In this document: positions 1 through 64,000 of the stretch, in pieces
Layout: each line of letters opens with the position of its first letter
Numbering within the stretch: the first letter of the stretch is position 1
Assembly (NCBI RefSeq): GCF_988243305.1
Contig: NZ_OZ547136.1
Length of the DNA stretch: 64,000 nt
Strand: one strand, 5' to 3'
Program-made: the position numbers and the translations under genes
The notes under the pieces: generated by a model
Told to the model about the DNA's origin: nothing
Database searches by the model: none
The model's input: only the letters and a program-made list of their open reading frames with translations

Positions 1-1
1 C

Positions 2-4633
<4,632 letters not shown>

Positions 4634-4640
<7 letters not shown>

Positions 4641-5245
4641 CAGAACAACAACGTCGCGAACTGGACTGGGAAAAAACCGACGGACTGATGCCGGTGATTG
4701 TGCAACACGCGGTATCCGGCGAAGTGTTAATGCTGGGCTATATGAACCCGGAAGCCTTAGACAAAACCATCGAAAGCGGCAAAGTCACCTTCTTCTCGCG
4801 CACTAAACAGCGACTGTGGACCAAAGGCGAAACGTCGGGCAATTTCCTCAACGTAGTAAATATTGCGCCGGACTGCGACAACGACACGCTACTGGTACTG
4901 GCGAATCCTATCGGACCAACCTGCCACAAAGGCACCAGCAGCTGCTTCGGCGACACCGCTCACCAATGGCTGTTCCTGTATCAACTGGAACAACTGCTCG
5001 CCGAACGCAAATCTGCCGACCCGGAAACCTCCTACACCGCCAAACTGTATGCCAGCGGCACCAAACGCATTGCGCAGAAAGTAGGTGAAGAAGGGGTGGA
5101 AACCGCACTGGCAGCGACGGTACATGACCGCTTTGAGCTGACCAACGAGGCATCTGACTTGATGTATCACCTGCTGGTGTTGTTGCAGGATCAGGATCTG
5201 GATTTAACAACGGTGATTGAGAACCTGCGTAAACGTCATCAGTGA
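4634..5245 (+). CDS. hisI: phosphoribosyl-AMP cyclohydrolase / phosphoribosyl-ATP pyrophosphatase
   Basis: 203 aa ORF, last gene of his operon. Confidence 0.93.
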
Positions 5246-5286
5246 GTTGCGGGGTAAGCGGATGCGATGTTGTCGTCGCATCCGGC

Positions 5287-5330
5287 AAAAAAAACGGGCA
5301 AGGTGTCACCACCCTGCCCATTTTCTTTAA
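5287..5330. terminator. bidirectional rho-independent terminator between convergent hisI and wzzB
   Basis: GC hairpin gggcaaggtgtcaccaccctgccc (about 5296-5319) flanked by an A-run upstream and a T-run downstream, so it is hairpin plus U-tract on either strand. Confidence 0.7.
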
Positions 5331-5341
5331 AACCGAAAAGA

Positions 5342-6319
5342 TTACTTCGCGTTGTAATTACGCAGAGCATTACGCCCCAACACAATCCCCGCGCCAACCA
5401 TGCCGCCCAGCAGCACCGCCAGAATCAAGGTAATTGCCTTTTTCGGGCTATCGCGACGAATAGGTAACGTCGGTTTCATCACATAACGGTAAGCATGAAT
5501 ATCAAGATCATCAACCTTTAAGTTTTCAATATCCAACAGGTTTTGACGTGTCTGATAGTAGTTTGGTGAGAACACCAACGGACGGGTCGCCTCATGCTTA
5601 ATCATCGACTCCAGCGCTTCGCTACCCAAAAGGAACAACGTATCTTGCGTCACATCTTCAGTCTGCTGAACCTGTGGCTTTGTCACCTGCGCCTGATTCG
5701 CATACTGCAACGCTTCCTGAATCTGACGGATACGCAGATCTTTCTGCTCCTGCGCAACTACTTCCTGCGTTCTTAAAGAGTCCTGCAAGTTTTTCCGTCC
5801 CAGAGCAATGTTGTCCTTGAGATCCTTTTCTAACTCTTGATTCACTTTATCGTCAACTTGCTGAATGTATTGGGCCAACTTCATTTGTGCGCCCTCTGCA
5901 GTTTGCCCAACATAAGAAACAGTTAATGGTAATTGCTGGTTCTTAACAGAAGGTTCGATGGTAAGTTTTTCTGGTTCTTCCTGATTATCCAGCGTTTCTG
6001 CTAATGCAGAGAAGGCAGAACTGAAGCGACCAATTAACGTCTCCTGCAAATCCGATACTTTCGGTGCAGCCTGACCATAGATAACATTCATGGCATTGTT
6101 ATAGCCAGCAATTTGCCCCACGTCGGGCTGAGTGATAATTGCTGTTGACGTCCATTTCTCCTTCGCTACTACCAAATATCCAATAGCCAGGGCAATAGCC
6201 ACAATGACGGAAATGATGATTGTCATCTTGCCACGCCACAACTGCACTAGTAAATCAATCAAATCAATCTGTTCCGGGTCATGGTTTTGCCCAGAAACAT
6301 TATTATTTTCTACTCTCAT
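5342..6319 (-). CDS. wzzB: O-antigen chain length determinant (polysaccharide co-polymerase)
   Basis: ORF 5342-6355; N- and C-terminal transmembrane segments; start placed at the Met of MRVENNN (6319) by recollection of the known protein start. Confidence 0.85.
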   Translation of the reverse strand: MRVENNNVSGQNHDPEQIDLIDLLVQLWRGKMTIIISVIVAIALAIGYLVVAKEKWTSTAIITQPDVGQIAGYNNAMNVIYGQAAPKVSDLQETLIGRFSSAFSALAETLDNQEEPEKLTIEPSVKNQQLPLTVSYVGQTAEGAQMKLAQYIQQVDDKVNQELEKDLKDNIALGRKNLQDSLRTQEVVAQEQKDLRIRQIQEALQYANQAQVTKPQVQQTEDVTQDTLFLLGSEALESMIKHEATRPLVFSPNYYQTRQNLLDIENLKVDDLDIHAYRYVMKPTLPIRRDSPKKAITLILAVLLGGMVGAGIVLGRNALRNYNAK

Positions 6320-6464
6320 CATTACCCTAACTGACGGAAATTTCCAAGTCCGCATAGTTTAGCGATAATCCCCGTGAATGCTATAGGATAAGCGATAAAA
6401 ATAATGAATTATTGCGGAGGTAACAAAAGACAATCAGGGCGTAAATAGCCCTGATAACAAGATG

Positions 6465-7640
<1,176 letters not shown>

Positions 7641-7820
7641 TCAGAATTAACTTAACTGTGAATCATGATGTTTTTAGCATCCTGATAAGAGCTAAAAGTT
7701 TTAACGCTACGTTGTTCGATGGTCAACGCAACGAAAAACAATTCAGATTTTCTTTATAAGAATAGCTGATATTTATTAAGTTAATATTAAGCAGTGAAAT
7801 TTAGTCTATAAGATAATTGG

Positions 7821-7852
7821 CAAAAAAAAGCCCGGTGCAATATACGCCGGGC
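7821..7852 (-). terminator. rho-independent terminator downstream of gnd
   Basis: inverted repeat gcccggtg...cgccgggc followed on the minus strand by an 8-nt T-run. Confidence 0.7.
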
Positions 7853-7879
7853 CTCAATTTTATTGTTGGTTAAATCAGA

Positions 7880-9286
7880 TTAATCCAGCCATTCAGTATG
7901 GAACACACCTTCTTTATCAATGCGCTTATAAGTATGCGCACCGAAATAGTCACGCTGTGCCTGGATCAGGTTCGCAGGCAGAACAGCGGCACGGTAGCTA
8001 TCGTAATAGGCAACCGCAGCAGCGAAGGTCGGAACCGGGATACCGTTCTGTACTGCATAAGCAACGACATCACGCAGCGCCTGCTGGTAGTCATCGGCAA
8101 TTTGCTTGAAGTACGGAGCCAGCAGCAGGTTAGCGATCTGCGGATTTTCGGCATAAGCATCGGTGATTTTCTGCAAGAACTGCGCACGAATGATGCAACC
8201 AGCACGGAAAATCTTCGCGATTTCGCCGTAGTTCAGATCCCAGTTGTACTCTTCAGACGCTGCGCGCAGCTGAGAGAAACCCTGAGCGTAAGAAACGATT
8301 TTGCCCAGATACAGAGCACGACGAACTTTTTCGATGAACTCACCTTTGTCGCCAGCTGGCTGCGCTTGCGGGCCAGAGAGAACTTTAGATGCGGCAACAC
8401 GCTGCTCTTTCAGAGAAGAGATATAACGTGCAAACACAGACTCGGTAATCAGCGACAGCGGTTCTCCGAGATCAAGCGCGCTCTGGCTGGTCCATTTACC
8501 GGTACCTTTGTTAGCCGCTTCATCCAGGATCACATCAACCAGGTAGTTACCGTCTTCATCTTTTTTGGTGAAGATGTCTTTGGTGATGTCGATCAGGTAA
8601 CTACTCAGTTCACCGTTATTCCACTCGGTAAAGGTCTGTGCCAGTTCTTCGTTAGAGAGATTCAGGCCGCCTTTCAGGAGAGAATAGGCTTCAGCAATCA
8701 GTTGCATATCACCGTATTCAATACCGTTGTGAACCATCTTCACATAGTGACCCGCGCCATCAGCACCAATATAGGTAACGCACGGTTCGCCATCTTCAGC
8801 AACGGCGGCGATTTTGGTCAGGATCGGAGCAACCAGTTCATAGGCTTCTTTCTGCCCACCAGGCATGATGGAAGGCCCTTTCAGCGCCCCCTCTTCACCG
8901 CCGGAAACACCGGTACCGATGAAGTTAAAACCTTCGGCAGAAAGCTCACGGTTACGACGAATGGTGTCCTGGAAGAAGGTGTTACCACCATCAATGATGA
9001 TGTCACCTTTATCGAGGTATGGCTTGAGAGAATCAATAGCAGCATCCGTGCCTGCACCTGCTTTCACCATTAACAGGATGCGACGAGGCGTTTCCAGAGA
9101 TTCAACGAACTCTTTCACCGTATAGTAAGGAACCAGTTTCTTGCCTGGATTTTCGGCAATCACTTCTTCCGTCTTCTCACGGGAGCGGTTGAAAATAGAG
9201 ACGGTATAACCACGGCTTTCGATGTTGAGCGCAAGGTTGCGCCCCATCACTGCCATACCGACGACGCCGATCTGTTGCTTTGACAT
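7880..9286 (-). CDS. gnd: 6-phosphogluconate dehydrogenase, decarboxylating
   Basis: 468 aa ORF, N-terminal [16 protein letters not shown]-binding motif. Confidence 0.95.
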
Positions 9287-9448
9287 TGTTTACTCCTGTC
9301 AGGGGTGGTCACCGCCGAGTGTGCGGCTTAAATGTGGTATAGATGTTAACTCACTCATAGAGATGGTGAATAGCATTACCTTTGCGATACCACACTGAAT
9401 ATCTCATCTTTTCCGTCTTTTAAAACCTATTTATATGAATTTACTCAA

Positions 9449-10819
9449 TTACTTATTCAGTAACTCAAGGATAAGTTTTGTCTTTTCTTCCATCAGCGGC
9501 ACATCACCGCGCGATTCCACATTCAGGCGCACCACCGGTTCGGTGTTGGAGGAGCGCAGGTTAAAGCGCCAGTCGGCAAAGGTCATGCTGATGCCATCGG
9601 TACGATCCACCGCCAGCGCCTCGCGGCTAAAGTGCTGTTCGACGCGGTTAATCGCCTCAACGGGTTGCGCCAGTTTGCTGTTGATCTCACCGCTTGCCGG
9701 AAACGCTGCCATCCGGTCGCGCACCAGTTCGCCCAGCGTTTTTCCTTTCAGGCACACCAGTTCGGCTACCAGCAGCCACGGGATCATGCCGCTGTCGCAG
9801 TAAGCGAAATCACGGAAGTAATGGTGAGCGCTCATTTCGCCACCATAGATGGCGTCTTCCTTGCGCATACGTTCTTTAATAAAGGCGTGTCCGGTTTTCG
9901 ACATCACCGGAGTGCCGCCCGCGGCGGTCACCACATCAACGGTATTCCAGGAGAGACGTGGATCGTGGATGATCTTCGCGCCGGGATTTTTTTCGAGGAA
10001 CGCTTCTGCCAGCAGGCCGACAATGTAATAGCCCTCGATAAACTGCCCTTTTTCGTCAAACAGGAAGCAGCGGTCAAAATCGCCATCAAAGGCAATGCCC
10101 ATATCCGCTCCGTGTTTGATGACCGCATTGCGGGTGTCGTCGCGACATTCCGGCAGCAGCGGATTAGGAATACCGTTGGGGAAATTGCCGTCCGGCGTGT
10201 TGTGTACTTTGATTAATTCCACCGGTGCGCCGAGGGCTTTAAATCGGGCTTCAATGGCGTCCACCACCGGACCCGCCGCGCCGTTCCCGGAGTTAATCAC
10301 CAGCTTGAGCGACGTGAGGTTTTTGACGTTGATATAACCGAACAGGTGCTCAACGTAAGCGTCACGCAGATTGATTTGTTGATAGCGACCGCGTTTGGTT
10401 TCATCGACGGGAGGAAAGTCGTTGGCTTCTGCCAGACGCTGGACATCGCGTAGTCCGGTATCACCGCTGATCGGGCGAGCCCCCTCGCGAACCAGCTTCA
10501 TGCCGTTATAATCCATCGGATTATGGCTGGCGGTGACTTCAATGCCGCCATCCACGCCGAGATGGAACGTGGCGAAATAGATTTCTTCGGTGCCGGACAT
10601 GCCAATATCCAGCACATCGACGCCCGCATCCTGTAAACCTTTCGCCAGCGCCAGTTTTAAGGTTTCGCTGGTGAGGCGGGCATCACCGCCTAACACAATG
10701 GTTTTCGGTTTGAGAAATTCGCCATAGGCGCGACCAATGCGCCACGCAATATCTTCATTCAGTTCTTCGCCTAATTTCCCGCGAATATCATAGGCTTTAA
10801 AGCAGGTTAATTTTTTCAT
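9449..10819 (-). CDS. manB: phosphomannomutase, O-antigen cluster copy
   Basis: 456 aa ORF; nearly identical over most of its length to the colanic acid copy at 31900-33270; diverges only in the last ~15 codons. Confidence 0.9.
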
Positions 10820-10843
10820 ATAAAAACCTTACCAATAATAAAA

Positions 10844-11602
10844 TTATTTATGCGCAAATAATTGCATTAGTTTTGATATTTTTCTGATAATGATAGCAAT
10901 TTTCCAATTTACATTATGGTTTTTCATAACTTCTACAATTTCCTTTGTACTTGATATCGCGTTATCAATTCTGGTACTTTCCCCACCCAATCTCATCTTT
11001 ACAAATACTTGAGGAACATAAATAACTTTAATATCATCACGTTTCAAAATCCTGACCATCTGATCATAGTCTGCAGCAATCCTATAGGATAAATCAAAAT
11101 ATCCATCGTCTTTATATAATTCCCTCCTCATATAGAAAGATGGATGCGGTGGTGCCCAGCCTAATGATAGCTTAGAACGTTTAAAAGGACCACTACGCCA
11201 GTATCGTTTGATTATATCAATTTGGTTTTTTTCGAAAAAAACCAAATCACCGTATACAACATCCGCTTTTGTCTCATGGAAACGGCTTACAATAGTTTCA
11301 ATAATATCAGGTCTTGCTAAAAGGTCATCAGAATGAACGAATCCAATAATATCTCCCGTAGATAAATTTATACCTTTATTTAAAGCATCATAGATACCGT
11401 TATCGCTTTCTGATAGACATTTGGTTACTCTTGTTGATACTTCGTTAATTAGTTTTAACGTATTATCTGTAGAACCACCATCAATAATTATATACTCTAT
11501 ATCTTTATAGGTTTGCAACTCTATTGACTCTAAAGTATCCCTTAAAGTCTTTTCACTATTATAAGTCACTGTAATAATACTGACTTTCATTTTAACATCC
11601 AA
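10844..11602 (-). CDS. glycosyltransferase, family 2-like
   Basis: 252 aa ORF; N-terminal SIITVTYN...DGGSTD motif typical of GT-A fold; AT-rich; start may be the internal Met at MKVSIIT. Confidence 0.75.
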   Translation of the reverse strand: MDVKMKVSIITVTYNSEKTLRDTLESIELQTYKDIEYIIIDGGSTDNTLKLINEVSTRVTKCLSESDNGIYDALNKGINLSTGDIIGFVHSDDLLARPDIIETIVSRFHETKADVVYGDLVFFEKNQIDIIKRYWRSGPFKRSKLSLGWAPPHPSFYMRRELYKDDGYFDLSYRIAADYDQMVRILKRDDIKVIYVPQVFVKMRLGGESTRIDNAISSTKEIVEVMKNHNVNWKIAIIIRKISKLMQLFAHK

Positions 11603-11673
11603 TAATAATCATAATTAAATAACGTCAGTACCGCATTACGAATAATAATGTTGCATTAGTATCCAGCATCATT

Positions 11674-13074
11674 TTAGATTCTAACAACATCATCTTCATC
11701 CAAGTAAACACCTGAACGTACCTCAATAATCTCCAAAGGGATCTTTCCTGGATTCTCAATAAAATGAGGTACACCTATTGGTATATAAGTTGATTCATTT
11801 TCAGAAACAAGAAATATTTCATCTTCATAATGGACTTTTGCTGTTCCAGAAACAACAATCCAATGCTCAGTACGATGGTAATGAATCTGTTTAGCAGTTT
11901 TATGTCCAGGATGAATAACGACATGTTTAACCTCAAATCGAGATCCTTCCGCTATAGAGTCATGACTGCCCCATGGCCTAAATATTTCACGATGCTGCAG
12001 ATATTCCGTACGGTTATTAACTTTAAGTTTTTCTACAATATTTTTTACCTGTTGAACTTTATCTTTATGCGCAACGAGAATAGCATCTTTAGTTTCAACA
12101 ACTACTAAATCTTTAACTCCTACTACACCAATTAATCTATGTTGTGAGTAAAGATAACTGTCAGAAGAATCATGAATTAATACATCTCCTCTAATTGCAT
12201 TTCCACTTTTATCTTTTCTGCTAATTTCCCATAATGCAGACCAAGAACCAACATCGCTCCAGTGGGCATTTAATGGAACTACCACAGCCTCTGTTGTTTT
12301 CTCCATAACAGCGTAATCAATGGATTCTTCAGGGCAACAACTAAATGAGTCATTATCTATACGGATAAAATCAAGATCTTGTGTAGAGGACTTCAATGCT
12401 TGTTGGCATATTTTTAGTATGTCTGGTCTAAATTTATTCAACTCATCAATAAACACAGAAGCCCTAAACATGAATATTCCACTATTCCAAAGATAATCTC
12501 CATCTTCAAGATATTTTTTGGCCACATCTAGCTCAGGCTTTTCAACAAAAGCAGAAACTTTAAAACCATATTCATTTAAATTTTCTCCGGTTTTTATATA
12601 GCCATATCCAGTTTCGGGTTTGGTTGGCACAATACCAAAAGTTACCAGCTTACCTTCCTCTGCAAATTCTTTTGCAGCCAATATTGACGATATAAAGCGC
12701 TTTTGGTCTTGTATTTCATGATCGGCTGCTAGTACAAGCAGTATTGGATCCTCACCTGATGAAATCGCTTTAAGAGCAGCAAGCGCAACTGCGGGGGCAG
12801 TATTACGACCTACCGGCTCTAGTAAAATGCCACTATTCGCTAAATTTACATTACGCATCTGTTCTGCAACGATAAAACGATGAACTTCATTACAAATAAC
12901 CAGAGCAGGACGATGTTCAACCCCTTCAAGCCTTCTTAAGGTCTCTTGTAGCATAGTCAAACGACTAGTTAACGACAGGAATTGCTTCGGATATAGTGTT
13001 CGAGAAAGTGGCCACAATCTAGTTCCAGAACCACCGGCCATTACAACAGGAAGTAGCATATAAATAACCTTCAC
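11674..13074 (-). CDS. manC: mannose-1-phosphate guanylyltransferase, O-antigen cluster copy
   Basis: 466 aa ORF; [19 protein letters not shown] nucleotidyltransferase motif; paralog of the colanic acid copy but divergent and AT-rich. Confidence 0.88.
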   Translation of the reverse strand: MKVIYMLLPVVMAGGSGTRLWPLSRTLYPKQFLSLTSRLTMLQETLRRLEGVEHRPALVICNEVHRFIVAEQMRNVNLANSGILLEPVGRNTAPAVALAALKAISSGEDPILLVLAADHEIQDQKRFISSILAAKEFAEEGKLVTFGIVPTKPETGYGYIKTGENLNEYGFKVSAFVEKPELDVAKKYLEDGDYLWNSGIFMFRASVFIDELNKFRPDILKICQQALKSSTQDLDFIRIDNDSFSCCPEESIDYAVMEKTTEAVVVPLNAHWSDVGSWSALWEISRKDKSGNAIRGDVLIHDSSDSYLYSQHRLIGVVGVKDLVVVETKDAILVAHKDKVQQVKNIVEKLKVNNRTEYLQHREIFRPWGSHDSIAEGSRFEVKHVVIHPGHKTAKQIHYHRTEHWIVVSGTAKVHYEDEIFLVSENESTYIPIGVPHFIENPGKIPLEIIEVRSGVYLDEDDVVRI

Positions 13075-13526
13075 TTAAAATAATTTTTTGTGTACTGATG
13101 AACTGAGGAATTAGCTAACAATTCGGCTATATCGAACCAATTGTAAGTACTATGTTGTAGTGTTGGATAGTTAATTTGATGTGGCATCAAACTAATCTCA
13201 TATCCGTGTACGACATAATGAGTTGAAAAACAAGTCCCAGAAAAATTGTCGCTGTAGAAATGTTCATAAATCCCAAGAAATTTTGCTTCATTAATGCTAA
13301 TTTGAACACCCAATTCTTCAAAAGTAACTCTTTTGAATGCGTTCTCGAAAGACTCATCTTTAAGAATCCGTCCCCCCGGCACAAACCAATAATTTTGTGC
13401 TGGACGATTAAGGCGCTGACCAAGCAGCGCCTTACCATCTTCGTTTCTTATAATAAGGTCTATCGAGATTAGTGGAGTATGTTCAACTATTGATTTAAAT
13501 AACTCTGTTTCTAATCTCTTGTTCAA
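13071..13526 (-). CDS. gmm: GDP-mannose mannosyl hydrolase (Nudix)
   Basis: 151 aa ORF, Nudix-like, between fcl and manC as in the colanic acid cluster. Confidence 0.8.
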   Translation of the reverse strand: MNKRLETELFKSIVEHTPLISIDLIIRNEDGKALLGQRLNRPAQNYWFVPGGRILKDESFENAFKRVTFEELGVQISINEAKFLGIYEHFYSDNFSGTCFSTHYVVHGYEISLMPHQINYPTLQHSTYNWFDIAELLANSSVHQYTKNYFK

Positions 13527-13528
13527 TA

Positions 13529-14494
13529 TTAACTCCTAAATGAGTCAAGATTATTTATAAACCATTTATATGTTAATTCTAGTCCTTGTTTTAAATTATA
13601 ACGATATTTCCAGCCCAAATTCTCAAGGCGTGTAACATCCATAAGTTTACGAGGCGAACCATCTGGTTTTGTTATATCAAAAACAATTTTTCCATCATAG
13701 CCAACAACTAAAGCCATTGTTTCTGCCATTTCACGTATGGAACAATCAACACCAGTACCTACGTTAATATGAGATAACATTGGTTGAGTATTTTTTTTAT
13801 AAATTTCATCATCAAGCTCCATCACATATACTGATGCAGCTGCCATATCATCAACATATAAAAACTCGCGTTTTGGAGTTCCCGTTCCCCAGACAACCAC
13901 TTCATTTAAACCAAGTTCCTTTGCTTCATGAAAACGCCGCATAAGCGCTGGAATTACATGTGAGTTATTGGGATGAAAATTATCATTCATACCATATAAG
14001 TTAGTAGGCATTACACTGCGATAATCACATCCATATTGGCGATTATAAGATTCACATAGCTTTATACCTGCTATTTTGGAAATAGCATAAGGCTCATTAG
14101 TAGGCTCAAGAGTTCCCGTCAAAAGTGCAGATTCTTTCATTGGCTGTTCTGCAAACTTTGGATAGATACAACTTGACCCTAAGAATAATAGTTTCTTTAT
14201 GCCCGCTTTATAAGATGAGTGAATAATATTGCTTTCAATGAGAAGGTTCTGATAAATAAATTCAGCTGGAAAAGTGTTATTAGCATGAATTCCTCCTACT
14301 TTTGCTGCTGCAAGGTAAACCTGATCTATTCTCTCTTGCTCAAAAAAACATTCAACATCCTTTTGAACTGTCAAATCGAGTTCTTTGTGAGTTTTGACAA
14401 TTAACTCAACATCATTACGTGCTAATAATTGACGACAAATAGCAGAACCAACCATCCCACGATGTCCAGCCACAAAAATTCGCTTCTTGGTCAT
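13529..14494 (-). CDS. fcl: GDP-L-fucose synthase
   Basis: 321 aa ORF; N-terminus [13 protein letters not shown] matches the colanic acid Fcl paralog. Confidence 0.88.
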
Positions 14495-14497
14495 ACT

Positions 14498-15619
14498 TTA
14501 ACGCTCCAAAGAGACTGCCACGTCAAAACCATGGCTTTTAAGAAGTGCATGCTGTTTAGCTTTTTCTAAATCACTAGCCACCATTTCTGCACACATTTCT
14601 TCAACTGTAATCTCTGGCTCCCAACCCAAGACATTTTTTGCTTTTGTTGGATCACCAAGAAGAGTTTCAACTTCTGCTGGTCGAAAATAACGAGGGTCAA
14701 CGCGAACAATAACATCACCAATATTAACACCAACGGCGCAATCTGATGTTTTATTTACAACCATTGCAACCTCATCAACACCAGTACCGGAAAACTCAAG
14801 TTCAAGTCCAACTTCTTTAGCAGACATACGGACAAATTCACGTACAGATATTTGTTTGCCAGTGGCAATAACAAAGTCTTCTGGCTGGTCTTGTTGAAGC
14901 ATCATCCATTGCATACGAACATAATCTTTCGCATGCCCCCAATCACGTAAAGAATCCATGTTGCCAAGATATAAGCATTTTTCTATTCCCTGCGAAATAT
15001 TAGCTATAGCACGTGTGATTTTACGTGTTACAAACGTTTCCCCACGACGTGGGGATTCATGATTGAACAAAATACCGTTGCATGCATACATTCCATAAGA
15101 CTCACGATAGTTTACAGTGATCCAATATGCATACAGTTTAGCTACGGCATAAGGTGAACGAGGATAGAACGGCGTTGCCTCTTTTTGTGGAACTTCCTGA
15201 ACTAATCCATACAATTCAGAGGTTGACGCCTGATAAAATCGGGTTTTTTTTTCTAATCCCAAAAAACGAATAGCTTCCAATAATCGTAAAGTACCTATAG
15301 CATCAACATCAGCTGTATATTCTGGGGATTCGAAGGAAACAGCTACGTGACTCATTGCTCCGAGGTTGTAAACTTCATCAGGTTGAACTTCAGATAATAT
15401 ACGAGTCAAATTAGAAGTATCTGTTAAGTCACCATAATGAAGGTGTAATTTTAAATTAATATTATGGGGATCTTGGTATATATGGTCAATACGTCCAGTA
15501 TTAAAAATAGAAGAACGTCGTTTTATTCCATGAACCTCGTAACCTTTATTTAGTAGAAACTCTGCCAAATATGAACCATCTTGACCAGTAATGCCAGTAA
15601 TTAATGCTTTCTTTGTCAT
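14498..15619 (-). CDS. gmd: GDP-mannose 4,6-dehydratase
   Basis: 373 aa ORF; [20 protein letters not shown]-terminus, highly similar protein to the colanic acid Gmd, but AT-rich DNA. Confidence 0.9.
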
Positions 15620-15629
15620 AAAATTATTC

Positions 15630-16664
15630 CTACAGTAGTTTCTTGTAAATATCGATAGTTTTGTCAGTACATTTTTTCCAAGAAAAACGTTGTGCTTGAG
15701 ATAAACCTTTCTTAATAATTTGATTTCGATTTCTATTTATAAATGATATACCATCAATAAGGTTGCTTATACTTAACTCATCCATCAAATAACCGGCGTC
15801 ACCTGCAACCTCTGGTATTGAGGAGTGATTATACGCAATGAATGGGCATCCTGCCCTCATTGCTTCTAAAAGAGGAATACCAAATCCTTCATAACTTGAC
15901 GGATAAATAAGAGAATGAGCTTGATTAAATTTTAGATTCAACTCTTGCTCAGTTAAATATGGATAATGAATATATCGATATGGTATATATTTATCAAGTA
16001 AAAATTTCTCAGCCTTTCCCAAAGGGCCTCCACCTACAATATATAGTTTGAACCCCTCTAATTTGTTTATTGCTTCAACTGCAAGTTGAAAGTTTTTATA
16101 TGCTTTTCTCGAACCAATAAAAAGCATGAAATTATCATCATCGTTATAATTAACGTTTTTTAATTCATAAAAATTATCAGACACCCCATTGTGAATGATT
16201 TCGATTTTACTTTCAGGTACTGGACAATACCTCAACAAATCATTGGCAGTATTTTCTGAAATGCAAATTATTTTATCACTGTTTTTTATAGCATTGTACT
16301 TCTGATGACAATGAACGTATTTACGTAAACCTGACATATATTTTTCATATGTAAAGTCATGTACTGTTGTTATGTTTTTATTTTTTTTGCCCTTACTAAA
16401 TCTATAATAACTAGAATGTAATAGAGAGTTTTCAGGAATATCAACAGCTCGATACCTTTCAAGAAAGCGAGGATATAGATTAATATAACGTCCAGGTTGT
16501 CGCACATCTTCACTTATAAATTGACAGCCTGTATTCTCATAGTTTAATATCGTATATTCAATATTTGTGGCTTTTATCGCTTTTATTATTTGATTATAAT
16601 AAACAGAAATGCCACCGTATGACTGGAGATTATATATAATACCATCCAAATATAACATAGGCAC
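15630..16664 (-). CDS. glycosyltransferase, GT-B fold (family 1/4-like)
   Basis: 344 aa ORF; C-terminal [19 protein letters not shown] motif typical of GT4 retaining transferases. Confidence 0.75.
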
Positions 16665-16673
16665 CTTTTATAT

Positions 16674-17687
16674 TTAATTGTATCCATCAGGATTTAGCGT
16701 ATGCCATTTCCACGCAGAAGAAAGCATTTCGGTCAAATCTCGCCTAGCCTTCCAGTCCAGTTCTTTTTCAGCTTTGGAAACATCCGCCCAACATTCTGCA
16801 ACATCGCCGCTTCGGTTAGGGCCAAAACTATAATTAATATTTTTCCCAATAATTGATTGAAATGTTTTTATTACTTCTAATACAGAATATCCTCTACCCG
16901 TACCTAAGTTATATATTTTATAATTTCCTCCTTTGCCAAACATTTTAAATGCTGAAATATGCCCCTCAGCTAAATCATTTACATGAATATAATCTCTGAT
17001 ACCAGTCCCATCAGGCGTTGGATAGTCATGACCATAAATAGTAAGCGCAGGTAATTTACCTAAAGCAACATTCATCATATATGGAACTAAGTTAGCAGGA
17101 GTACCTCTGGGATTTTCACCTATTAACCCAGACTCATGCGCCCCCACTGGATTAAAATATCGCAAAATAATCACATCTAATTTAGGGTTTGCCAGAGAAG
17201 CATCTTTTAATATAACCTCGGAGTAATATTTACTGGTCCCGTATGGATTCGTTGTTTCACCTATACGACATTTTTCATTGATAGGTATCGTTTCTGGAAG
17301 ACCGTACACCGTAGCAGATGAGCTAAAGATAATTTTATTTACATGAAAGATCTTCATTAACTCTAACAAATTTAAAAGCCCAACAATATTATTCATATAA
17401 TAACGTATAGGACTTTGAACTGATTCTGAGACAGACTTAAGGCCTGCAAAATGTAATACTTTAGAGAATGTGTGATTCGTGAATATAGTCTTTAATTCTT
17501 TTTTGTCCAATAAATCTACCTTATATGCTCTGATTTTCTTACCACTAAGCTTTGAAATGACTTTGATGATATCTTCTGTAGAATTAGAAAAATTATCTAT
17601 GATGACAACGTCTTCATTCTGCTCCAATAATGACAGAACAGTATGGGACCCAATATATCCAGCTCCACCCGTAACTAATATTGTCAT
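16674..17687 (-). CDS. NAD-dependent sugar-nucleotide 4-epimerase (GalE family)
   Basis: 337 aa ORF; VTGGAGYIGSH Rossmann motif and YGTSK catalytic motif; substrate not determinable from sequence. Confidence 0.8.
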   Translation of the reverse strand: MTILVTGGAGYIGSHTVLSLLEQNEDVVIIDNFSNSTEDIIKVISKLSGKKIRAYKVDLLDKKELKTIFTNHTFSKVLHFAGLKSVSESVQSPIRYYMNNIVGLLNLLELMKIFHVNKIIFSSSATVYGLPETIPINEKCRIGETTNPYGTSKYYSEVILKDASLANPKLDVIILRYFNPVGAHESGLIGENPRGTPANLVPYMMNVALGKLPALTIYGHDYPTPDGTGIRDYIHVNDLAEGHISAFKMFGKGGNYKIYNLGTGRGYSVLEVIKTFQSIIGKNINYSFGPNRSGDVAECWADVSKAEKELDWKARRDLTEMLSSAWKWHTLNPDGYN

Positions 17688-17696
17688 AAAAACACC

Positions 17697-19019
17697 TTAT
17701 TTGAATTTAAAAAAAACTATTTGCATCGATAATCTCAAGCATATGTATGCCATAAAGAACATACCTAATTCAAATATCATAGAAGAAAACTCTGAGCGTT
17801 GGAAATTGATAGATTGGGAAAGAAAAACAAGATAAAGAAAATAGTTGCTCCCAATTAACCTTTCCATTATATATGAATAACCACATAAAATGGCAGGAAA
17901 TATAATTACACCATAATAATTATAATTAATAAAAGCTTCTGTAAAAGGAGTAAATGCATATCCCATCATAAACTCTTGACTTGGCAAATAAACTTCCTTT
18001 GCAAATTGAATAGCTAATGTGTCTGGCTTTAATCCCATAAATAATTCTTTTGGTATAAAGTTTACAATGAACTGAAGATAGGATATACCAAAAAATTGAG
18101 TCTGATAATGTATCGAAGAATAATATTGAAGTGTAGATATAGGATAAATAAATTCACCCAAAGCATTCAATAATCTTATGCTTGATTCGACATTATAATC
18201 TGAACGATATATCCCAAAAAGTATAATCGTTGATACAAATAGAATACTGAACAACGCTACTTTTAATGGTATCTTAAATTTAGCTTTATAAAGTGATAGC
18301 AATACAGCCATAATAAAAGATAAAGCAATTTCTCGTCTTGAACCTACCAGCATTAAAGTATAAAAATATAAAAGCACAGGTATGCTGTATATTACGAAAC
18401 TATAATTTGTGAGACTTTTTTTTACTATCTTTAAATCAAGTAAAATCCAAAAATAAGCAATAACCACATATTTCAGATACCATCCACTTTGACTTACCGA
18501 ATTAATTAACTCTAGGCGAGTACTTTCGCCCAAAGCATTCAGAGAAAGATTTCTTGATTGATATAGAAAAAATAATGATATTAACCATGCTATGCATGAT
18601 GGAATAAATAGATTATAGTTATTGTCATAGTTATATTGTTTGTTTAAAAGAAATATATTGATACCGTGAGGCCTAATCAAACTAATCGATGCAACTATAC
18701 ACCAAACAGCAACACAATATAAGAATGAAGTGTTGATTATATTATTTTCAACATTAAATACATTAACACCAAAAAAATAATACAACAAAAAAGACACAAA
18801 AAAATAAAAAGGCGATAATATTATAAATATTCCATCAAACCATACCCACATTCGATTATATACAAAAAAAAGAATTGCAATTGTAAATATTACAGATAAA
18901 AACCAAATTAGGATAGCATCAATTTCAACTTTGACAGAAGTGCTCAATACAGCAATCATTATCAACCCAATAAAGCCATAAAATTGAGCCAATACCAGTT
19001 TGTATTGTTTATAAATCAT
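17697..19019 (-). CDS. wzy: putative O-antigen polymerase
   Basis: 440 aa, very hydrophobic multi-spanning ORF, very AT-rich, within O-antigen cluster; assignment by topology and context only. Confidence 0.6.
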   Translation of the reverse strand: MIYKQYKLVLAQFYGFIGLIMIAVLSTSVKVEIDAILIWFLSVIFTIAILFFVYNRMWVWFDGIFIILSPFYFFVSFLLYYFFGVNVFNVENNIINTSFLYCVAVWCIVASISLIRPHGINIFLLNKQYNYDNNYNLFIPSCIAWLISLFFLYQSRNLSLNALGESTRLELINSVSQSGWYLKYVVIAYFWILLDLKIVKKSLTNYSFVIYSIPVLLYFYTLMLVGSRREIALSFIMAVLLSLYKAKFKIPLKVALFSILFVSTIILFGIYRSDYNVESSIRLLNALGEFIYPISTLQYYSSIHYQTQFFGISYLQFIVNFIPKELFMGLKPDTLAIQFAKEVYLPSQEFMMGYAFTPFTEAFINYNYYGVIIFPAILCGYSYIMERLIGSNYFLYLVFLSQSINFQRSEFSSMIFELGMFFMAYICLRLSMQIVFFKFK

Positions 19020-19854
19020 ATTTTAACAATCCCGTCCAGAAACCGATTAATCTGTACATATATAATTTTTTTTGTTTTTTTAAAACGATACCAAAAAATG
19101 ATTTTACTGTGATCCTGAAAATTTCCAATAGTAATAAATAACGAGATTTCACTAAATACTTCTTTATCACGACACCATATCCAACTGCATATTTTCTGTA
19201 TTTTTCTGGTATCCCTTCACAATATAAATCATTATCGTGATAAACTCCAAATATAGGTTGAAAACATACTCTAAACCCAAGAGATTTCAGCCGAAAAAAT
19301 AACTCCGTTTCTTCGGATCCACCGAATAAAGTACCAACACCTAACCTTTCATCAAAATATATATTATCGAGTTTATGAGTAAAAATAAAAGTACCCACAC
19401 TTAGTGACGATTTAATTATTTGATTATAACCCATTTCCTTTTTAGTTTTAGGATAAACTCTATTGGCATAAGATTTCATTGTTTGAAAATCTAATACAGG
19501 AACTGAAAGAACGGTTTCTTTTTTGATATTTGATTGAATCACCTTCTCAAAAAAATCAGGAGCATAAAAAGCATCATCATCACAGAACCCAATAACATTA
19601 CCACTGCATAGTTTAAGCCCTTGATTACGAGCAGTTGAAAGTGGTACTTTATTTGATTTAACCAACTTGTATTTTATATTTTTTGCGTGTTTTAAAAATA
19701 ATTGCTCAATTATGATATCATCAGTCTGATCAATAAATATAATTTCTAGGTTTTTGTACGTACTGCTAGCTATGCTATTTAGCAGTCGTTCAATTTCTTT
19801 ATCCCTTCCACCTTGAGTTGTGCCTATCAAACTAATTTTATAAAAGTTATTCAT
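19009..19854 (-). CDS. putative glycosyltransferase
   Basis: 281 aa ORF in O-antigen cluster, GT2-like N-terminal region, overlaps wzy by 11 nt. Confidence 0.6.
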   Translation of the reverse strand: MNNFYKISLIGTTQGGRDKEIERLLNSIASSTYKNLEIIFIDQTDDIIIEQLFLKHAKNIKYKLVKSNKVPLSTARNQGLKLCSGNVIGFCDDDAFYAPDFFEKVIQSNIKKETVLSVPVLDFQTMKSYANRVYPKTKKEMGYNQIIKSSLSVGTFIFTHKLDNIYFDERLGVGTLFGGSEETELFFRLKSLGFRVCFQPIFGVYHDNDLYCEGIPEKYRKYAVGYGVVIKKYLVKSRYLLLLEIFRITVKSFFGIVLKKQKKLYMYRLIGFWTGLLKYDL

Positions 19855-19855
19855 A

Positions 19856-20776
19856 TTAATATCCTTTTTTTAAGATTGAATTAATCTTTATTTTACAATA
19901 ATAAGCAAATTTTCTAAGAAAAACACCATTTATATATTTAATCTTTACTCCTAACTTAGAAAAAATAATAAAATACACCTTAAAATAATAACAAATAGCA
20001 TTAAGAAAACGATGACTTGATTGCGGAAACAAAACCATCCCTAGCTCATCTTTATCGAGAATAATCCCCTGTTTTTTTAAATTACCAATGGCAATAGATA
20101 TGTGAATATCTGCTTGTATATGCTTTTTTATATTCGATATTTGATTTCCGTGATTTCGATAATAAAGCAAGGGTATATTTATATTACAGAATTTTCCGTA
20201 GTTTGCTAATCTACTCCAAAACTCATAATCTTCAGCATATTGGTAGCGTGGCTTATAATATAGGCATTCTTTTTTTATAATGCTGCTTCTCATCATTACA
20301 GTTGGATGAGCAAAACAACTGCCCACCAACAATCCTATTTTACAGGCTTCGTCTGAGTTAGGCATTTTTATAATTTTTCCGCTATTAACAGCTGACTCAA
20401 AAACTTTGATATTAGTTCCACAACACGCTATTTTTTGATCTGCATCCATTATTTCAACTTGTAATCTCAACCTTTCTCTGTGAGCAATATCATCAGCATC
20501 CATTCTAGCAATATACACTCCCGTAGCCATGTCTAATAATTCATTTAAAGTAGCTACTATCCCTTTATTTTCTCTATGCTTAATTTTGAATATCGCGGGA
20601 TATTTATTTTTATATTCATCAAGTATCTTTTGTGTACCATCCTGCGAGCCATCATTGATGATGATAATTTCAAATATTTTATATGTTTGTTCCAATATAC
20701 TGTCAATGCATGCGCCTAAGTATTTTTCAGCATTATATACCGGTATTATAACGGATACTTTGTTTTTATTAATCAT
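19856..20776 (-). CDS. glycosyltransferase, family 2
   Basis: 306 aa ORF; VSVIIPVYNAEKYL...INDGSQD motif. Confidence 0.78.
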   Translation of the reverse strand: MINKNKVSVIIPVYNAEKYLGACIDSILEQTYKIFEIIIINDGSQDGTQKILDEYKNKYPAIFKIKHRENKGIVATLNELLDMATGVYIARMDADDIAHRERLRLQVEIMDADQKIACCGTNIKVFESAVNSGKIIKMPNSDEACKIGLLVGSCFAHPTVMMRSSIIKKECLYYKPRYQYAEDYEFWSRLANYGKFCNINIPLLYYRNHGNQISNIKKHIQADIHISIAIGNLKKQGIILDKDELGMVLFPQSSHRFLNAICYYFKVYFIIFSKLGVKIKYINGVFLRKFAYYCKIKINSILKKGY

Positions 20777-20782
20777 AATATA

Positions 20783-22054
20783 TCATACTTTGTTTTTATT
20801 AAGCAGATAACAGATCGTTACTATTAAGGAGAACATATATAATGCTTGAGATATTATATACGCTTTAAAAACATAAGAAATTTGAGCATTTTCGACGTAG
20901 CATAACGAATACTTACTTAATATACAATATACAGACCATTGTAACACTTCTAACACTATATATTCTTTTACGAATGCTTTGCTAATCAGCAAATAACCAA
21001 GCACCCATGCAATTATCTTAAAAAAATCTCCAATTAGTTGATAAACTATAACATCAACAATAGGAACGAACTCGTGTGTAAATAGAATATTTACTATCAA
21101 ACCGCGAAATGTATACATCAAGACTGAAGATATACAAACTAACGGAACCAAATACAAATAACAAACTTTTATTTCATTAAGCAATTCTGAACGGTTAGAT
21201 GCACTTGAAAACCTTGGAAAGAAATATACCCCCAATGTAGTCGTAATTAACATCAAATAGACTGAACTTATTCTATTAACAGCATCCCACAACCCAGCAT
21301 ACTCAATATTTATTGATGTTATGATTTCATTTCTCACATATAACGTACTAACTGGCACTAATATAGCTGAAGTGACTGTCATTAAAGAAAAAATTATGAT
21401 CCGTTTTAATATTGAAATATCAATTCGATTGCAATTATTAACATAGTATTCTCTTAAATATTTTTTTGAGTAAAAAAAAGTCACAAAAAACAATATAGCT
21501 TGATTTGAAACTACAGCAATCAATGCTCCTCTCATACCAAAAGAGATTGTCAATATAAAGGCGTATATTGCAGATATTAAACTCGATATGATATTAATCC
21601 ATATATAATTTTTAATAAATGACAATCCATTTAACATAGAAAGAATTATATTATTCCATGCATATAAAATAACACTCCCTCCCAAGAAATAAATTGCGAT
21701 GCTTACTTCATCATTAGAATTGAAAAATTGTTCGATAATTATATTTTTAAAGATAATTATGATAACAGCGGTTATAAATCCCATTATAGTAGACAAATAA
21801 ATTGCATTAATCCAAAAACTCCAGATTTTTTCCTTATTACTATTCTTATACTCTGACGTATACTTAACAATACTCGTTGAAATAGCTTGTGATGGCGCAA
21901 CCATAGCTATATTAAGGATATTTTGGATTTGGCCAATAAGTGCATATCCAGACGTACCTAAATATATTGCGAATACTTTATTAAGTCCAAGTAGAGTTGC
22001 TATTTTGACAAATACAGAAAGGCCATTAAGAATAAAGACATTATATACTTTCAC
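20783..22054 (-). CDS. wzx: putative O-antigen flippase
   Basis: 423 aa multi-spanning membrane ORF, first gene after the JUMPstart element. Confidence 0.65.
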   Translation of the reverse strand: MKVYNVFILNGLSVFVKIATLLGLNKVFAIYLGTSGYALIGQIQNILNIAMVAPSQAISTSIVKYTSEYKNSNKEKIWSFWINAIYLSTIMGFITAVIIIIFKNIIIEQFFNSNDEVSIAIYFLGGSVILYAWNNIILSMLNGLSFIKNYIWINIISSLISAIYAFILTISFGMRGALIAVVSNQAILFFVTFFYSKKYLREYYVNNCNRIDISILKRIIIFSLMTVTSAILVPVSTLYVRNEIITSINIEYAGLWDAVNRISSVYLMLITTTLGVYFFPRFSSASNRSELLNEIKVCYLYLVPLVCISSVLMYTFRGLIVNILFTHEFVPIVDVIVYQLIGDFFKIIAWVLGYLLISKAFVKEYIVLEVLQWSVYCILSKYSLCYVENAQISYVFKAYIISQALYMFSLIVTICYLLNKNKV

Positions 22055-22116
22055 AGTTCACCTAACATATTAAGTAGGTTATGATAACAAAACTCATATT
22101 TAATTATACCATAAAT

Positions 22117-22160
22117 ATAAACCACGCTACCGCCCCTGGCTATACAGCTACCAGAGCACT
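22117..22160 (-). promoter_or_regulatory. JUMPstart element with ops site upstream of the O-antigen operon
   Basis: plus-strand cacgctaccgcc at 22123-22134 is the reverse complement of the ops sequence GGCGGTAGCGTG; same motif context recurs upstream of wza. Confidence 0.8.
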
Positions 22161-22407
22161 GCGTGTGTGTCTACAATGTAACGAGCGTTTCATGCTCGCA
22201 ATAAACAAAAAACCAAAAGCTAAATTATCTTACTAATCAGCTCTGAAAACAAGGAAATGTGTAAAAAAAGTCCTATTGCTGACTTGTTATTATCCCGAAT
22301 ATTTATAAATCAATAATAGCAGGAAGACTCGCAACAAGTTACTTTGCCTGCTAATCTTCACAACTATTACAGTCTTTTCGCATCTGTTGCATCCGATTCG
22401 ATTTTCA

Positions 22408-23304
22408 TTATTCCCTTAACAGCTTCTCAATCCCTTTACGGAACTTCGCCCCTTCTTTTAGGTTACGCAGTCCATACTTCACAAACGCTTGCATATAACC
22501 CATTTTTTTACCGCAGTCGTAGCTGTCACCGGTCATCAGCATGGCATCAACAGACTGTTTTTTCGCCAGTTCGGCAATAGCATCAGTCAGTTGGATACGT
22601 CCCCATGCACCTGGCTGAGTGCGTTCCAGTTCCGGCCAAATATCGGCAGAAAGCACATAACGGCCCACGGCCATGATGTCTGAGTCCAGCGTCTGCGGCT
22701 GATCCGGTTTTTCGATAAATTCAACAATGCGGCTGACTTTACCTTCGCGATCCAGCGGTTCTTTGGTCTGGATGACGGAGTATTCAGAGAGGTCACCCGG
22801 CATACGTTTTGCCAGCACCTGGCTACGGCCCGTTTCATTGAAGCGTGCAATCATGGCAGCAAGGTTGTAGCGTAGCGGGTCGGCGCTGGCGTCGTCGATC
22901 ACAACGTCTGGCAGCACCACGACAAATGGATTGTCACCAATGGCGGGTCGTGCACACAAAATGGAATGACCTAAACCTAAAGGTTCGCCCTGACGCACGT
23001 TCATAATAGTCACGCCCGGCGGGCAGATAGATTGCACTTCCGCCAGTAGTTGACGCTTCACGCGCTGCTCAAGGAGAGATTCTAATTCATAAGAGGTGTC
23101 GAAGTGGTTTTCGACCGCGTTCTTGGACGCGTGAGTTACCAGGAGGATTTCTTTGATCCCTGCAGCCACAATCTCGTCAACAATGTACTGAATCATTGGC
23201 TTGTCGACGATCGGTAGCATCTCTTTGGGAATCGCCTTAGTGGCAGGCAACATATGCATCCCAAGACCCGCTACCGGTATAACTGCTTTTAAATTCGTCA
23301 TCAT
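22408..23304 (-). CDS. galF: UTP-glucose-1-phosphate uridylyltransferase-like regulatory subunit
   Basis: 298 aa ORF, nucleotidyltransferase N-terminus, conserved position upstream of O-antigen cluster. Confidence 0.9.
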
Positions 23305-23542
23305 TTTCCTACCTCTAAGTGGCTGATAGTGCGTAAATTATGCCATAGGTTAGCCAAACGGTATGGCTATATACCAAAGCTTAGTTCCGCATAACTTTGA
23401 TTAAACCTTACGATAACACTACACACCATCAGCATCTGGGTTACTCGGATTACTCGGAAATCCACATACTGATAATTTAATCAGTACCTCTTTCCGAATA
23501 ATCGTAGTCCAACCTGGTCCTTTTTTCTCTGACTCGTCTGCA

Positions 23543-24538
23543 TTACTCAGAAACAAACGTTATGTCGTCTTTTTTGGCATGAACGAATTCATACTGCAGA
23601 GTTCGATCCAGACCTTGCGACAGCGTATACGGTGCCACAAAACCTGAAGAATGCACTTTCGTTGCGTCAAACTGTGTTGTTGCGCAGAATTTTTTCACGC
23701 GCACTGAGCTGACAGCGTATTTTTTGCCCGTAATTTTGCTCAGGATATCAAAACAATATCCACCCAGCATTCCTAGTGGGTAAGGCAAGTGCATAGAAGG
23801 GATCTTTTTGTTCAGGCTTTGTTCAACTTCAGCAACCAACTGGTTCATGTTCAGGTCTGGCTTATCAACGTAGTTATAAACCTCATAACCTGCGGCAACA
23901 TTCTTCAGTTTGTACTTGATAAACTCAACAATGTTTCCAACATAAGCCATGGACTTATAGTTAGTTCCTGCACCCACCATCATAAACTTGCCGCCAGCGA
24001 TCTGTTTCAGCAAGTTATAGACGTTACCGCGGTTGCGTTCACCGAAGATAACGGTAGGACGGATGATGGTTAATGAACGTTCTGTTGGTGCTTTGTTATA
24101 CCATTCACGCAGCACTTCCTCTGCCTGCCACTTACTTTTGCCGTAGTGGTTGAAAGGGTCGTGTGGATGGTTTTCGTCAGGGTTATGTTTGTTCAAACCA
24201 TAAACAGCAACGGAACTGGTAAAGATGATATTTTTAACGCCATTTTTTTCCATGGCCGCCAGCACATTGCGGGTACCCTGAACGTTGACATCATAATAGA
24301 GAGAAGTAGGGCTGACGTCATCGCGGTGTTCCGCTGCCAGTAGTACAACAGTGTCAAAACCAACTAATGCCTGGTCGAGTGCCTGTTGATCGCGAACATC
24401 GCCAATCTGTGTGATTTCTGGATAAAAGTGGCTCTGCTGTTTGTCCAGGTTCTTGATATTAAAGTCAGCAATTGCCGTTTCAAGTAGTCGGGTTCCTACG
24501 AATCCGGAAGCTCCTATGAGCAAAACGTTATCGTTCAT
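23543..24538 (-). CDS. gne: UDP-N-acetylglucosamine 4-epimerase-like protein
   Basis: 331 aa ORF; N-terminal LLIGASGFVG Rossmann motif; lies between wcaM and galF as recalled for gne in some E. coli lineages. Confidence 0.75.
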   Translation of the reverse strand: MNDNVLLIGASGFVGTRLLETAIADFNIKNLDKQQSHFYPEITQIGDVRDQQALDQALVGFDTVVLLAAEHRDDVSPTSLYYDVNVQGTRNVLAAMEKNGVKNIIFTSSVAVYGLNKHNPDENHPHDPFNHYGKSKWQAEEVLREWYNKAPTERSLTIIRPTVIFGERNRGNVYNLLKQIAGGKFMMVGAGTNYKSMAYVGNIVEFIKYKLKNVAAGYEVYNYVDKPDLNMNQLVAEVEQSLNKKIPSMHLPYPLGMLGGYCFDILSKITGKKYAVSSVRVKKFCATTQFDATKVHSSGFVAPYTLSQGLDRTLQYEFVHAKKDDITFVSE

Positions 24539-24695
24539 AAATCACTTTAGTCTGGTTGTTACGTAAGAAACACAAGATAAAGATGAGTACCTTCCCTGAG
24601 TAGTCAATGCTGCCCAGCCCCAGCTTTAACAGTTAGTGTGAGGATTATAATCTTTTAGAACATTATATCCAGTAAGTTTATGAATGGTCGCAAAT

Positions 24696-26090
24696 CTACT
24701 CCCTCCGTTCCGGCAATCTAAAGTTAATCTTTTCCACATTAACAATATGGTGATTAATCCTGTCGATATCGACGGAGCTTTGCCCTTTTTCATTCACCGC
24801 ATGAACATTTGCAAGAGACAGTAGTGTTTCTTTTTTCGCCATAAATACGCCGCGAACGTCTTTGCGCATGTCAAAGTTCATGCTCAATGCGGGTCCAACT
24901 GAGGATTCCTGCATCACCTTGATATTTCGCATAAAAAGATGTTGCGGTTTGTTGTGTAACTCCAGCGACGCACGCTTCATCTCAATGTTAGTCAGTGCCA
25001 CAAAGGAGACGGCATTCCCGGCAGAGATTTGGATGCCGCGCAATTTGTAAGCAAGGTGGGTATTATCCAGTTGAATATTATTCACTCGGAAATTTTGCGG
25101 TATCGAGAGATATGTGCCTTTAATTACCCCATAGCCGATTAACATTCCGGCGCTATTAATCATTTCAATATTATCAATCACGAAATTGTCACAACCGTAA
25201 ATAGCGACCGTCGCGTTATCAATACCTGCTTTCTTACTGAAATCCGGCGTGATATTGCGGGCTTTGATATTACGAATAACAAAATGTTTACCATTTTCAA
25301 CATGGATCAACTGCCGACAATCTGATCCCGTGATATTCGCCACGACAAAGTTTTTCACTGCCTGGTCTTCCGGGTAATTATTATCATAAGTGCTTCCCGC
25401 AAGACCTATGCCGATGCCCCAGTTGATTTTGCCGTTGGTACAGTTGATGCGCTCGATGACATGGTCGGAGATCAAAATATCACGGTCGTTAATCGCCACG
25501 TTCCATTCAATGGCGTCGCCCTGTAAGTCGCTGAACTTACAGTTGGTGATGTTGGCACCGATAATCTGGTTATGAAATCCCTGGCGTAAGATGGCGTAAT
25601 TAGCGTGGCTAACGGTCAGGTTATCGATGGTCAGGTTGCGCATGACCCGTTTGTTTTTGCCGCCGATATAAATCTGCGTTACCGGGCCAAAGCCGCTCAT
25701 AGTCAGCCCTTTGATGGTGCAGTCAGAGCCGCGCACATCCAGGGTGATGTTATGCATACTGCCGCCCTCCTCCCCTGTCACCTGGCTGCCGTCCTCTAAG
25801 ACAAACCGCCCTCTGCCGTTGCCGCGCAGGCTTCCAAGAATGTGTAACGTTTTGCCAGCAGGAATGAAGATGCCGGTGTTGATATTGTCACAAACCAATC
25901 CGCCAGGCACGACGACTGTTTGCCCTTCGCTGAAGGCTTGTTTAAATGAGGCGATCCAGTCGTGTGGATTATAATCGTTAATGTTAACGCTTGTTCGGGC
26001 GGGAAGTGCACGGGCGAAAGGGGTATGGAGGAAGGCAAGCGCCGAGCTTACCGTCAGGAAGGTGCGTCGGGAGAGTTTTTTAAATGGCAT
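24696..26090 (-). CDS. wcaM: colanic acid biosynthesis protein WcaM
   Basis: 464 aa ORF; N-terminal twin-arginine-like signal (SRRTFL); last gene of colanic acid operon. Confidence 0.88.
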
Positions 26091-26100
26091 ACGTTCTCCT

Positions 26101-27321
26101 CTATAAAGCCTGTAACAAGCTGGCGAGTTCTCGATTAATCACCTGCTGGTTAAAATCGTGTTCGACTTTTTCGCGCGCACGTTTGACAACCGGAGCCAGT
26201 TCGTCGGTGTCCAGTTGGCTAAACGCCGCCAGTCGTTGCGCCAGTGCGCGAGCATCGTTCTCAGGCACCAGCCAGCCGGATTTATCGGCCTCCACCAGTT
26301 CCGGTATTCCGCTATGCAGAGTAGAAACCACCGGAATGCCGACCGCCATCGCTTCCATTAGCGCCACCGGAATACCTTCCATATCGCCATCCGCACCCGT
26401 TACCGATGGCAACAAGAAAACATCCGCGTTGTCGAGCATCGCTTTCACTTCATGGCTCGGTTTAAAGCCAGGCATCTCTACCACATCTTCCAGTTGATAT
26501 TGTTCGATGAGGGTGCGCAGGCGTCGTTCCCACGGGCCAATGCCGAGAATGCGATAGCGAAATGCAACGCCCTGCTCTTTCAACTGCCGGCAGGCTTCGA
26601 TCGCCACATGCAGGCCTTTTTTCTCGGTTAAGCGTGCGACGGAGATGATTTCCAGCGGCGTTGCGGGCGCTTTCACCGGACGCGGGCTAAAGCGCGTCAT
26701 GTCCACGCCCATGCGCGATACGGCGATTTTTTCCCTCGGGCAGCCCATTTTTTGCAGCCTTCCGGCCCACAAATCGCTTATCGGTAACATCAGGTCGCCA
26801 CGGCGAAACAGTTGTTGATATTCGGGAGTGTAATGGTTGAGCACTTCCCGACTGGAAATATCAATTCCGTGGAAAATGGTGGCAATTTTGCCGCGAATGA
26901 CACCCAGTTCGCGGAGTTTTGCTGCGGTTACCCCCGCAGGGCCAAAATGAGCGATAAAGACATCGGCATGAAGCGGTGTTGCGACCTGGCCGCAAATGGC
27001 AGACAAAATCAGGTTCCGCGACTCAGCACCATAGCGTTTGAGGTTGAGCGCCTGCCAGGTATTTTTACGATGAATGCCGCGTAACGTCTGGCTGGCGCGG
27101 TGGCGCAGTTTCGCTACTTTGCCCGCAGGTTCGTCCTGTAACCAACGGGTTCTTGCGGCAAGGTTGTATTTCGTCCATGCCGCGTGGGTGTTTTGTGTGT
27201 CGCCTTGTTGCAGCGCGACAATCTCCACCTCAAAGCCCATATCAATAAACGCAGTGATTTGGTTAAGAACGAAGGTTTCCGACGACAGCGGAAATTTCAA
27301 TAAGAAGAAGCCGACCTTCAT
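26101..27321 (-). CDS. wcaL: colanic acid glycosyltransferase
   Basis: 406 aa GT-B fold ORF, cluster position. Confidence 0.88.
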
Positions 27322-28598
27322 TTCACCTCCCCGATGCGTTCCAGTACAGACTGTACCATCTGCATTCCTGTCTGACGCTCACGACTGACGGCTTCACTAA
27401 GTCGCGCATTCAGCGCCGGAAGCTGGCCTAAGGTATCCGCAACCATCGCTTGCAGGCTGCCGTCTAATAAATGACGGATATCAATTGCCATCTCTGGTAG
27501 CCCCAGTTGTTGCATAATCCCGGCGGATTTATGTTCATAGTTGATGGCAATCGCCGGAGTAGCAAAGTTCATTGAGATAATGGCGGAGTGCAGGCGCGTA
27601 CCGACGGTGAGTTCACAGGCTCCGAGAATTTTGCCCATTTCCAGATCGTTGAGTTCATCCATCACCACGTGGTAACGGGCAGGATCGCTGATGTGCTGGC
27701 GAAGATTGAGCGCCACCATGCGGTCGTCTTTGTTATAGCTGTCGATGCCCGTACAGGTGGATAGCGCAATCACCTGATACCCTTCATCGAGAATGCGATT
27801 GACCACTCCGGCAAAGGCTTTTTCATACGCTTGTTGAGTGGTGCCGAGACGTTTGTCGAACGGTGCCAGTTCGCGCAGGGTAATTGCCACCGTTTTCTGT
27901 TGTGCGGCAACGTCCAGCCAATGTTGAACGGCATAGCTGGCGGTGAATTCTTCTGTGTGGTGATCGACCAGCCACGCGGTATCGACGCCATGTTCCACTT
28001 TTGCGGTAGTGATATTGCTGCGTTTCATCAAATTAAGGCTGACCGATTCGCGCAGGATCAGCGCGTCGCAATGACCAAAGACATAGTTCGCCAGTTGGTT
28101 AAATTGCTCATCCTGGAACGGGCCGACGCTGTGACCAATCATAAACAGCGGCTTTTTCGCCATAAACGTGCAAAGTGCATGTTCAAACTGCGGCACGCCG
28201 TAGAGATCGACAAAAAACGATCCGCCGACCTGAATAATGGCGTCGTAACCTGACAGCAGGCGCACGAAGTCGGTGAATCCCTGGGCGATGGCGATATTAC
28301 GCAGCTTGCCAGTGTCGGTGACGCGTGAGAGCAATACCTGATGCTGGTAGCGGCGACGGAGGACTTTTTTAACGCGCCCGACAACGCCCGCCGCGCTGTT
28401 GTGTTGTTTCATTTGCAGGAACAGCGGATCGCCCATTACCGGGCGGTTGAGCAGCCAGGAAGAACTGACCGGATAGCGGCTCATCACGTCCACTTCGGCG
28501 TGTGGATTGAGGATGTTGATGGCATCAAGTAAGCCGCGCAAGATGGCGCTGTCGCCACGATTGCCGCAAGTGTGGTTGCCCAGAATAAGTAATTTCAT
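27318..28598 (-). CDS. wcaK: colanic acid pyruvyl transferase
   Basis: 426 aa ORF, cluster position. Confidence 0.88.
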   Translation of the reverse strand: MKLLILGNHTCGNRGDSAILRGLLDAINILNPHAEVDVMSRYPVSSSWLLNRPVMGDPLFLQMKQHNSAAGVVGRVKKVLRRRYQHQVLLSRVTDTGKLRNIAIAQGFTDFVRLLSGYDAIIQVGGSFFVDLYGVPQFEHALCTFMAKKPLFMIGHSVGPFQDEQFNQLANYVFGHCDALILRESVSLNLMKRSNITTAKVEHGVDTAWLVDHHTEEFTASYAVQHWLDVAAQQKTVAITLRELAPFDKRLGTTQQAYEKAFAGVVNRILDEGYQVIALSTCTGIDSYNKDDRMVALNLRQHISDPARYHVVMDELNDLEMGKILGACELTVGTRLHSAIISMNFATPAIAINYEHKSAGIMQQLGLPEMAIDIRHLLDGSLQAMVADTLGQLPALNARLSEAVSRERQTGMQMVQSVLERIGEVK

Positions 28599-28639
28599 TT
28601 TTTCCTCATAAATTTGATGCCAGGTGAGGCTGTGTTTGT

Positions 28640-28960
<321 letters not shown>

Positions 28961-28970
28961 AAACAGCAAC

Positions 28971-30449
28971 TCACCCCGCCCGTAAAAGCATTTTCATTTT
29001 TTCGCTGCGACAAAACTGACGCTTCACTTCCACCATCAGCGGATGGCGCGACAGCACAATCATCACCACAAACGCCAGCACGCCCGCGGCTATTTGCACC
29101 GCCAGCAGCATCCCCAGCGCCAGTTGCCCTTTCAGCACAATGCCCAGCGCATAACTGACCACCAGCGTCGGCAGCGAGAGATAAAACGGCAGCCACAAAC
29201 TCAGGATGTACTGGCGATAACTGGAACCGAGTACCGGTTTAATCATCACGAAGTAACTCAGAATGGTGTTGATAATCTGCACCAGCAGGAAACCGAGCGT
29301 GACGCCGATTGCGCCCGCCATCTGCCCACCAATAACAATCGCCGGAATAAACAGAAATGTTTTGAATACGTTGAATTTAAAGCTGATATCGACCCGCGCT
29401 TTCGCCATCAGCAGCGAACCAATCGGGTTACCCACGGAGCGCAGCAGACCCACCACACACAGCAATTGCAGCACCGGAATAATACTGTTCCACTTCTCAC
29501 CAAAGACCAGCGGTACAAAGTTATTCGACACCACCATCAGCCCGAGCAGCGCCGGAAAGTTGATAATCCCCACCACCGACAGCAGCTTGTAGAAGTTGAC
29601 GCGCAGCTTTTCGGTGTCGTCCTGAATTTTGGCAAATGCCGGAAACAACACGCGGGTGATGATTGGGTTCAGTTTCATCGGCGGCACAACGGCCACGTTG
29701 TACGCCAGGTTGTATCCCCCTGCCACGCCCGCGCCGAGAATACGCGCCAGCACCAGCGTTGAAAGGTTGGTATTGAGATAGTTGATGATGCTGTCCGCCG
29801 TCAGCCAGGCACCAAAGCGTAAGTTCGGTGCCACCGACGCCAGCGAGAAATGCAGACCGGGGCGATAAATTTTGCGGCCAAAGTAGCCAAACAGCAGCGT
29901 TCTCACCGCACTATTGACCAGATAACCGAGGATCGCGGTCATCGCCAGCGGCCAGAAATGGGCGCTAACCACCGTAAAAGTGAAGCCCGCCAGTACCGCG
30001 CTGGTTTCGATCATGCCGATTTTGTTGAACTCCAGCTCCTTCTGCATCAACGCGCGGAACTGTTGCCCGTGGGGGATCACCACAAACGCCAGCGACAATG
30101 TTTTAATCAACGGTGCCAGGTCCGGGTTATTCAGCACGTCGCCGATGAGATCACTCAACAAAAACACCGCCACGCACACCACGATCCCCAGCCCGACGTT
30201 CAGCCAGTACAACGTGGTGAGTTCAAGGTGACTGATTTCTTTTCGCTGAATAATCGAGTTAGCGATACCAAAGTCAGAAAGCGTATCTGCCAGCGCGATG
30301 ATCACCAGCGACACGGTAAGCAAACCGAACTGGTGGTTGTCGATAATCCGCGCCAGCACGGTCATCTGCACCAGCCCGAGGCCGATGATGATCACCGTGG
30401 CAATCGCCGACCACTTCGCGCCGCTGATGGTTTTTTCACGTAAGCTCAT
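28971..30449 (-). CDS. wzxC: colanic acid repeat-unit flippase
   Basis: 492 aa multi-spanning membrane ORF, cluster position. Confidence 0.88.
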   Translation of the reverse strand: MSLREKTISGAKWSAIATVIIIGLGLVQMTVLARIIDNHQFGLLTVSLVIIALADTLSDFGIANSIIQRKEISHLELTTLYWLNVGLGIVVCVAVFLLSDLIGDVLNNPDLAPLIKTLSLAFVVIPHGQQFRALMQKELEFNKIGMIETSAVLAGFTFTVVSAHFWPLAMTAILGYLVNSAVRTLLFGYFGRKIYRPGLHFSLASVAPNLRFGAWLTADSIINYLNTNLSTLVLARILGAGVAGGYNLAYNVAVVPPMKLNPIITRVLFPAFAKIQDDTEKLRVNFYKLLSVVGIINFPALLGLMVVSNNFVPLVFGEKWNSIIPVLQLLCVVGLLRSVGNPIGSLLMAKARVDISFKFNVFKTFLFIPAIVIGGQMAGAIGVTLGFLLVQIINTILSYFVMIKPVLGSSYRQYILSLWLPFYLSLPTLVVSYALGIVLKGQLALGMLLAVQIAAGVLAFVVMIVLSRHPLMVEVKRQFCRSEKMKMLLRAG

Positions 30450-30450
30450 A

Positions 30451-31845
30451 TCAATATGCCGCTTTGTTAACGAAGCCTTTGAATACCGTCAGGAAAACGA
30501 TTTTGATATCGAACCAGACGCTCCATTCGCGGATGTACTCAAGGTCGAACTCGACGCGTTTTTCCATTTTCTCCAGCGTGTCGGTTTCGCCGCGCCAGCC
30601 GTTAATCTGCGCCCAGCCGGTAATGCCCGGTTTCACCTTATGACGCAGCATGTAGCCTTCAATGAGCTGTCGATACTGTTCGTTATGCGCCACCGCGTGC
30701 GGACGTGGACCGACAATCGACATCCCCCCGGTCAGCACATTGATAAACTGCGGCAATTCATCCAGCGAGGTGCGGCGCAGAAAGTTCCCCACTTTGGTGA
30801 CGCGCGGATCGTTCTGCGTCGCCTGGGTCACCACTTTGTCGTTCTCCATCACTTTCATGGAACGGAACTTCCACACTTTGATCGGCTTGCCATCCATGCC
30901 GTAGCGAGTCTGGCGGAAAATAACCGGCCCAGGTGAACTGAGTTTCACCGCCAGCGCAATGCAGCACAGCACCGGGGAGATCAGCAGCAGGATAAGCGTC
31001 GCCAGCACAATGTCTTCCGCACGTTTGAGCAGGCGGTTAACCCCGGAAAGCGGCGTGTCGTAAAGCGGCACCACCGGAACGCCGTTCATCTCTTCAAGAC
31101 GTGAATGGAGAATGTTGAAGGTAAAGACATCGGGGATCAGCAGCACCGAACAGGTGGTGTCCGCCAGTTGATGGACCAGTTTTTTCACTCGCGCGCCGTC
31201 GCACATTTGCATCGCGATATAGACGTTATGAATCTTGCCTGCTTTAGCATCCTCGACCAGCTGTTGCAGGTTACCCGCCCAGTCGTTAGAAACGCCGCCC
31301 GGTTTCGGGTCGTGGTAAACCCCCACCACTTCAAACCCTAACCACGGCTGATTACGGAAGCTCTCCATCAGCATTTGTCCGGCGGCTAAATCCCCCGCCA
31401 CCGCGACCATGCGCTTGTTATAGCCATGATTACGCAGCCAGCCCGCCCCAATGCGAATACACGAACGGCAAACCACCAGTCCGATGCTGGTCAGCCCATA
31501 CCACGCCAGCCAGATTTTCAGTTGCGTGTCGAAATCATTATTGAACGCCACCAGTCCGGCGCTGAAAATCACGCTTAACGTCCAGTTTTGTAGCAACAGG
31601 GCAAATTCTGTCGCTGCCCGAACACCGCGCCATGAGCGATAAAAATCGGTGATGCCGCCCAGCATCTGGAACACCACCAGCGTAATCAGCGCCACCAACA
31701 GGTGCATGTAGAGGAATGACAGTCCGCTGACTTCGCAAACCAGCCATAGCCCGGCAAACATGATGGTGATATCTGAAAAGCGTTGCACCATAGAGATTAA
31801 CGATGCATTGGTTTTCGCTCGCTCGCGCTTTTTTAGATTTGTCAT
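30451..31845 (-). CDS. wcaJ: UDP-glucose:undecaprenyl-phosphate glucose-1-phosphate transferase
   Basis: 464 aa ORF with N-terminal TM segments and C-terminal sugar transferase domain. Confidence 0.9.
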   Translation of the reverse strand: MTNLKKRERAKTNASLISMVQRFSDITIMFAGLWLVCEVSGLSFLYMHLLVALITLVVFQMLGGITDFYRSWRGVRAATEFALLLQNWTLSVIFSAGLVAFNNDFDTQLKIWLAWYGLTSIGLVVCRSCIRIGAGWLRNHGYNKRMVAVAGDLAAGQMLMESFRNQPWLGFEVVGVYHDPKPGGVSNDWAGNLQQLVEDAKAGKIHNVYIAMQMCDGARVKKLVHQLADTTCSVLLIPDVFTFNILHSRLEEMNGVPVVPLYDTPLSGVNRLLKRAEDIVLATLILLLISPVLCCIALAVKLSSPGPVIFRQTRYGMDGKPIKVWKFRSMKVMENDKVVTQATQNDPRVTKVGNFLRRTSLDELPQFINVLTGGMSIVGPRPHAVAHNEQYRQLIEGYMLRHKVKPGITGWAQINGWRGETDTLEKMEKRVEFDLEYIREWSVWFDIKIVFLTVFKGFVNKAAY

Positions 31846-31899
31846 CGTTGTTCCTGTTATTAGCCCCTTACCCGCAATGGGGTAAGGGAAGATCCGACA

Positions 31900-33270
31900 T
31901 TACTCATTCAGCAACGTCAGCAGAGTTCGCGTTCGCGCTTCCATCAGCGGCACATCACCGCGCGATTCCACATTCAACCGCACCACCGGTTCGGTGTTGG
32001 AGGAGCGCAGGTTAAAGCGCCAGTCGGCAAAGGTCATGCTGATGCCATCGGTGCGATCCACCGCCAGCGCCTCGCGGCTAAAATGCTGTTCGACGCGGTT
32101 AATCGCCTCAACGGGTTGTGACAGTTTGCTGTTGATCTCACCGCTTGCCGGGAATGCCGCCATCCGGTCGCGCACCAGTTCGCCCAGCGTTTTTCCTTTC
32201 AGGCACACCAGTTCGGCGACCAGCAGCCACGGGATCATGCCGCTGTCGCAGTAAGCGAAATCACGGAAGTAATGGTGGGCGCTCATTTCGCCACCGTAGA
32301 TGGCGTCTTCCTTGCGCATACGTTCTTTAATAAAGGCGTGTCCGTTTTTCGACATCACCGGCGTGCCGCCAGCGGCAGTCACCACATCAACGGTATTCCA
32401 GGAGAGACGTGGATCGTGGATGATCTTCGCGCCGGGATTTTTTTCGAGGAACGCTTCTGCCAGCAGGCCGACAATGTAGTAGCCTTCGATAAACTGCCCT
32501 TTTTCGTTAAACAGGAAGCAGCGGTCAAAATCGCCATCAAAGGCAATGCCCATATCCGCGCCGTGTTTGATGACCGCATTGCGGGTGTCGTCGCGGCATT
32601 CAGGCAGCAGCGGGTTAGGAATACCGTTGGGGAAATTGCCGTCCGGTGTGTTGTGTACTTTGATTAATTCCACCGGCGCGCCGAGGGCTTTAAAGCGGGC
32701 TTCGATGGCGTCAACTACCGGACCCGCTGCGCCGTTCCCGGAGTTGATCACCAGCTTGAGCGGCGTGAGATTTTTGACATTGATATAACCGAACAGGTGA
32801 TCAACGTAAGCGTCACGCAGGTTGATTTGCTGATAGCGACCGCGTTTGGTTTCATCGACGAGAGGAAAGTTGTTGGCTTCAGCCAGACGCTGGATGTCGC
32901 GCAGTCCGGTATCACCGCTGATCGGGCGAGCCCCTTCGCGCACCAGCTTCATGCCGTTGTAATCCATCGGGTTATGGCTGGCGGTAACTTCAATGCCGCC
33001 ATCCACACCGAGATGGAACGTGGCGAAATAAATCTCTTCGGTGCCGGACATGCCAATATCCAGCACGTCGACGCCCGCATCCTGTAAACCTTTCGCCAGC
33101 GCCAGTTTTAAGGTTTCGCTGGTGAGGCGGACATCACCGCCTAACACAATGGTTTTCGGTTTGAGAAATTCGCCATAAGCGCGACCAATGCGCCAGGCAA
33201 TATCTTCATTCAGTTCTTCGCCTAATTTTCCACGAATATCATAGGCTTTAAAGCAGGTTAATTTTTTCAT
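31900..33270 (-). CDS. manB: phosphomannomutase, colanic acid cluster copy
   Basis: ORF 31900-33318; start set at [10 protein letters not shown] (cat at 33268-33270), giving 456 aa. Confidence 0.92.
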
Positions 33271-33339
33271 GTCGTTACCCTTTTTCAGGCAATAGTTGGC
33301 CCTGACCGAAGCGGCCAATTTTGTTTTTGTCGTTATTTA

Positions 33340-33550
<211 letters not shown>

Positions 33551-34996
33551 TTACACCCGTCCGTAGCGATCCGCGAAGCGCACCACATCATCCTCTTCGA
33601 GATAAGAGCCGGAGCGCACTTCAATTAAATCGAGCGGAATTTTCCCCGGGTTTTCCAGGCAATGCGTCGCCCCCAGCGGAATATAAATGGACTCGTTTTC
33701 ACCAAGCAGTTTGATATCACCGTCGATAGTGACTTTTGCCGTTCCCGCGACCACCACCCAGTGTTCCGCGCGGTGATGGTGCATCTGTACCGACAAGCCC
33801 TCGCCCGGTTTCACGGTGATGCGTTTCACCTGGTAGCGGTCGCCCGCGTCGATAGAGTCATATTTGCCCCACGGACGATACACTTCGCGATGCACCCGAT
33901 GCTCATGGCGACCATCGGCTTTGATCTGCTCGACCACTTTTTTCACATCCTGCACCGCGTTACGGTCGGCAATCAGCACCGCATCTTTGGTCTGCACCAC
34001 TACCAGATCTTTCACCCCGACGGTGGTGACCAGGCCAGATTCGGCGTACACATAGCTGTTTTCAGTTTTGTGATTAATCACATCACCGTGGCAAACGTTG
34101 CCCTCGGCGGTGTGGGCGCTGATCTCCCATAATGAAGACCAGGAACCGACATCGCTCCAGCCCGCATCCATCGGCACCACAACGGCATCTGCCGTACGTT
34201 CCATGACCGCGTAATCCACCGACTCTTCCGGGCAGGCCAGAAACGCTTCTTCATCCACGCGAATAAAATCGAGATCCGGATCGACGGCGCTCATCGCTTG
34301 TTCACAGGCGTCGAGAATATCCGGGCGATATTTTTTCAGTTCTTCGAGATAGCGTCCGGCGCGGAACAGGAACATGCCGCTGTTCCAGTAATATTCGCCG
34401 CTTGCCACATAGGCCTGGGCGGTTTCCAGATTCGGTTTTTCGACAAACTGCGCCACTTCAAAGGCCACCGTATCCTGCTCACCCGCAGATACTTCACCGC
34501 GACGAATATAGCCATATCCGGTTTCAGGTAGATCCGGCACAATGCCGAAGGTCACCAGCTTGCCCGCTTCGGCATATGGCATGGCATTACGCACGGCGGT
34601 GCGAAAAGCGTCTTCATCGGCAATCACATGATCCGCCGCCAGCACCAGCATTAACGGGTCGCTCTCCGGGCTATGACGTTTTGCCGCCAGCGCCGCCAGC
34701 GCCGCCAGCGCAATGGCAGGTGCAGTGTTACGCCCTGCCGGTTCGAGAATAATGTTCTCGGTGAGTTTGTTCAGTTGGCGCAGCTGTTCCGCGACAATAA
34801 AGCGGTGCTGCTCATTGCAAATCACCACCGGGCTTTCGCACTCTACGCCTTTCAGGCGGCAGATGGTGGTTTGCAGCATGGTGAGATCGCCTTTCAGGCA
34901 TAAAAACTGCTTGGGGTAAAGTACGCGGGAAAGCGGCCATAAGCGGCTACCGGAGCCACCTGCCATCACAACTGGATAGAGTTTCGACTGCGCCAT
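33551..34996 (-). CDS. manC: mannose-1-phosphate guanylyltransferase, colanic acid cluster copy
   Basis: 481 aa ORF; [18 protein letters not shown] motif. Confidence 0.92.
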
Positions 34997-34998
34997 AA

Positions 34999-36222
34999 TT
35001 ATCCCCGAATATCATTTATAAATTGACGTAACACGTTCTCTTTATCGAGCGTGCGTTCGGCATATTCACGTGCCACCGTGTTGTGTTTGGGCAGCAGAAG
35101 CGCCTGACGGATCCCCGCCACCAGCGCCTCGACCGATTCCGGTTCTACGCAAACCGCAATTCCCGGAAAGGTTTCGCAAAGCTGCCCCAGTTCTGTGTGG
35201 GCTTCCGCGGTAATCACCGCGTTACCGCCTACCGCCAGAATATTGGTCAGTTTCGACGGCAATACGGCATCTGCCGCGCCGCGTTTTTGCACCACCAGAT
35301 GGCAATCGCCCATCTTCAGCAGTGCGGGTAAAGCGTCATACGATTGCAGCGGGAAAAATTGCATGTTGCGCAGTCCACGCTGCTGCGCCATTTTTTCCAG
35401 CCGCGCTTTGCCGCCGCCCTGCCCGACAATGGCAAAAATCAGCGGTTCATCGCGCAGGAGATCGGCAGCTTCAATAACGTTTTCCAGCCCCTGCTTTTCA
35501 CCAATATTGCCGGAGTAAAGAATGATTTTTTTGTTATCCGGCAGGCCAAGCTGGTTACGAAGAGCGTCAACATCGGCATCTGCAACATGCTGAAAACGGG
35601 CAATTTCCGACCAGTTGGGGAAGAAGATGACGTTTTCCGCCGCCACGCCTTTTTCGATGGCTTTATTCATCATCGAACGCGAAATCGTGGAGACGTTATC
35701 GACGTTATGCAGTCCGCTACGTTCGAACGCCGTTGCCAGCTGTGCCACTTTGCCGCCTTTGCCTTTTCCGGCAAGGCCCAGCCCCAGCATGGCGTCCACT
35801 TCGTAATCCTGAATATGCAGCACGGTACGCGCACCAGAGAGTTTCGCCAGCAGGCGCATTCCCGGCGTGCAAAACAGCGTTGGCACCACGCCAATAATGC
35901 GATCCGGCTTCCAGCGACGTTGCGCCATCAACGGGAAAAAACTGCTGACGGCAAAACTGCCGAGATGTAACAGGCGTTTCAGGGTGCTCGGCTGTTTTGG
36001 CACGTACAGCGGGCAGCGCCACACCGTAGCGGCCCCCTCTTCTCGTTTGTATCGCCAGGCGGAATAGTTCTCGCCCACCTGCCACTGCGGGTAGTAAGGT
36101 GGTGCGGTAATGACCCGCACCTCATGACCTTGTGCCGCCAGCCATTCCACCATCTCGCCGGTGTATTTGCCGATGCCGGTTAACTCCGGCGAGTAGTTAA
36201 TGCCGTAGACCAGTATTTTCAT
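34999..36222 (-). CDS. wcaI: colanic acid glycosyltransferase
   Basis: 407 aa GT-B fold ORF, cluster position. Confidence 0.88.
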
Positions 36223-36701
36223 AATCCGGGTACTCCGGCACGCTTCTCAGCGAGAAAATAGGCGCGGCTGTTAGCGTGAACATCGTTACTGGCGAGCAGC
36301 GCGTCCGGCGTCAGCCAGCGGTAATCGTCATGCTGCTCATCCGGCAGTATCAGATCTTCTTCAGCGACTCTGAAGCGAAAACCGAGCACCACATAGTGAG
36401 TGGTGAAATCCGTGCCGGAGAAGTTATCGTCATAAAAGTGCTGCCAGACACCGTAAAACTGGCCTGCTGTTATCGGCAGACGCAGCCCCAGTTCCGCCAT
36501 CGTCAGCCGCTCGAATGCGGCTTCCAGCGTTTCGTCTTTCTGCACGCGCCCTCCCGGCACAAACCAGTAACCCTGCGCCGGGCGGTTGGTTCTTTTGCCA
36601 AGCAGAAACTCGCCGCGACTGTTCTCGACAATAAAGTCGAGAGAGACAAGCGGGGTGGAGCGCACTACCGTGGCAAAGTCTTCCTGACGTAAAAACATCA
36701 T
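36219..36701 (-). CDS. gmm: GDP-mannose mannosyl hydrolase (Nudix)
   Basis: 160 aa ORF, Nudix-like, cluster position. Confidence 0.88.
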
Positions 36702-37666
36702 TACCCCCGAAAGCGGTCTTGATTCTCAAGGAACCACTGGTAAGTGCTGGCAAGCCCCGCTTCCAGTGAGATTTCGTGATACCAGCCAAGCTGATGCAGG
36801 CGCGTCACATCCAGCAGTTTGCGCGGCGTGCCATCCGGTTTGCTGGCATCAAAAACCACCCGGCCTTTGTAACCCACCACTTTGGCGATGGTTTGCGCCA
36901 GCTCGCGGATAGTGCAGTCAACGCCCGTGCCGACGTTAATGTGCGACAACATCGGCTGGGTGTTCTCCAGCCAGACTTCATGCGCCAGCTCCATGACATG
37001 AATGCTCGCCGCCGCCATATCATCGACGTGCAGAAATTCGCGCATCGGTGTACCGCTGCCCCATACCACCACGTCCGGCGCATTCTGTGCCGTCGCCTCG
37101 TGGAAGCGACGCAGCAATGCTGGGATCACATGCGAATTACTCGGGTGGAAGTTGTCGTGTGGCCCGTACAGGTTGGTCGGCATGACTGAGCGGTAATCGC
37201 GTCCGTACTGGCGGTTGTATGATTCGCACAGTTTGATCCCGGCGATTTTGGCAATAGCATAAGGCTCGTTAGTCGGCTCCAGCGTGCCCTGCAACAACTC
37301 GCTTTCTGCCATCGGCTGTTTTGCCAGTTTCGGGTAGATGCAGGACGATCCGAGAAACAGCAGTTTGTTCACGTCGTTCTGATGCGCGGCGTGAATGATG
37401 TTGCTCTCAATCATCATGTTCTGGTAGATGAAATCCGCCGGATAGGTGTTGTTGGCAACAATGCCGCCCACTTTCGCCGCCGCCAGATAGACCTGGTCAA
37501 TACGTTCGCTGGCAAAGAAATCATGCACGGCGCGGCTGTCCAGCAGGTTCAGCTCGTCGCGGGTGCGTAATACCAGTTCCACATCACCGCGCTGTTCGAG
37601 CTGCCGCCTGATGGCAGAACCGACCATCCCGCGATGGCCAGCGATAAAAATGCGTTGTTTACTCAT
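36701..37666 (-). CDS. fcl: GDP-L-fucose synthase
   Basis: 321 aa ORF, cluster position. Confidence 0.92.
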
Positions 37667-37668
37667 GC

Positions 37669-38790
37669 TTATGACTCCAGCGCGATCGCCACGTCGTAGC
37701 CGTGAGATTTCAGCAGAGAGTGTTTTTTCGCCGCTTCGAGGTCATTAGCCACCATTTCAGACACCATCTCTCTGAGGGTGATTTCCGGTTTCCAGCCCAG
37801 TTTTTCGTGCGCTTTGGTCGGGTCGCCGAGCAGCGTTTCAACTTCTGCCGGACGGAAGTAACGCGGGTCAACGGCGATAATCACATCACCCGGTTTAACG
37901 CCCGGCGCGTCATGCCCGGTGACGGAAACCACAATGCCCTTCTCTTCAACACCCGTGCCTTCAAAGCGCAGTTTGATGCCCAGCTGTGCTGCCGCCATTT
38001 CCACGAACTGACGTACGGAGTACTGAACGCCGGTAGCGATAACAAAATCTTCCGGCTGTTCCTGTTGCAGCATCATCCACTGCATTTTTACGTAGTCTTT
38101 GGCATGGCCCCAGTCACGCAGGGAATCCATATTGCCGAGGTACAGACACGACTCCAGCCCCTGGGCGATGTTGGCGATTGCGCGGGTGATTTTGCGGGTA
38201 ACGAAGGTTTCACCGCGGCGCGGGGATTCATGGTTGAAGAGAATACCGTTACAGGCGTACATGCCGTAGGATTCGCGGTAGTTAACGGTGATCCAGTAGG
38301 CGTACAGTTTGGCGACCGCATACGGAGATCGCGGGTAGAACGGCGTGGTCTCTTTCTGCGGAATTTCCTGCACCAGACCATACAGTTCAGAGGTGGAAGC
38401 CTGATAGAAACGAGTTTTCTTTTCCAGACCGAGGAAGCGGATCGCCTCCAGCAGGCGCAGCGTACCCATCGCGTCGACGTCAGCGGTATATTCTGGTGAC
38501 TCAAAAGAGACCGCAACGTGGCTCATTGCGCCCAGGTTGTACACTTCATCCGGCTGTACTTCACGCAAAATGCGCGTCAGGTTAGAGGTATCACTCAGGT
38601 CGCCATAATGCAGATGGAATTTCGGGTTGCAGGTGTGCGGATCCTGATAAATGTGATCCACGCGCTCGGTGTTGAATGACGATGCGCGACGCTTAATACC
38701 ATGCACCTCGTAACCTTTTTCCAGCAGAAACTCTGCCAGGTAAGAACCGTCTTGTCCGGTTACACCGGTGATGAGAGCGACTTTTGACAT
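37669..38790 (-). CDS. gmd: GDP-mannose 4,6-dehydratase
   Basis: 373 aa ORF, cluster position. Confidence 0.92.
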
Positions 38791-38815
38791 GTCTTATTCC
38801 TCTGTATTTTTGAAT

Positions 38816-39364
38816 TTATTCAGTTTCAACGCGTTCGCGTATCACCACTGCGGGATTCCCCCGGCAAACCACATTTGCCGGAAGCGATTTAAAAACACTG
38901 CTTCGTGCACCCACGACGGTGCCGTCGCCGATTGTGACGCCTGGGGCAACAAAGACATCGGTTGCCAGCCAGCATTTCTCGCCAATCACAATAGGCGTGG
39001 CGTTAATGGTGAAATGTTGACTTGCATGGTCGTGGCTACCGGTGCATAAATAACTTTTTTGCGATATCACCGAATGTGCGCCAATGGTTATTTCACCGAG
39101 GGTATATAAATTGACGTCATCGCCGACCCACGCGTAATCACCTAAGGTTAATTTCCACGGATAGGTAATTTTTACTGACGGACGAATAACTACGTTTTTT
39201 CCTATTTTTGCTCCGAATAAACGTAATAAAAAAGCCCGCCAGCGATACAATACTTGTGGCGACCAGGCAAATATTGTTGCCTGTACTGCCCACCATAATT
39301 GCACTTTAATAGCGTTGCCGCCCCGGAACCCTTTCGGCACCGAGAAACCGCTTAAATCTTGCAT
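38816..39364 (-). CDS. wcaF: colanic acid acetyltransferase (hexapeptide repeat)
   Basis: 182 aa ORF, cluster position. Confidence 0.88.
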   Translation of the reverse strand: MQDLSGFSVPKGFRGGNAIKVQLWWAVQATIFAWSPQVLYRWRAFLLRLFGAKIGKNVVIRPSVKITYPWKLTLGDYAWVGDDVNLYTLGEITIGAHSVISQKSYLCTGSHDHASQHFTINATPIVIGEKCWLATDVFVAPGVTIGDGTVVGARSSVFKSLPANVVCRGNPAVVIRERVETE

Positions 39365-39379
39365 TGGTTTTCCTTATAT

Positions 39380-40126
39380 TCAGACTTTGTTATATAAGGC
39401 TTTCGTCTTTGAGGTAGTACGTTGGCGTAAATGCCAGGATAATTCAGCCCAAAAGCCAGGCACATGTAATATTTGTCGTTGGACTTTTTTCGCGTCAGCA
39501 CACAATTCCATATTATTGGTGGTAGATACCCCACCCATGGAAAATTCAGACACCAGGCCATTGAGTTTTTTAAATGCATAACCGGCTTTATACATTTTGG
39601 CTGCCAGCGCGTAGTCGGAAGAAACTTTATATTCCAGGTCATAACGCCATTTTTTCAAGCCGGATACAGGGAAAAATATCGCCTGATGACTGGCGGGCAG
39701 GCTGTGATAAATATACCAGCCCGGTTTGGCGCTACGTTTAATTTTATGCCCGTCGCCAAAATCCAGCAGCGCATCGCCGGTGATCATCACGTTATCTTTT
39801 TGCATTTTTAACTTACGGACAAAATTTGCGGCATTCTGATGAAAAATATCGCCCGAATTGAGAAACAACGCGAACTTGCCTTGTGCCATCGCAATGCCTT
39901 TGTTCATGGCGTCGTAGATACCGTTATCTGGCTCGCTGACAAAGCGTAGGTTAAAGATACCATTGAGATTTTCCAGATACTCACGGGTGCCGTCGTTGGA
40001 ACCGCCATCGACAACAATCCATTCGAAGCTGATATCTTCCACCTGCGCCAGATGCGCCAGCGAGGCATGTGTTTTGACTATCCCTTCGAGGTTACGAAAC
40101 GCGACAGTGATTATGCTAAGCAACAT
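39380..40126 (-). CDS. wcaE: colanic acid glycosyltransferase, family 2
   Basis: 248 aa ORF; SIITVAFRN...DGGSNDGT motif. Confidence 0.88.
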
Positions 40127-40136
40127 GTTCTTATTC

Positions 40137-41354
40137 TTACCTCGTAATATTTAACGCTTTTCGCAAAATAAACGGACAGACGATTAAAAATGCATATTCC
40201 GGGCTAAATATCGAACCGGTAAAAAACAGCGATACCGGAGTAAAAAGATATAATTGCACGCGAAAATTGCGGTTATCACCAAAAGCGTTGATCATCATTT
40301 TTATCACTTTCCCCATGTACCACAGCGATAAAAACACTGCGAACCAGGAAAAATAAATAATCAGCAGATACAAACCATTGTCTATGGTTTTTCCGACATC
40401 CGCACCGTTAAATATTCCGAATGATGCGACATATTCATAAAGTGAGCCAAATCTGACTACACCGTCAATATGGGTCAAAGAATAACCGACCATCACCAGC
40501 GGACCGACAATACGATAATACGATGACGATCCTTCCGTGCCTAAATCACCCAGACGGGTGGAAATATAAGGAAATGCAATTACCACACCAACCAGGAATA
40601 CAGCCAGAGAAATCAATGCTAACGGTAACTTTTTCTTAATCGCCTCTTTATTCAGATATTGAAATGCCCACTCCAGCAAATAAAACAGGATAAAGGTCAT
40701 AACCCCTGAAAACGATCCGGATAATATTATCCCTGCGAGAATCATAGCATCGGTTTTAGGGGTTTTGATACCAAACTGTTTGATGCTGAGCCAAATTGAG
40801 ATTAATGCCAGAGCGAAAAATGCCGGTTCGAAATAAAGTGCTGTCGTGCGCTTGCCGCCGAATTTGATGAAATTCAGCACATAGCTGTTGCTGTAAATCA
40901 GATATTTCGAAATCGATTCCATAATACTGCTGCCGCCGGTGAGGATAATTTGCGCCATCTCCACCGCCGCCAGCGCCACCACCAACCCGACCACCAGATA
41001 AAAGAAACGTAATATCTTGCGATGGTTGTGTGGCGAAATCGTTTTAAAGCGAATACTCCACACCATGCCAATAATGATCACAATATAGACAAACAGCATG
41101 GTTGAAGTGACGTATTTACTGGCATCCAACGACTGACCAAACAGGTAGTTAAACGCCGTGAGTCCCGCGCCAATCCCCAGGGCAATCATTAATTTTTTAA
41201 CGCTGATGCGCTCTAAAAACAGCAGCAGCAAGACAGGTAAAAAAGTGACGATGGTGATGGGGAAACTTTCGCCCAGCTGGGCGATTTTGACGTTAACCAG
41301 CAGGTAAATCAGCGGCAGCAGCAGGTAGCTACAGATTCTGATAGAAGTTGACAT
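40137..41354 (-). CDS. wcaD: colanic acid polymerase
   Basis: multi-spanning membrane ORF; ORF track gives 40137-41426, start moved to the Met of [10 protein letters not shown] to give about 405 aa and reduce overlap with wcaC. Confidence 0.8.
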
Positions 41355-42546
41355 ACTCCTCCAGCATCTGTTGTCCACTGTAGGCGGCGCGGCTGCATTG
41401 GCTGAACTCAGCCAGCGTGGTGCCAAATATCGCCTTCGCGATTTCCGGTTTGCTTAACTGCACCAGTTGCAGCACGTCTTCTTCGCTGACGGTTTTACCG
41501 CCGGATTTTTGCAGCACTTCACGTGCCGCGTCGCTATGGGTGGCAATCACCGGCACGCCAATCGATAGCGCCTCACACAAAATCAGCGGGTAGTTATCGA
41601 CGCGAGAACTGAATACCAGCGCATCCATCTGATTGAGCGCGCTCATCAACTTGCGCTTGTCAGTTTCAAAGCCGTGATTAACCACGTTGCCAGCGGTGAA
41701 CGGCGAGAACTTACCAAAGGTATGCAGTTCGATTTTGTCGCCCAGCGCCATCATCTCGCGTACCAGTTGCTGGTTAGTTTTGCCGTCGTAACGCAGATCA
41801 TGCGCCACCACCGCGATTTTCGGCTTGCCCTGAGTTTCGCGCACCGGAGGCAGGTCCGCCAGAATCGCTTCGGTTGCCATATCAATGCCATTATTGATAA
41901 TCCGGCAACGCCCTGGACCGTACAGACTATTGAAAGCATCAGCCACATGCTGGCTGGGGGAAATAAACTGACAGCCCAGCGCCAGCATCTCACGGAATAA
42001 CTGGCGTTTGCCCGCCACCAGCTGGTGTGCGCGATCAATCTTCACCGGCGGATAGTTATTTAAGGTCGGGCATTTCTGGCAGCCCTTTTTCCAGCCTTCA
42101 CAACCGTCGGTAAAGGCGCAGCGTCCGGTAACGCTCCAGTGATCGTGTAACGTCCAGACCAAAGTGACATTCGGTTTGTGGTTTTTCACCTTTTCGCAAA
42201 AGCGCACCACGCTCTTAAGATTCAACCAGTAGCTGTGCAGCACATGAAAATGCAGGACCACCGGACCCGGTGTGCGAGTAATGGTGCGATATAACTCATT
42301 GAAATTGCCGAACAGATCGCGATTAAACAGACGAAACAGGGCAATGTTCGCCATCGCGGTCATCCGCGGCGTATGTTTGATGACCTGCGGATAGTTCTGA
42401 TGGCTGACGCTCTCTTTGCCGCCTTTGCCGTAACCGTAGACAAAATGTGACGCCAGCCCCTGTTGCAGCGCACGCTGGTGGAGATCTAACGCCACACCTG
42501 CCGCCCCGCCTTCCGCCAGTCGCACATTAAATTGCAGAATATTCAT
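41329..42546 (-). CDS. wcaC: colanic acid glycosyltransferase
   Basis: 405 aa ORF, cluster position. Confidence 0.88.
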   Translation of the reverse strand: MNILQFNVRLAEGGAAGVALDLHQRALQQGLASHFVYGYGKGGKESVSHQNYPQVIKHTPRMTAMANIALFRLFNRDLFGNFNELYRTITRTPGPVVLHFHVLHSYWLNLKSVVRFCEKVKNHKPNVTLVWTLHDHWSVTGRCAFTDGCEGWKKGCQKCPTLNNYPPVKIDRAHQLVAGKRQLFREMLALGCQFISPSQHVADAFNSLYGPGRCRIINNGIDMATEAILADLPPVRETQGKPKIAVVAHDLRYDGKTNQQLVREMMALGDKIELHTFGKFSPFTAGNVVNHGFETDKRKLMSALNQMDALVFSSRVDNYPLILCEALSIGVPVIATHSDAAREVLQKSGGKTVSEEDVLQLVQLSKPEIAKAIFGTTLAEFSQCSRAAYSGQQMLEEYVNFYQNL

Positions 42547-43031
42547 TTAATTACCTTCACTCGCGCTTTTTCTCCCACCACCAGCGCGTTGTCCGGGACA
42601 GAGTCGAGCACCACGCTGCCCGCGCCCACGGTGACGTTGTTACCAAGCGTGATATCACCAAGAATAATGACGTTGGCACCGAGCTCGACGCCGTTGCCAA
42701 TGTGTGGACATGCCATGTTATCGGCACCACGATTGCCGATAGTGACGCCGTGGCGAATGGTGAAATCATCCCCCGCTACCACGTTTTTATTGATCACTAC
42801 GGCGTAACCGTGATGGATAGTGAAACGGCGACCAATGGTTGCGGCTGCCTGGATTTCATAACCGAAAAAGCATTCGGTGATAATGCGATACAGCACCAGC
42901 AGCGGGGCCGCCCAAATATTGTTGAGGACGTTCTTTTTGCGCCACACCGAACAAAAATGAGCGACGCGATAGGCAAGAACCATGCAGCACGGGCGTAAAC
43001 TCCAGCTGTTGGCGCGCAGATCTTCCAGCAT
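42543..43031 (-). CDS. wcaB: colanic acid acetyltransferase (hexapeptide repeat)
   Basis: 162 aa ORF, cluster position. Confidence 0.88.
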   Translation of the reverse strand: MLEDLRANSWSLRPCCMVLAYRVAHFCSVWRKKNVLNNIWAAPLLVLYRIITECFFGYEIQAAATIGRRFTIHHGYAVVINKNVVAGDDFTIRHGVTIGNRGADNMACPHIGNGVELGANVIILGDITLGNNVTVGAGSVVLDSVPDNALVVGEKARVKVIK

Positions 43032-43033
43032 CT

Positions 43034-43873
43034 TTAGCGCCCCCGAATACCATCAGCCAGACGTTTGCCGTTACGCACCGACAGCAGCGTCAGCAAAGTG
43101 CGCCAGGTCATGCGTTTATTGCGGATCTGGTAGAGGGTAAACAGCTGATATTTTTTGCTGGCACGGTCGAATTTGTCTTTGTGCTTGCGGTAAAAGTGGA
43201 AGTACCCGGAGAATTTTTTCGGTGACGAGGTGATCTGCATTTCACCGTGATTGATATGCAGGATCTGCGTCGCCTCTTCCACTTTCCACGGTTCGCCATA
43301 CTCCACCACCATCCGCAGGAAGATGTCGTAATCCTGTGCCGCTTTCAGTTCGGTATCAAACAAACACTCTTTGAAACGCCATGCCCAGGTAAAGACCTGA
43401 TTGCCAATGATATTGCGTTTGTAGAACAGGCGGCGTGAATACGGCGATTTGGGATACAGCGGTAAGCTTGCCGGTTGGGAATAGACTTCGCCCTGGCAAA
43501 CGTAATCGTTAGCGTACAAAAAGGCGTGAGTGACCAGTTGCTGTTTATGGGCGAGGAAGACGCTCAGACGGTTGGGGGTCCATTCATCATCATCATCGAT
43601 CCCGGTGATGTATTCCCCTTGCGCCAGCATAATAGCCTGGTTACGTACCGCGCACGCCCCGCTGTTAATGTCGTTGTGAATGTAGGTAATACGCGGATCG
43701 TTGAGGGCGGTGACGTACTGTTGCAGTTGTTCCCAGGAGGTGGAGCAATCATCCACGACGATCATCTCCCAGTTGTTGTAGTCCTGGCGCAGGACCGATT
43801 TTATCGCCCGAATCGCCAGTTGTTGGCGGTTCCAGGTCGGCATATAGATTGAGATCAGCGGATTGTCTTTCAT
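43034..43873 (-). CDS. wcaA: colanic acid glycosyltransferase, family 2
   Basis: 279 aa ORF; ISIYMPTWNRQ...DDCST motif. Confidence 0.88.
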   Translation of the reverse strand: MKDNPLISIYMPTWNRQQLAIRAIKSVLRQDYNNWEMIVVDDCSTSWEQLQQYVTALNDPRITYIHNDINSGACAVRNQAIMLAQGEYITGIDDDDEWTPNRLSVFLAHKQQLVTHAFLYANDYVCQGEVYSQPASLPLYPKSPYSRRLFYKRNIIGNQVFTWAWRFKECLFDTELKAAQDYDIFLRMVVEYGEPWKVEEATQILHINHGEMQITSSPKKFSGYFHFYRKHKDKFDRASKKYQLFTLYQIRNKRMTWRTLLTLLSVRNGKRLADGIRGR

Positions 43874-43889
43874 AGGTTGTTCTCCCGGC

Positions 43890-43965
43890 TTATGAGCTGG
43901 TTTGCTTGCCGGATGCGGCGTGAGCGCCTTATCCGGCCTACGGGGCGGTGCGAATGCAGGCGTCG
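43890..43965. repeat. REP element between wzc and wcaA
   Basis: palindromic gccggatgcggcgtgagcgccttatccggcctac unit. Confidence 0.8.
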
Positions 43966-46128
43966 TTATTTCGCATCCGACTTATATTCGTATTCGTAAT
44001 AGCCATAATCCTGATACGCGCTGGCGCGACGGAAGATGGAGTTCAGAATCACCCCTTTCACCGGAATACCGTTTTGCTCAAAGCGGCTCAGACTGGTTTC
44101 CACTTCTTTCAATGTGTTGACCGCATAACGCGCCACCATTAACGTGGTTCCGACATGACGACCAACAATTGCCGCATCGGTCACTGCCAGAATCGGCGGC
44201 GTATCAATCAACACCAGGTCATAGTTTTTACTCGCCCAGTTCACCAGTTCGGCAAAGCGTTCGCTCATCAACAGTTCAGAAGGATTTGGCGGTACCTGAC
44301 CGCGCGGGATCAGGTCAAATTTGGCAATAGAGGTCGGTTTAGCAGCGGTAGTAATATCGCCCTGACCAATCAAAATTTCCGACAGGCCATTGACGTTATT
44401 GGTGCCCAACAGCTCGTGGGTGTAGCCTTTGCGCATATCGCAGTCGATCAACAACACCCGTTTATTGGTCTGACTGATCACCGCCGCCAGGTTAGCGCAG
44501 ACAAAGGTTTTACCGATTGACGGGCTAACCCCGGTCATCATCAACACATTGTTCTGCGCCTGCATCATCGCGAAGTGCAGACTGGTACGCAGACTGCGGA
44601 TGGCTTCAATCGCCAGATCGGTTGGATTCCCCACCGCCAGTAGCTGGCTCTGTTTATAGCGTTTAACCCCTTTGATGGTTTTGACGCTATCGCGCGCTTT
44701 CTGCCATTCCGACAGCGGGATGCTGGCATAGACGCTAATACCGTGTTCTTCCAGCACCTGTGGGCTTTCGATGCCGCGATTGAACAACGAGCGCAGCAGC
44801 ACACCCACGATAGAGAGCATCAGGCCGAGGATAATCGCGCCGAGGATAATCAGCCCTTTCTTCGGTTTTAGCACGCCAGGCTGGGTGATTGCCGGGTCAA
44901 CAATGCGCACATCGCCGACGGTGCTGGCCTCGGTGATTTTCAGCTCCTGCTCTTTATTCAGCAGTTGCATATAGACCTGTTGACCAGACTCGACATCGCG
45001 GGTCAGACGGACAATTTCCTGCTGGGTTTTCGGCATCGCCGTTACGCGACCGTTAAGTTTGGCTTTTTCGTCTTCCAGCGCCTGCCGTTTCTCCAGCAGC
45101 GTGCGGTACGCCGGGTGAACTTTGGTGTACAGCTTGGAGATTTCCGCTTCTTTAAAGGTCAGTTCGTTCAACTGCGCGTCGATGTTCACCATCGAATCGA
45201 GCACCGCTTTCGCTTCCAGCGGCAGATCAACAGAATCTTTATCCTGACGGAAGGCATTCAGTTTGTTTTCGGCAACATCGAGGCGGCTACGTACTTCCGG
45301 TAACTGTTGCGCGAGGAAAGCGAGGCTTTTCGACGCTTCCGCCGATTTGCGCTCAATATTTTGTTCCTGATAGTTACGGGCGATGCTGTTAAGAATGTCG
45401 CGGATCTGTTCGCGATCTTCACCGGTATAAGTCAGGCTCAAAACGCCAGCATCTTTGCCGTTCTCCGTTACCGTCAGGCTGTTTTGCAGTTGGTTGATCA
45501 TCCCCAGCGTGGAGTATTTGGTGACGGTAAACTCACTGCCCGGGCTGGCGTGAATGGCTTCAACCATCAGCGTGACGCCTTCTTTTTTCAGCATCTGGCC
45601 CGCTTGCCCACGGGCGCTAAAGCCGCCATCACTGCTCAGGGTGTAGTTTTTGTCATCAAGCACATTAAGCGTAAACACCTGATCCGCCATCTCTTTCGGG
45701 CGGTTAAAGGTGGTCACTTTCACCGTCTCGTTCTGACGTCCCATCAGGCGATCCCAGCCCGCACCGAAAATCGGGAACGTGTTTTTGCTCACCGCAATAT
45801 CGAGGTCGAGATCGTCCACCGTTTTACCAAGCACCAGACGCGAACGAATCAACTGGATCTCGGCGTCCGATGCTGGCGGTTTGTTGGCTAATGCCGAACC
45901 AATGTCCTGCACTAACGAATTGCCGCTGTTTTGCTCGATTTGTACCAGTGCGTCGGCACTATAAATCGGCGTGGCGAAGAAGGTGTAAACCACGGCACAG
46001 AGGGCGAATACGGCAGTGATGCCAATTACCCACCAGCGCGCCTCAATGACGGTGCCAACCAGGCGACCAATATCGATTTCATCACTGCCCGTTACCGGAG
46101 CGGCATGTTGTTTTACTTTTTCTGTCAT
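43966..46128 (-). CDS. wzc: tyrosine autokinase / polysaccharide co-polymerase
   Basis: ORF 43966-46164 trimmed to start at MTEKVKQH (720 aa); Walker A GVSPSIGKT; C-terminal Tyr-rich tail YQDYGYYEYEY. Confidence 0.92.
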   Translation of the reverse strand: MTEKVKQHAAPVTGSDEIDIGRLVGTVIEARWWVIGITAVFALCAVVYTFFATPIYSADALVQIEQNSGNSLVQDIGSALANKPPASDAEIQLIRSRLVLGKTVDDLDLDIAVSKNTFPIFGAGWDRLMGRQNETVKVTTFNRPKEMADQVFTLNVLDDKNYTLSSDGGFSARGQAGQMLKKEGVTLMVEAIHASPGSEFTVTKYSTLGMINQLQNSLTVTENGKDAGVLSLTYTGEDREQIRDILNSIARNYQEQNIERKSAEASKSLAFLAQQLPEVRSRLDVAENKLNAFRQDKDSVDLPLEAKAVLDSMVNIDAQLNELTFKEAEISKLYTKVHPAYRTLLEKRQALEDEKAKLNGRVTAMPKTQQEIVRLTRDVESGQQVYMQLLNKEQELKITEASTVGDVRIVDPAITQPGVLKPKKGLIILGAIILGLMLSIVGVLLRSLFNRGIESPQVLEEHGISVYASIPLSEWQKARDSVKTIKGVKRYKQSQLLAVGNPTDLAIEAIRSLRTSLHFAMMQAQNNVLMMTGVSPSIGKTFVCANLAAVISQTNKRVLLIDCDMRKGYTHELLGTNNVNGLSEILIGQGDITTAAKPTSIAKFDLIPRGQVPPNPSELLMSERFAELVNWASKNYDLVLIDTPPILAVTDAAIVGRHVGTTLMVARYAVNTLKEVETSLSRFEQNGIPVKGVILNSIFRRASAYQDYGYYEYEYKSDAK

Positions 46129-46130
46129 TC

Positions 46131-46574
46131 TTATACCTGCTCTGCGTTCAATGCCTGCGCCCACTGGCGGGCAGACCGTTCAAGTAATGTGTACACCGCT
46201 GCAAACGTTTCCCGGCTTTTGCGATACGGATCGGGGATTTCACATTCGTTATCCCAGTGACCAAACAGCATCACTTTGCCGCGCATCTCAGGTGCCATCT
46301 CGCATAAGCGTTCGATATGGCGCTTTTCCATGGTCAAAATCAGGTCGTAGTTGCGACACAGGCGACGGCTGATTTGCCGTGCACAGTGACCTTCCAGAGA
46401 CAGTTGATGTTCTGCGGCGACGCTGATAGCAGTAGGGTCAGCGCCCTTACCGACCAGCGCGCCGAGTCCAGCGGACTCCACTTTCAGCTCCGGGTGATAA
46501 CGTTGCAGTAAGCGTTCCGCCGTCGGGGAACGGCAAATATTGCCGACACAGACAACTAAGATGTTGTTAAACAT
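46131..46574 (-). CDS. wzb: low-molecular-weight protein-tyrosine phosphatase
   Basis: 147 aa ORF with CVGNICRSP P-loop signature. Confidence 0.92.
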   Translation of the reverse strand: MFNNILVVCVGNICRSPTAERLLQRYHPELKVESAGLGALVGKGADPTAISVAAEHQLSLEGHCARQISRRLCRNYDLILTMEKRHIERLCEMAPEMRGKVMLFGHWDNECEIPDPYRKSRETFAAVYTLLERSARQWAQALNAEQV

Positions 46575-46579
46575 GACGA

Positions 46580-47719
46580 TTACCAGTTATGAATGTCGCT
46601 GGCTGTATCCGTCATGTAACGGACACCGCTAATAGTTGGCAGCAACTGATTGATCAGACGGTTCCAGCGGGAAACCGGGGCGGTGGTGACATACACCACG
46701 TCATAAGGTTGCAGGCGGAATTCTGTCGCCATCACCAGCGACGTGGCATCGGACATATCCAGCTGGTAGATATTGGCAATCTTGCCGTTACGCCCACCCT
46801 CGCCTTTCAGCGGACGAATGACAAAGATGCCGCTGGCGTTGGAGGTGGTCATGTCGATGCCTTCAGCATTGCCCAGGGCTTCAGTCAGGGTCATGCCGCT
46901 AAAGTCCATTTTCAGGGTGCTCTGTTTTTTAACTTCACCCATCACAAATACTTTCAGATCATCATTACGCGGCACGTAGAGAATATCGCCGGGGTAAAGC
47001 AGTCGGTTCTGATTGAGGTCGCCGTTTTGCATCAGCGCCTGCAAAGAAATGCGTTCTTCACGACCATTGTGTGTTAGCACCACGTTGCGCCAGTCAGCGG
47101 TGTCGGTCAGACCACCTGCGGCGTTGATGGCATCGAGAATGGTCAGTGGTACGTTGGTGATGGCCTGTTGACCGGATTTATTCACCTGACCTGAGATATA
47201 CGCTTTTTGCGAGCGGAAGGCGGCGATATTAACGTCCACCTGCGGGTCAGCGATGTACGTCGCTAAGCGCCCGGTAATATCACTGCGGATTTCAGCGAGC
47301 GTTTTCCCCACCACGTGAACTTTGCCGATATACGGGTAGAACATGGTGCCGTCAGGCTGTACCCAGTTGCCGGTGTCGCTGGAGCTGCGGTACTGACCGG
47401 CTGGCGTGGTAAGTTCCGGGTGATCCCAGACGGTGACATTAAGAACGTCCCCCGGCCCGACGCGATACTGGTAATTCGCGATCTCGCTTTCCAGCGTCAT
47501 ATTGGGGCGCGCTACGTTGGGTCGTGGGCGTAATTGATCAATCAGGCGCGGGGTCAACGGATAAACATTCACCATTTTGTCGAGATCGAAATCAGCGTCC
47601 TGCTGTTTGATGACGTCTTTGCCCATCGTCGACATATTGCTGCCCGGAAGTACTGTGCAACCGCTTATCAAGGTTACTGACACCAATAATGGCATCAATT
47701 TCATTTTGGATTTCATCAT
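46580..47719 (-). CDS. wza: outer membrane polysaccharide export lipoprotein
   Basis: 379 aa ORF with lipoprotein signal (LISGC); first gene of colanic acid operon. Confidence 0.92.
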
Positions 47720-47892
47720 TGTTTATTTATCACTTTGGCAGAGTAATTATCCTGTGCACTATTAATAGCAATGTCGCCATGCACATTTACCTTGCAGTTA
47801 ATTGAATAAAAATTTAACTGGCATCAGTCCTAAAAAAATTGATTTCATCCGCAGGCTATTGACAGAATAATTCAGACTGGTCTTTCAGGCAT

Positions 47893-47935
47893 CCAGACAC
47901 GCTACCGCCCCTGGCTTTTTAGCTACCAATACACT
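47893..47935 (-). promoter_or_regulatory. JUMPstart element with ops site in the leader of the colanic acid operon
   Basis: plus-strand cacgctaccgcc at 47898-47909, reverse complement of GGCGGTAGCGTG, about 180 nt upstream of the wza start. Confidence 0.8.
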
Positions 47936-48377
47936 GATTTAGCTTAATTTTTAAAACCCTCTCAACATACAGTCGTTGATGAGAAAGGGTTATTGCGGAA
48001 ATTAACTTCCGAATATAAGGTGACATTATGGTAATTGAATATTGGCTCTCCAATAATGCAGGAGGAAGTGTTACAGCTAACGGAATAGCAGGCAAGGTAA
48101 CAATTCGGCAATTGGCTATTTTTAAGAATTATATTAAGTGTCATTCAACATGGTTTTTAGGAGTTTCTTTAGGTTGACAATATTTAATATAGTGTCTCCA
48201 CATGCGATATTTCTTAAATAATGTTTTATTATTACCACTTTTAATTCAGGGATAATGTGAGGTTATAAACCTCAAATAATATGAGATAAATAGTGCTGCA
48301 ACATTGCATTTTTGCCCCGATTTATCCATGATCGAATTGTGACATTTGTCATACAACGAATAGGTTTTGTACTTACT

Positions 48378-49961
48378 ATGGAATGGATTGCCGATCCGTC
48401 TATCTGGGCCGGGTTAATCACGCTGATTGTGATCGAACTGGTCCTCGGCATTGATAACCTGGTCTTTATTGCCATCCTCGCCGAAAAACTACCGCCGAAG
48501 CAGCGCGACCGCGCACGGGTTACCGGGCTGCTGCTGGCGATGTTAATGCGCCTGTTACTGCTGGCGTCAATCTCCTGGCTGGTCACCCTGACACAACCGC
48601 TATTCAGCTTTCGCTCGTTTACCTTTAGCGCCCGCGACTTAATCATGCTGTTTGGTGGTTTCTTCCTGCTGTTCAAAGCCACGATGGAGCTGAACGAACG
48701 GCTGGAAGGGAAAGACAGCAATAACCCCACGCAACGCAAAGGTGCGAAGTTCTGGGGGGTGGTGACACAAATTGTGGTACTGGACGCCATCTTCTCACTC
48801 GACTCGGTGATTACCGCCGTCGGGATGGTCGACCATTTACTGGTCATGATGGCCGCCGTCGTTATCGCTATTAGCCTGATGTTGATGGCCAGCAAGCCGT
48901 TAACGCAATTTGTTAACAGTCACCCGACGATCGTTATTCTCTGCTTAAGCTTCCTGTTGATGATTGGCTTTAGCCTGGTGGCAGAAGGTTTCGGCTTCGT
49001 CATTCCGAAAGGCTACCTGTACGCTGCTATTGGTTTCTCGGTGATGATCGAGGCGCTCAATCAGTTGGCTATCTTTAACCGGCGACGTTTTCTTTCCGCT
49101 AACCAGACACTGCGCCAGCGGACTACCGAAGCGGTAATGCGCCTGCTTAGCGGGCAAAAAGAAGATGCGGAACTGGACGCCGAAACCGCGTCCATGCTGG
49201 TGGATCATGGTAACCAGCAGATCTTTAATCCGCAGGAACGGCGGATGATTGAGCGGGTACTTAATCTTAACCAGCGTACTGTCAGCAGCATTATGACGTC
49301 GCGCCACGATATTGAGCATATCGATCTCAACGCGCCGGAAGAAGAAATCCGCCAGTTGCTGGAGCGAAATCAGCATACGCGGTTGGTGGTTACCGACGGT
49401 GATGACGCAGAAGATTTGCTCGGTGTTGTTCACGTTATCGACCTGCTACAACAGTCACTGCGCGGCGAACCGCTCAACCTGCGGGTGTTGATTCGCCAGC
49501 CGCTGGTGTTCCCGGAAACCTTGCCGTTGTTACCTGCTTTGGAGCAGTTCCGTAATGCCCGCACACACTTTGCTTTTGTGGTGGATGAGTTTGGCTCGGT
49601 GGAAGGGATTGTGACATTAAGTGACGTCACGGAAACTATTGCCGGTAACTTGCCGAACGAAGTGGAAGAGATCGACGCCCGCCATGATATTCAGAAAAAC
49701 GCCGACGGTTCCTGGACGGCGAATGGTCATATGCCACTGGAAGATCTGGTGCAATATGTGCCGCTACCGCTGGATGAGAAACGCGAATATCACACCATTG
49801 CCGGGCTGCTGATGGAATATTTGCAGCGTATTCCAAAACCTGGCGAAGAAGTTCAGGTGGGGGATTATTTGCTTAAAACGTTGCAGGTGGAAAGCCATCG
49901 CGTGCAGAAGGTGCAGATTATACCGCTGCGTAAGGATGGCGAGATGGAGTACGAGGTGTGA
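48378..49961 (+). CDS. yegH: inner membrane protein with TerC-family membrane domain and CBS / CorC-HlyC C-terminal domains
   Basis: ORF 48312-49961; start set at [10 protein letters not shown] (ATG at 48378) to give 527 aa; domain call from recollection and hydrophobic N-terminal half. Confidence 0.8.
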
Positions 49962-50179
49962 TGGTATCGCCATTTTACCCGATGCTGCGTAACGCCTTAT
50001 AACTTCAGCAATGAAGCGATGTCTGTGGTACATGGACATCACAGCGGGGGTGTGGGTCCGGGTTGCCAGGGTGGTGGAGATTGAGCCACCCTGGCACGTT
50101 CACCGGCTTGAGCGTTCCATAGTAGCGAGGAACATCAAGTGAACGGAACAGCCTTCGATCTTACATATTCAGAATATAA

Positions 50180-50245
50180 TGGTGCCGCCACGAACGCCTG
50201 ATGCGACGCTTTACGCGTCTTATCAGGCCTACAGGACAGGTCACC
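50180..50245. repeat. REP element between convergent yegH and asmA
   Basis: gcctgatgcgacgctttacgcgtcttatcaggcctacagg palindromic unit. Confidence 0.8.
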
Positions 50246-50252
50246 TGGTAAA

Positions 50253-52106
50253 CTACATCTTCTCCAGCAACTTCTTCACATCTTTGCCATTGCGGGAATC
50301 TTTATTCCGCTCGGCCCAGTCATTCAGGCGACGTTTCGCTTCGTCCTGTAGATGTTTGCGCAGCAGCTGGTCCACTTGCAGGCTGTAATTGAGTTGCTGC
50401 CAGTTGCCATAAACCCGCAGCGGTACTGGCGTTTCTTTGAGGAAATCAATCAGTTTGCTTTCTCCGTTCCATCCACCCACGACCCGAATATCAAACTGGG
50501 TGTCGCAGGTTTGCTCCGCCAGATTCAACGTACCAGCCCCGGAAAGCGCCAGCACAGGCGATTGACCTTGCATGTCGTTTAACGTCACGACGCCATCCTT
50601 CAACGTCAAATAGGTGGTAAAGCGGTCAAGACGCGTCACGTTATCGAAGTTTTCAGCGGCCTTCACATCACCACCATTACGTTCTACCGCTTGCTGAATC
50701 ATCTGCTGGAAGTTCATCCCTTCCATGCGTGTGTCGGTCATTTCGACATGTGCCTGTCCTTGCCAGTTGTGGCGGAATGCGTCGGCATCTATGTCAGCAC
50801 CGGAGAAATCACCAGCCAGTGACATCTTTCCGGTCAACGAAATCGGATAGTTAAACGCCTTCAGAATGGTGCCTATCTCAACGTTTTCCAGCCGTGGCTG
50901 GAAGTTTATCCGCGGATTTATTGATGTCGCGTCCAGCGTGCCCGGCAGTGAAACCTGTCCACCGTTAAGCTTGCCCTGCAGTTGAGTAATTTCCAGCAAA
51001 CCCGACTTGTTGGTCATTTGCGTGGCAACATCTGTAAAATTCATTCCGCGCCAGCGCACGTTACTGGCCTGCAACAAAATATCAGCCGTAAAGCCTTGCA
51101 GTCCCTGATAGGCCGGTTCATCAATACGCGAAGAAATGACCGGGCGCGGCAACGTTGATTGGCTCTGCCCCTGCTGCGCGGCACCGTTTTCACCGTTCGC
51201 TGTTTCATTAAGCGGGATGAGGTTGTCAAGATTCAGTTGCGGGAATTGCAGTCTCAGCTGCCATTCCGGTTTCTCTGTCAACGTGACCTGTGCTTGCCCG
51301 CTCAGCGTACTGTCATTGGCGGTCAAACTAATTTGGTTAAATGAAAGGCGTTTATGTGACTCCTGCCACTGGGCCTGGAAACTCCCCTGCCCCTGAATAC
51401 CTTGTTTTGGTAAATCTGCACCCTGCAACTGCCAGTTAATTTGTTCAATAGCCGCCGTTAAATCATGCGGATAATCAGAAGCATCTACCGTACCGTTAAG
51501 GGATATCGTGAGATCGCGCTGATCGCGATTAACCCGCCCGGAGAACTCAAATGAGCCACGATGTTGGGGATCTTGTTCCATTTGCAGACGGATATTGCGG
51601 ATTGTCACCTGCTCGTCATCTTCATGCTGGAACACCAGCACGCTGTCCGCCACCTTAAGACTGGATATATCAAACGACCATCCGCGATCGTCTGACAGAT
51701 CCGGCAAGGTATTGTCGCGCGGTGCAACCGGAGCGTCTTCACTGCGCACCGCTTCCGTCTGCGGCGTCAGTTGGATCACTGCCCCTTTTAGCATCACCTG
51801 CTTAACGCTCAGTTGATGACTCAGTAGTGGTAAAAGCGCCACGTCCAGACGCATGTTGTCGGCGCGAACCAGTGGCTGGCTCGCGCCCTGGGCGGTGAGA
51901 GACATTCGCCCGGAGAGGATACTAAGCTGCGGCCAGACGTGCCAACGCAGTGGCCCGTCGAGCTGCAATTGATAACCGCTACGTGCAGCAACTTGCTTGA
52001 CCATATAGTCGCGGAAATCATTCGGATTCACCAGCAACACTAACGCAGATAACCCGGCCACCAGCACGACCAGGAGTATCATCAGCGTCGTCAGAAATCG
52101 TCTCAT
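50253..52106 (-). CDS. asmA: AsmA, outer membrane assembly / lipid transport family protein
   Basis: 617 aa ORF with N-terminal TM anchor, conserved position upstream of dcd. Confidence 0.88.
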   Translation of the reverse strand: MRRFLTTLMILLVVLVAGLSALVLLVNPNDFRDYMVKQVAARSGYQLQLDGPLRWHVWPQLSILSGRMSLTAQGASQPLVRADNMRLDVALLPLLSHQLSVKQVMLKGAVIQLTPQTEAVRSEDAPVAPRDNTLPDLSDDRGWSFDISSLKVADSVLVFQHEDDEQVTIRNIRLQMEQDPQHRGSFEFSGRVNRDQRDLTISLNGTVDASDYPHDLTAAIEQINWQLQGADLPKQGIQGQGSFQAQWQESHKRLSFNQISLTANDSTLSGQAQVTLTEKPEWQLRLQFPQLNLDNLIPLNETANGENGAAQQGQSQSTLPRPVISSRIDEPAYQGLQGFTADILLQASNVRWRGMNFTDVATQMTNKSGLLEITQLQGKLNGGQVSLPGTLDATSINPRINFQPRLENVEIGTILKAFNYPISLTGKMSLAGDFSGADIDADAFRHNWQGQAHVEMTDTRMEGMNFQQMIQQAVERNGGDVKAAENFDNVTRLDRFTTYLTLKDGVVTLNDMQGQSPVLALSGAGTLNLAEQTCDTQFDIRVVGGWNGESKLIDFLKETPVPLRVYGNWQQLNYSLQVDQLLRKHLQDEAKRRLNDWAERNKDSRNGKDVKKLLEKM

Positions 52107-52127
52107 GGTATCCTCAATGGGCCTGAA

Positions 52128-52709
52128 TTAGTCTTTATCGATTCGGCTGGCTACCGCGCCCTGCTGGTTGCGATATTTCGCATCTTCACGGCGGTTGTAA
52201 GGTCGCGCCGCCGGGCCGGAAAGCGGCTCAAAGCTCAGCGCACCAATTAACATGCCCGGACGCAGCGCCAGCGGCAGCTTACCGGAGTTGTAGAACTCCA
52301 GCACAATACAGCCAGACCAGCCCGGATCGATACGGTGCGCGGTGACGTGCACCATAAGCCCCAGACGCGCCAGTGAGGAACGACCGTCCAGCCATCCCAC
52401 CAGATCGGCTGGCAGCGTCACCGACTCCAGCGTCACCGCCAGCGCCAGCTCTCCTGGGTGAAGATAAAACGCCTCGCTTTCATCGAGTACGATCTCATCG
52501 CTCATCACGCGGTCAAGCGCGGCGCTCACTTCATCTTTGGGACCGCTCAGATCGATAAACGCTGCCGTGTGACCACGGAAGGTACGAAATTTATTGCCCA
52601 GGCGCACATCCACCGTCGCGCCATTAATACGCTCCACTGGCGGACGTGGGTTGATCGACAAACGGCCTTCATCAAGCCAGGCTTCAATATCTCGGTCACA
52701 CAGACGCAT
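52128..52709 (-). CDS. dcd: dCTP deaminase
   Basis: 193 aa ORF. Confidence 0.92.
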
Positions 52710-52800
52710 GGCATTTTCTCCTTTCGTGCATCACTCCCTTAACGCCAATTACGTCAAGGGCATACCAGGTTATCACTGAACGGTACACAATTTATCAAGC

Positions 52801-53442
52801 TTATTCAAAGAACTGACTTATTTTCGCTTTCAATATATCGATGGCGATGCGGTTTTTCCCGCCGCGCGGCACGATAATGTCCGCATATTGTTTAGAAGGC
52901 TCAATGAATTGCAGGAACATCGGACGCACGGTTTTTTGATATTGCGCCATCACTGAATCCATTGAACGCCCACGCTCGTTAACGTCACGCTTGATGCGGC
53001 GCATCAGGCAGATATCCAGCGGGGTATCAACGAAAATTGAGAAGTTAAGTTCATCACGCAAACGCGCATCCGTTAGCAGCAAAATGCCTTCGAGAATGAT
53101 GACTTTCTTCGGCTCAACCGTCACCGTTTCTTTCATACGCGTATGTTCAACATAGCTGTAAACCGGCAGGTCAATTGCCGAGCCGCGTTTCAACGCTTGT
53201 AAATGCTCAAGCAGCAGGCTGTGATCCATCGCGCTGGGATGGTCGTAGTTGGTCTTAACGCGTTCTTCCATCGACAGATGGCTTTGATCTTTGTAATAGC
53301 AGTCTTCGGGAATTACGCCGATGTGTTCATCACCGACTTGCTCACGTAATTCACGATAAAGGGTACTGGCAATAAGACTCTTGCCGGAAGCCGATGCGCC
53401 AGCGATACCGATAATGACGCACTGATGAGACTGATCAGTCAT
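52801..53442 (-). CDS. udk: uridine/cytidine kinase
   Basis: ORF 52801-53505 trimmed to start at [22 protein letters not shown] (Walker A), 213 aa. Confidence 0.9.
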
Positions 53443-53759
53443 ATATTTAGCGACCTGATTAACCTGGATGTTAGGAAGGGGGCGACGAAGCGCCAAACGC
53501 GGCAATTATAGGGATTTCATCCGCCTGATACCAGTCGAATAGCGTTGCCGCGCGCTCAGAGTTAATTGTTGACAAAGAATTCCCGGTGGCAAATTACGTT
53601 GATCAGTTTTATACAAGGTAAAAAATGTTATACGCCGTTGCGCAAATTATCCGCCTTTACGTCACTTTATGAGCAATTCGCATATAAAATGTAAAACTTT
53701 TGTACTAGCATAAACACAGAAACGAATACTGGCGACCTGGTCTTGCGGATAAAGCGGTA

Positions 53760-56700
53760 ATGAGCAAACAATCACAGCATGTATTAATTGCCCTGCCCCA
53801 CCCGCTGCTTCACCTGGTCAGTTTAGGTTTAGTCTCGTTTATCTTTACCCTTTTCTCGCTTGAGCTTTCGCAGTTTGGCACCCAACTCGCCCCACTGTGG
53901 TTCCCGACGTCCATCATGATGGTGGCGTTTTATCGCCATGCCGGGCGTATGTGGCCGGGGATTGCGCTGAGCTGCTCACTGGGAAATATCGCCGCATCCA
54001 TCCTGCTTTTTTCCACCAGCTCGCTGAACATGACCTGGACGACCATCAATATTGTTGAAGCCGTGGTCGGGGCAGTGCTACTGCGTAAATTGCTGCCGTG
54101 GTATAACCCATTGCAAAATCTGGCTGACTGGCTGCGTCTGGCACTCGGCAGCGCCATTGTTCCGCCTCTGTTGGGGGGTGTTCTGGTTATCCTGCTGACG
54201 CCCGGAGACGATCCTCTCAGGGCATTTTTGATATGGGTACTGTCAGAATCCATCGGCGCACTGGCACTGGTGCCACTGGGATTGTTATTTAAACCACACT
54301 ATCTGCTGCGCCATCGCAACCCAAGGTTGCTTTTTGAGTCGCTGCTCACGTTAGCCATCACACTGACGTTAAGCTGGCTTTCGATGCTGTATCTGCCGTG
54401 GCCTTTTACTTTCATTATTGTGCTGTTGATGTGGAGCGCCGTGCGCCTGCCACGAATGGAAGCCTTTTTGATCTTCCTTACCACGGTGATGATGGTGTCA
54501 CTGATGATGGCCGCGGATCCCTCCCTGCTTGCTACGCCGCGTACATACCTGATGAGCCATATGCCGTGGCTACCGTTTTTGCTGATCCTGCTGCCCGCCA
54601 ACATCATGACCATGGTGATGTATGCCTTTCGTGCGGAACGCAAACACATTTCCGAAAGCGAAACCCGCTTTCGGAACGCGATGGAATATTCCGCTATCGG
54701 TATGGCGTTAGTGGGCACCGAGGGACAATGGCTGCAATCCAACAAAGCACTCTGCCAGTTTCTCGGTTACAGTCAGGAAGAGCTGCGCGGACTCACCTTT
54801 CAGCAACTGACCTGGCCGGAGGATCTCAATAAAGATCTGCAACAGGTTGAAAAGCTGATCAGCGGTGAAATAAACACCTATTCAATGGAAAAACGCTACT
54901 ACAACCGCAATGGCGATGTTGTCTGGGCGTTGCTTGCCGTCTCACTGGTGCGCCACACGGATGGCACGCCGCTCTATTTTATCGCTCAGATTGAAGACAT
55001 TAACGAGCTAAAACGCACCGAACAGGTGAATCAGCAACTGATGGAGCGCATCACGCTGGCTAACGAAGCGGGCGGGATTGGCATCTGGGAGTGGGAGCTT
55101 AAGCCGAATATTTTTAGCTGGGATAAGCGGATGTTCGAGCTGTATGAAATTCCTCCGCATATCAAACCGAACTGGCAGGTGTGGTACGAGTGCGTGCTGC
55201 CGGAAGATCGCCAGCATGCCGAAAAAGTGATTCGTGATTCGTTGCAATCACGCTCTCCCTTTAAACTGGAATTTCGCATTACCGTGAAAGACGGCATTCG
55301 CCATATCCGCGCCCTCGCTAACCGGGTACTGAATAAAGAAGGCGAAGTCGAACGCCTGCTCGGCATTAATATGGATATGACCGAGGTAAAACAGCTTAAC
55401 GAGGCATTGTTTCAGGAAAAAGAGCGCCTGCACATTACGCTGGATTCCATCGGCGAAGCCGTGGTCTGTATTGATATGGCAATGAAAATTACCTTTATGA
55501 ATCCGGTGGCGGAGAAGATGAGCGGCTGGACGCAGGAAGAAGCGTTAGGTGTTCCACTCCTGACGGTGTTGCATATTACTTTTGGCGACAACGGACCATT
55601 AATGGAGAACATTTACAGTGCCGACACCTCACGTTCCGCGATTGAACAAGATGTGGTGTTGCACTGCCGAAGCGGCGGCAGCTACGACGTGCATTACAGT
55701 ATTACGCCGTTAAGTACTCTGGACGGCAGCAATATTGGTTCGGTTCTGGTGATTCAGGACGTCACCGAATCGCGCAAAATGCTGCGCCAGCTGAGCTACA
55801 GCGCCTCCCATGATGCACTGACGCATCTCGCCAATCGCGCCAGTTTTGAGAAGCAACTACGCATCCTGCTGCAAACGGTAAACAGTACACATCAGCGACA
55901 TGCACTGGTGTTTATCGATCTTGATCGCTTTAAAGCGGTGAATGACAGCGCCGGGCACGCCGCTGGCGACGCTTTACTGCGCGAACTGGCGTCATTGATG
56001 CTGAGTATGCTGCGCTCCAGCGACGTGCTGGCGCGACTCGGTGGCGATGAATTTGGTCTGCTGCTGCCAGATTGTAATGTCGAAAGTGCGCGTTTTATCG
56101 CTACACGCATTATCAGCGCCGTGAATGACTATCACTTTATCTGGGAAGGACGTGTACATCGGGTAGGTGCCAGTGCCGGGATTACCTTGATTGATGACAA
56201 CAATCATCAGGCGGCTGAAGTGATGTCGCAGGCTGATATCGCCTGTTATGCCTCCAAAAATGGTGGCCGGGGCCGGGTGACGATTTACGAACCGCAGCAA
56301 GCTGCCGCACATAGCGAACGGGCGGCGATGTCGCTTGATGAACAGTGGCGGATGATTAAAGAGAATCAGTTGATGATGATCGCCCACGGTGTCGCTTCGC
56401 CGCGGATCCCGCAAGCGCGTAATTTGTGGCTGATTTCACTTAAGCTCTGGAGTTGCGAAGGCGAGATTATTGATGAACAAACATTTCGTCGTAGCTTCAG
56501 CGATCCGGCACTTAGCCATGCTCTTGACCGACGGGTATTCCACGATTTTTTCCAGCAGGCCGCCAAAGCGGTTGCCAGTAAAGGTATAAGCATCGCCCTC
56601 CCGCTTTCCGTTGCCGGTTTGAGTAGCGCCACGCTGGTGAATGAACTAATTGAGCAGCTGGAAAATAGCCCTCTACCACCACGGTTATTACATCTGATTA

Positions 56701-57077
56701 TTCCGGCAGACGCGATTTTAGATCACGCAGAAAGCGTGCAAAAACTGCGGCTGGCGGGATGTCGGATCGTATTCAGTCAGGTGGGCCGCGATCTGCAAAT
56801 CTTCAACTCGCTGAAAGCGAATATGGCAGATTACCTGCTACTTGATGGTGAGTTATGCGCCAACGTGCAGGGAAATTTGATGGATGAGATGCTGATTACG
56901 ATCATTCAGGGGCACGCTCAGCGGCTCGGGATGAAGACCATCGCCGGGCCAGTAGTTTTACCCCTGGTGATGGATACGCTTTCTGGCATCGGCGTCGATC
57001 TGATTTATGGCGATGTGATTGCCGATGCCCAACCGCTGGATTTGCTGGTGAATAGCAGTTATTTCGCGATTAACTGA
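53760..57077 (+). CDS. dgcE: membrane-anchored diguanylate cyclase (sensory N-terminus, GGDEF domain, C-terminal EAL-like region)
   Basis: 1105 aa ORF; hydrophobic N-terminal third; GGDEF motif present (RLGGDEFGLLL); no canonical EAL motif seen in the C-terminal region. Confidence 0.88.
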   Translation: MSKQSQHVLIALPHPLLHLVSLGLVSFIFTLFSLELSQFGTQLAPLWFPTSIMMVAFYRHAGRMWPGIALSCSLGNIAASILLFSTSSLNMTWTTINIVEAVVGAVLLRKLLPWYNPLQNLADWLRLALGSAIVPPLLGGVLVILLTPGDDPLRAFLIWVLSESIGALALVPLGLLFKPHYLLRHRNPRLLFESLLTLAITLTLSWLSMLYLPWPFTFIIVLLMWSAVRLPRMEAFLIFLTTVMMVSLMMAADPSLLATPRTYLMSHMPWLPFLLILLPANIMTMVMYAFRAERKHISESETRFRNAMEYSAIGMALVGTEGQWLQSNKALCQFLGYSQEELRGLTFQQLTWPEDLNKDLQQVEKLISGEINTYSMEKRYYNRNGDVVWALLAVSLVRHTDGTPLYFIAQIEDINELKRTEQVNQQLMERITLANEAGGIGIWEWELKPNIFSWDKRMFELYEIPPHIKPNWQVWYECVLPEDRQHAEKVIRDSLQSRSPFKLEFRITVKDGIRHIRALANRVLNKEGEVERLLGINMDMTEVKQLNEALFQEKERLHITLDSIGEAVVCIDMAMKITFMNPVAEKMSGWTQEEALGVPLLTVLHITFGDNGPLMENIYSADTSRSAIEQDVVLHCRSGGSYDVHYSITPLSTLDGSNIGSVLVIQDVTESRKMLRQLSYSASHDALTHLANRASFEKQLRILLQTVNSTHQRHALVFIDLDRFKAVNDSAGHAAGDALLRELASLMLSMLRSSDVLARLGGDEFGLLLPDCNVESARFIATRIISAVNDYHFIWEGRVHRVGASAGITLIDDNNHQAAEVMSQADIACYASKNGGRGRVTIYEPQQAAAHSERAAMSLDEQWRMIKENQLMMIAHGVASPRIPQARNLWLISLKLWSCEGEIIDEQTFRRSFSDPALSHALDRRVFHDFFQQAAKAVASKGISIALPLSVAGLSSATLVNELIEQLENSPLPPRLLHLIIPADAILDHAESVQKLRLAGCRIVFSQVGRDLQIFNSLKANMADYLLLDGELCANVQGNLMDEMLITIIQGHAQRLGMKTIAGPVVLPLVMDTLSGIGVDLIYGDVIADAQPLDLLVNSSYFAIN

Positions 57078-57093
57078 GGCGTGCTTCCCCATC

Positions 57094-57117
57094 GCCTGAT
57101 GCGGCGTATCAGGCCTA
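57094..57117. repeat. REP element overlapping the alkA stop codon
   Basis: gcctgatgcggcgtatcaggcctac palindrome. Confidence 0.75.
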
Positions 57118-57972
57118 CAATTCGTCCGTTCCGTCTGGTTGCCAGCCTTCCGTATACCAGATATGCAACAGCGCATAAGAACGCCAGGGCTTCCAGCGTT
57201 CGGCATAACGGCGGATTTGTGCCGGTGTCATTCCCGGAAATCGCTGTTTAATCAGATAATCATCCGGCAGGAAAACATCTTTCGCCTGCCAGCCACGTAA
57301 GGCGAAATAATTCGCCGTCCAGCGCCCGATACCCGGAAAAGTTTGCAGCGTTTTCATCGCTTGCTCTACGTCGCCCGGAAATGTCATTGGTAAGGTGCCC
57401 TCCAGCGCCGCATTTGCCAGATGAATCAGTGCCTCTGCCCGTTTCAACGGCATACCTAACGCTTTTAATGCCTGCGGGTCGGCTGCAGCCAGCCGCTGAG
57501 GCGTGGGGAAGCAGACATAATCCGGAAAATCATCCAGCCGTTCGCCATAAAGCTGTGCCACTCTGGCGGTCAATTTTGCCGCCATCGCCACGCTCACCAG
57601 TTGGCCTAAAATCGCCCGCACGCCCTGCTCAAAAGCATCAACACTGCCGGGTAAACGCAATCCGGGCCGCGCCGCGCCTAACTTGCCCAACGCACCGTTA
57701 ACAATCTGCGGGTTACATTGCAGATCAAACAGGCGGCTCATTTTCGCCAGACACTCTGCGGCAACAGGTTCTAAACCTGCACTTAAATTTATGTGCAGAG
57801 TATGGCGGGCTATATCCGGAATAGCAGTCACCACGCCGCGATATTCGCCCACCGCCAGACTACGGGCATAATAATCGTCAGCGACCGTTTCCACACCGTT
57901 CACCGCACGGGCGGCGAGAAATCCCAACATCCACGACCAGTCATACGGCGGCTGCCAGTTCAGGGTATACAT
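57115..57972 (-). CDS. alkA: 3-methyladenine DNA glycosylase II
   Basis: 285 aa ORF starting MYTLNWQPPYDW. Confidence 0.92.
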   Translation of the reverse strand: MYTLNWQPPYDWSWMLGFLAARAVNGVETVADDYYARSLAVGEYRGVVTAIPDIARHTLHINLSAGLEPVAAECLAKMSRLFDLQCNPQIVNGALGKLGAARPGLRLPGSVDAFEQGVRAILGQLVSVAMAAKLTARVAQLYGERLDDFPDYVCFPTPQRLAAADPQALKALGMPLKRAEALIHLANAALEGTLPMTFPGDVEQAMKTLQTFPGIGRWTANYFALRGWQAKDVFLPDDYLIKQRFPGMTPAQIRRYAERWKPWRSYALLHIWYTEGWQPDGTDEL

Positions 57973-58024
57973 CGCATCTCCTTGTTAATCCGCTTTCAGC
58001 ATAAACGTTATTCAGACGTTACGC

Positions 58025-58032
58025 TTTGCTTT
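58025..58032 (-). promoter_or_regulatory. candidate Ada box in alkA promoter
   Basis: plus-strand tttgcttt is AAAGCAAA on the alkA strand, about 55 bp upstream of the alkA start; matches my recollection of the Ada recognition sequence. Confidence 0.45.
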
Positions 58033-58105
58033 CATATTCCGGTTGTCGCGACGGCAACATTTCGCTAAAGTCACGCCCCTTCTTCACCGGCATGGGGATT
58101 ATTTC

Positions 58106-59458
58106 GTGTTTATTGGTTTTGATTACGGTACAGCAAACTGTTCAGTGGCGGTCATGCGCGACGGTAAACCGCATTTGCTAAAAATGGAAAACGACAGCAC
58201 GCTGCTGCCTTCAATGCTTTGCGCGCCAACGCGTGAAGCGGTAAGCGAATGGCTGTACCGCCATCATGATGTTCCGGCAGACGACGATGAAACGCAGGCG
58301 CTGCTGCGTCGGGCGATTCGTTATAACCGCGAAGAAGATATCGATGTTACGGCGAAAAGCGTGCAGTTCGGTCTTTCCTCACTGGCACAGTACATTGATG
58401 ATCCAGAAGAAGTGTGGTTTGTGAAATCACCAAAATCGTTCCTCGGTGCCAGCGGCTTAAAACCGCAGCAGGTAGCGCTGTTTGAGGATCTGGTCTGCGC
58501 AATGATGTTGCACATTCGCCAGCAGGCGCAGGCACAGCTGCCAGAAGCGATTACTCAGGCGGTGATTGGTCGCCCTATCAACTTCCAGGGGCTGGGCGGC
58601 GATGAAGCAAACACCCAGGCGCAGGGGATTCTGGAACGCGCGGCGAAGCGTGCCGGGTTTAAGGATGTGGTATTCCAGTACGAGCCGGTCGCGGCTGGGC
58701 TGGATTACGAAGCCACCTTGCAGGAAGAAAAACGGGTGCTGGTGGTGGATATCGGCGGTGGTACGACTGACTGTTCATTGCTGCTGATGGGGCCGCAGTG
58801 GCGTTCGCGTCTCGATCGTGAAGCCAGCCTGCTGGGTCACAGTGGTTGCCGTATTGGCGGTAACGATCTGGATATCGCACTGGCGTTTAAAAACCTGATG
58901 CCGTTACTGGGCATGGGTGGCGAAACCGAAAAAGGCATCGCCCTGCCGATTCTGCCGTGGTGGAATGCGGTTGCCATCAACGACGTACCTGCGCAAAGTG
59001 ATTTCTACAGTAGTGCCAACGGTCGTCTGCTTAACGATCTGGTACGCGATGCCCGCGAACCGGAAAAAGTGGCCCTGTTACAGAAAGTCTGGCGTCAGCG
59101 TTTAAGCTATCGCCTGGTACGTAGCGCAGAAGAGAGCAAAATTGCGCTTTCAAGCGTAGCGGAAACCCGCGCCTCACTGCCGTTTATCAGCGATGAACTG
59201 GCTACGCTGATTAGCCAGCAAGGGCTGGAAAGCGCCCTCAACCAGCCACTGATGCGGATTCTGGAACAGGTGCAACTGGCGCTGGATAACGCCCAGGAAA
59301 AACCGGATGTCATCTACCTGACCGGCGGTAGCGCCCGTTCGCCGCTGATTAAAAAAGCGCTGGCAGAACAGTTGCCGGGCATTCCGATTGCAGGCGGCGA
59401 TGACTTTGGCTCCGTCACCGCCGGGCTGGCACGCTGGGCGGAGGTGGTGTTTCGTTAA
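58106..59458 (+). CDS. yegD: Hsp70/actin-fold ATPase family protein
   Basis: ORF 58043-59458 begins at TTG; likely true start is GTG at 58106 (MFIGFDYGTANCSVAV), giving 450 aa; DYGT and DIGGGTTD motifs. Confidence 0.85.
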   Translation: MFIGFDYGTANCSVAVMRDGKPHLLKMENDSTLLPSMLCAPTREAVSEWLYRHHDVPADDDETQALLRRAIRYNREEDIDVTAKSVQFGLSSLAQYIDDPEEVWFVKSPKSFLGASGLKPQQVALFEDLVCAMMLHIRQQAQAQLPEAITQAVIGRPINFQGLGGDEANTQAQGILERAAKRAGFKDVVFQYEPVAAGLDYEATLQEEKRVLVVDIGGGTTDCSLLLMGPQWRSRLDREASLLGHSGCRIGGNDLDIALAFKNLMPLLGMGGETEKGIALPILPWWNAVAINDVPAQSDFYSSANGRLLNDLVRDAREPEKVALLQKVWRQRLSYRLVRSAEESKIALSSVAETRASLPFISDELATLISQQGLESALNQPLMRILEQVQLALDNAQEKPDVIYLTGGSARSPLIKKALAEQLPGIPIAGGDDFGSVTAGLARWAEVVFR

Positions 59459-59470
59459 TTGAAAACTGGC

Positions 59471-61417
59471 TCAGCAACGGCTTAAATCAGCCTGCGCCTG
59501 AGCCAGTTTTTCTGCCGCCTGACGTAACGGTTCCATCAACGGCATGGTCCGTGCTGGAGCATGAAGGCGGAATCGCTGCAACTCTGTCGCACCGACAGTC
59601 AGCGCCGATTCCAGCCGATGTCGTTTGGCGGCCATTTTTGCCATTACCGCTTGTCTGTCTGCAGGCGTTACCGCTTCGTTCGGCCTGAAAACAAAACGGC
59701 GTTCGCAACTCGCTTTCCAGTCGATAACCGCCTGGGTCAGATGATCACCAAAACCTTTTACTTGCTTAACGCTCCGTCGGGTAACGTCTGCCGCCGTTTC
59801 AATACCAAAGGACCGTAACGCCGCTTTACGCGCAGGGCCAACGCCGGGAATAGAGGCAACATCAATAAAAAATCCCTCCAGAAACTTCTGCTTCTGCCGT
59901 TCCCTTGCGGTGTCCTGAAGTGCTGCCAGATCGCGCTTTTCTTCTTCCGGTAACCCAAGAATTTCGTCCTTCATTTTTTCGAGCATCGTCCGTTTGGCGA
60001 TAAAACCTTCCAGCCCGCCCAACCGTTGGATCTGGCTGACTAAATGGTCATAGTCCATTTTCGCGCGATTAAACGCCTCACGGCGTTGCTGGATTTCTGC
60101 TTTGTACGCTTTGCTTGTCAGGCTGCCAATAATCCAGATAGCCGCCAGCACAGGAACCAAAATAATATAACGCGGTTCTGCCTGAAGGCCGCAAAGCAAC
60201 AGCGATAACGCTGACAGTGCGATCTCAATCAGAATGATGTATTCGCGCCGTAACAGGCCTAAAGGAAGCGGCCTGCCAGTCAGTTGGAAATGATCGGGTA
60301 ATGGCAGTTGCAATGCTGGCGGTGCTACTGACGCCATCACCATCGCCCAGACTTTCGCCAGCACAAAATCACCGCTGGTGGTAATGACCTCTTCGCCGAG
60401 ATCAATAAAATAGATAACGCCTTGATTATCCAGCGCACACCACGGGCAGTCAGTCAAATGACCGGGGTAAACATGCATTGCCGAAACGGTACATTTCTTT
60501 AACTGTTGGCGTAGTAAATCAAGTGCCGCAACCCACGCTTTTGCCGTCGGACGCCCGGTTGCCACGCCACTTTCCGTGAATGCCTGCTGAAACATGGTTT
60601 CAACATCGCCCGGTAACATCGACAGCGGAATAGATCGTGGCGGCGGTTTTAAACCACGTCGCTGATTATCTGACGCGTAGGCATAACGGAAATGGGCAAT
60701 ATCCGTCTCCAGTGCATTACCCGCATCAGAGACAAGCGGTACACCGGAATAAGGATGCCGCCCACCAAACAAGACGTGAAAAATCAGCAACGCAAGGCCA
60801 AAATTATCGTGATTCGCGGTGCGTTCAAAGCCGACAAATGATGGCAAGGTTTGCAGCTCTGGCGGCGTAAAATGCGACACGCCGACTTCGCATAAATGCA
60901 GCGTGCCATTGGCGTTAATCTGAAAGGAGTCGCTATCAATCAACACCACTTTGCTGTCACGGCCTACCATAAAGCTGTTCTGGTTTACGTCACCCACGAC
61001 ATGCCCGTGCTCGTGAACCGTAGCAAAAGATGAAGCAATATTGCGCGCAACATAGAGTAGAAAATCCCACGCACAATGAGGGTAACGTTGGCGACGATGT
61101 GCCGGGCTATAGATCATATGAATCGGTTCTTTACCAGAAACTTTTGGCATCATAAAACCGATAACCTTTCCGCCTCGTCCACCGTGAAGCGTTGCCTGCG
61201 GCCAGGCGACATAATTCAACAATTGCGCGTCAGCTGTCGCAGCCATAAAGGCAAGTTTGTCCTGTTTTAAGGCGGGTGGCGGCGTGTGATAAATCTTGGC
61301 GACACTATCGACAAACTCCTCGATATCATAAACCGCGCCTTCGCCACCTTTTCCCAGTTCACGCCCGAGAGTGGTCAATTCACCTGTCGATGTAAATACT
61401 TTTATATTTGTCTTCAT
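59471..61417 (-). CDS. yegI: eukaryotic-like Ser/Thr protein kinase family membrane protein
   Basis: 648 aa ORF; N-terminal glycine-rich loop LGKGGEGAVY followed by VAKIY lysine motif; central hydrophobic segments; C-terminal extension. Confidence 0.85.
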   Translation of the reverse strand: MKTNIKVFTSTGELTTLGRELGKGGEGAVYDIEEFVDSVAKIYHTPPPALKQDKLAFMAATADAQLLNYVAWPQATLHGGRGGKVIGFMMPKVSGKEPIHMIYSPAHRRQRYPHCAWDFLLYVARNIASSFATVHEHGHVVGDVNQNSFMVGRDSKVVLIDSDSFQINANGTLHLCEVGVSHFTPPELQTLPSFVGFERTANHDNFGLALLIFHVLFGGRHPYSGVPLVSDAGNALETDIAHFRYAYASDNQRRGLKPPPRSIPLSMLPGDVETMFQQAFTESGVATGRPTAKAWVAALDLLRQQLKKCTVSAMHVYPGHLTDCPWCALDNQGVIYFIDLGEEVITTSGDFVLAKVWAMVMASVAPPALQLPLPDHFQLTGRPLPLGLLRREYIILIEIALSALSLLLCGLQAEPRYIILVPVLAAIWIIGSLTSKAYKAEIQQRREAFNRAKMDYDHLVSQIQRLGGLEGFIAKRTMLEKMKDEILGLPEEEKRDLAALQDTARERQKQKFLEGFFIDVASIPGVGPARKAALRSFGIETAADVTRRSVKQVKGFGDHLTQAVIDWKASCERRFVFRPNEAVTPADRQAVMAKMAAKRHRLESALTVGATELQRFRLHAPARTMPLMEPLRQAAEKLAQAQADLSRC

Positions 61418-61617
61418 AATGTTTTAAGGGCAGTCATATTATATTTTAATGAATAATAACACTGCCCATTATAATTATTTCCATATTGGAAGAGTCCCAC
61501 TCAAGAATAAAAATGATAATGCAATTTCATCAGGATACAATTCAATTCCAACCTGATAATGATTCACTTCCACAGATTTTTTGCTAACTTTTACTACACA
61601 GGGATTCTGGAAAAAAG

Positions 61618-62079
61618 ATGAAAAAGATATTACTTATGTTGAGTCTGCTATTTTTTACTACCGCGGGCTTTAGTGAAGTTTCGGATACGTTAGTGACGGG
61701 AGGTTATGATAAACAAGCGATGTCTGACGCCATTCAACATGCGCGGAAAGAAACCGATCAATTCATCGAAATTATGAATAAAAAAGATGCCGATACTTTC
61801 GCGGTCAAAGCCCCGATAACCGATCACGGAAGAACAGAGCATTTCTGGCTTACGGATGTCACTTATTCTAACGGCATGTTTATTGGCGTAATAAGCAATG
61901 ACCCTGGTATTGTTACAAACGTAGAATATGGTCAGGAGTGGAAAATCAAGAAAGAAGATATTTCAGACTGGATGTATACGCGCGGGGATAAAATTTACGG
62001 CGGTTATACCATTGATCCTTTATTAGTCACCTATCCAAAAGAAGAAGCCGACGAGCTAAGAGCAAAATTAGTTCGCTAA
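61618..62079 (+). CDS. yegJ: secreted protein of unknown function
   Basis: 153 aa ORF with N-terminal signal peptide (MKKILLMLSLLFFTTAGFS); AT-rich. Confidence 0.8.
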   Translation: MKKILLMLSLLFFTTAGFSEVSDTLVTGGYDKQAMSDAIQHARKETDQFIEIMNKKDADTFAVKAPITDHGRTEHFWLTDVTYSNGMFIGVISNDPGIVTNVEYGQEWKIKKEDISDWMYTRGDKIYGGYTIDPLLVTYPKEEADELRAKLVR

Positions 62080-62143
62080 CCAGCCATTATATTGATTGCT
62101 TAAACTGGCGGTTGAACTGTTGTCTTCAACCGCCATGCGATGT

Positions 62144-62905
62144 TCATTCTGTCCACAGCGCCAGTGCCAACGTTTTATCATCATCCGTACGCTCGTTTAC
62201 CGCCGGGCTGGACAAAAACTGCTTTAACAATTCAGGTAATAAATCGAGTTGTTCCTGCGTTGCTGACGCCAGTCCATTGAAAAACGGGGTAAAAAAAGGC
62301 ACATGCGGAGAATTATTCAACATATTTAACGCCAGCCTCTGAATACCATCCGTAAATGCTGCAACTTTATGCGCACGCTCAGTACTGGTGTAAGTTTCCA
62401 GTCTGGAAACAGCATCGTCATCGGTAATGAAGTGCGTCATGTTGGCATATTCACCCACCATCGGCGTGAGAGGCAATTGCAGACCGTGACCCAAATCTAC
62501 CACCATGCCGCCATCGCCAATCTGCATAATCAAGGTGCCGTCAGGCGATGAAATCAGTCCCAGAAATGTACAGGCAAAATCGCGAACCGCTAATTCTTTG
62601 GCCTCTGCCTCGGCAAAAAGTCGCTGACGAATGGTCAGCACAATATCCGTGGCGAGGACATCATTAAGCCCCAATTCCCCACCCTGCACTTTTTGCGACA
62701 TATAAGCCATCGCTTCATTGACGGCGAGCATCGCGCCTTCGCCACCCTGCGAGACGCTGCCTGCGCCATCAGCGACAAATACCGACAATAATGGCTGCTG
62801 GTCATTTAACCAGGCAACCTGCATCTGGCAGGCATCCTGGCAAGGCAAGTCCGCGCTGATGTGCGACGTTCCAACGGTTGATGCATAGACCAGACGCCAG
62901 CTCAC
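62144..62905 (-). CDS. yegK: PP2C-family protein phosphatase
   Basis: 253 aa ORF; acidic metal-binding motifs (VADGAGS, DGG); 4-bp overlap with yegL. Confidence 0.82.
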
Positions 62906-63561
62906 ACTGACGTCCAGCCTTTTGGCGCTTCCAGCACAACTTCCGTTCCCGGCGTGGAGCGGGAAACCGAACGCAGCGAACTGGATAACCAGCTAAACAG
63001 TTCACGGAATTGTAATCCCTGCAGTGGCAAAGGCTGACGAACGCTGATTTGTGCCAAAGTCTTCATATCCGCCCCCTGAACACCGATGGAAAAGAAGGCA
63101 AACTTCTTATCTTCTTCCCCCTGAAACACTTTGTTGGCGGCAGCCTGCCACTCATCGGTTGGAGCGCCATCGGTGATCAGGAAAATCCACGGGCGATAAT
63201 AGGAAATACCATTGGCGCGATACTCACGTTTGCGCTCCTCAACCATATCCAGGGCTTTGGTAATGGCGGCCCCCATTGGTGTATCGCCCTGGGCAAACAG
63301 GATGGGCGGGAAAAAATTAGCGGCGCTGGTAAAGGGTTGTTCCACATGCACCGGGCCGAACGTCACAATACCGAGTTCCACTCTTTTTAAGGCCAGCGGA
63401 TCGGCAAGCAGTTCATCGCGAAAGGTAACCAATCCGGCGTTAAGTTCATTAATAGGTCTACCACTCATCGAACCAGAAACATCCAACAGCAAAATGCAGG
63501 GGCAACGTGGTTCCGGGTTACTGGCAAAATCGCTGGTGGCAAACGTGATTTGTTCGCTCAT
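62902..63561 (-). CDS. yegL: von Willebrand factor A domain protein
   Basis: 219 aa ORF with MIDAS-like motif LLLDVSGSM. Confidence 0.82.
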
Positions 63562-63739
63562 AAGAAATCCTTTCTTAGAGAATTATTGAGGTCCGGTATC
63601 ATACCGATTGCAATAATGAAATAAGAGCAAACGAAGAAACTTTCAGAATTAGGCCCGGCGGCGCAGAAAATTTTGCTATTCGCCTCGCAAGAACGGAGAG
63701 CCGTCGATTGACACTAAGGGCGGAGTGACATAATTTCAG

Positions 63740-63885
63740 GAGTGAGGGTTAGGGAGAGGTTTCTCCCTCCCCCTGGTGTTCTTAGTAAGCCTGGAAGCTA
63801 ATCACTAAGAGTATCTCCAGTATGATGACGTGCTTCATCATAACCCTTTCCTTATTAAAAGCCCTCTTCTCCGGGAGAGGGTTTC
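63740..63885 (+). ncRNA. Sib-family antisense RNA (antitoxin of Ibs), boundaries approximate
   Basis: plus-strand region fully overlapping the minus-strand Ibs ORF, ending at a hairpin plus T-tract; locus position after yegL matches the recalled sib/ibs location; 5' end not determinable from sequence. Confidence 0.5.
63782..63841 (-). CDS. Ibs-family type I toxin, 19 aa hydrophobic peptide
   Basis: hand translation of the minus strand gives MMKHVIILEILLVISFQAY followed by a stop; not in the ORF track because it is below the length cutoff. Confidence 0.65.
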   Translation of the reverse strand: MMKHVIILEILLVISFQAY

Positions 63886-63890
63886 CCGTT
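63861..63890 (+). terminator. rho-independent terminator, probably of the Sib RNA
   Basis: hairpin ccctcttctccgggagaggg followed by tttcccgtttc. Confidence 0.6.
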
Positions 63891-64000
63891 TCAGCGTCCC
63901 GCTGAAATCGTCGGCTTACCTCCTTTCGCCCTGAATGCAGTCTATCGCTAACGCGTGAACAAAATAGTTTCCTCTGTGATTATTGCGTAACGACTCGCAA

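Follow-up and report, generated by a model that had tools for sequence, protein, structure and literature searches.

The closest described system to the locus reported here is the Wza-Wzb-Wzc module of Escherichia coli K-12 (b2062-b2060), for which there are structures of the Wza-Wzc complex (PDB 9r60-9r69 and 9xgv), of Wzb (2fek) and of the Wzc kinase domain (3la6); a cryo-EM structure of the K-12 complex was published in 2026. The K30 group 1 capsule system matches it in having a three-gene module, octameric Wza and Wzc, and the same phosphorylation cycle; K30 secretion can be functionally complemented by the colanic-acid system (PMC12881504). K30 loci, however, carry a wzi gene upstream and export an anchored capsule. 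The group 4 capsule proteins GfcE, Etp and Etk (PDB 3cio for Etk) are paralogous OPX, LMW-PTP and BY-kinase proteins, which exhibit the same motifs and are encoded at another chromosomal locus, together with the ymc/gfc genes. Finally, WzzB, the PCP-1 chain-length regulator of the O-antigen, has the Wzz periplasmic motif and the two-TM topology in common with the N-terminal region of Wzc, and both proteins have been proposed to regulate a Wzy polymerase as octamers (PMC8285477). Unlike Wzc, WzzB has no kinase domain, tyrosine tail, outer-membrane partner or phosphatase.

We analyzed a 64,000-nt stretch of DNA (contig NZ_OZ547136.1), referred to below as the window, which contains a wza-wzb-wzc block with the gene order, protein lengths, intergenic spacers, JUMPstart leader and flanking genes of K-12. 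This block is almost certainly the intact beginning of the colanic-acid (wca/cps) operon of E. coli, as indicated by its intact open reading frames, curated models, domains, identity to K-12, motifs, selection, synteny and JUMPstart element; no sequence evidence against this assignment was found. As a discovery, this carries little weight, as the system is among the best-characterised for polysaccharide export. The finding is correct but ordinary and the system already known, in line with the original prediction, which had labelled it well-described biology: the module is in the literature, and public databases already list exactly these protein sequences under the names Wza, Wzb, and Wzc. Its value lies in annotation: the colanic-acid pathway of this strain is complete and maintained by selection, which bears on stress tolerance, on biofilm formation, and on mucoidy when Rcs is induced.

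Coding sequences and encoded proteins

The three genes are co-oriented on the minus strand, and each runs from ATG to TAA with no internal stop codon in the ORF reading of the window. The wza gene (46580-47719) encodes an outer-membrane lipoprotein translocon of the OPX family (379 aa), wzb (46131-46574) a low-molecular-weight phosphotyrosine phosphatase (147 aa), and wzc (43966-46128) a PCP-2a co-polymerase with a BY-type tyrosine autokinase (720 aa). By direct reading of the sequence, the wza-wzb junction is TAA-tcgtc-ATG (5 nt) and the wzb-wzc junction TAA-ga-ATG; with gaps this short, the three products may be translationally coupled. The original prediction had claimed that all three genes are intact and that wzb and wzc are separated by only 2 nt. 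Both points held, and a frameshift or premature stop, looked for in each of the three genes, was found in none. In the mechanical ORF list, wzc began further upstream, with a GTG at 46164; the start was set to the ATG at 46128 because the NCBIfam model is then matched at positions 1-720 of 720 and the protein follows K-12 Wzc position by position. Across wzc, wzb, and wza, five long antisense ORFs of the plus strand were rejected as genes, with a Pfam match in none.

Judged from their sequences, the three genes correspond to the colanic-acid Wza translocon, the Wzb low-molecular-weight phosphotyrosine phosphatase and the Wzc BY-kinase/co-polymerase, since equivalog models, Pfam architecture and an identity of 99.6-100% with the K-12 proteins of solved structure agree. 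Matches to the curated models were all above the curated cut-offs and far beyond chance, with E-values of 0 (Wzc), 3.7e-99 (Wzb), and 7.5e-220 (Wza). The Walker A motif and tyrosine cluster of the Wzc autokinase, the phosphatase motif of Wzb and the lipoprotein nature of Wza, all read in the original prediction, were recovered as follows.

Wzc scored 1517.6 bits against the NCBIfam equivalog NF008568 (cut-off 1068), and its autokinase domain 161.8 bits against TIGR01007 (cut-off 108). Pfam domains were Wzz (PF02706, residues 16-107), WZC_N (111-204), GNVR (367-447), and AAA_31. Hydrophobic segments were observed at about 32-52 and 425-445, with hydropathy peaks beginning at 32-35 and 425-427, and hydropathy and Pfam together place two TM segments on either side of a periplasmic Wzz/GNVR co-polymerase domain. 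The kinase motifs comprised Walker A (GVSPSIGKT, residues 533-541 with the catalytic K540, encoded at 44506-44532), Walker A' (LLIDCDMR, 559-566), Walker B (VLIDTPP, 639-645), and EAIRSLR (508-514). The tyrosine tail YQDYGYYEYEY was located at residues 705-715 (encoded at 43984-44016), with Y705, Y708, Y710, Y711, Y713, and Y715 all present, as was the internal Y569; in K-12 Wzc, the tail tyrosines and Y569 are reported to be phosphorylated (PMC12881504). The Walker A motif has a Val where the strict pattern [AG]x4GK[ST] wants Ala or Gly, and the functional K-12 Wzc is identical at this position. Overall, 717 of the 720 residues were identical to K-12 Wzc, and the three substitutions were all conservative: T39A in TM1, I488V just before the kinase domain, and N159D in what we take to be the periplasmic jellyroll region. 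None of them touches the motifs checked, and the exact Wzc sequence of the window was found on 151 public contigs. From its 99.6% identity to K-12 Wzc and the published mechanism, Wzc is predicted to have autokinase activity and to cycle between octamer and monomer depending on phosphorylation.

Wzb was 100% identical to K-12 Wzb (PDB 2fek). Its phosphate-binding loop CX5R(S/T) corresponded to C9-VGNIC-R15-S16, within the P-loop CVGNICRSP at residues 9-17 (encoded at 46524-46550), and the DP loop was present as D115-P116-Y117, D115 being the general-acid aspartate. The protein scored 160 bits against the Pfam family LMWPc (PF01451) and 329 bits against the NCBIfam equivalog NF007520 (cut-off 243).

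The signal peptide of Wza carries the lipobox ISGC (codons 47657-47668), with Cys21 followed by Thr at +2; a lipobox cysteine with a residue other than Asp at +2 corresponds to a lipoprotein sorted to the outer membrane. Wza matched NCBIfam PRK15078 over its full length (1-379 of 380 model positions; 729 bits, cut-off 333), and Pfam matches to Poly_export (PF02563, 96 bits), SLBB_2 (PF22461, 173 bits over two stretches), and Wza_C (PF18412, 59.6 bits), the latter covering the C-terminal amphipathic helix, were all above gathering scores. Identity to K-12 Wza was 100% over 379 aa (PDB 9xgv_C, 9r60), and given this identity to chains of the solved K-12 octamer (9xgv_C, 9r60_A), Wza would form an octameric alpha-helical barrel translocon.

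Conservation and alternative assignments

Of the 5426 complete E. coli genomes, 4821 had an alignment to the block that covered 80% or more of its length, annotated as wza/wzb/wzc, and each of the full-length matches listed consisted of one ungapped 3754-nt alignment. Sixty-nine E. coli genomes matched at only 80-90% identity, and these could belong to the group 1 capsule class. Nucleotide identity to K-12 was 97.4-98.4% per gene, with almost all differences synonymous. When compared with K-12, ST2747, and AH25, the three genes exhibited a dN/dS of 0-0.06 (0.01-0.03 for wzc), and Wza differed from the three strains by 8-30 synonymous and no non-synonymous changes. The genes are under strong purifying selection, as shown by this low dN/dS and by the lack of any amino-acid change in Wza despite a nucleotide divergence of 2-3%.

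An intact module may still be phenotypically silent, either because it is H-NS-silenced and never induced, or because of a defect outside the window (e.g., in rcsA, rcsB, or rfaH). H-NS binds the wza-wcaM locus of CFT073, where RNAP gives no signal in rich medium (PMC9765446), and production of colanic acid is normally confined to low temperature or Rcs activation (PMC9143390). Such conditional silence, however, is the normal state of the operon and not a loss of function; moreover, the dN/dS values indicate that selection maintains the genes, and every other wca gene of the window has its full length. We therefore consider a silent module improbable.

A group 1 (K30-like) capsule locus, which would export a serotype-specific capsule anchored by Wzi, shows the same gene order and architecture, and its proteins are clear homologues (810 bits for Wzc 7nhr, 556 for Wza 2j58, and 164 for Wzb 2wja). 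The K-12 colanic-acid proteins nevertheless scored far higher (1567, 851, and 330 bits for Wzc, Wza, and Wzb, respectively). In addition, neither wzi nor any Pfam-recognisable ORF was found between yegH and wza, and the genes downstream are wcaA to wcaM, including colanic-acid-specific equivalogs such as WcaD (TIGR04010). Synteny and identity thus rule out a group 1 capsule locus, to which we attach only a minimal probability; as wzi is absent here, the product would therefore be a released slime. Equally negligible are the group 4 paralogues GfcE-Etp-Etk, ruled out by model scores and synteny: despite strong matches, including 312 bits to PDB 3cio, the Etk model PRK09841 (898 bits, cut-off 1248) and the Etp model NF008486 (PRK11391; 189.5 bits, cut-off 247) remained below their cut-offs, whereas the Wzc and Wzb equivalogs exceeded theirs, and the locus adjoins yegH/asmA and the wca genes, with no gfc/ymc flanking genes. 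The block is the colanic-acid copy specifically, and neither the group 1 capsule copy nor the group 4 paralogues, which refines the original prediction.

Operon context and wza leader

The gene order in the window (yegH, JUMPstart/ops leader, wza-wzb-wzc, REP hairpin, wcaA to wcaM, galF) is that of the canonical colanic-acid operon, with synteny common to K-12, ST2747, and AH25. All of the downstream wca genes in the window were present at full or expected length, and WcaD, WzxC, and WcaJ were confirmed by equivalog models. The gap between yegH and wza measured 592 bp and contained no recognisable ORF; within the wza leader, a 49-aa ORF, which is a PGAP-annotated CDS in related strains, and a 60-aa ORF both lacked a Pfam match and were rejected as genes.

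On the sense (non-template) strand of this leader, a JUMPstart element was identified at 47898-47936 (minus strand; Rfam RF01707, 57.3 bits, gathering score 35, E = 1.4e-11), containing the ops sequence GGCGGTAGCGTG at 47898-47909. The ops pattern occurred twice in the window versus 0.13 occurrences expected by chance, and JUMPstart and ops were invariant across the window, K-12, and ST2747. The ops sequence within JUMPstart is the loading site of RfaH. An RfaH ChIP signal has been reported at the wza ops site of CFT073 (PMC9765446), and both Rcs and RfaH are described as regulators of the colanic-acid operon (PMC9976346, PMC9765446, PMC9143390).

A candidate RcsAB box, TAAGAAATATCGCA, was located about 300 nt upstream of ops (48203-48216, minus strand). 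It was invariant in three strains and shared 9 of 14 positions with TAAGATTATTCTCA, which PMC3438125 gives as the RcsAB box of K. pneumoniae. The degenerate RcsAB core pattern matched at the expected place, but was unenriched, with 22 matches in the window versus 23.6 expected. For TAAGAATATTCCTA, which we take to be the RcsAB consensus, seven matches with at most three mismatches were found in the window versus 4.8 expected, and the region upstream of wza contained none. We thus retain 48203-48216 as a candidate box only. A sigma-70 promoter and terminator scan of 43800-48400 returned nothing above chance, with one weak sigma-70 candidate, fewer than in shuffled sequence; Stout reportedly mapped the wza promoter in 1996. 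The regulator genes rcsA, rcsB, rcsC, rcsD, rcsF, lon, rfaH, and hns all lie outside the window.

Proposed mechanism, wzc-wcaA spacer and neighbouring loci

An Rcs-dependent promoter preceding wza would initiate transcription, and RfaH, loaded at JUMPstart/ops in the leader, would carry transcription through the operon of about 24 kb. The steps that follow are well established, through structures and experiments, for proteins 99.6-100% identical to those of the window (PMC12881504, PMC8285477). Wzc would act as an inner-membrane co-polymerase, octameric when its C-terminal tail (Y705-Y715) is unphosphorylated, with the periplasmic helical arms of the octamer docking onto the octameric outer-membrane lipoprotein Wza, such that both would form one continuous channel. 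The growing colanic-acid chain, whose units would be flipped by WzxC and polymerised by WcaD (Wzy), would leave the cell through this Wza-Wzc channel. Phosphorylation of a neighbouring subunit's tail by the Walker-type kinase domain of Wzc would then break up the octamer and stop synthesis, and removal of the phosphates by Wzb would allow the machine to reassemble.

The 92-nt spacer between wzc and wcaA (43874-43965), which was 99% conserved in four strains, contained a REP-type hairpin (43908-43937, minus strand) with a fold of 7 + 4 bp. The folding energy of a 97-nt stretch including this hairpin was -30.5 kcal/mol (z = -1.9), and its match to the REP-derived Rfam family naRNA4 was sub-threshold (37 bits, threshold 59.5). 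The hairpin is possibly a partial attenuator or an mRNA-stabilising (3'-end) element. A joint reading, in which such an attenuator or stabiliser is combined with a recombinant hybrid operon, seems to us tentative and rather doubtful. With regard to the hairpin, the level of the export and regulation module wza-wzb-wzc may be held above that of the glycosyltransferase genes downstream, and RfaH loaded at ops may modulate read-through past it. As to the hybrid, wcaM to cpsG may have been co-inherited with the O125 O-antigen locus, and cpsB to wza may come from a different lineage.

The O-antigen cluster has its own wzx and wzy genes and is of the O125 family. The original prediction had contrasted the export module with this Wzz-using locus, and we indeed found a full-length WzzB at 5342-6319 (minus strand), adjoining ugd/gnd; it scored well above the WzzB cut-off (NF012015, 609 bits, cut-off 267), whereas Wzc matched Wzz-type models weakly. 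A putative IS200-like insertion between yegI and pphC, a sequence absent from ST2747, was rejected and corresponds to a DUF2314 protein, presumably yegJ of K-12. With the module as an anchor, the window can be placed firmly on an O125-type E. coli chromosome, in its his-wzzB-ugd-gnd-O-antigen-galF-wca-yegH region.

Identity and integrity of the wza-wzb-wzc module

The wza (46580-47719; 379 aa), wzb (46131-46574; 147 aa) and wzc (43966-46128; 720 aa) genes were found consecutively on the minus strand, over the interval in which the original prediction had placed an intact export and tyrosine-phosphorylation module. All three, seen both as listed ORFs and in the sequence itself, had an ATG start and a TAA stop, and none contained an internal stop, which agrees with that claim. 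For wzc, the mechanical ORF starts at a GTG (46164) and would overlap wzb. The product of the ATG at 46128 aligned end to end with K-12 Wzc and spanned the NCBIfam Wzc model in full (positions 1-720 of 720). With this start, the wzb-wzc junction reads TAA-ga-ATG, so that the predicted 2-nt gap was right; the wza-wzb junction (TAA-tcgtc-ATG) has 5 nt. Spacers of 5 and 2 nt suggest that the three genes may be translationally coupled. On the opposite strand of wza, wzb and wzc, long ORFs were also present; none matched a Pfam family, and they were attributed to chance.

The Pfam architectures predicted from the sequence were the textbook ones: Poly_export, two SLBB stretches and Wza_C for Wza; LMWPc for Wzb; and Wzz, WZC_N, GNVR and a P-loop ATPase domain for Wzc. 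Wzc and Wzb exceeded the cut-offs of their NCBIfam equivalogs (1517.6 versus 1068 bits and 329 versus 243 bits, respectively), as did Wza that of the subfamily model PRK15078 (729 versus 333 bits). In the PDB, Wza was matched at 100% identity by the K-12 Wza chains in Wza-Wzc cryo-EM entries, and Wzb by 2fek; Wzc differed from wild-type K-12 Wzc by three residues (T39A, N159D and I488V). These matches bear out the predicted identities of lipoprotein, LMW phosphatase and autokinase.

Among the motifs of Wzc, we found Walker A (GVSPSIGK540T, read in alignments to homologues including K-12 Wzc), Walker A' (LLIDCDMR), Walker B (VLIDTPP), EAIRSLR (508-514), Y569 and the C-terminal cluster YQDYGYYEYEY (tyrosines 705, 708, 710, 711, 713 and 715), together with the two expected membrane segments in the hydropathy profile (around residues 32-52 and 425-445). 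Wzb carried the phosphate loop C9-X5-R15-S, matching the predicted CVGNICRSP, plus D115-P, and Wza a lipobox, ISG-C21, followed by Thr. Walker A and the tyrosine cluster had likewise been predicted.

The module is a member of the colanic-acid Wza-Wzb-Wzc system in E. coli: the sequence-testable defining features were found, the RcsAB-dependent promoter being represented by a candidate box. A group 1 (K30) capsule system was rejected: K30 homologues in the PDB matched the proteins much less well than the K-12 ones, and wzi was absent from the 592-bp yegH-wza gap. The group 4 paralogues were also rejected, the Etk model on Wzc (898 bits) and the Etp model on Wzb (189.5 bits) falling under their cut-offs (1248 and 247, respectively). 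In the system described, a rigid Wza octamer is engaged by the periplasmic helical arms of Wzc, forming a continuous trans-envelope channel, and the role proposed for the Wzc jellyroll domain is to capture repeat units and steer these to Wzy, which lies within the membrane cavity of Wzc; the Wzc octamer comes apart as autophosphorylation progresses and can reassemble once Wzb has removed the phosphates, neither the kinase nor the phosphatase activity being dispensable (PMC12881504; PMC8285477).

The exact Wzc sequence was already public, on 151 contigs, as were those of Wzb and Wza, each on no fewer than 1000; all carried the corresponding names. Since nothing new was found, the module is an already known system, as the original prediction had judged.

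The wza upstream region

The yegH-wza gap was near-invariant between the window, K-12 and ST2747. It contained a JUMPstart element (47898-47936, minus strand; Rfam RF01707, 57.3 bits versus 35) that includes ops, the RfaH loading site (GGCGGTAGCGTG), and a candidate RcsAB box at 48203-48216 (minus strand). RcsA/RcsB act as activators of colanic-acid operon transcription and H-NS as its silencer, and RfaH is required at ops (PMC9976346, PMC9765446, PMC9143390). The small ORFs of the gap had no Pfam family match. At 48028-48177 (plus strand), on the antistrand of the wza promoter/leader, RefSeq annotates a 49-aa hypothetical protein in related strains (WP_162829205.1); this ORF, which did not match any Pfam family, was probably over-called.

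The ops/JUMPstart core GGCGGTAGCGTG recurred exactly at 22123-22134 (minus strand), in the interval from galF to the O125 wzx, with which the O-antigen genes begin; this gives two RfaH loading sites in the window versus 0.13 expected by chance. Within the ugd coding sequence (7235-7248, minus strand), TAAGAAATATCGTA agreed with the candidate RcsAB box of the wza upstream region at 13 of 14 positions, and another box-like sequence, TAAGTTAATTCTGA, lay 10 nt before the ugd start (7641-7654, minus strand). Both may be due to chance, since the degenerate RcsAB-type pattern showed no overall enrichment in the window.

Conservation and a recombination junction in cpsG

Compared with K-12, ST2747 and the O125 strain AH25, the three genes differed by 0.7-2.7% of nucleotides, nearly all synonymous: Wza had 0 non-synonymous versus 8-30 synonymous differences, and dN/dS was 0.01-0.03 for Wzc and 0-0.06 for Wzb. 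At least 80% of the 3754-nt wza-wzc block was aligned in 4821 of the 5426 complete E. coli genomes, and each of the full-length matches listed was a single ungapped 3754-nt piece annotated wza/wzb/wzc. With the wza-wzc segment (43880-48320), the top nucleotide identity in this collection was ~98.9% (ST2747); 69 genomes matched at 80-90% only, and megablast gave no match in ~600 (594-601). The DNA allele is uncommon among these genomes, though the encoded proteins are common.

From 8400 to ~32640, the window was near-identical to AH25, the 24 kb ending at 32400 containing 15 mismatches; from 32647 the two diverged by ~2%, and this continued to at least 49197. This jump places a recombination junction inside the colanic-acid gene cpsG, with the breakpoint (~32640) within the operon. 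Recent ancestry with AH25 is therefore shared by the O125 O-antigen locus, by the epimerase gene and by the wca genes from wcaM to wcaJ, but not by cpsB to wza. Recombinational mosaicism around the O-antigen locus is known, and the junction is consistent with it; the integrity of the wza-wzb-wzc module is unaffected.

Genomic surroundings

The window comprised, in order, his genes, wzzB (5342-6319), ugd and gnd, and a low-G+C O125-family O-antigen cluster; galF, a GlcNAc-PP-undecaprenol 4-epimerase gene and wcaM to wcaA; then wzc-wzb-wza, yegH, asmA, dcd and udk. The presence of wzzB, and of wzx and wzy within the O-antigen cluster itself, upholds the predicted contrast between the export module and an O-antigen locus using Wzz. 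All wca genes were present with the expected lengths, and WcaD (polymerase), WzxC (flippase) and WcaJ (initiating transferase) passed their equivalog cut-offs. The 92-nt wzc-wcaA spacer contained a conserved REP hairpin, which may act as an attenuator or stabiliser.

Two other spacers of the operon were enlarged by REP/BIME-type repeats: cpsG-cpsB (33360-33545), with a tandem 88-nt unit in one copy more than AH25, and wcaK-wzxC (28599-28970), of 372 bp versus 70 bp in ST2747, which matched a repeat whose median number of sites per genome was 34. Two separate GDP-mannose/GDP-fucose gene sets (manB, manC, gmm, fcl and gmd) were also observed, one in the O125 O-antigen cluster (9449-15619; low G+C) and one in the colanic-acid cluster (31900-38790; 53-57% G+C), with ~96% identity between the two manB copies across 1.3 kb. 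Finally, a ~790-bp low-G+C stretch between yegI and pphC, genes which overlap in ST2747, contained a 153-aa ORF (61618-62079, plus strand) missing from that strain; a small insertion sequence was rejected here, as the ORF encodes a DUF2314 protein, which we take to be K-12's yegJ.

Follow-up and report, generated by a model that had tools for sequence, protein, structure and literature searches.

A probable two-stage regulatory region upstream of the Escherichia coli colanic acid operon, with a JUMPstart/ops leader and putative tandem Rcs boxes

RcsAB sites have been mapped by biochemical means at the amsG promoter of Erwinia amylovora and the cpsA promoter of P. stewartii, and for Escherichia coli K-12 the cps (wza) promoter was reportedly mapped by Stout in 1996, while the wza RcsAB box is said to have been defined and mutated by Wehland and Bernhard in 2000. 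Transcription of the colanic acid operon involves JUMPstart-RfaH antitermination and is activated by RcsA/RcsB (PMC9976346). In the uropathogenic strain CFT073, H-NS covers the wza promoter and a sigma-70 peak is seen there solely in a delta-hns delta-stpA background, in which RfaH also gives a ChIP signal at the wza ops that is absent in delta-rfaH (PMC9765446). The same study finds wza silent in rich medium, with an RNA polymerase signal below background in wild-type CFT073, and places the ops start 190 nt from the start of wza and 71 nt from that of wzx (PMC9765446).

On the side of initiation, the published RcsAB consensus is TaAGaatatTCctA, in which T1, A3, G4, T10 and C11 are the most conserved positions; its right half, wwTTCykA, is attributed to RcsB and usually faces the promoter. 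The box of the RcsB homodimer is TN(G/A)GAN4TC(T/C)NA (TNRGAN4TCYNA below). At the rcsA promoter RcsAB is said to bind two boxes, located ~170 bp upstream of the start, and the region of the first of them (box1) overlaps TGAATTGCCATTAATATA, a reported RcsA/B binding site. As for the wza promoter, a genome-wide table of Salmonella RcsB boxes contains no strict site there, the reviews and related papers give the consensus with wza coordinates absent, and a text search of the literature with each of the candidate box sequences described below returned nothing relevant.

The stretch of DNA analysed here (the window) comprises 64,000 nt of an E. coli chromosome (contig NZ_OZ547136.1 of RefSeq assembly GCF_988243305.1). 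Open reading frames and RefSeq annotation delimit the locus under study as follows.

46580-47719, minus strand: wza, with which the colanic acid operon wza-wcaM opens (wza-wzb-wzc-wcaA...wcaM)
47720-48377: yegH-wza intergenic region, an AT-rich divergent spacer of 658 bp
48378, plus strand: ATG of yegH (TerC family), divergent from wza

With wza reaching up to 47719 and yegH opening at 48378, 658 bp lie between the two; an earlier note on this DNA had correctly seen that the two genes diverge but had put the gap at about 590 bp. Its GC content is 34.5%, against 48% for the whole window, and falls to 28% at 48100-48299. Of 5426 complete E. coli genomes, 4818 carry the segment 47720-48377, at 95-99.8% identity. 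For comparison across genera, 79 loci with the divergent yegH/wza arrangement were collected from Escherichia, Citrobacter, Salmonella, Enterobacter, Lelliottia, Kosakonia, Phytobacter, Atlantibacter, Franconibacter, Siccibacter, Trabulsiella, Cedecea, Buttiauxella and others, and their spacers were aligned. Alignment with a K-12-like strain shows 12 substitutions and zero indels, none of the substitutions falling in the boxes, promoter hexamers or JUMPstart described below. The MG1655 spacer is likewise 658 bp long, hence any window coordinate plus 2,089,524 gives the NC_000913.3 coordinate. In that numbering the elements described below correspond to 2,137,581-2,137,584 (predicted start), 2,137,647-2,137,660 (box A), 2,137,682-2,137,695 (box B), 2,137,727-2,137,740 (box C) and 2,137,422-2,137,433 (ops). 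This cps/wza control region is already known, and the window equals K-12 at every functional element; we read it as very probably a two-stage regulatory region of the wza-wcaM operon, acting at initiation and again at elongation.

Upstream of the predicted promoter, three putative Rcs boxes and one further conserved motif were found, with centres counted from the predicted transcription start.

48123-48136, minus strand: box A (promoter-proximal, the site picked out by the earlier note), TAATATAATTCTTA followed by AAAA, reading TAAGAATTATATTA on the plus strand; centre ~-70
48158-48171, minus strand: box B (middle), TAAAGAAACTCCTA followed by AAAA, 10/14 to the consensus; centre ~-105
48173-48179, minus strand: TTGTCAA, invariant, on the upstream side of box B at a constant 17 bp from its TC
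48203-48216, minus strand: box C (distal), TAAGAAATATCGCA; centre ~-150

The spacer was scanned for Rcs boxes, as the earlier note had proposed. Three sites reach at least 10/14 to TaAGaatatTCctA against 1.3 expected (p ~0.14), a count within chance in an AT-rich spacer, and the exact RcsB box TNRGAN4TCYNA occurs 0 times in the 658 bp, in agreement with the Salmonella table. Sites with up to one mismatch to TNRGAN4TCYNA are enriched, with 10 strand-hits against 1.95 +/- 1.85, a number that none of 300 shuffles reached. Boxes A and C each have one mismatch to the RcsB box and box B has two. All three are in the same orientation, and A and B carry invariant TC(T/C)TAAAA halves fitting wwTTCykA.

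Of the three boxes, A shows the strongest conservation. Its sequence TAAGAATTATATTA (48123-48136, plus strand) matches TaAGaatatTCctA at 10/14 positions, as does its reverse complement, and neither strand has the full set of the five top consensus bases (the minus strand has T in place of G4, the plus strand A in place of C11). One W position aside, its positions are 90-100% conserved in 77 orthologous spacers, and it stands one mismatch from the RcsB box in 69 of these 77 loci. The promoter-facing half, AATTCTTA, matches wwTTCykA 8/8 in E. coli and with 0-1 mismatch in all 77 orthologues. In 74 of the 75 loci with the promoter motif, the TC of box A keeps one of two distances to the -35 element, 32 bp in 63 loci and 31 bp in 11, and neither the intervening DNA nor the flanks of box A are conserved. 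A fixed spacing across unconserved DNA looks like the pattern of an activator site under a helical-phase constraint.

In box B, which lies 34-35 bp from box A, T10, C11 and A14 never vary, and conservation at positions 12-13 is ~95%; its right half (TCCTA-type) fits wwTTCykA with 0-1 mismatch in 79/79 loci and the left half is shifted or degenerate. Box C alone among the 14-mers of the spacer agrees with TaAGaatatTCctA at each of the six capitals; its majority form in other genera is TAGGAAATATCGCA, 56/78 loci are within one mismatch of TNRGAN4TCYNA, and conservation per position is 73-95%, apart from position 6 (A/T) at ~50%, with A or G at position 3, as the RcsB box allows.

It is highly likely, in our judgement, that an Rcs operator is contained within 48120-48220, and box A itself is probably a genuine, if still putative, Rcs site; we stop at these levels because the G4 or C11 base is missing from box A and 10/14 matches are not rare in AT-rich DNA. 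The loose RcsAB resemblance that the earlier note had reported around 48120-48140 is thus a real and conserved element, with fixed spacing and an RcsB half-site, but it falls short of the consensus at G4/C11, and what had been taken for a single site is one of three tandem boxes.

Comparison with rcsA bears on how box A should be read. It shares a 12-nt core, TTAATATAATTC, with the MG1655 rcsA promoter, within the box1 region, an identity that is statistically marginal (14 of 200 shuffles reached at least 12 nt). The second rcsA box (box2), TAAGGATTATCCGA followed by AAAA, lies 33 bp downstream of box1 and in sequence resembles box C more than box A; the ~170 bp by which the rcsA boxes precede the start is likewise nearer to the position of box C. 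These likenesses, together with the six capital consensus positions held by box C, the lack of G4 or C11 in box A and the chance occurrence of matches of such quality in AT-rich DNA, could mean that only box B and/or box C make up the published, functional RcsAB operator. Box A would then owe its conservation to some other role, as an A-tract/UP-like element, as a nucleation site for H-NS or as the target of another factor bound at ~-70. We consider this possible but somewhat unlikely, given that box A is the one most strongly conserved and held at 31-32 bp from the -35, that its promoter-facing half is a perfect wwTTCykA and that its 12 nt in common with rcsA belong to a region reported to be bound by RcsAB.

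The promoter is predicted from a motif that is nearly invariant across genera in the 79 spacers: CCTTGCCTG, 9-10 variable nt, then TTAGCTG(C/T)AACA(A/C)T. The elements predicted from it are listed here.

48090-48095, minus strand: predicted -35 element TTGCCT, in the conserved CCTTGCCTG, with a fixed 17-nt spacer to the -10
48067-48075, minus strand: predicted extended -10 element, TGT + AACACT, in the conserved TTAGCTG(C/T)AACA
48057-48060, minus strand: predicted transcription start (near 48059), placed from the -10 position

In most other genera the extended -10 is TGC + AACAAT. The two hexamers stand a fixed distance apart, whereas the interval between the -35 and ops ranges over 171-209 across loci. 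We infer from this conserved block a sigma-70 promoter whose hexamers and start are predictions; by the position of the -10, transcription would begin near 48059, giving a leader of ~340 nt (47720 to ~48059) with ops at ~+151 to +162. The long leader described in the earlier note accordingly holds for the spacer, which is 658 bp, but the part of it predicted to be transcribed is only about half of that.

A different active promoter is improbable. One candidate is TGGAGA-16-CATAAT (48052-48025, start near 48018), the sole site returned by a generic promoter scan; the segment 48052-48020 is not conserved across genera, and the single promoter-like match is fewer than shuffles give (mean 3.8). 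The other is the sigma-E promoter of RegulonDB: a paper citing that database lists one sigma-70 and one sigma-E promoter and makes the RcsAB-regulated one sigma-E dependent (PMC9764084), which is why the region was scanned for sigma-E elements. No GGAACTT-N15-17-TCTGA-like match was found on the wza strand, and the colanic acid sigma-E predictions were not validated by Rhodius et al.; we therefore rejected the sigma-E promoter and retain the conserved sigma-70 block as the predicted start of the operon.

In some E. coli genomes PGAP annotates a hypothetical ORF of 49 aa (48028-48177, plus strand; WP_162829205.1), which runs antisense to the wza promoter and across the Rcs boxes. It is probably spurious, because 63 of the 79 orthologous spacers have no comparable ORF. 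On the yegH side of the spacer, a conserved block adjoins the yegH start at 48300-48353 (plus strand). It contains a near-consensus CRP-type palindrome, TGTGACATTTGTCATA (48338-48353), with its centre ~32 bp before the annotated yegH ATG, and possible promoter hexamers TTGCAT and CATGAT.

Downstream of the predicted start, the elongation stage is marked by the following elements, the second JUMPstart belonging to the O-antigen locus of the same window.

47898-47909, minus strand: ops, GGCGGTAGCGTG, exact; RfaH loading site on the non-template strand, ~+151 to +162 from the predicted start
47898-47936, minus strand: JUMPstart with the hairpin UGGUA...GCCAG; Rfam RF01707, 57.3 bits, E = 1.6e-10, full-length model match
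22123-22161, minus strand: second JUMPstart/ops; RF01707, 52.2 bits, between galF (22408-23304) and the first O-antigen gene

The 12-nt ops consensus GGCGGTAGnnTG is satisfied exactly by GGCGGTAGCGTG at 47898-47909 on the minus strand, just where the earlier note had placed it, and a second exact copy lies at 22123-22134 (minus strand). Allowing one mismatch, the window holds three ops sites against 0.29 expected, and 0 of 100 shuffles reached three. The RF01707 model (gathering score 35) matches both JUMPstarts, whose 39 nt are identical over GCCAGGGGCGGTAGCGTG, TGGTAGCT and CAGTG, so that the near-identity of context between the wza and O-antigen elements noticed earlier is borne out. The pairs of the JUMPstart hairpin are kept in 57-58 of 58 aligned orthologous leaders. 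The wza ops is on the coding strand of the gene, 178 nt upstream (ops end to ATG) and downstream of the conserved promoter, which, with the start position predicted, puts it in the untranslated leader of a long operon; counted from the ops start to the gene the distance is 190 nt, matching that given for CFT073 (PMC9765446).

It is scarcely credible that the JUMPstart/ops at wza duplicates the O-antigen element without being functional: the silence of wza in rich medium and the below-background polymerase signal of wild-type CFT073 would suit it, but RfaH is found by ChIP at the wza ops when H-NS and StpA are absent and not in delta-rfaH, and in the orthologous yegH-wza spacers ops is exact in 63/79 and has one mismatch in 13/79, together 76/79 across genera.

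Three loci, from Pseudescherichia vulneris, 'Escherichia sp. ESNIH1' and an Enterobacteriaceae MAG (L036, L037 and L040), have a spacer of ~478 bp without JUMPstart/ops, while keeping the core promoter motif and the start-proximal leader blocks 47810-47836 and 47720-47757. These loci seem to have lost the RfaH loading site naturally.

Between ops and wza the leader is also conserved, in four blocks.

47856-47872, 47810-47836, 47793-47801 and 47720-47757 (within 47720-47872), minus strand: proximal leader blocks, 80-100% conserved across genera

Their sequences are AATTATTCTGTCAATAG, TTTTTAGGACTGATGCCAGTTAAAT, TTAACTGCA and the 38 nt before the ATG, and the distance from the ops end to the ATG is 176-180 nt in 63/76 loci. 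RNAalifold on 58 leaders found no conserved structure in the proximal leader; what it returned was the JUMPstart hairpin, an ops-overlapping stem and a short start-codon stem, with covariation almost nil. Beyond JUMPstart, an Rfam E-value search gave noise only (mir-320, 18.7 bits). We speculate that the expression of the capsule export gene might be subject to a further, undescribed control after initiation, encoded in these 178 nt. The proposal is rather doubtful; candidates for it may be a site bound by a protein or a small RNA, or an RcsB site of the intragenic kind.

An upstream ORF, ATGCCAGTT...TAA (start 47822), was considered and rejected because its ATG is replaced by ATA or ATT in many genera. 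The sequence TAGGACTGATGCCA at 47819-47832, in a conserved leader block, is one mismatch from TNRGAN4TCYNA; it is situated past the predicted start, a location from which RcsB usually represses. In Citrobacter amalonaticus S646 (L046) the spacer extends to 938 bp and ops-to-ATG to 296 nt, against ~178.

Elsewhere in the window, a 331-aa ORF lies between galF and wcaM (23543-24538, minus strand) and has no counterpart there in the closest complete genome, NZ_CP027447.1. That genome carries a RelE/ParE toxin and HTH antitoxin pair between yegH and asmA; the pair is absent from the window, where the corresponding interval, 49962-50253, is ~290 bp only. Other Rfam matches above gathering are an algC RNA motif in the intergenic DNA that immediately precedes cpsG (33275-33324, minus strand), naRNA4 (REP/BIME-type), with three repeats within the colanic acid gene cluster, and a Sib antitoxin RNA close to where the window ends.

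33275-33324 (minus strand), 28718-28885 (plus strand), 33411-33481 (plus strand) and 63708-63856 (plus strand): the algC, naRNA4 and Sib matches together

Taken together with the published work, in which the Rcs and RfaH steps are established, the arrangement suggests the following course. H-NS would silence a weak sigma-70 promoter set in an island of 28-35% GC. Envelope stress would lead to phosphorylation of RcsB, and RcsA, the partner of RcsB~P, would be stabilised when Lon is limiting; RcsB~P with RcsA would then occupy the tandem boxes A, B and C and activate the weak extended -10 promoter, the RcsB-like half (TCYTA, then an A-tract in A and B) facing it. Binding of RcsAB or RcsB to box A is a prediction from the sequence. 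Polymerase would transcribe the ~340-nt leader and, ~150 nt downstream of the start, expose ops on the non-template strand and load RfaH, after which it would resist termination and H-NS roadblocks across an operon of more than 20 kb. Read in this way the locus is a textbook case of two-layer capsule control, by Rcs/H-NS at initiation and by RfaH/ops at elongation, and the comparative map (three boxes, extended -10, leader blocks and K-12 coordinates) may help colanic acid engineering and the design of Rcs stress reporters.

Set against the described systems, the window shows no functional difference from the E. coli K-12 cps (wza) promoter region, which is the same locus with the same 658-bp spacer. 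The E. coli rcsA promoter resembles it in having tandem boxes about three helical turns apart (33 bp in rcsA, 34-35 bp from B to A in wza), and the two have in common the TTAATATAATTC core and a TCC(G/T)AAAA-type half. They differ in that the order of the two box types is reversed, and in that the rcsA boxes are ~170 bp upstream of the start whereas boxes A and B of wza are at ~-70 and ~-105 and wza has a third box, C. With the JUMPstart/ops-RfaH leaders of the O-antigen (galF-rfb), waaQ, hly and kps operons the wza leader shares the same 39-nt JUMPstart architecture, and the 12-nt ops of the O-antigen copy in the window is identical to that of wza. Unlike those leaders, wza is silent at initiation unless Rcs is active or H-NS is removed, and its ops stands far from the first gene, with 178 nt between the ops end and the ATG.

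Follow-up and report, generated by a model that had tools for sequence, protein, structure and literature searches.

The perfect inverted repeat that follows yegH in the 64,000-nt stretch of DNA analysed here (the window) is probably helix H4 from a structured element, surviving in a decayed copy. The element most likely functions as RNA, and its copy in the window would persist as a relic. The complete element is about 275 nt long, is spread through E. coli and its relatives, and is unannotated.

An inverted repeat between yegH and asmA

In the window, yegH (TerC family; 48312..49961, + strand, from the open reading frame list with its start codon as called) and asmA (50253..52106, − strand) converge on a spacer of 291 bp, lying between open reading frame ends at 49961 (+) and 50253 (−). 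Both gene names follow the RefSeq annotation of near-identical E. coli. Within this spacer, an earlier note had described a perfect 10-bp inverted repeat with an 11-nt loop at 50065–50095, about 100 nt after the yegH stop. The letters bear this description out and extend it by one T-A pair. The repeat occupies 50064–50096 (TGCCAGGGTGG-TGGAGATTGAG-CCACCCTGGCA), with arms of 11 bp at 50064–50074 and 50086–50096 and an 11-nt loop at 50075–50085 (UGGAGAUUGAG). Its 5′ edge lies 102 nt past the yegH stop (49961), and the asmA stop is 157 nt away.

The inverted repeat is far beyond chance. The window holds four perfect inverted repeats of at least 11 bp with loops of 3–20 nt, compared with a mean of 0.18 per window and a maximum of 2 across 100 dinucleotide shuffles. 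The three others are found at 11220–11247 (ATTTGGTTTTTTTCGAAAAAAACCAAAT), 54650–54676 (TTCCGAAAGCG..CGCTTTCGGAA), and 62106–62135 (TGGCGGTTGAA..TTCAACCGCCA). The fold prediction that the earlier note had proposed gives −28.4 kcal/mol for the hairpin as RNA (z = −3.05), and the stem is predicted to be strong on both strands. As the note had also held, this is not a classical intrinsic terminator: a T-run after the stem is absent on both strands (flanks CGTTCACC on + and ACCCGGAC on −), and a scan for intrinsic terminators across 49800–50400 returned 0 sites. The hairpin region has no match in Rfam, and Rfam scans of the whole window spacer gave REP-like matches only, as did those of the corresponding spacer of another E. 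coli genome, ECO11.

The spacer also contains a REP-type palindrome by the asmA stop (50193..50229, no strand assigned; naRNA4/REP-like match of 33.1 bits, sub-threshold). The hairpin had been described as separate from this REP, and we agree: the REP-like palindrome itself is at 50196–50228, the REP-like match is confined to 50157–50229, and the REP of the spacer is a separate repeat family rather than part of the element described below. Two further REP-like clusters, at 28660–28891 and 33361–33485, match the spacer REP at 90–95% and sit within the long minus-strand gene run upstream of yegH.

A conserved fold in two domains

To describe the fold of the family, we aligned 99 distinct copies with MAFFT (alignment A4) and derived a consensus with RNAalifold. 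The pattern used to retrieve these copies constrained nothing beyond the H1 loop and the beginning of the 5′ core; since it left H2, H4, and H5 free, the results for these helices are not circular. In the 5′ domain, two hairpins lie side by side, H1 (loop CA(U/G)GGAUG) and H2 (loop CA(G/U)GGA(U/C)G), enclosed by a long closing helix that has interruptions and whose 3′ strand also bears a short hairpin. The 3′ domain comprises H4 (11–12 bp, with a G-rich 5′ arm and a loop that usually starts GGCG across the family), a single base, and then H5 (7 bp; CGYUCMC...GKGARCG).

This pairing is strongly conserved. Standard pairs occupy 95.9% of cells, versus 38–44% when partners are slid by 1–3 columns. 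Changes on both sides occur at 38 of the 70 pairs, and the covariation score of the alignment was reached by none of 500 shuffles. Helices 1–8, which belong to the closing helix (P1), covary. The GGA of the H2 loop is invariant (99/99 copies), though unconstrained by the search pattern. H5 (helix 15 of the consensus) is paired in 99.4% of cells and has three covarying pairs, with forms such as CGUUCAC/GUGAACG versus CGCUCC/GGAGCG. For H4, conservation across Enterobacteriaceae had been put forward as a check on the inverted repeat, and the pairing is indeed kept, with compensatory changes at 9 of the 11 pairs. Examples of its arms are CCAGGGUGG/CCACCCUGG, CAGGGGGCGGC/GCCGCCCCCUG, GGGGGAGGA/UCCUCCCCC, UAAAGGGCG/CGCCCUUUA, and UUAAGGGUAC/GUACCCUUAA. 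Conserved H4 pairing of this kind points to a single-stranded (RNA-type) stem rather than to a sequence-specific DNA site.

The alignment also indicates which strand is folded. G-U cells number 212, compared with 34 A-C cells, and this excess implies that the fold belongs to one strand, which in the window is co-linear with yegH. Since the fold is preserved for one strand, we consider it most likely that the element acts as RNA. Covariation among paralogous copies could nonetheless reflect a requirement for single-stranded DNA rather than RNA.

A few copies depart from this common architecture. Four of them (L045, L114, L117, and L120) carry an insertion of ~75 nt in the 3′ strand of the closing helix, which forms a third hairpin with an AYGGAY loop (CCCCAUGGAUGGGG) and suggests modular gain of GGA hairpins. 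Three Atlantibacter copies (L071, L072, and L073) carry one to three tandem CGAACGGAACAATTCCAC units after H5, repeating the 3′ tail of the element.

The window holds a truncated copy

We built a covariance model of the 3′ domain (R1) on 41 copies drawn from other loci and other genera; the yegH locus contributed none. In the 64-kb window, R1 has a single match, at 50060–50150, scoring 82.2 bits (E 6.3e-21) and covering model positions 1–90 of 90. The same model also finds the K-12 copies at yegH, lysO-aqpZ, and putP-efeU. The window copy therefore has the complete 3′ domain of the family (H4 + H5; 50060..50150, + strand), and it falls short of a complete copy because its 5′ domain is deleted. 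In the alignment to the covariance model, the inverted repeat takes the place of H4 (+ strand; helices 13 and 14 of the consensus). Judged by these matches, we identify the window hairpin as H4 of a truncated copy of the dispersed element. The stem-loop that the earlier note placed after yegH is real, with conserved pairing, but it is H4 of a multi-copy element of ~275 nt and not a feature of yegH.

Other parts of the element can be recognized on either side. A 5′ flank and leader remnant (50013..50059, + strand; GAAGCGATGTCTGTGG...ACAGCGGGGGTGTGGGTCC) shares homology with the left internal portion of full copies. Downstream of H4, helix H5 (50097..50145, + strand) is formed by pairing of CGTTCAC (50097–50103) with GTGAACG (50139–50145); it has an inner stem, GTTCC/GGAAC, and also appears in the single-sequence fold. 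After H5 comes a 3′ tail of the element (50146..50170, + strand; GAACAGCCTTCGATCTTACATATTC), where homology to full copies stops. Coding potential in the spacer was considered and rejected, as neither a 43-aa open reading frame in the window (50011–50142) nor a 102-aa frame in ECO11 is conserved; the ATG that follows an AAGGA motif is replaced by CTG or TCG elsewhere in the family.

Alleles and decay at the yegH-asmA locus

An alignment of this spacer from several E. coli genomes reveals how the window copy was truncated. The ECO11 spacer measures 451 bp and has the full form. The window allele equals the ECO11 form minus 160 bp, with the joint at 50058..50063 (no strand assigned), just 5′ of the hairpin. 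The end-points of this deletion fall at the foot of the long helix, in CCGG / C(C/T)GG microhomology, and the missing segment held the closing helix and both AYGGAY hairpins. K-12 and WP7 lack another, partly overlapping segment of ~200 bp, bounded by ACCC(A/G)AT repeats. Among 5426 complete E. coli genomes, ~1425 have the full form (counted as matches covering at least 80% of the query) and 357 have the window joint (counted by the presence of a joint-spanning 70-mer), with the remaining genomes mostly having the K-12-type allele. Even the "full" ECO11 allele is already without the GGA of its second loop, H2 (CAGUGAUG).

A comparable loss is found at another K-12 locus. The copy between putP and efeU (L018 105–195) has lost ~102 bp, including both AYGGAY hairpins, and has kept H4 and H5, scoring 67.3 bits with R1. 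We had considered this locus as an empty site from which the ends of the element might be defined; it is instead an internally deleted copy. The three independent deletions (window yegH, K-12 yegH, and K-12 putP-efeU) all spared H4 and H5. In the simplest reading, the 5′ domain, being a long palindrome, promotes slippage between the short repeats at its foot and is deleted in this way, though the survival of H4 and H5 in all three could mean that the 3′ domain is retained by selection, which would speak against a pure relic. The copy between yegH and asmA is an old one that is decaying differently by E. coli lineage.

In two loci from divergent Escherichia (L065 and L128), where the yegH 3′ end is ~85% identical, the element and REP are reversed relative to E. 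coli, and REPs flank both sides. This arrangement suggests either that the spacer was inverted between its REPs or that the element inserted independently.

Copies and genomic setting of the element

By sensitive BLAST, the ECO11 spacer matches a median of 3 and up to 10 places per E. coli genome, at 78–87% identity, and also matches Klebsiella and Citrobacter. Other sites in E. coli include the tauA-mmuM, proX-ygaY, efeU-putP, lysO-aqpZ, and yohP-dusC spacers. Nothing is annotated under the matches in RefSeq E. coli genomes, and the MG1655 record has no annotation in those spacers. A genome scan with a pattern for the conserved core recovered at least 120 loci from at least nine enterobacterial genera; the genera among the matches listed are Citrobacter, Enterobacter, Klebsiella, Kluyvera, Lelliottia, Atlantibacter, Silvania, Pseudocitrobacter, and Escherichia. 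An H4-like hairpin adjoins the AYGGAY core in about 97 of 115 copies. The scan also returned a few apparent chance matches in unrelated phyla and eight loci on viral contigs. A phage origin was considered and rejected, the ECO11 spacer having no BLAST match in 50,697 phage records. Matches to plasmids are mostly chromosomes mislabelled as plasmids.

We next asked where these copies lie relative to genes, using crude open reading frame calls at 62 loci. Of these settings, 29 are convergent, 17 co-directional with the element in sense, 12 co-directional in antisense, and 4 divergent. Copies are thus enriched between convergent genes, and in 46 of the 62 loci they are found ~100 nt downstream of a co-oriented gene. 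The element thus avoids promoter regions and, like mobile extragenic repeats, has no preferred orientation, which argues against a cis-regulatory role tied to particular genes. Scans of two representative copies for a sigma-70 consensus promoter and for an intrinsic terminator found neither.

An intact copy is present in E. coli K-12. In MG1655 it lies between lysO and aqpZ, on the + strand at ~915,014–915,284 of NC_000913.3 (L017 ~215–485), antisense to the 3′ region of aqpZ and unannotated. Taken alone, this copy folds into the consensus structure (−143.8 kcal/mol, z −5.5). The lysO-aqpZ copy is present in 5341 of 5426 E. coli genomes.

Two copies lie close to known small RNA genes. A cluster resembling C4 antisense RNA, c4-a1b1, and isrK (prophage-type; L032 750–949) is found ~100–200 nt from an Enterobacter copy, and one Citrobacter copy has a GlmY gene (L029 3933–4080) ~350 nt downstream. 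In both cases the proximity is probably a coincidence.

A MITE form with IS4-type ends

In one subfamily, conservation extends beyond the RNA-like core. This MITE form is found in Enterobacter, Lelliottia, and Silvania and, rarely, in the E. coli tauA-mmuM spacer (examples are L005 1422–1847, L107, L061, L043, and L112). It is bounded by terminal inverted repeats of ~22 bp (CTGAGGGATCCCCAGTAAT...), with CTGAGGGATCCCCAGTAATTTTTT at the left end and ATTATTTTGTGGGGATCCCTCAG at the right, and has no transposase. Among the 21 copies in which both ends are present, 19 measure 424–428 bp, the others being 306 and 499 bp. The flanking 9-mers are identical at 8 or more of their 9 positions in 9 of these 21 copies (e.g. 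CCCGGCAGG, CCCTGTGGG, CCCACAGGG, and CCCCGTGGG). By these features, 21 copies in other genera and the E. coli tauA-mmuM copy qualify as IS4-family-derived MITEs. The insertion targets are the centres of BoxC-like palindromes (TCTCCC-NNN-GGGAGA), and the interior of the MITE itself holds a BoxC-like hairpin 3′ of H5. In E. coli the complete MITE is rare, with 18 genomes out of 5426 carrying it.

A candidate for the autonomous partner of this MITE interrupts one of the copies. At L147 954–2254 we found a 1301-bp insertion sequence that encodes an IS4-family transposase (NF033591, 362.8 bits; PF01609). Its ends are CTGAGGAATCCCCAGAAAAC and TTTTGTGGGGATCCCTCAG, the latter identical to the right end of the MITE, and this sequence similarity makes it a putative source of transposase. 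It interrupts the 5′ arm of H4, and its flanks show no clean 9-bp duplication. Target duplications of 9 bp are characteristic of IS10. Together, the matching IS ends, the 9-bp duplications, and the uniform size mark the subfamily as a MITE, presumably mobilisable by an IS10-like transposase, with the structured module as its cargo.

The module is also found outside this vehicle. The lysO-aqpZ type of copy in E. coli and the copies of Klebsiella and Citrobacter have other flanks, which suggests that the module is older than, or independent of, the MITE. At yegH, no left end can be made out and the right one is lacking; the window copy has neither the BoxC-like hairpin nor the right terminal repeat of the MITE form. 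Judging from the other subfamilies, the yegH copy may have arrived by a MITE-like route.

Insertion sequences have independently entered other copies, two of them exactly within the H4 loop (L047, after GGCGATTG; L143, after GGCGGC) and one in the 5′ domain (L136); these insertions include one that is IS3-like and one that is IS110-like. We considered and rejected the idea that H4 is an attachment site for integrating elements, as the interruptions are ordinary insertion sequences (IS3-like, IS4-family) and not integrase-borne islands.

Likeness to known systems

Within Rfam, the 5′ domain matches a single family, TwoAYGGAY (RF01731, clan CL00106), repeatedly and at 28–33 bits. The best intact copies score 28.4–33.4 bits, and none reaches the TwoAYGGAY gathering score of 43. 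The same search found no match in the window or in the ECO11 yegH allele. TwoAYGGAY was described as having two AYGGAY terminal loops and often a very large P1, with sequences from human gut metagenomes, Clostridia, and gamma-proteobacteria, and was considered probably RNA and not cis-regulatory (Weinberg et al. 2010, PMC2864571). Binding by CsrA has been predicted for it from the loop motifs (Gardner & Eldai 2015, PMC4333381), and its clan also contains PrrB/RsmZ. Like TwoAYGGAY, the 5′ domain of our family has a large closing P1 around two adjacent AYGGAY hairpins, and both are multi-copy within a genome, as illustrated by the gamma-proteobacterial TwoAYGGAY seed sequences of Psychromonas ingrahamii. 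Unlike it, our family is sub-threshold and GC-rich and has an extra conserved 3′ domain (H4 + H5) that lies outside the Rfam model; the window copy, moreover, has no AYGGAY part. Given the sub-threshold scores and the extra 3′ domain, we treat the family as a variant of TwoAYGGAY and not as a member.

The element also resembles the CsrB/CsrC and Rsm sponge RNAs in presenting GGA in hairpin loops, and TwoAYGGAY belongs to the same Rfam clan. The CsrA SELEX consensus is RUACARGGAUGU, and two of the element loops, ACAUGGAUGU and ACAGGGAUGU, resemble it; from their sequence, the AYGGAY loops look like high-affinity CsrA sites. In contrast to those sponges, however, the element carries 2–4 GGA motifs rather than about 9–22, and it is multi-copy and mobile. 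This likeness holds for the intact element, and none of it applies to the window relic.

Three classes of repeat offer partial parallels. Like IS4/IS10-type MITEs, the MITE form is a uniform unit with terminal inverted repeats, 9-bp duplications, and no transposase; its interior, however, is a covarying structured module rather than a deleted transposase gene, and the module also occurs without these terminal repeats. Like REP and BIME sequences, the element comprises GC-rich extragenic palindromes that lie after stops and between convergent genes. REP stem-loops protect upstream mRNA, and the element could do the same, yet it is unrelated to REP in sequence, and H4 belongs to a larger structure that is asymmetric. 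BoxC palindromes (CCCTCTCCC..GGGAGAGGG..GGGTGAGGG) serve as insertion targets of the MITE, and one is found inside it, but the window hairpin is not BoxC and the yegH copy has no BoxC-like part.

In the literature that could be searched, we located no transcriptome or CsrA-binding data for the element and found no description of it, although an earlier one under another name (e.g. the E. coli 'RSA' repeat) is possible.

Origin and possible roles of the hairpin

The analysis shows directly that the hairpin belongs to the family, that pairing is conserved, that the 5′ domain was deleted, how frequent the alleles are, and that the MITE form has terminal repeats and target duplications. In the history that we propose, the structured module would have travelled, in part at least, inside a 426-bp MITE bounded by IS4-family terminal repeats, and the yegH-asmA spacer would have received a copy long ago that is now decaying. 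In the window, a 160-bp deletion, with its ends in short repeats at the foot of the long helix, removed the 5′ domain and left the leader, H4, H5, and a short tail. The intact element may bind CsrA or a similar protein. The relic in the window, by contrast, would have no dedicated function and would exert at most a generic stem-loop effect on the 3′ ends of yegH and asmA.

The hairpin might instead be a functional 3′-UTR element of yegH or asmA that blocks exonucleases or marks a site of RNase processing, perhaps co-opted from the decayed repeat. A stem of −28.4 kcal/mol that is strong on either strand, 102 nt past one stop and 157 nt past the other, would suit such a role. So would the retention of H4 and H5 in three E. 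coli alleles and in the K-12 putP-efeU relic, all of which have lost other parts, and the prevalence across the family of positions ~100 nt downstream of a co-oriented gene (46/62 loci) and of convergent spacers (29/62). Nothing ties the hairpin specifically to yegH, however, since the same helix recurs across dozens of spacers that are unrelated to one another and takes either orientation (in co-directional spacers, 17 sense versus 12 antisense). Furthermore, three deletions are too few to argue for selection, and the palindromic 5′ domain is intrinsically prone to deletion. We regard a dedicated 3′-UTR function as unlikely.

A broader version of this idea concerns the family as a whole, which could be a mobile, MITE-borne TwoAYGGAY RNA that titrates CsrA or another RNA-binding protein, with H4 and H5 separately useful for RNA stability or as an insulator between convergent genes, and with the window hairpin co-opted to that end. 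Taken together, this combination seems to us distinctly unlikely.

It is quite improbable that the hairpin acts as a non-canonical bidirectional terminator or roadblock between yegH and asmA. Its perfect, GC-rich symmetry and its place between convergent genes would suit that role, as would its ability to form on both strands, but neither strand has a U-tract and the terminator scan was empty. In intact members, moreover, H4 is internal, followed by H5 and conserved sequence, and does not mark a 3′ end.

The earlier note had also raised the possibility of a protein-binding site. A double-stranded DNA palindrome bound by a dimeric protein, whether an operator or a recombinase site, would account for the perfect dyad symmetry and perhaps for the insertion sequences found in or beside the H4 loop in three copies (L047, L143, and L147). 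Yet the arms vary freely between copies while their pairing persists (compare CCAGGGUGG, CAGGGGGCGGC, UAAAGGGCG, and UUAAGGGUAC), G-U pairs are tolerated on one strand only, and no neighbouring gene or regulator is conserved, which together make such a site highly improbable. Finally, a chance palindrome without history, which has only the small size of the repeat in its favour, is refuted by the 0.18 repeats expected per window, the R1 match (E 6e-21), and homology to more than 100 copies.

For the window, the preferred reading, that the hairpin is probably H4 of a decayed copy, is deflationary: what follows yegH is a fragment of a repeat and, short of experimental support, should not be annotated as a regulatory signal of that gene. 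The family is a more interesting object than the window hairpin. It is apparently unannotated, with no annotation in RefSeq E. coli or MG1655 and scores below the Rfam threshold, and it joins an orphan candidate CsrA-binding motif from 2010, an IS4-type MITE, and BoxC repeats as insertion target. Because K-12 carries an intact copy between lysO and aqpZ, the function of a TwoAYGGAY-type RNA is directly testable in the best-equipped model organism.

Follow-up and report, generated by a model that had tools for sequence, protein, structure and literature searches.

As the top-level cyclase, DgcE sets off formation of the curli and cellulose matrix in E. coli biofilms, which makes dgcE an important gene. 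Its architecture, in which a membrane-integral MASE1 domain and a PAS region precede a GGDEF domain and a degenerate EAL domain without all key residues, has been described previously (Pfiffer et al. 2019, PMC6510439). In that work, the output of DgcE was found to need the GGDEF motif, its activity to need both MASE1 and the PAS region, and the PAS region to dimerise, while the degenerate EAL domain proved inhibitory, in that its deletion raised DgcE output and the domain counteracted oligomer formation (PMC6510439). RdcA binds MASE1, and the GTPase pair RdcA/RdcB activates DgcE via this domain, which also mediates fast proteolytic turnover of the protein; the signal proposed is the falling GTP pool at stationary-phase entry, probably reported by RdcA/RdcB (PMC6510439). 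More recently, a 2026 study described DgcE as the major E. coli cyclase, recovered dgcE together with rdcA, rdcB and ynjH when the whole genome was screened for low c-di-GMP, and reported that c-di-GMP is inversely coupled to membrane potential/PMF in a DgcE-dependent manner (PMC13031359).

Here we describe a dgcE homologue in a 64,000-nucleotide stretch of DNA (the window). An initial annotation, made from the sequence, had given the protein the name DgcE and had read it as a cyclase whose EAL-like region is catalytically inactive and serves regulation. Both the name and the reading are borne out by the NCBIfam match NF007298, the RefSeq annotation of identical loci, the residue alignment and the published description (PMC6510439). 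We put at roughly 97% the probability that the window carries an intact and ordinary E. coli dgcE (yegE, b2067), encoding an active cyclase with an inactive regulatory EAL-like domain.

Results

A full-length dgcE between udk and alkA

The open reading frame begins with an ATG and encodes 1105 amino acids followed by a stop codon; neither a frameshift nor a premature stop was seen in the ORF list and translation (Table 1). The protein matches the NCBIfam equivalog NF007298 (PRK09776, diguanylate cyclase) over its whole length, with residues 1-1105 aligned to positions 1-1111 of the 1111-position profile at 2068.1 bits, for which the curated equivalog cut-off is 1135 bits. When a 4-kb query was run by megablast against complete E. 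coli genomes, the dgcE locus was found between udk and alkA in 5417 of 5426, the top match being E. coli O158:H23 at 99.9% identity. The NF007298 score, the position between udk and alkA and the domain order, which runs from MASE1 through three PAS domains and GGDEF to a degenerate EAL, are all those of the DgcE orthologue group. The protein is DgcE by identity and by architecture, its GGDEF active site and I-site are intact, and its EAL catalytic residues have been wholly lost.

Antisense and overlapping ORFs within the gene (for example one of 148 aa on the minus strand at 54299-54745) were judged spurious, because strong purifying selection acts on the dgcE sense frame, which is homologous over its full length.

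Table 1. Features of the dgcE locus and DgcE residues at the conserved positions of EAL phosphodiesterases
Feature	Window position or DgcE residue	Strand	Basis
udk-dgcE divergent intergenic region, dgcE promoter and 5' UTR	53506..53759	.	nearly identical to K-12
dgcE (yegE) CDS	53760..57077	+	ORF translation; NCBIfam NF007298; dgcE annotation in 99.9%-identical RefSeq loci
MASE1 membrane-integral domain (aa 19-294)	53814..54641	+	Pfam PF05231, 123.8 bits, profile 2-298/299
PAS1 (aa 303-416)	54666..55007	+	Pfam PAS/PAS_9/PAS_3, isolated segment, E about 1e-11 to 1e-12
PAS2 (aa about 452-537)	55113..55370	+	Pfam PAS_3, 44.6 bits on isolated segment
PAS3 (aa 555-672)	55422..55775	+	Pfam PAS_4, 47.8 bits on isolated segment
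GGDEF domain (aa 682-838)	55803..56273	+	Pfam PF00990, 155.7 bits, profile 1-160/161
RxxD I-site RSSD (aa 752-755)	56013-56024	+	motif search; then VLARL, then GGDEF
GGDEF motif (aa 761-765)	56040-56054	+	motif search; within peptide RLGGDEFGLLL
Degenerate EAL-like domain (aa about 897-1088)	56448..57023	+	Pfam PF00563, 72.8-78 bits, profile 38/39-234 of 236
E of EAL motif	L891/I892		seven-PDE alignment, register +/- one residue
Arg of EALxR	K895 (MAFFT register), L896 if shifted by one		seven-PDE alignment
Conserved N	P948		seven-PDE alignment
ExxE (E..E)	I980/A983		seven-PDE alignment
DD	S1006/Q1007		seven-PDE alignment
Catalytic K	L1027		seven-PDE alignment
E..E (EGVE)	G1063/V1066		seven-PDE alignment
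Q	Y1083		seven-PDE alignment

Sensory region and cyclase domain

The membrane N-terminus and central sensory repeats that the initial annotation had ascribed to this 1105-aa ORF were confirmed by the translation and by Pfam, which identified MASE1 and three PAS domains. Hydrophobic peaks in a Kyte-Doolittle profile are mainly confined to aa 8-289. Pfam searches with the whole protein placed several PAS models across aa 303-672, and scanning the protein in pieces separated three PAS domains in this region; the TIGR00229 sensory_box model also matches DgcE in three stretches. These domain matches lie far above the curated cut-offs and are not due to chance.

The GGDEF motif noted in the initial annotation lies within a full-length match to the GGDEF domain profile. 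The upstream motifs are intact as well, with DLDRFKAVND at aa 720 (DxDxFKxxND) and GHAAGD at aa 732 (GHxxGD), both of which we take, from the structures of PleD and WspR, to serve in Mg2+/GTP binding. DgcE has the sequence features of active GGDEF cyclases, namely GG(D/E)EF, DxDxFKxxND and GHxxGD. Five residues ahead of the GGDEF motif there is also an RxxD I-site, an optional feature that does not define cyclase activity, and the domain as a whole carries no amino-acid change relative to K-12. In K-12, a GGAAF mutant of DgcE is null and a strain in which dgcE has been deleted has very low c-di-GMP (PMC6510439, PMC13031359). Together with these K-12 genetics, the intact GGDEF domain supports the prediction that the DgcE of the window synthesises c-di-GMP.

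A C-terminal domain with an EAL fold and a replaced active site

Turning to the long C-terminal region, in which no canonical EAL motif had been recognised, we found literal EAL tripeptides in DgcE only at residues 548 and 594, both in the PAS region, and none in the EAL-like domain. The fold signal is clear: PF00563 matches aa 898-1088 with 72.8 bits when the full-length protein is searched and reaches 78.0 bits with the C-terminus alone, both exceeding the 31.3 bits that Pfam sets as its gathering threshold. Since the profile match starts at position 39, the part of the profile that bears the EAL motif is left unmatched.

To identify the equivalent residues, seven active K-12 phosphodiesterases (PdeR, PdeH, PdeL, DosP, PdeF, PdeC and PdeK) were translated from their annotated loci and aligned with MAFFT, and the DgcE C-terminus was aligned to an HMM built from this alignment. 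The match was significant (E = 2e-13) over everything C-terminal of the EAL-motif segment, and all ten of the catalytic, metal and ligand columns that are invariant in the seven active enzymes are replaced in DgcE (Table 1). The equivalent of the EAL motif itself is L891-I892-S893, or I892-S893-L894 with a one-residue shift in register, the EAL-motif segment (aa 885-899) falling outside the significant HMM alignment and its register being uncertain by one residue. As no D or E occurs anywhere in aa 885-899, the catalytic Glu is missing in either register. Furthermore, a pairwise HMMER alignment with the active phosphodiesterase RbdA/PA0861 (PDB 5xgb) gave the same residue replacements. DgcE therefore keeps the EAL fold signal but lacks every one of the residues by which an active EAL phosphodiesterase is recognised, and the domain is, as judged from these positions, catalytically dead. 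A domain scan combined with an inspection of the EAL residues, which the initial annotation had proposed as its own check, thus found a GGDEF domain and no intact EAL active site, leaving that reading in place.

The same residues bear on whether the domain might be an unusual but working c-di-GMP phosphodiesterase, or a c-di-GMP-binding receptor of the FimX or LapD type; by way of this domain DgcE would then be either bifunctional or feedback-sensing. Receptor-type EAL domains (FimX, LapD) retain several substrate-contacting residues, whereas E, N, ExxE, DD, K, E..E and Q are all replaced in DgcE, and the Arg of EALxR corresponds either to the related Lys K895, in the MAFFT register, or to L896, if this is shifted by one. 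So although the EAL fold signal is clear (72.8-78 bits), the best PDB matches include FimX, a degenerate EAL domain that still binds c-di-GMP, and the DgcE domain is under purifying selection (dN/dS 0.14), we consider a working enzyme or receptor very improbable, and favour a domain that is regulatory and inactive.

Divergence from K-12 and selection on the gene

At the protein level, the DgcE of the window is identical to that of K-12 at 1092 of 1105 residues (98.8%), with 99 differences over the 3318 nucleotides of the gene. The 13 substitutions (V144I, H303R, T327S, V842I, L874I, E885Q, E929D, S946A, D962E, L964I, E984D, L1005F and E1085D) are all conservative (V/I, L/I, E/D, S/A, E/Q, L/F, H/R, T/S), and 10 of them fall in the linker and EAL-like domain (56277-57074, aa 840-1105), that is, in the last 266 residues or 24% of the protein. 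In a Nei-Gojobori comparison of the window dgcE with that of K-12, a single pair that offers a hint only, dN/dS was 0.047 overall, 0.025 in MASE1, 0.027 in the PAS region and 0.143 in the linker and EAL-like domain; in the GGDEF domain it was 0, with 23 synonymous and no non-synonymous changes. These values hint that the EAL-like domain is still under purifying selection, as would fit a role kept without catalysis, and that this selection is several-fold more relaxed than on the rest of the protein.

A decaying or non-functional allele, such as those found in some Shigella lineages, would fit the way most substitutions (10 of 13) cluster at the C-terminus (266 aa) and the scarcity of records (just 95 of 5419) that match the 4-kb query at 99% identity or more, but it is exceedingly improbable given a full-length frame with start and stop as in K-12, uniformly conservative substitutions with a dN/dS of 0.047 overall and 0 in GGDEF, and the absence of any IS element from dgcE and its upstream region in the window.

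Considered as a population observation, these 95 records are those that reach at least 99% identity to 53400-57400, most E. coli records lying at 95-99%. The dS relative to K-12, at 0.12 overall and 0.22 in the GGDEF segment, is higher than usual for core genes of E. coli. The low identity and high dS suggest either that the window comes from one of the rarer lineages or that the segment at the dgcE locus has recombined.

Flanking regions

A simple sigma-70 scan of the region upstream of dgcE (53506..53759) returned no site on the + strand. This is compatible with RpoS dependence, which we assume for dgcE on the basis of earlier reports, and does not show it.

In some E. coli genomes an IS5 element lies in this intergenic region, directly after a CTAG (53706-53709 in the window) that lies about 52 bp ahead of the dgcE ATG. 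Among the closest relatives of the window allele, several carry this IS5, and the window itself is free of it; the number of genomes with split or partial matches at the site, from which the count is inferred, is roughly 25-31 of about 5420. With the likely promoter region on one side of it and dgcE on the other, an IS5 here could change expression of the gene and, through it, control of the biofilm matrix. A further observation concerns strain ST2747 (NZ_CP007394.1), where the udk-dgcE intergenic query is matched with 100% identity at 2894282-2894592, in a feature annotated as 'hypothetical protein', and is found in two places in the record; this may mean that the 5' end of dgcE is duplicated or differently annotated in ST2747.

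On the other side of the gene, the spacer between the convergent dgcE and alkA measures 37 bp in the window (57078-57114) compared with 108 bp in K-12. About 62 further bases in the K-12 spacer, a REP-like palindrome (GCCGGATAAGGCG...CGCATCCGGC) among them, have no counterpart in the window. Because these REP-bearing bases are missing, the spacer is shorter and the C-terminus of AlkA is changed, the protein having 285 aa in the window (ending ...GWQPDGTDEL) versus 282 aa in K-12. A terminator scan found no intrinsic terminator between dgcE and alkA. Inside the dgcE ORF it found 8 terminator-like sites versus 4.2 +/- 2.0 in shuffles, and since this count is close to the shuffle expectation we treated these sites as chance.

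Discussion

Because the protein carries what is expected of DgcE and of an active GGDEF domain, and lacks what is expected of an active EAL domain, the dgcE of the window is an already known protein that matches its published description, with nothing new about it. The gene is important and the copy in the window is confirmed as a normal allele, so the finding no longer counts as a candidate for anything new.

In the mechanism that would follow for this allele, DgcE would act as an inner-membrane cyclase in which two protomers, once brought together, allow the GGDEF domains to condense two GTP into c-di-GMP. The PAS region would promote dimerisation, as would the dynamin-like GTPase RdcA, bound to MASE1 and acting with RdcB. 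The C-terminal EAL-like domain, predicted to neither bind nor hydrolyse c-di-GMP, would serve as an internal brake against productive oligomerisation. The c-di-GMP made by DgcE would then feed the PdeR/DgcM/MlrA module, which would switch on csgD and thereby the curli/cellulose matrix.

The initial annotation had also called the input signal of DgcE poorly defined. This is only partly current, because input from RdcA/RdcB via MASE1 (2019, PMC6510439) and a dependence on membrane potential/PMF (2026, PMC13031359) have been reported; it still holds for the mechanism of PMF sensing and for the ligands of the PAS domains. As an unlikely further possibility, the EAL-like domain, which evolves about five times faster non-synonymously than the remainder of DgcE (dN/dS 0.14 versus about 0.03, in a single pair), could be a lineage-tuned surface for a partner or ligand that sets the strength of the brake across E. 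coli lineages, and one or more of the PAS domains might sense a small-molecule or redox signal, possibly tied to the PMF dependence.

Among known systems, FimX and LapD share with DgcE an EAL fold without phosphodiesterase activity and are among its best PDB and NCBIfam sequence matches; in contrast to the DgcE domain, which also lacks the binding residues, they bind c-di-GMP. The EAL-like domain of DgcE has instead been reported to act via dimerisation and anti-oligomerisation (PMC6510439). E. coli PdeR (YciR) and P. aeruginosa RbdA (PDB 5xgb) share the PAS-GGDEF-EAL core, and both of their catalytic domains can be aligned with those of DgcE. In these proteins, however, the EAL is the active domain, whereas DgcE pairs an active GGDEF with a dead EAL and possesses an N-terminal MASE1 as well (PMC6510439). 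A further close counterpart is K-12 DgcE (YegE, b2067, NP_416571.1). The window differs from K-12 by the 13 conservative substitutions and by the lack of the REP element downstream of the gene. The two proteins share their length of 1105 aa, their domain order, an identical GGDEF domain and EAL positions that are replaced alike, and the window and the K-12 MG1655 locus share the gene order asmA-dcd-udk / dgcE / alkA-yegD-yegI.

Follow-up and report, generated by a model that had tools for sequence, protein, structure and literature searches.

The ada, alkA, and aidB promoters of Escherichia coli each carry an A box (AAT), which Ada reads with its residues R45 and R71, and a B box (GCAA), for which it uses F114, H115, and R118; these boxes are located at different distances from the transcription start sites of the three promoters (PMC4437013). 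In the alkA and aidB promoters the base on the 5' side of the B box is an A, and their affinity for Ada is approximately 10-fold lower than that of the ada promoter (PMC4437013). Published A box/B box sites include AATATGAAAGCAA, at 53 nt from alkA, and, in the case of ada, AATTAAAGCGCAA at a distance of 66 nt (Table 7 of PMC6505713). AAAGCAA has been described as the alkA sequence interacting with Ada, and alkA expression rises approximately 10-fold upon Ada activation (PMC3788762). For the K-12 sequence, which is identical to the one described here, both the binding of Ada and its Ada-dependent induction by methylating agents are established (PMC4437013, PMC3788762, PMC6505713). The Ada operator of alkA is already well characterized in E. 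coli, and there is nothing new in its identification.

An earlier note, made from the letters of the sequence, flagged an 8-mer between alkA and yegD as a candidate Ada box. Its author correctly located a classic activator site, which adds little new biology. Here, we compare this site with the described Ada-dependent promoters, define its limits and its position within the two divergent promoters, and weigh the alternative explanations for its conservation.

The alkA-yegD locus

The window, which is the whole stretch of 64,000 nucleotides that was analyzed, shares 100% identity with E. coli ST2747 in the 401 bases compared around the motif, and the RefSeq annotation of ST2747 was mapped onto it. 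The two divergent genes and the ribosome-binding site of alkA are the following:

57115-57972, minus strand: alkA coding sequence, 285 amino acids, DNA-3-methyladenine glycosylase 2 (open reading frame and RefSeq annotation)
57978-57983, minus strand: AAGGAG, Shine-Dalgarno sequence of alkA, read from the sequence
58106-59458, plus strand: yegD coding sequence, 450 amino acids, GTG start, Hsp70-family protein (RefSeq)

AlkA scores 598 bits against the NCBIfam equivalog NF007641, the cut-off of which is 229, and the A of its ATG lies at 57972 according to both the open reading frame in the window and RefSeq. The alignment shows that a GGAG or GGA core of its Shine-Dalgarno sequence is retained across genera. 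The protein has 285 amino acids in the window and in several other E. coli strains (coding sequence of 858 nt), and 282 amino acids in K-12 and one swine isolate (849 nt), with the difference in length located at the C-terminus.

The reading of GTG as the start codon of yegD has held up. From this codon, at 58106 in RefSeq, YegD scores 810 bits and aligns over positions 1-450 of 450 to the NCBIfam equivalog NF008673, and the only alternative in-frame start among the open reading frames of the window is a TTG at 58043. The DNA just upstream of the GTG shows 1-nt insertions and deletions between genera, so that stretch is not coding, and GTG 58106 is supported as the start on these sequence grounds. 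The intergenic gap thus delimited runs from 57973 to 58105 and measures 133 bp, the length given in the earlier note.

Regarding the neighboring genes, the dgcE open reading frame (53760-57077, plus strand) is uninterrupted in the window and encodes 1105 amino acids, the length found in K-12. RefSeq marks the dgcE of ST2747 as an incomplete pseudogene lacking its N-terminus, a label that is probably an annotation artefact. On the other side, yegI, encoding a putative Ser/Thr protein kinase of 648 amino acids (59471-61417, minus strand), converges on yegD across a 12-bp gap.

The Ada site

The operator definition applied is the A box/B box site of He et al. (2005), as quoted in PMC4437013 and PMC6505713, with AAT-N6-GCAA carried by the same strand as the gene under its control. 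The elements recognized in the gap are:

58025-58032, minus strand: the flagged 8-mer, AAAGCAAA, in which the B box is preceded by three bases of the spacer and followed, at the 3' end, by a base that is not conserved (58025)
58026-58038, minus strand: Ada-binding site AATATGAAAGCAA (AAT-N6-GCAA), a pattern match identical to the K-12 alkA site
58036-58038, minus strand: A box AAT, part of AATATGAAAGCAA
58030-58035, minus strand: 6-nt spacer of the Ada site, part of AATATGAAAGCAA
58026-58029, minus strand: B box GCAA, part of AATATGAAAGCAA

The plus strand reads TTTGCTTT at 58025-58032, so it is the minus strand, that of alkA, which carries AAAGCAAA, 53-60 nt upstream of the alkA ATG; both the strand and the distance of about 55 bp proposed for the motif are in accordance with this reading. 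The full pattern AAT-N6-GCAA is present on the same strand as AATATGAAAGCAA. As for its spacing, an AlkA equivalog lies downstream, the distance from the box to the ATG is 53 nt as in K-12, and a fixed 22 nt separate GCAA from the hexamer TATGCT, considered below. The alignment with the characterized alkA promoter that had been suggested as a check returned the 13-mer and the 53-nt distance unchanged from K-12. The base on the 5' side of the B box is an A, as in the lower-affinity class formed by alkA and aidB.

Given this match in sequence and position, the 8-mer is almost certainly the core of the known Ada operator of the alkA promoter. The limits proposed for it do not stand to the same extent as its identity. 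Because the A box, which is conserved, falls outside 58025-58032, and base 58025 itself varies, the functional unit is the AAT-N6-GCAA at 58026-58038 rather than the 8-mer.

Conservation and chance

The Ada box and its flanks, searched for as a 31-mer comprising the box and the upstream flank, are present in 5400 of the 5426 complete E. coli genomes, 5411 of which carry the alkA locus. For the comparison between genera, a degenerate pattern of the AlkA N-terminus retrieved 20 loci, and 18 of them together with the window gave 19 sequences with divergent alkA and yegD, belonging to Escherichia, Citrobacter, Salmonella, Enterobacter cloacae, and Intestinirhabdus. Of these 19, only Intestinirhabdus departs from the 13-mer AATATGAAAGCAA, with AATATAAAAGCAG in its place; the other 18 have it unaltered. 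Taken by columns, 11 of the 13 positions of the site are invariant across the 19 sequences and five genera, and the other two vary in Intestinirhabdus only.

The invariant columns form three blocks, GGAATAT (58034-58040), AAAGCA (58027-58032), and TATGCTG (57997-58003). At base 58025, A and G are about equally frequent in the alignment, and the 21 nt from the box to TATGCT vary freely in sequence while their length is kept. The contrast between 11 invariant columns out of 13 in the site and 50% over the whole gap points to purifying selection on the Ada site. An invariant box and an invariant putative -10, joined by a variable spacer of fixed length, is what one would expect if an activator site were held at a fixed distance from the -10.

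A motif as short as this one might occur by chance and have no function of its own, and the frequencies in the window would be compatible with such an explanation: AAAGCAAA occurs four times where 4.9 copies are expected, and AAT-N6-GCAA ten times where 19.5 are expected. The A/B-box pattern was also found equally frequent upstream of regulated and unregulated genes in a tiling-array study (PMC6505713). By itself, the Ada motif is frequently found in genomes and is no predictor of regulation, and the rarity of the motif was rejected as evidence given that the window holds no excess of either the 8-mer or the 13-nt pattern; therefore, the case rests on position, identity to K-12, and conservation. 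Even though frequency does not speak against chance, these other lines do. The sequence and its spacing are identical to those of the characterized K-12 site, the 13-mer is unchanged in four genera in which the adjacent non-coding DNA is variable, and the site is invariant in 5400 of the 5426 E. coli genomes, which leaves a fortuitous occurrence extremely improbable. From the window counts, the chance of finding one AAAGCAAA on the alkA strand of the 133-bp gap is estimated at about 0.005.

Two loci, from Enterobacter sp. Bisph1 and from Enterobacteriaceae UBA5654, have alkA without the yegD-type upstream region. Upstream of the first, GCAA and TATGCT are found at nearly the same spacing, with GAT replacing the A box, and upstream of the second there is no recognizable Ada site. 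Judging from these two cases, alkA may not be under Ada control throughout the family.

Presumed geometry of the alkA promoter

The position of the site within the promoter depends on two further elements:

57998-58003, minus strand: TATGCT, putative -10 hexamer of alkA, with four of six matches to TATAAT, A2 and T6 being kept
57991, minus strand: G, presumed transcription start of alkA, 19 nt upstream of the ATG, placed from the position of the -10 only

TATGCTG is invariant in all 19 alkA-yegD sequences and is also present in Enterobacter sp. Bisph1, which has no yegD upstream, and TATGCT stays at its 22-nt distance from GCAA across variable intervening DNA. From this pattern, we infer that TATGCT is the -10 of alkA. 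When TATGCT is taken as -12 to -7, the Ada site would occupy about -47 to -35, abutting or overlapping the -35 region, with the 8-mer at -41 to -34. A transcription start placing the motif outside -35 to -60 had been named as the result that would speak against an Ada box; with the start presumed here, the site would fall at the promoter-proximal edge of that interval, overlapping the -35 region. The hexamer at the presumed -35 to -30, AAGCGT, has a single match to TTGACA, which fits a promoter that is bound very weakly by the polymerase without Ada (PMC4437013).

The alkA start site was not found in the Cappable-seq supplementary tables examined, an absence to be expected for uninduced cells. 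A scan for consensus sigma70 promoters and terminators between 57900 and 58200 returned nothing at threshold, the alkA and yegD promoters having fewer than 9 of 12 matches; the lack of a consensus sigma70 match is what would be expected of an activator-dependent promoter and is not positive evidence. Furuichi et al. reportedly placed AAAGCAAA at -41 to -34 in 1992, in agreement with the position proposed here, and the title of a 1999 paper by Landini and Busby states that Ada contacts different determinants of sigma70 according to promoter architecture, which also agrees with this geometry.

Alleles beside the box and a small open reading frame

Immediately 3' of the box, the window departs from K-12 at two positions:

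58019 (presumed -28) and 58021 (presumed -30), minus strand: polymorphic positions, GCGTAA in the window and GCGCAG in K-12 (alignments)

Across the 5426 E. coli genomes, the alleles at these positions are GCGTAG in 2812, GCGCAG, the K-12 allele, in 1518, and GCGTAA, that of the window, in 990, and both positions vary in other genera too. They bear on the older 13-nt consensus for the Ada box, AAANNAAAGCGCA, which K-12 matches perfectly and which the window, with AAAGCAAAGCGTA, matches at 12 of 13 bases. The "perfect" old-style box of K-12 is thus carried by a minority of the E. coli genomes, 28%. As only the K-12 allele matches AAANNAAAGCGCA perfectly and other genera vary, the old-style match at alkA is not under selection, and the 12/13 match leaves the membership of the site in the A/B-box class unaffected. 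When AAT-N6-GCAA is set against the 8-mer and the older 13-nt consensus as a definition of the Ada site, it is AAT-N6-GCAA that the comparative data support. E. coli lineages could differ in alkA inducibility because of the three natural alleles at -30/-28.

The substitution at -28 also affects an open reading frame of 24 amino acids, MPVKKGRDFSEMLPSRQPEYESKA, which crosses the Ada box on the minus strand from 58093 down to 58019, ATG to TAA. The conservation of the region might then reflect a small coding sequence on the alkA strand, beginning with MPVKKGRDFSEM, and this explanation would account for the uninterrupted frame from ATG to TAA in the window and for the fact that, within its first 12 codons, several of the substitutions seen between genera affect the third base. 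However, its length is not conserved, with 24 amino acids in the window and 39 in K-12 by our own reading of the alignment, because the -28 polymorphism creates the stop codon of the window. In addition, E. cloacae has a 1-nt deletion inside the frame, the C-terminal half is not conserved, and no Shine-Dalgarno sequence precedes the ATG. On these four grounds, a small coding sequence through the box was rejected, and we consider it hardly credible as the source of the conservation.

The yegD side of the gap

The suggestion that the same gap must also drive yegD was borne out by a transcription start previously mapped in K-12. SMRT-Cappable-seq reported a monocistronic yegD transcript (b2069) starting at NC_000913.3:2147647 on the forward strand (PMC6131387 Supplementary Data 2), and the corresponding position lies inside the gap:

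58043-58048, plus strand: TTGTCG, -35 hexamer of yegD, followed by TAAAGT after 17 bp; the opposite strand carries GACAAC, without variation between genera
58066-58071, plus strand: TAAAGT, -10 hexamer of yegD, whose end precedes the mapped start by 8 nt; the opposite strand carries an invariant GACTTTA
58079, plus strand: transcription start of yegD, transferred from K-12 through the gap-free alignment, leaving a 27-nt leader

The arrangement of TTGTCG, 17 bp, and TAAAGT fits the start transferred to 58079. The presumed alkA start and the yegD start are 88 bp apart, with the two core promoters back to back, and of the 16 bp separating their -35 regions the Ada site takes up 13. Relative to the yegD start, the site spans -53 to -41, which leaves 4 bp to the -35 hexamer of yegD.

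This position raises the question of whether the conserved element mainly serves yegD, as an activator or UP-like site near -47 of its start, with the regulation of alkA being secondary. Its location relative to the mapped start, its closeness to a conserved -35 hexamer, and the high conservation of the whole yegD-proximal half of the gap would all be in line with such a role. However, the literature assigns the sequence to the Ada-dependent activation of alkA (PMC4437013, PMC3788762, PMC6505713), and the alkA of Enterobacter sp. Bisph1, with no yegD upstream, still keeps the arrangement from GCAA to TATGCT. Moreover, yegD is not named as alkylation-responsive in the main texts of two transcriptome studies, one of them PMC6505713, or in the parts of the supplements that were covered. 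A primary role in yegD expression is consequently very improbable, and the site is best regarded as the Ada operator of alkA.

A weaker proposal, in which that operator has consequences beyond alkA, deserves mention. As the site would be near -47 of yegD, and the alpha subunit of the polymerase recruited to alkA would lie over the yegD -35, alkylation stress could couple the expression of AlkA and YegD or make them compete. That Ada bound at 58026-58038 also acts on the yegD promoter, that the -30/-28 alleles set the inducibility of alkA, or both, seems to us unlikely. If true, alkylation stress may couple, or set in competition, the expression of AlkA and that of the Hsp70-like YegD, and the back-to-back geometry of the two promoters allows a simple test of such cross-talk.

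The yegD promoter and its 27-nt leader (58042-58098, plus strand) are almost invariant in five genera and surpass the adjoining yegD coding sequence in conservation; the conserved leader is CUUCUUCACCGGCAUGGGGAU. The translation of yegD has been reported to be activated by RyhB (PMC4666370). The pairing of RyhB with the leader was considered and rejected, the predicted duplexes being no better than those of shuffled or random genomic controls. A search of the leader against Rfam gave no family match, and its predicted fold was no better than that of shuffled sequence (z = +0.7).

Proposed mechanism

According to the literature, methylating agents give rise to methylphosphotriesters in DNA, which Ada repairs by moving one such methyl group to Cys38 in its own N-terminal region. 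The methylation of Cys38 removes negative charge, upon which the N-terminal domain is able to read the A and B boxes and to bind them in a sequence-specific manner. At alkA, the Ada site appears to end where the -35 hexamer should begin, with no usable -35 hexamer present. With the box at the edge of the -35 and no such hexamer, bound Ada would substitute for -35 recognition, recruiting the RNA polymerase via sigma70 and the C-terminal domain of the alpha subunit. The resulting increase in alkA transcription would provide the cell with more 3-methyladenine glycosylase II.

The regulator needed for this mechanism is encoded in the same genome: the ada-alkB operon of ST2747 is annotated at 3098917-3100631, and AATTAAAGCGCAA is intact upstream of its ada gene. 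The ada promoter and the 5' end of the gene are present in 5421 of the 5426 E. coli genomes. By analogy with K-12, we infer that Ada binds the alkA site and induces the gene in ST2747.

Comparison with known Ada-dependent promoters

The closest system is the alkA promoter of K-12 itself. A gap-free alignment with MG1655 over 161 nt spanning the intergenic region contains four differences, none of them within the 13-mer or the 48 nt upstream of it. The two loci share the 13 bases of the Ada site, these 48 nt, the -10, the 53 nt to the ATG, the strand, and the divergent yegD. They differ in the change from GCGCAG to GCGTAA in the window, that is, the two substitutions just 3' of the box at the presumed -30 and -28, and in two further substitutions in the 5' leader.

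The boxes of the other two E. coli promoters, AATTAAAGCGCAA for ada and AATGTTTTAGCAA for aidB, were re-derived from the K-12 sequence. The ada-alkB box has the same AAT-N6-GCAA, responds to the same regulator, and belongs to the same genome as the alkA site. However, it carries a C before the B box, for which an affinity for Ada approximately 10-fold greater than that conferred by the A of alkA has been reported (PMC4437013). It is also located at 66 nt from the start codon, in comparison to 53 nt in alkA, and would therefore lie upstream of the -35 region, which the alkA box would overlap. Furthermore, methylated Ada is required for the RNA polymerase to bind the ada promoter, whereas alkA is stimulated by both forms of Ada (PMC4437013).

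The aidB site shares with alkA both the AAT-N6-GCAA pattern and the A before the B box, but is located upstream of the -35 region, like that of the ada promoter. The effect of sigmaS on the two genes is the opposite: the strong induction of aidB by methylated Ada is dependent on sigmaS, whereas the transcription of alkA is stronger without it (PMC4437013).

The alkA-ada promoter of Pseudomonas putida, with ATT-N6-GCAA, is likewise Ada-dependent and inducible by methylation, and its B box is essential (PMC3788762). Contrary to the site described here, its A box is ATT, its distance to the -35 and -10 is similar to the one in E. coli ada rather than to that of alkA, and it is not activated by the Ada protein of E. 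coli (PMC3788762).

Follow-up and report, generated by a model that had tools for sequence, protein, structure and literature searches.

The TerY-phosphorylation triads reportedly form a comparative-genomic class described by Anantharaman, Iyer and Aravind in 2012, and copies are said to occur within type II/III-A CoCoNuT McrBC systems. A TerY-P triad consists of a vWA protein, a PP2C phosphatase and a Ser/Thr kinase, and in the same source its original proposal is described as a metal-sensing phospho-switch tied to tellurite resistance (PMC11090510). TerY-P was validated as an anti-phage system by Gao et al. 2020, with kinase C-termini that bind nucleic acid and carry an OB fold or a zinc ribbon (PMC11090510, PMC7699616). 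In the Escherichia coli yegL-pphC-yegI locus (yegLKI; pphC is also named yegK), YegI shows kinase activity with a preference for Mn and autophosphorylates its activation-loop serines with second-order kinetics (10.1101/303594, 10.1101/819920), and PphC is a Mn-dependent Ser/Thr phosphatase able to remove phosphate from YegI (10.1101/303594). The genes and both enzyme activities have been published previously, while the physiological role has not, and in both respects an earlier note on this DNA agrees with the published record (10.1101/303594, 10.1101/819920). New here is the observation that vWA, PP2C and kinase genes, in this order, form a strict, self-contained cassette.

The window analyzed is a stretch of 64,000 nucleotides from contig NZ_OZ547136.1 of RefSeq assembly GCF_988243305.1. 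ORF calling at 59471-63561 yields four genes, yegI, yegJ, pphC/yegK and yegL (Table 1), at the positions reported in the earlier note, and the RefSeq annotation of near-identical E. coli genomes holds the same four. The yegL stop and the pphC start share the 4-bp overlap that had been claimed, GTGA on the minus strand (...TCA GTG TGA..., read directly from the sequence). All motifs quoted before were likewise found: LGKGGEGAVY (21-30) and VAKIY (39-43) in YegI, and DVSGSM (27-32) in YegL. The flanks of the locus in E. coli are the non-defence genes yegD, alkA, dgcE, ibs/sib and mdtABC.

Table 1. Features of the yegLKI locus, in window coordinates
Feature	Position	Strand	Extent	Basis or remark
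yegI	59471-61417	-	648 aa	ORF
yegI, long antiparallel coiled-coil stalk with helix-hairpin-helix tip	59474..60106	-	residues 438-648	AlphaFold, Pfam HHH_5
yegI, helix-hairpin-helix module	59693-59869	-	residues about 517-575	stalk tip
yegI, two hydrophobic helices, membrane hairpin	60107..60247	-	residues about 391-437	Kyte-Doolittle, AlphaFold, published topology
yegI, Cys/His cluster C309, H315, C324-P-W-C327	60437..60493	-	residues 309-327	directly after kinase domain
yegI, atypical eukaryotic-type protein kinase domain	60503..61417	-	residues 1-305	invariant motifs, AlphaFold, PDB profile match
AT-rich replacement segment	61364..62152		789 bp	37.9% GC; alignment with yegJ-less genome
yegJ	61618-62079	+	153 aa	ORF; DUF2314
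yegK/pphC	62144-62905	-	253 aa	ORF; GTG start
yegL	62902-63561	-	219 aa	ORF; stand-alone vWA protein; first cassette gene

The earlier description of YegI as a Hanks-type kinase holds for the glycine loop and lysine, the fold and the published activity, but the domain is not canonical. In the glycine loop (22-27) and at the catalytic lysine, the residues G22, G24, G25, E26, G27 and K41 show no variation across 30 homologues with identities down to 32%. The catalytic loop reads VGD143xxN145 instead of HRD, and D161-S-D163-S164 is found where DFG is expected; both the former motif and D161-S-D163 are invariant across the family. Neither the motif reading of the window protein nor the family alignment contains canonical HRD and DFG loops, a departure also reported in 10.1101/819920. 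The domain search proposed in the earlier note gave PP2C_2 and VWA matches for the two partner proteins but no Pkinase match at E<=10 for the window YegI, in which only HHH_5 (517-553) is matched. The kinase assignment is upheld despite this because a YegI family profile matches PDB kinases (TTK E 1.5e-6, PknE E 2e-3), of 25 more remote family members 20 reach E<=0.001 with Pkinase, the AlphaFold model (pLDDT 86.4) aligns structurally with PknB (Foldseek E 1e-7, TM 0.72), and mutation of the catalytic lysine or aspartate (K39D and D141N in REL606 numbering) abolishes autophosphorylation (10.1101/819920). The model contains a bilobal kinase fold, and its best Foldseek matches are PknB, PknA and Aurora B (E about 1e-7, TM <=0.72 on target).

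Directly behind the kinase domain, C309, H315, C324, W326 and C327 are invariant throughout the YegI family, and this pattern suggests that the cluster is probably a zinc knuckle or ribbon. It is followed by a hairpin with Kyte-Doolittle peaks at 391-396 and 415-419 and model helices at 391-410 and from 417 on, in which hydrophobicity is conserved and sequence poorly so. PhoA-LacZ topology places YegI in the inner membrane with both ends cytoplasmic (10.1101/819920). The region beyond is modelled with high confidence (pLDDT 96.4 for 434-648), and fold searches with this C-terminal model returned generic coiled coils only. Pfam HHH_5 matches residues 517-553 with E 7.6e-4 in the full-length protein and E 1.5e-4 on the isolated region, and 32 of 58 relatives match it at E<=0.1; no variation is seen in the motif around S536-D544 and G555-F556. 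Twelve of the 58 relatives additionally carry a topoisomerase-type C4 zinc ribbon (Zn_ribbon_Top1). The DNA-binding role considered for the YegI tip draws on a weak Pfam match and on motif conservation.

The PP2C-like phosphatase proposed for yegK is borne out by a Pfam PP2C_2 match (E 1.7e-52, residues 11-220) and by metal-binding aspartates D24, D46, D131, D186 and D241-243 that are invariant in 33 homologues. YegL is, as proposed, a vWA protein (Pfam VWA, E 1.6e-9) with a complete MIDAS, D27-x-S29-x-S31, T94 and D131, which is invariant in 35 homologues from many phyla, as is a Ser-rich C-terminal tail (W191 L192 S193 S195 S200 S202). YegL shows the strongest conservation in the triad, with a mean column identity of 67% and 55-85% identity to E. 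coli.

The order vWA, PP2C, kinase recurs on one strand at 78 genome loci that span about 10 phyla, archaea among them, and every one of these loci with enough upstream DNA holds an abutting triad, so that the co-occurrence check suggested for the three genes was strongly positive. Their junctions are usually 4-bp overlaps or gaps below 10 bp. The flanks are unrelated and differ from locus to locus, and any further gene is shared by at most 6 of 75 loci. At E<=1e-30, relatives fall into 3224 clusters at 50% identity. Relatives of YegI are also found on 83 plasmid records, 46 of them conjugative; nine of the 83 are E. coli records, mostly chromosome-sized, and the complete triad was checked and found in one case, pQBR103. 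Identity between E. coli and Betaproteobacteria is about 60%. Within E. coli the locus is near-core (5414 of 5426 complete genomes), and it is syntenic in other Escherichia species. Purifying selection acts on yegL, pphC and yegI: dN/dS values within Escherichia lie at 0.02-0.17 for the three genes, and the comparison of two yegJ-bearing alleles falls in this range too.

Outside Escherichia, the triad lies less than 10 kb from defence genes in seven of nine neighbourhoods, a small sample without a matched control. At one locus Gabija is directly upstream of the triad and CBASS is also present, and at a second a type I RM system and McrBC are directly upstream. The remaining five have, respectively, McrBC; two Mrr genes with PIN and SLFN_AlbA; GmrSD, type I RM and SymE; AbiH, a KAP NTPase and Tn7-like genes; and a SLFN helicase, ScoMcrA, BrxR and JetB. 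The other two of the nine loci give weak hints only, a HicA toxin with a DNA methylase and an NYN/OST-HTH gene.

We give about even odds to a reading of yegL-pphC-yegI as a self-contained TerY-P-class phosphorylation switch of three genes that moves horizontally and most likely serves as a conflict or anti-phage sensing module. The earlier reading of a signalling or conflict system is supported to this extent, its defence side being drawn from context, and the kinase/PP2C/vWA grouping on which it was built has its precedent in the TerY-P triad (PMC11090510). The defence reading is put forward because of the co-occurrence of the genes, their mobility, the defence context, the TerY-P precedent, sequence constraint, a link to toxicity and DNA, and the biochemistry. 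Endogenous DNA damage increases when YegL or YegI is overproduced (10.1101/354589), and growth suffers under YegI overexpression (PMC6116040). In such a module, the helical hairpin would hold YegI at the membrane and the coiled-coil stalk would project the helix-hairpin-helix tip, at which nucleic acid, from an entering phage or from damaged DNA, may induce dimerization and trans-autophosphorylation. PphC would keep YegI off in unstimulated cells and reset it afterwards, and YegL would be its partner or substrate, the metal-dependent MIDAS and the Ser-rich tail possibly passing the phospho-signal on to an output harmful to DNA or growth.

Considerations counted against a defence role are the near-core status in E. 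coli, unusual for a defence system, the non-defence flanks there, the lack of expression in standard conditions, the phage sensitivity of MG1655 and the non-recognition by PADLOC and NCBIfam. Two groups detected no yegLKI expression under standard conditions (10.1101/303594, PMC13232886). In the literature searched, neither a phage or stress phenotype of yegLKI nor a link of yegI to phage defence was found.

A narrower version, which we think unlikely as a whole, would make YegI a membrane-anchored nucleic-acid sensor whose helix-hairpin-helix tip, on a roughly 10-nm stalk under the inner membrane, detects entering or broken DNA, with YegL as phosphorylated effector or adaptor and PphC as reset. 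Entering DNA would here be that of a phage or plasmid, and the signal would run along the stalk to switch the kinase on. If true, nucleic-acid sensing by YegI would introduce a new mode of sensing to bacterial immunity, present but silent in nearly all E. coli, K-12 among them.

The best-surviving alternative, although we judge it rather improbable, is an endogenous stress switch and not immunity: the triad would respond to damaged DNA, metal or envelope stress by reversible phosphorylation of host proteins, and the E. coli copy would be domesticated. Core-genome status, stable synteny in Escherichia and purifying selection fit this account, as do the rise in DNA damage upon overproduction (10.1101/354589), the two of nine contexts with weak hints and no defence cluster, and the first proposal of TerY-P triads as a tellurite-linked metal-sensing phospho-switch, as given in PMC11090510. 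However, patchiness across phyla, about 60% identity between distant classes and plasmid carriage point to an accessory, selfish or conflict-type module. A conserved host partner gene nearby is also missing, neither ter (tellurite-resistance) genes nor Ter-family Pfam domains were present in any neighbourhood inspected (the nine loci and the E. coli flanks), and expression was not seen under the laboratory conditions tried (10.1101/303594, PMC13232886).

The window form of the locus is itself derived. A yegJ-less genome has 53 bp in place of the 789-bp segment, the boundaries of which are set by this alignment; the segment supplies new first codons of yegI (about 18) and new last codons of pphC (about 3). 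A perfect 10-bp inverted repeat lies between the convergent yegJ and pphC (62107-62134). The yegJ form occurs in 1896-1924 of 5426 complete E. coli genomes (about 35%), among them K-12 MG1655, the phage-sensitive host of defence assays, and the triad is contiguous in 65%. The segment is absent from every non-E. coli triad locus examined, and relatives of YegJ (DUF2314, E 3e-25) occur as genes on their own in unrelated bacteria. The ancestral E. coli operon was contiguous and yegJ is a lineage-specific insertion, not a spacer within one system; it breaks the ancestral three-gene operon. In the window, the insertion parts yegI from yegL-pphC, which would end translational coupling and leave the switch uncoupled; neither a consensus promoter nor an obvious ribosome-binding site was found for the window yegI.

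It could also be argued that the E. coli locus is a silenced relic, acquired once, now transcriptionally dead and decaying, with the yegJ insertion as one decay step. Decay fits the failure to detect transcription (10.1101/303594, PMC13232886), the interrupted operon of 35% of genomes, individual genomes in which IS4 or IS1 has inserted or yegI is frameshifted, the many truncated YegI clusters, and repeated yegI mutations in long-term evolution lines, as cited in 10.1101/303594. We nevertheless find this distinctly unlikely, as dN/dS is low in all three genes (0.02-0.17, also between the two yegJ-bearing alleles compared), the window copy keeps all catalytic residues, 5414 of 5426 genomes retain the locus, and the recombinant E. 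coli proteins are active (10.1101/303594, 10.1101/819920). Least credible of all is a five-gene module with yegJ (regulator or effector) and/or yegD (Hsp70-like partner) as functional parts: both are physically adjacent, and moderate yegJ overexpression strongly induces yegD while strong overexpression damages the membrane (PMC13232886), but only the Escherichia triads have yegD homologues at their side and only part of the E. coli ones have yegJ, the other ~70 loci have neither, the yegJ segment has a foreign base composition (37.9% GC), YegJ relatives stand alone in unrelated bacteria, and its signal-peptide-like N-terminus means that YegJ probably acts outside the cytoplasm.

Compared with known systems, a switch of this kind shares with PknB/PstP and PrkC/PrpC the kinase fold (PknB being the best match), activation-loop autophosphorylation and a cognate PP2C alongside (10.1101/303594, 10.1101/819920). 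In contrast to these pairs, YegI has no PASTA or other extracellular sensor, both its termini are cytoplasmic, and it departs from the canonical sequence at HRD, DFG and three further residues; the vWA partner is obligatory, and the distribution is patchy and mobile instead of lineage-wide. PD-T4-6 and Stk2 of Staphylococcus are likewise Ser/Thr kinases in phage defence, but lack a phosphatase or vWA partner and a membrane or helix-hairpin-helix region. Among PADLOC models, YegI matches PD-T4-6 best (E 1.2e-4, residues 19-240), a weak resemblance confined to the kinase core. Set against the TerY-phosphorylation triad class, the YegI family has its invariant post-kinase Cys/His cluster, and some members lie directly downstream of McrBC; unlike in that class, the yegLKI neighbourhoods inspected have no ter, CoCoNuT helicase or HEPN genes, and the cassette stands alone.

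For the validated TerY-P system, the locus of E. coli G3/10 (L087, 6200-9459) served as reference. Sequence-level membership of yegLKI in this family was rejected, since the curated models miss it and homology was not found for all three proteins. In PADLOC, YegL matched only TerY, at E 0.013, YegK matched no model and YegI matched generic kinase models only, and no NCBIfam family scored above cut-off for the window proteins. By hhalign, the vWA proteins are related with 88.8% probability (29% identity over 112 aa), the kinases with 35.6% and the phosphatases with 0.1%. RefSeq product names also differ, 'TerY-P anti-phage system ...' for the validated system and YegI, PphC and vWA protein for the window genes. 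The proteins measure 277/239/561 aa in TerY-P and 219/253/648 aa in yegLKI, and the TerY-P kinase is soluble with an OB-fold end, whereas YegI has the putative zinc knuckle, membrane hairpin, coiled-coil stalk and helix-hairpin-helix tip. In E. coli, TerY-P is a rarity found in 5 of 5426 genomes, while yegLKI is nearly universal. Both systems, however, run from a vWA protein with MIDAS through PP2C to kinase on one strand with short gaps, and the G3/10 locus and some yegLKI relatives adjoin restriction-modification genes. In the two kinases xGD...N and LIDxD stand where HRD and DFG would be expected, and each has a C-terminal extension; that of the TerY-P kinase is credited with binding nucleic acid (PMC11090510), and that of YegI is a candidate for the same role. 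As judged from sequence comparison, yegLKI has the architecture of TerY-P in a different sequence family, and it is probably a cousin of the known anti-phage system.

The region from 59000 to 64000 of the window is present in 5417 of 5426 complete Escherichia coli genomes (megablast), and the RefSeq gene order of a near-identical genome is dgcE, alkA, yegD, yegI, yegJ, pphC, yegL, ibs/sib repeats and mdtABC. ORF calling reproduced the coordinates that an earlier note had given for yegI, yegJ, yegK (pphC) and yegL, and the motifs quoted in it all lie in the window proteins where it had placed them. The 4-bp overlap it described between yegL and yegK can be read directly as GTGA, common to the yegL stop and the pphC start. 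Its PP2C and vWA assignments are likewise supported by Pfam, with PphC matching PP2C_2 (E 1.7e-52) and YegL matching VWA (E 1.6e-9); YegJ matches DUF2314. Proteins identical to those of the window are found in hundreds of E. coli assemblies. Apart from YegI and PphC, no eukaryotic-type Ser/Thr kinase with a PP2C partner is known in E. coli.

For the adjacent yegD, the mechanical ORF list gave a TTG start at 58043 (471 aa) as opposed to 58106 (450 aa) in RefSeq, and an NCBIfam model covering residues 22-471 agrees with the latter; yegD and yegI converge, with 12 bp between their ends. Directly upstream of yegL, a Sib antitoxin RNA (Rfam RF00113, 145.9 bits) faces an ibs toxin gene on the opposite strand, and the ibs/sib repeats between yegL and mdtA vary from 2 to 4 annotated copies among the loci fetched.

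Features of the yegD-yegL region, in window coordinates
Feature	Position	Strand	Description
yegD	58106-59458	+	
yegI	59471-61417	-	648 aa
yegJ segment	61364-62152		789 bp
yegJ	61618-62079	+	153 aa
Inverted repeat	62107-62134		perfect, 10 bp, between convergent yegJ and pphC
pphC/yegK	62144-62905	-	253 aa, GTG start
yegL	62902-63561	-	219 aa
Sib RNA	63708-63856	+	Rfam RF00113

YegI is a real but atypical kinase, in which VGD stands for HRD and DSD for DFG. The earlier description of the protein as a Hanks-type kinase is upheld by its fold, family profile and published activity, but these motifs are replaced and Pfam Pkinase does not match window YegI, whose sole Pfam match is HHH_5 (residues 517-553, E 7.6e-4). 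The HMM check that had been proposed for the kinase is therefore negative for the E. coli protein. A profile from 30 YegI family members matched PDB kinases (TTK, E 1.5e-6; PknE, E 2e-3), and 20 of 25 more distant relatives matched Pkinase on their own. The AlphaFold model (mean pLDDT 86.4, pTM 0.73) superposes best on Mycobacterium tuberculosis PknB (Foldseek E 1e-7). The biochemistry of both enzymes, which the earlier note had mentioned, was published by Rajagopalan and Dworkin. YegI autophosphorylates with a preference for Mn, this activity is abolished by mutation of the catalytic Lys or Asp and requires the DSD loop, and it follows second-order kinetics (10.1101/819920), while PphC is an active PP2C that removes phosphate from YegI (10.1101/303594). 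It is on these profile, distant-relative, model and biochemical tests that YegI is counted as a real though atypical kinase.

In the YegI model, the kinase domain (residues 1-305) is followed by a Cys/His knuckle, a low-confidence linker and hydrophobic helices at 391-410 and from 417 onwards; in the published two-pass topology both ends are cytoplasmic (10.1101/819920). Beyond the hydrophobic helices a very long helix leaves the membrane and leads to a small helix-hairpin-helix unit at about 517-575, from which helices return. A separate model of residues 434-648 (58 sequences, pLDDT 96.4) again gave an antiparallel stalk with a tip domain, and structure searches with this model returned generic coiled coils only. 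Among 58 YegI relatives, HHH_5 is matched at E<=0.1 by 32 and a topoisomerase-I-type C4 zinc ribbon occurs in the stalk region of 12; longer relatives have additional SH3 or TPR modules. Residues invariant down to 32% identity comprise the Gly loop, K41, D143, N145, D161, D163 and S164, the Cys/His cluster just after the kinase domain (C309, H315, C324, C327) and the helix-hairpin-helix motif, whereas the membrane hairpin has kept its hydrophobicity and not its sequence.

The other two proteins are conserved at their functional sites as well. All MIDAS residues of YegL (D27, S29, S31, T94, D131) are invariant in the family, as are its C-terminal tail W-L-S-x-S-x4-S-x-S and the metal-binding aspartates of PphC. 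Of the three proteins YegL has changed least, retaining 55-85% identity between E. coli and Firmicutes or archaea in the family alignment, a range over which the phosphatase retains 30-65%; vWA domains are not usually conserved to this degree, which suggests that YegL is under several binding constraints at once. Comparisons within Escherichia, among them pairs of yegJ-bearing alleles, gave dN/dS values of 0.07-0.17 for yegI, 0.08-0.17 for pphC and 0.02-0.10 for yegL. The cassette genes are maintained by selection. In the same pairs of E. coli genomes, dS is about 0.05-0.19 for the cassette genes and 0.04-0.08 for yegD, a roughly twofold excess that may reflect raised diversity or recombination there. 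Single genomes nonetheless carry independent disruptions, namely IS4 within the locus, IS1 separating pphC from yegI, and, in an operon of the contiguous type, a yegI with a frameshift (loci H1, NZ_CP095083.1; L002, 3248-3945; L004, 1852-3794). Truncated YegI clusters (400-570 aa) are numerous in a large protein collection.

Outside E. coli, full-length YegI relatives of about 60% identity are found in Klebsiella, Piscinibacter and Chromobacterium. A scan with one genome per species yielded 136 YegI relatives, kept as 78 loci, from Beta-, Gamma-, Alpha- and Deltaproteobacteria and from Paenibacillus, an actinobacterium, Chlorobiaceae, Melainabacteria, Verrucomicrobia, Flavobacteriales, Planctomycetes and methanogenic archaea. 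When all ORFs of these loci were searched with five E. coli proteins, homologues of YegL, YegK and YegI were found to abut in the same order on one strand in every locus with enough upstream DNA, mostly with 4-bp overlaps or gaps of <10 bp at the junctions, so that the check for co-occurrence of yegI with yegK-yegL proposed in the earlier note is strongly positive. In this search YegD was limited to Escherichia loci and YegJ to some E. coli; both were ruled out as a fourth component, as neither co-occurs with the triad outside Escherichia, and when all flanking ORFs were clustered, any further gene was common to 6 of 75 loci at most. Searched exhaustively with HMMER, 1.8 billion representatives gave 3224 clusters (50% identity) at E<=1e-30. 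YegI relatives also occur on 83 plasmid records, 46 of them conjugative, a count that includes 9 E. coli records, several of chromosome size; the full triad was confirmed on the one plasmid checked, pQBR103. A phage-borne origin was ruled out, since 50,697 phage records (INPHARED) held no full-length YegI relative and one partial match, restricted to the kinase domain (MT836238.1, an unannotated human-gut 'Bacteriophage sp.' contig, 6859-7860; 27% identity to YegI residues 11-332, E 4e-18). Three PHROG families of unknown function (phrog_37888, phrog_37072, phrog_28389) are near-perfect matches to E. coli YegI, PphC and YegL, for example with 1508 bits over 642 residues; because the genes are absent from the INPHARED records, these families are probably host DNA inside a prophage or phage record.

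The company of the cassette was examined through the Pfam-annotated genes within 10 kb of it in nine non-Escherichia loci, seven of which have clear defence clusters, in a sample that is small and uncontrolled. In Pseudomonas alcaligenes, Gabija lies directly upstream and CBASS (Cap15 and CD-NTase) downstream, and in Pseudomonas sp. GV071 type I RM and McrBC genes lie directly upstream. The neighbours are McrBC in Georgenia; two Mrr nucleases, PIN_12 and SLFN_AlbA_2 in Paenibacillus; GmrSD, type I RM, SymE and BrnA in Klebsiella; AbiH, a KAP NTPase and Tn7-like genes in Chromobacterium; and a SLFN-type helicase, MazG-like, ScoMcrA, SNase, BrxR and JetB in Piscinibacter. Chromatium has only a HicA toxin and a DNA methylase, and Brevundimonas only a NYN/OST-HTH gene. 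A cassette directly downstream of and co-directional with a McrB/McrC pair was seen in Pseudomonas (L092, 5060-12175), and one about 2.4 kb downstream of McrB/McrC in the actinobacterium Georgenia (L091, 1-8401).

In the window, the operon is split by the yegJ segment. According to published papers, yegI directly follows pphC in B strains and yegJ lies in between in K-12. The segment is present in 1896-1924 of 5426 complete genomes (35%), the others being contiguous, so that its reported confinement to K strains (PMC13232886) understates its range. The three genes are consecutive in a genome that lacks yegJ, with 4-bp overlaps at both junctions. By alignment, the 789 bp replace 53 bp of the contiguous form, and the insertion also exchanged about 18 codons at the start of yegI and about 3 at the end of pphC. 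The GC content of the segment is 37.9%, compared with 51-52% for the cassette genes. Because yegJ was not found in the other Escherichia species sampled and YegJ relatives elsewhere are stand-alone genes in unrelated bacteria, the contiguous operon is the ancestral form, and the allele of the window is a derived one in which the genes are uncoupled. A search upstream of yegI on the minus strand of this allele found no consensus sigma-70-like promoter, which is a weak negative. Since K-12 and the window strain both bear the split operon, the split may be a reason for earlier failures to detect expression or a phenotype.

The segment itself falls into two diverged allele classes among E. coli genomes, with identity to the window of >=99% in 99 genomes, 95-99% in 497 and 90-95% in 1327, the last class (about 94.4%) including K-12 derivatives. 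This divergence, far above that of the flanking genes, suggests an old polymorphism or separate imports. The YegJ N-terminus, MKKILLMLSLLFFTTAGFSEV, is signal-peptide-like with a strong hydrophobic peak. According to a 2026 paper, YegJ ranks first among the two-hybrid partners of the RNase E catalytic domain, which is cytoplasmic, and its overexpression causes a leaky envelope; a secreted YegJ would fit the envelope damage, yet sits oddly with the RNase E interaction.

An active kinase, an active phosphatase acting on it, membrane anchoring, strict three-gene linkage and intact, conserved catalytic and MIDAS sites are established. The stalk tip of YegI may bind nucleic acid and control dimerisation-dependent autophosphorylation, with PphC as a putative off switch; YegL, by way of its MIDAS site and its Ser-rich tail, is a candidate partner or substrate. 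The output would be harmful to DNA or growth, which fits the raised endogenous DNA damage upon overproduction of YegL or YegI (10.1101/354589) and the slowed growth upon YegI overexpression (PMC6116040). We give about even chances to the cassette being a conflict or defence module. Against a defence role in E. coli stand the location in the core genome with non-defence RefSeq flanks, outside any defence island, the absence of detectable expression (10.1101/303594, PMC13232886) and the use of MG1655, with its split allele, as the standard phage-sensitive host. An endogenous stress switch is the next reading, to which we assign a distinctly smaller probability; a silenced relic in E. coli is improbable.

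The genes and their enzyme activities were already published, as were the polymorphism of yegJ and the concept of the triad. In the literature searched, none of the 26 papers mentioning yegI links it to TerY-P or phage defence, and nothing relevant was found for COG4248/COG4245; a 2012 paper by Anantharaman et al. may already list the architecture. New are the strict conservation of the cassette across phyla and on plasmids, its defence-island company, the frequency and boundaries of the split, an explicit negative membership test against the validated TerY-P system, and the predicted structure of a membrane-tethered kinase with a helix-hairpin-helix-tipped stalk. YegI, PphC and YegL are hereby placed in a large mobile family of >3000 clusters at 50% identity. 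Should the defence reading hold, a near-universal E. coli locus is added to the immune repertoire, and DNA sensing by a membrane-tethered kinase would represent a novel sensor type.

By definition, a TerY-P triad combines a TerY-like vWA protein with a PP2C and a Ser/Thr kinase (PMC11090510, PMC7699616); the CoCoNuT-associated kinase has a C-terminal zinc ribbon, and that of the stand-alone system of Gao et al., which protects against T7-like phages, an OB fold. A cloned TerY-P system was recovered through its initial 399 bases, which a supplementary table gives, and located in E. coli G3/10, where it adjoins type I RM genes and encodes a vWA protein of 277 aa, a phosphatase of 239 aa and a kinase of 561 aa; the system occurs in only 5 of 5426 genomes. 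The yegL-pphC-yegI cassette has the same gene order and logic, and the triad class proposed in the earlier note is thus borne out at the level of architecture. In sequence, however, the relationship is very remote, with BLASTP E 0.006 and an hhalign probability of 88.8% for the vWA pair, E 0.033 and 35.6% for the kinases, and no BLASTP similarity and 0.1% for the phosphatases. Both kinases share xGD...N and LIDxD, in an alignment spanning the P-loop-to-alphaF region. PADLOC and NCBIfam models did not recognise window YegL, YegK or YegI, and scans with PADLOC, NCBIfam and PHROGs gave no functional family for YegL or YegK; the PHROGs matches, near-identical E. coli sequences of unknown function, were discarded as a clue. 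The proximity to McrBC echoes the published TerY-P triads embedded in CoCoNuT-type McrBC systems, although the kinase family differs. In architecture and genomic company the family matches a validated anti-phage system, but current defence-finding tools miss it. Since the similarity is remote and the models miss its proteins, the cassette is TerY-P-like by architecture and outside the validated family, beside which, judged by sequence, it is best placed as a distinct, larger branch.

Follow-up and report, generated by a model that had tools for sequence, protein, structure and literature searches.

One question raised by the yegD-yegI-yegJ-pphC-yegL locus of Escherichia coli (pphC is also known as yegK) is how a short, AT-rich gene came to lie, on the opposite strand, between the genes for a protein kinase and a protein phosphatase, and whether its product belongs with the two enzymes that flank it. 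The copy of the locus considered here is found in a stretch of 64,000 nucleotides from contig NZ_OZ547136.1 (assembly GCF_988243305.1), referred to below as the window. The explanation favored here, which is probably correct as a whole, is that an acquired insertion of about 790 bp split a pre-existing operon, that yegJ is silenced by H-NS, and that YegJ is an exported orphan protein of the immunity type and not a component of the YegI/PphC module.

The open reading frames of the window and the names used in RefSeq bear out the coordinates, the gene order, the strand of yegJ and its divergence from yegI as they were first described (Table 1), and a Pfam match identifies YegD as Hsp70-like. Base composition changes sharply across the locus, with yegJ at 40.5% G+C (40% at third codon positions) and the 200-bp gap between yegI and yegJ at 30%, the lowest 200-bp window falling to 28%, compared with 55.9% for yegD, 51.4% for yegI, 51.2% for pphC and 52.4% for yegL. 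The G+C profile (40% and 30% versus 51-56%) thus agrees with the original prediction, in which yegJ and the 200 bp upstream of it were said to be more AT-rich than their neighbors. Equally AT-rich 200-bp windows account for approximately 7% of the whole 64 kb, nearly all of them in a block at ~10.4-22 kb, and outside of this block values of 36% G+C or less occur only at ~7.0-7.8 kb, at ~47.4-48.2 kb and at the yegJ site, which is locally distinct in G+C and neither extreme nor unique within the 64-kb window. The low-G+C stretch is, in addition, exactly the segment that has no counterpart in E. coli strains lacking yegJ, showing that it is a real compositional islet and not noise.

Table 1. Positions in the window of the yegJ locus, the islet and its component parts.
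Feature	Position	Strand	Remarks
yegD/yegI/yegJ/pphC(yegK)/yegL locus of E. coli	58043-63561
yegI	59471-61417	-	Ser/Thr kinase; 648 aa here
yegI, remaining part	59471-61366	-	94-99% identity with yegJ-less strains
yegI, replaced 5' end	61367-61417	-	first 17 codons; 37% G+C
Whole islet	61367-62152	.	786 bp, 37.7% G+C; ~50 bp in yegJ-less haplotypes
AT-rich divergent promoter region	61418-61617	.	30% G+C; H-NS link from literature
Imperfect palindrome GGGCAGTCATATTAT / ATAATAACACTGCCC	61428-61467	.	overlaps yegI promoter
Putative yegI promoter counterpart, GTGTTA-18-TATGAC	61433-61462	-	read from sequence against the K-12 hexamers
yegJ promoter-like site, ATGATA-17-TACAAT	61513-61541	+	consensus scan; hexamers same as K-12
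yegJ	61618-62079	+	153 aa; name as in RefSeq annotation of near-identical genomes
Hairpin between convergent yegJ and pphC	62106-62135	.	perfect 11-bp stem, 8-nt loop
pphC/yegK	62144-62905	-	PP2C phosphatase; Pfam PP2C_2, E = 1.5e-52
pphC, altered 3' end	62144-62152	-	last two codons changed
pphC (minus last 9 nt) and yegL	62153-63561	-	upstream genes of the ancestral three-gene operon
yegL	62902-63561	-	vWA; Pfam VWA, E = 6.4e-10

Of 5426 complete E. coli genomes, 1923 (35%) carry a yegJ coding sequence, which is always chromosomal and usually single copy. Megablast searches of the same 5426 genomes, using positions 61300-62200 as query, found the flanks in 5380 and at least 80% of the query in 1898. 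The strains with yegJ include enteroaggregative E. coli (EAEC) 042 and avian pathogenic strains, while yegJ-less genomes make up ~64% of all, and most of these possess yegL-pphC-yegI with no yegJ. In ST131, O157 and BL21 the flanks are directly adjacent, and the stop codon of pphC and the start codon of yegI share a 4-nt overlap, an arrangement common to most of the complete genomes without yegJ. The overlap reads ATGA, or GTGA in one clade. Carriage of yegJ on phages or plasmids was considered and set aside, as searches returned no phage matches and the gene is absent from true plasmids; the plasmid matches above 90% identity were to E. coli records only, two of them ~4.9 Mb in size and evidently chromosomes, and one of 365 kb covering 58% of the protein.

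The borders of the islet were located by blastn of the window against the ST131, O157 and BL21 loci, in which the alignment ends at 61366 and restarts at 62153, such that the segment without counterpart takes in both ends of the neighboring genes. On the yegI side, the first 17 codons read MKTNIKVFTSTGELTTL in strains with yegJ versus MKPTLYTATGECVTP in strains without it, with ~56% nucleotide identity over 32 alignable columns, and the encoded proteins are 648 and 646 aa long, respectively. The replaced N-terminus fits, in register, the consensus ..TLFTSKG..V.LGRELG drawn from approximately 100 YegI homologues of other bacteria, and is closer than the native E. coli N-terminus both to this consensus and to the Klebsiella form (LYTSTGD.VTLG). 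As judged by alignment, the new 5' end is a genuine YegI-family N-terminus derived from a diverged homologue. Among the best 120 YegI matches, a start of the form MKTNIKVF... is carried only by the 648-aa proteins of E. coli, and no protein from outside E. coli that could mark the donor has this N-terminus. The YegI N-termini most similar to the replaced 5' end are those of the Klebsiella type. On the other side of the islet, pphC ends in LW-TE-stop in the window, in LW-AE-stop in the K-12-like locus, and in LW-LP-stop, overlapping the yegI ATG, in strains without yegJ.

Two inverted repeats lie within the islet. The hairpin that separates yegJ from the convergent pphC (approximately -19 to -20 kcal/mol, z = -3.0) is kept in EAEC 042 and in the K-12-like locus and is probably a transcript-end or stabilizer hairpin; it does not qualify as an intrinsic terminator, as neither strand has a canonical T-run and a consensus scan called none between the two genes. 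The imperfect palindrome in the spacer (-16.3 kcal/mol, z = -3.8) is degraded in K-12. No known RNA family matched the islet at E <= 1. Deviant G+C, variable presence and a conserved empty site with the ATGA overlap are the attributes of a horizontally acquired islet, and all three are found here. Those of a mobile element are not, as the islet has no mobility gene, integrase, tRNA or tRNA target, terminal repeats or convincing target-site duplication. The sole boundary repeat is a 9-nt direct repeat, TTGTCTTCA, at 61408-61416 and 62120-62128 (8 of 9 positions in K-12), and this was rejected as a target-site duplication or the signature of a mobile cassette, because chance alone should yield approximately two of them per kb, and because the hairpin contains the second copy and would then have to form across the junction. 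Together with yegJ and its own sigma-70 promoter, the islet brought the AT-rich region that now supplies the yegI promoter, the hairpin, and new ends for both flanking genes.

What the islet encodes is a protein with a predicted export signal. The N-terminus of YegJ, MKKILLMLSLLFFTTAGFSE, has two lysines followed by a 15-residue hydrophobic core (Kyte-Doolittle 2.2), and the signal, MKK plus ILLMLSLLFFTTAGF, is organized into the n-, h- and c-regions of a Sec-type peptide, with possible cleavage after residue 16, 17 or 19 under the -3/-1 rule (TTA|G, TAG|F and GFS|E). All six E. coli alleles of yegJ retain this signal, as does the family at large. Most non-enteric homologues have a hydrophobic N-terminus that closes with a cysteine immediately ahead of a conserved PETLV motif, and a few have signals that are not of the lipoprotein type. 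A strict lipobox is present in 49 of 96 full-length matches, a set that includes approximately 23 E. coli or Superficieibacter sequences without one, and most of the others have G-C or A-C at the same place. E. coli YegJ itself lacks a lipobox, the corresponding residues (TTAGFSE) containing no cysteine, and Superficieibacter has the non-canonical AGYCE. The clear signal peptide of the original prediction is thus supported by these predicted regions and, seen across the family, is mostly of the lipoprotein type. Because the signal is family-wide and the E. coli protein has no cysteine, export appears to be a family trait and the lipid anchor to have been lost in E. coli, and YegJ would act outside of the cytoplasm, either as a periplasmic protein or held at the inner membrane by an anchor. 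This assignment conflicts with the cytosolic location given in the databases that Göpel 2026 cites.

Beyond the predicted export signal (residues 1 to ~17), residues 30-153 form the folded domain, for which the AlphaFold model has a mean pLDDT of 87 and shows six strands between flanking helices. Residues 33-146 match positions 2-125 of the 134-position Pfam model DUF2314 (PF10077; E = 2.3e-25, 89.7 bits against a cut-off of 22), and there is no NCBIfam model for YegJ. DUF2314 was described by Zhang et al. 2012 (PMC3482391) as Imm34, a predicted immunity family of polymorphic toxin systems with a mostly beta fold, an ExxW motif and a conserved C-terminal D. YegJ shares this fold in the AlphaFold model and has these motifs, and across 24 sequences of the YegJ subfamily E74, F76, W77 and D117 do not vary. 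Homologues of YegJ are rare in enterobacteria. The nearest relative outside of E. coli is found in Superficieibacter (75% identity), where a solitary yegJ, again an AT-rich islet, occupies the yegD-mdtA interval and the kinase operon is missing, and the other relatives, from a search of 100,044 species genomes, come from Verrucomicrobia, Planctomycetes, Acidobacteria, Omnitrophota and a few others (45-63% identity).

The neighbors of E. coli yegJ are yegI and pphC only, with no toxin gene or polyimmunity locus beside it. The contexts of the distant homologues are mixed, and include a tandem second DUF2314 lipoprotein with small ORFs (locus L026), a run of small ORFs (L031) and housekeeping neighbors (L028 and L029); no recognizable toxin domain was found among the neighboring ORFs examined. 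A literature search found no report of immunity activity for any DUF2314/Imm34 member. Assignment of the module to a known defense system was also rejected, as PADLOC returned no match for YegJ, PphC or YegL and only marginal matches to kinase domains (PD-T4-6, E = 1e-4). As far as motifs and predicted fold can indicate, YegJ is most likely an orphan small binding protein of the immunity type and not a YegI/PphC signaling component.

A different function has been proposed by Göpel 2026, in which YegJ would be a cytosolic protein that binds RNase E. YegJ was recovered 48 times as a two-hybrid interactor of the catalytic half of RNase E, the full-length protein fused to T25 also scored positive, and a pull-down with Rne 1-529 succeeded in vitro (Göpel 2026). 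Furthermore, overproduction of YegJ had effects on the transcriptome, and some destabilization of rRNA persisted in a Δrna mutant (Göpel 2026). However, residue 16 is the first one in the recovered fragments, and in the fusions T25 precedes the signal, such that the domain would be trapped in the cytoplasm in these assays, whereas the lipoprotein or Sec signals found throughout the family point to an extracytoplasmic site. The same study found that overproduction of YegJ is toxic, compromises the inner membrane, switches on Cpx and Psp, and exposes rRNA to degradation by RNase I, and with yegJ-strep, which retains the native N-terminus, the phenotype is one of envelope stress (Cpx, Psp) and membrane leakiness. 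Also counting against such a role, the gene is silenced by H-NS and missing from most strains, whereas RNase E is universal. The data of Göpel 2026 would fit an exported YegJ better than a cytoplasmic one, the contact with RNase E then being non-physiological, and a cytosolic RNase E-binding role is improbable.

A second alternative would make YegJ a partner in the periplasm, or a ligand-binding component, that feeds signals to the YegI kinase/PphC phosphatase module. A partner role of this kind was the functional suggestion of the original prediction, and is slightly less probable again. The idea draws on the position of yegJ inside the module, on the foreign 5' end of yegI, which suggests that yegJ already lay beside a yegI homologue in the donor, on the location of YegI at the inner membrane (Göpel 2026, citing Rajagopalan 2020), and on the observation that overexpression of yegJ strongly raises yegD transcripts, from which a common pathway was speculated (Göpel 2026). 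Against this, module and gene are readily found apart. yegJ is absent from ~64% of E. coli genomes and from all three outgroup operons considered below, and homologues of YegI, PphC and YegL occur within 6 kb of yegJ homologues at 0 of 21 loci outside of E. coli, a sample that includes Superficieibacter and 19 further loci in Verrucomicrobia, Planctomycetes, Acidobacteria and others. Co-occurrence of yegJ and yegI, which had been suggested as a check, therefore gave the opposite answer to the one expected, with no conserved synteny, and the occurrence of yegJ in genomes without the module is an outcome that the original prediction had named as its refutation. The insertion of yegJ, moreover, breaks the coupling of the two enzymes and adds nothing to the operon, and the adjacency of yegI and yegJ in the donor is something that was inherited with the insertion and is no evidence of function. 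The topology of the kinase is equally unfavorable, because the membrane segments of YegI (392-412 and 416-436) are adjacent and the loop that joins them has ~5 residues, so that the kinase domain and the C-terminal domain both face the cytoplasm and essentially no periplasmic part, and no periplasmic domain, is left to which a partner could bind.

The outgroups bear on which arrangement of the locus came first. In Escherichia marmotae and in Escherichia sp. 93.1518 (cryptic clade), the operon lacks yegJ, occupies the same slot between mdtA and yegD, has the 4-nt overlap and encodes a YegI of 646 aa, and Klebsiella spallanzanii has the three-gene module without yegJ, again with a 4-nt overlap, at a different chromosomal site; pphC ends at 5004 and yegI starts at 5001 in the extracted loci of all three. 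A deletion of yegJ would need to rebuild the 4-nt overlap exactly, which makes insertion the derived event. The converse, that yegJ is ancestral at the site and the yegJ-less arrangement a product of deletion, could appeal to the Superficieibacter yegJ in the same yegD-mdtA interval and to a diversity of yegJ within E. coli that is as deep as that of the flanks, yet it is highly improbable given that the pphC/yegI overlap is common to E. coli, E. marmotae, the cryptic clade and, at another locus, an operon of Klebsiella, that the YegI N-terminus of yegJ-bearing strains is of a non-Escherichia type, that the composition of the islet is foreign, and that homology between the yegJ regions of E. 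coli and Superficieibacter reaches no farther than 29 nt ahead of the start codon on one side and the stop codon on the other.

On the favored explanation, the ancestral state would have been a translationally coupled yegL-pphC-yegI operon, later split by a horizontally acquired, strain-variable insertion of ~790 bp. The whole block may have entered E. coli by homologous recombination from a donor operon that already contained yegJ, with crossovers in the conserved GRELGKGGEG-coding stretch of yegI and in the conserved end of pphC, and later movement of the islet between E. coli lineages would also have occurred by homologous recombination. When the K-12-like locus, which has yegJ, is compared with BL21, which does not, the two are 100% identical from ~62501 through yegL, and 96-98.5% identical from the 3' half of pphC leftwards through yegD. 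Superficieibacter was rejected as the direct donor, as DNA homology is limited to the gene and the 29 nt upstream, at 75% identity and with dS saturated. Nevertheless, its copy in the same interval leaves room for an older enterobacterial history of yegJ at this site. Among E. coli alleles, dS in yegJ reaches 0.15, indicating that the polymorphism is old and not recent, and dN/dS is 0.05-0.22, values from which yegJ is judged to be kept by purifying selection where it is present. Read from the gene arrangement, yegI in yegJ-bearing strains has no translational coupling to pphC, and the islet would also have cut yegI off from the pphC transcript, so that expression of kinase and phosphatase would be uncoupled.

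The displaced kinase gene must then be expressed from the spacer that it shares with yegJ. This spacer is 87-90% identical between the K-12-like locus and either the window or EAEC 042, as compared with ~98% for yegJ itself. In K-12, Shimada 2014 (PMC3946193) listed the spacer as 'yegI < HNS > yegJ', with constitutive RpoD promoters in both directions (TTGTTA-18-TATAAC for yegI and ATGATA-17-TACAAT for yegJ). The two promoters that the original prediction placed in the gap correspond to this divergent pair, and the yegJ hexamers are intact in the window. The counterpart of the yegI promoter was missed by a consensus scan and is, on paper, weaker than the K-12 version; only 15 nt separate the end of its -10 element from the ATG, and a Shine-Dalgarno sequence is lacking. 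A 2020 study of a Δhns mutant of EAEC 042, in which yegJ has the locus tag EC042_RS12365, recorded a rise in the yegJ transcript of 223-fold at 25 °C and 6.4-fold at 37 °C, and both Rajagopalan and Dworkin and Göpel et al. found the locus to be expressed little or not at all in standard culture. Silencing of yegJ by H-NS is thus established in the literature, and the yegI promoter would lie within the same H-NS-marked spacer.

These observations can be combined into a single, more specific reading, which is possible but on balance doubtful in its entirety. YegJ would be an exported, formerly lipid-anchored protein of the Imm34 type, with relatives mainly in Verrucomicrobia and Planctomycetes, that is silenced by H-NS, serves as an orphan immunity or binding protein against a toxin acting on the envelope, and is held under purifying selection in a third of E. 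coli, whereas the contact with RNase E and the decay of rRNA would be effects of mislocalization or overload. The islet and the foreign 5' end of yegI, imported as one, would in the same reading switch a mobile vWA-PP2C-kinase module from coupled to uncoupled, H-NS-gated expression.

Two practical consequences follow. K-12 may differ from B-type and pathogenic E. coli in the expression of the YegI kinase and PphC phosphatase, because in K-12 yegI and pphC are no longer co-translated and the kinase would depend on a promoter in the H-NS-marked spacer, and caution is warranted when extending K-12 results on the YegI/PphC module to other strains. If YegJ is exported, the RNase E interaction reported by Göpel 2026 needs to be re-examined. 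Beyond these two points, the islet is an ordinary small xenogeneic insertion.

Much of the groundwork has already been published, including the difference between K-12 and B strains (2018, 2020), the promoters and the H-NS mark (2014), derepression in a Δhns mutant (2020), the toxicity of overexpression (2026) and the equation of DUF2314 with Imm34 (2012). Rajagopalan, Nagle and Dworkin 2018 (bioRxiv 10.1101/303594; J Bacteriol) and Rajagopalan and Dworkin 2020 (bioRxiv 10.1101/819920; FEBS Lett), in work that accompanied the biochemistry of the YegI kinase by Rajagopalan and Dworkin, noted that K strains carry yegJ between pphC and yegI on the opposite strand while REL606, O157 and others have the ATGA overlap of pphC and yegI, and suggested that yegJ disrupts coordinated expression. 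What is added here is modest, and consists of the 35% frequency, the exact junctions, the replaced 5' end of yegI and the polarity drawn from outgroups, together with the presence of yegJ at the same place in Superficieibacter, an export signal that runs through the family, and the loss of the lipobox cysteine.

Four comparisons with known systems place the islet in context. In the Rajagopalan papers and in Göpel 2026, where it is described as 'only present in E. coli K strains', yegJ is a peculiarity of K-12, whereas it is found here in 35% of complete genomes. As an element, the islet resembles the xenogeneic silencing islets of enterobacteria in its low G+C, variable presence, H-NS mark and derepression in Δhns mutants. 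Unlike the usual H-NS-silenced islets, it comprises one gene in ~0.8 kb, has no mobility genes, lies within an operon and not at a tRNA or intergenic hotspot, and also leaves a resident kinase gene dependent on a promoter region marked by H-NS. Periplasmic lipoprotein immunity proteins that act against envelope-acting effectors are small, exported or lipid-anchored, often orphan, and variable between strains. With the Imm34/DUF2314 family (PMC3482391), YegJ shares the E74-H-F-W77 motif, D117, a mostly beta fold and a spread through Verrucomicrobia and Planctomycetes; it differs from Imm34 systems in that E. coli yegJ stands apart from any adjacent toxin gene or polyimmunity array, and in that the YegJ subfamily carries export or lipoprotein signals.

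A homologue of YegJ with 75% amino acid identity is found in Superficieibacter sp. 1612_C1, where its gene occupies the slot that yegJ has in the E. coli chromosome, which in Superficieibacter is devoid of yegL, pphC and yegI. The Superficieibacter islet, like that of the window, is AT-rich, with a G+C content of 35-48% versus approximately 60% for the genome, and a REP-like GC-rich hairpin lies upstream of the yegJ homologue. Further AT-rich stretches of the window are listed with the other features in the table.

Coordinates of features associated with the yegJ islet and of other AT-rich stretches
Feature	Sequence	Coordinates	Remark
Exact 9-nt direct repeat	TTGTCTTCA	61408-61416 and 62120-62128
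15-nt imperfect palindrome	GGGCAGTCATATTAT / ATAATAACACTGCCC	61428-61467	Overlaps presumed yegI promoter
yegJ homologue, Superficieibacter sp. 1612_C1		L005 (comparison locus), 5728-6920	Alone between yegD and mdtA
AT-rich stretch		~7000-7800
AT-rich block, ~11 kb		~10400-22000	27-36% G+C
AT-rich stretch		~47400-48200

Near its ends, the islet in the window carries a short direct repeat, one copy of which spans the yegI start codon while the other sits within the hairpin adjoining the pphC stop codon, and which is matched at 8 of 9 positions in K-12. We do not claim this repeat as a target duplication, because chance alone would give about two 9-nt direct repeats in a 1-kb stretch. The imperfect palindrome has a folding energy of -16.3 kcal/mol (z = -3.8) and a degraded counterpart in K-12, and could be a protein-binding site.

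Among E. coli strains, the diversity of the 5' half of pphC (window 62501-62905) is unusually deep for a chromosomal gene of this species. Identity is only 87-89.6% in several comparisons of the window, EAEC 042 or ST131 with the K-12-like locus, BL21 or O157, and 91.6-95.3% in the remaining pairs, apart from the pair formed by the K-12-like locus and BL21, which are 100% identical; for comparison, yegI is 94-98% identical between strains. In strain 510016 (L041), which lacks yegJ, two IS1A copies lie within the locus, one separating yegI from pphC and a second breaking pphC into two pseudogene pieces. Downstream of yegL are ibs/sib type I toxin repeats (window 63729-64000; comparison loci L001-L004 and L034), whose annotated copy number differs by strain, from 2 to 4. 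At the yegD end of the locus, the longest yegD ORF begins with a TTG codon at 58043 and encodes 471 aa. Because the RefSeq annotation is of 450 aa, and the NCBIfam alignment to the longer ORF begins at residue 22, the true start is probably 21 codons downstream.

In Klebsiella spallanzanii (L037), the vWA-PP2C-kinase trio lies at an unrelated site of the chromosome, its genes compactly arranged and overlapping by 4 nt, and the match list includes YegI homologues of approximately 60% identity in Piscinibacter, Chromobacterium, and many metagenomes. Thus, the three-gene module itself looks to be horizontally mobile.
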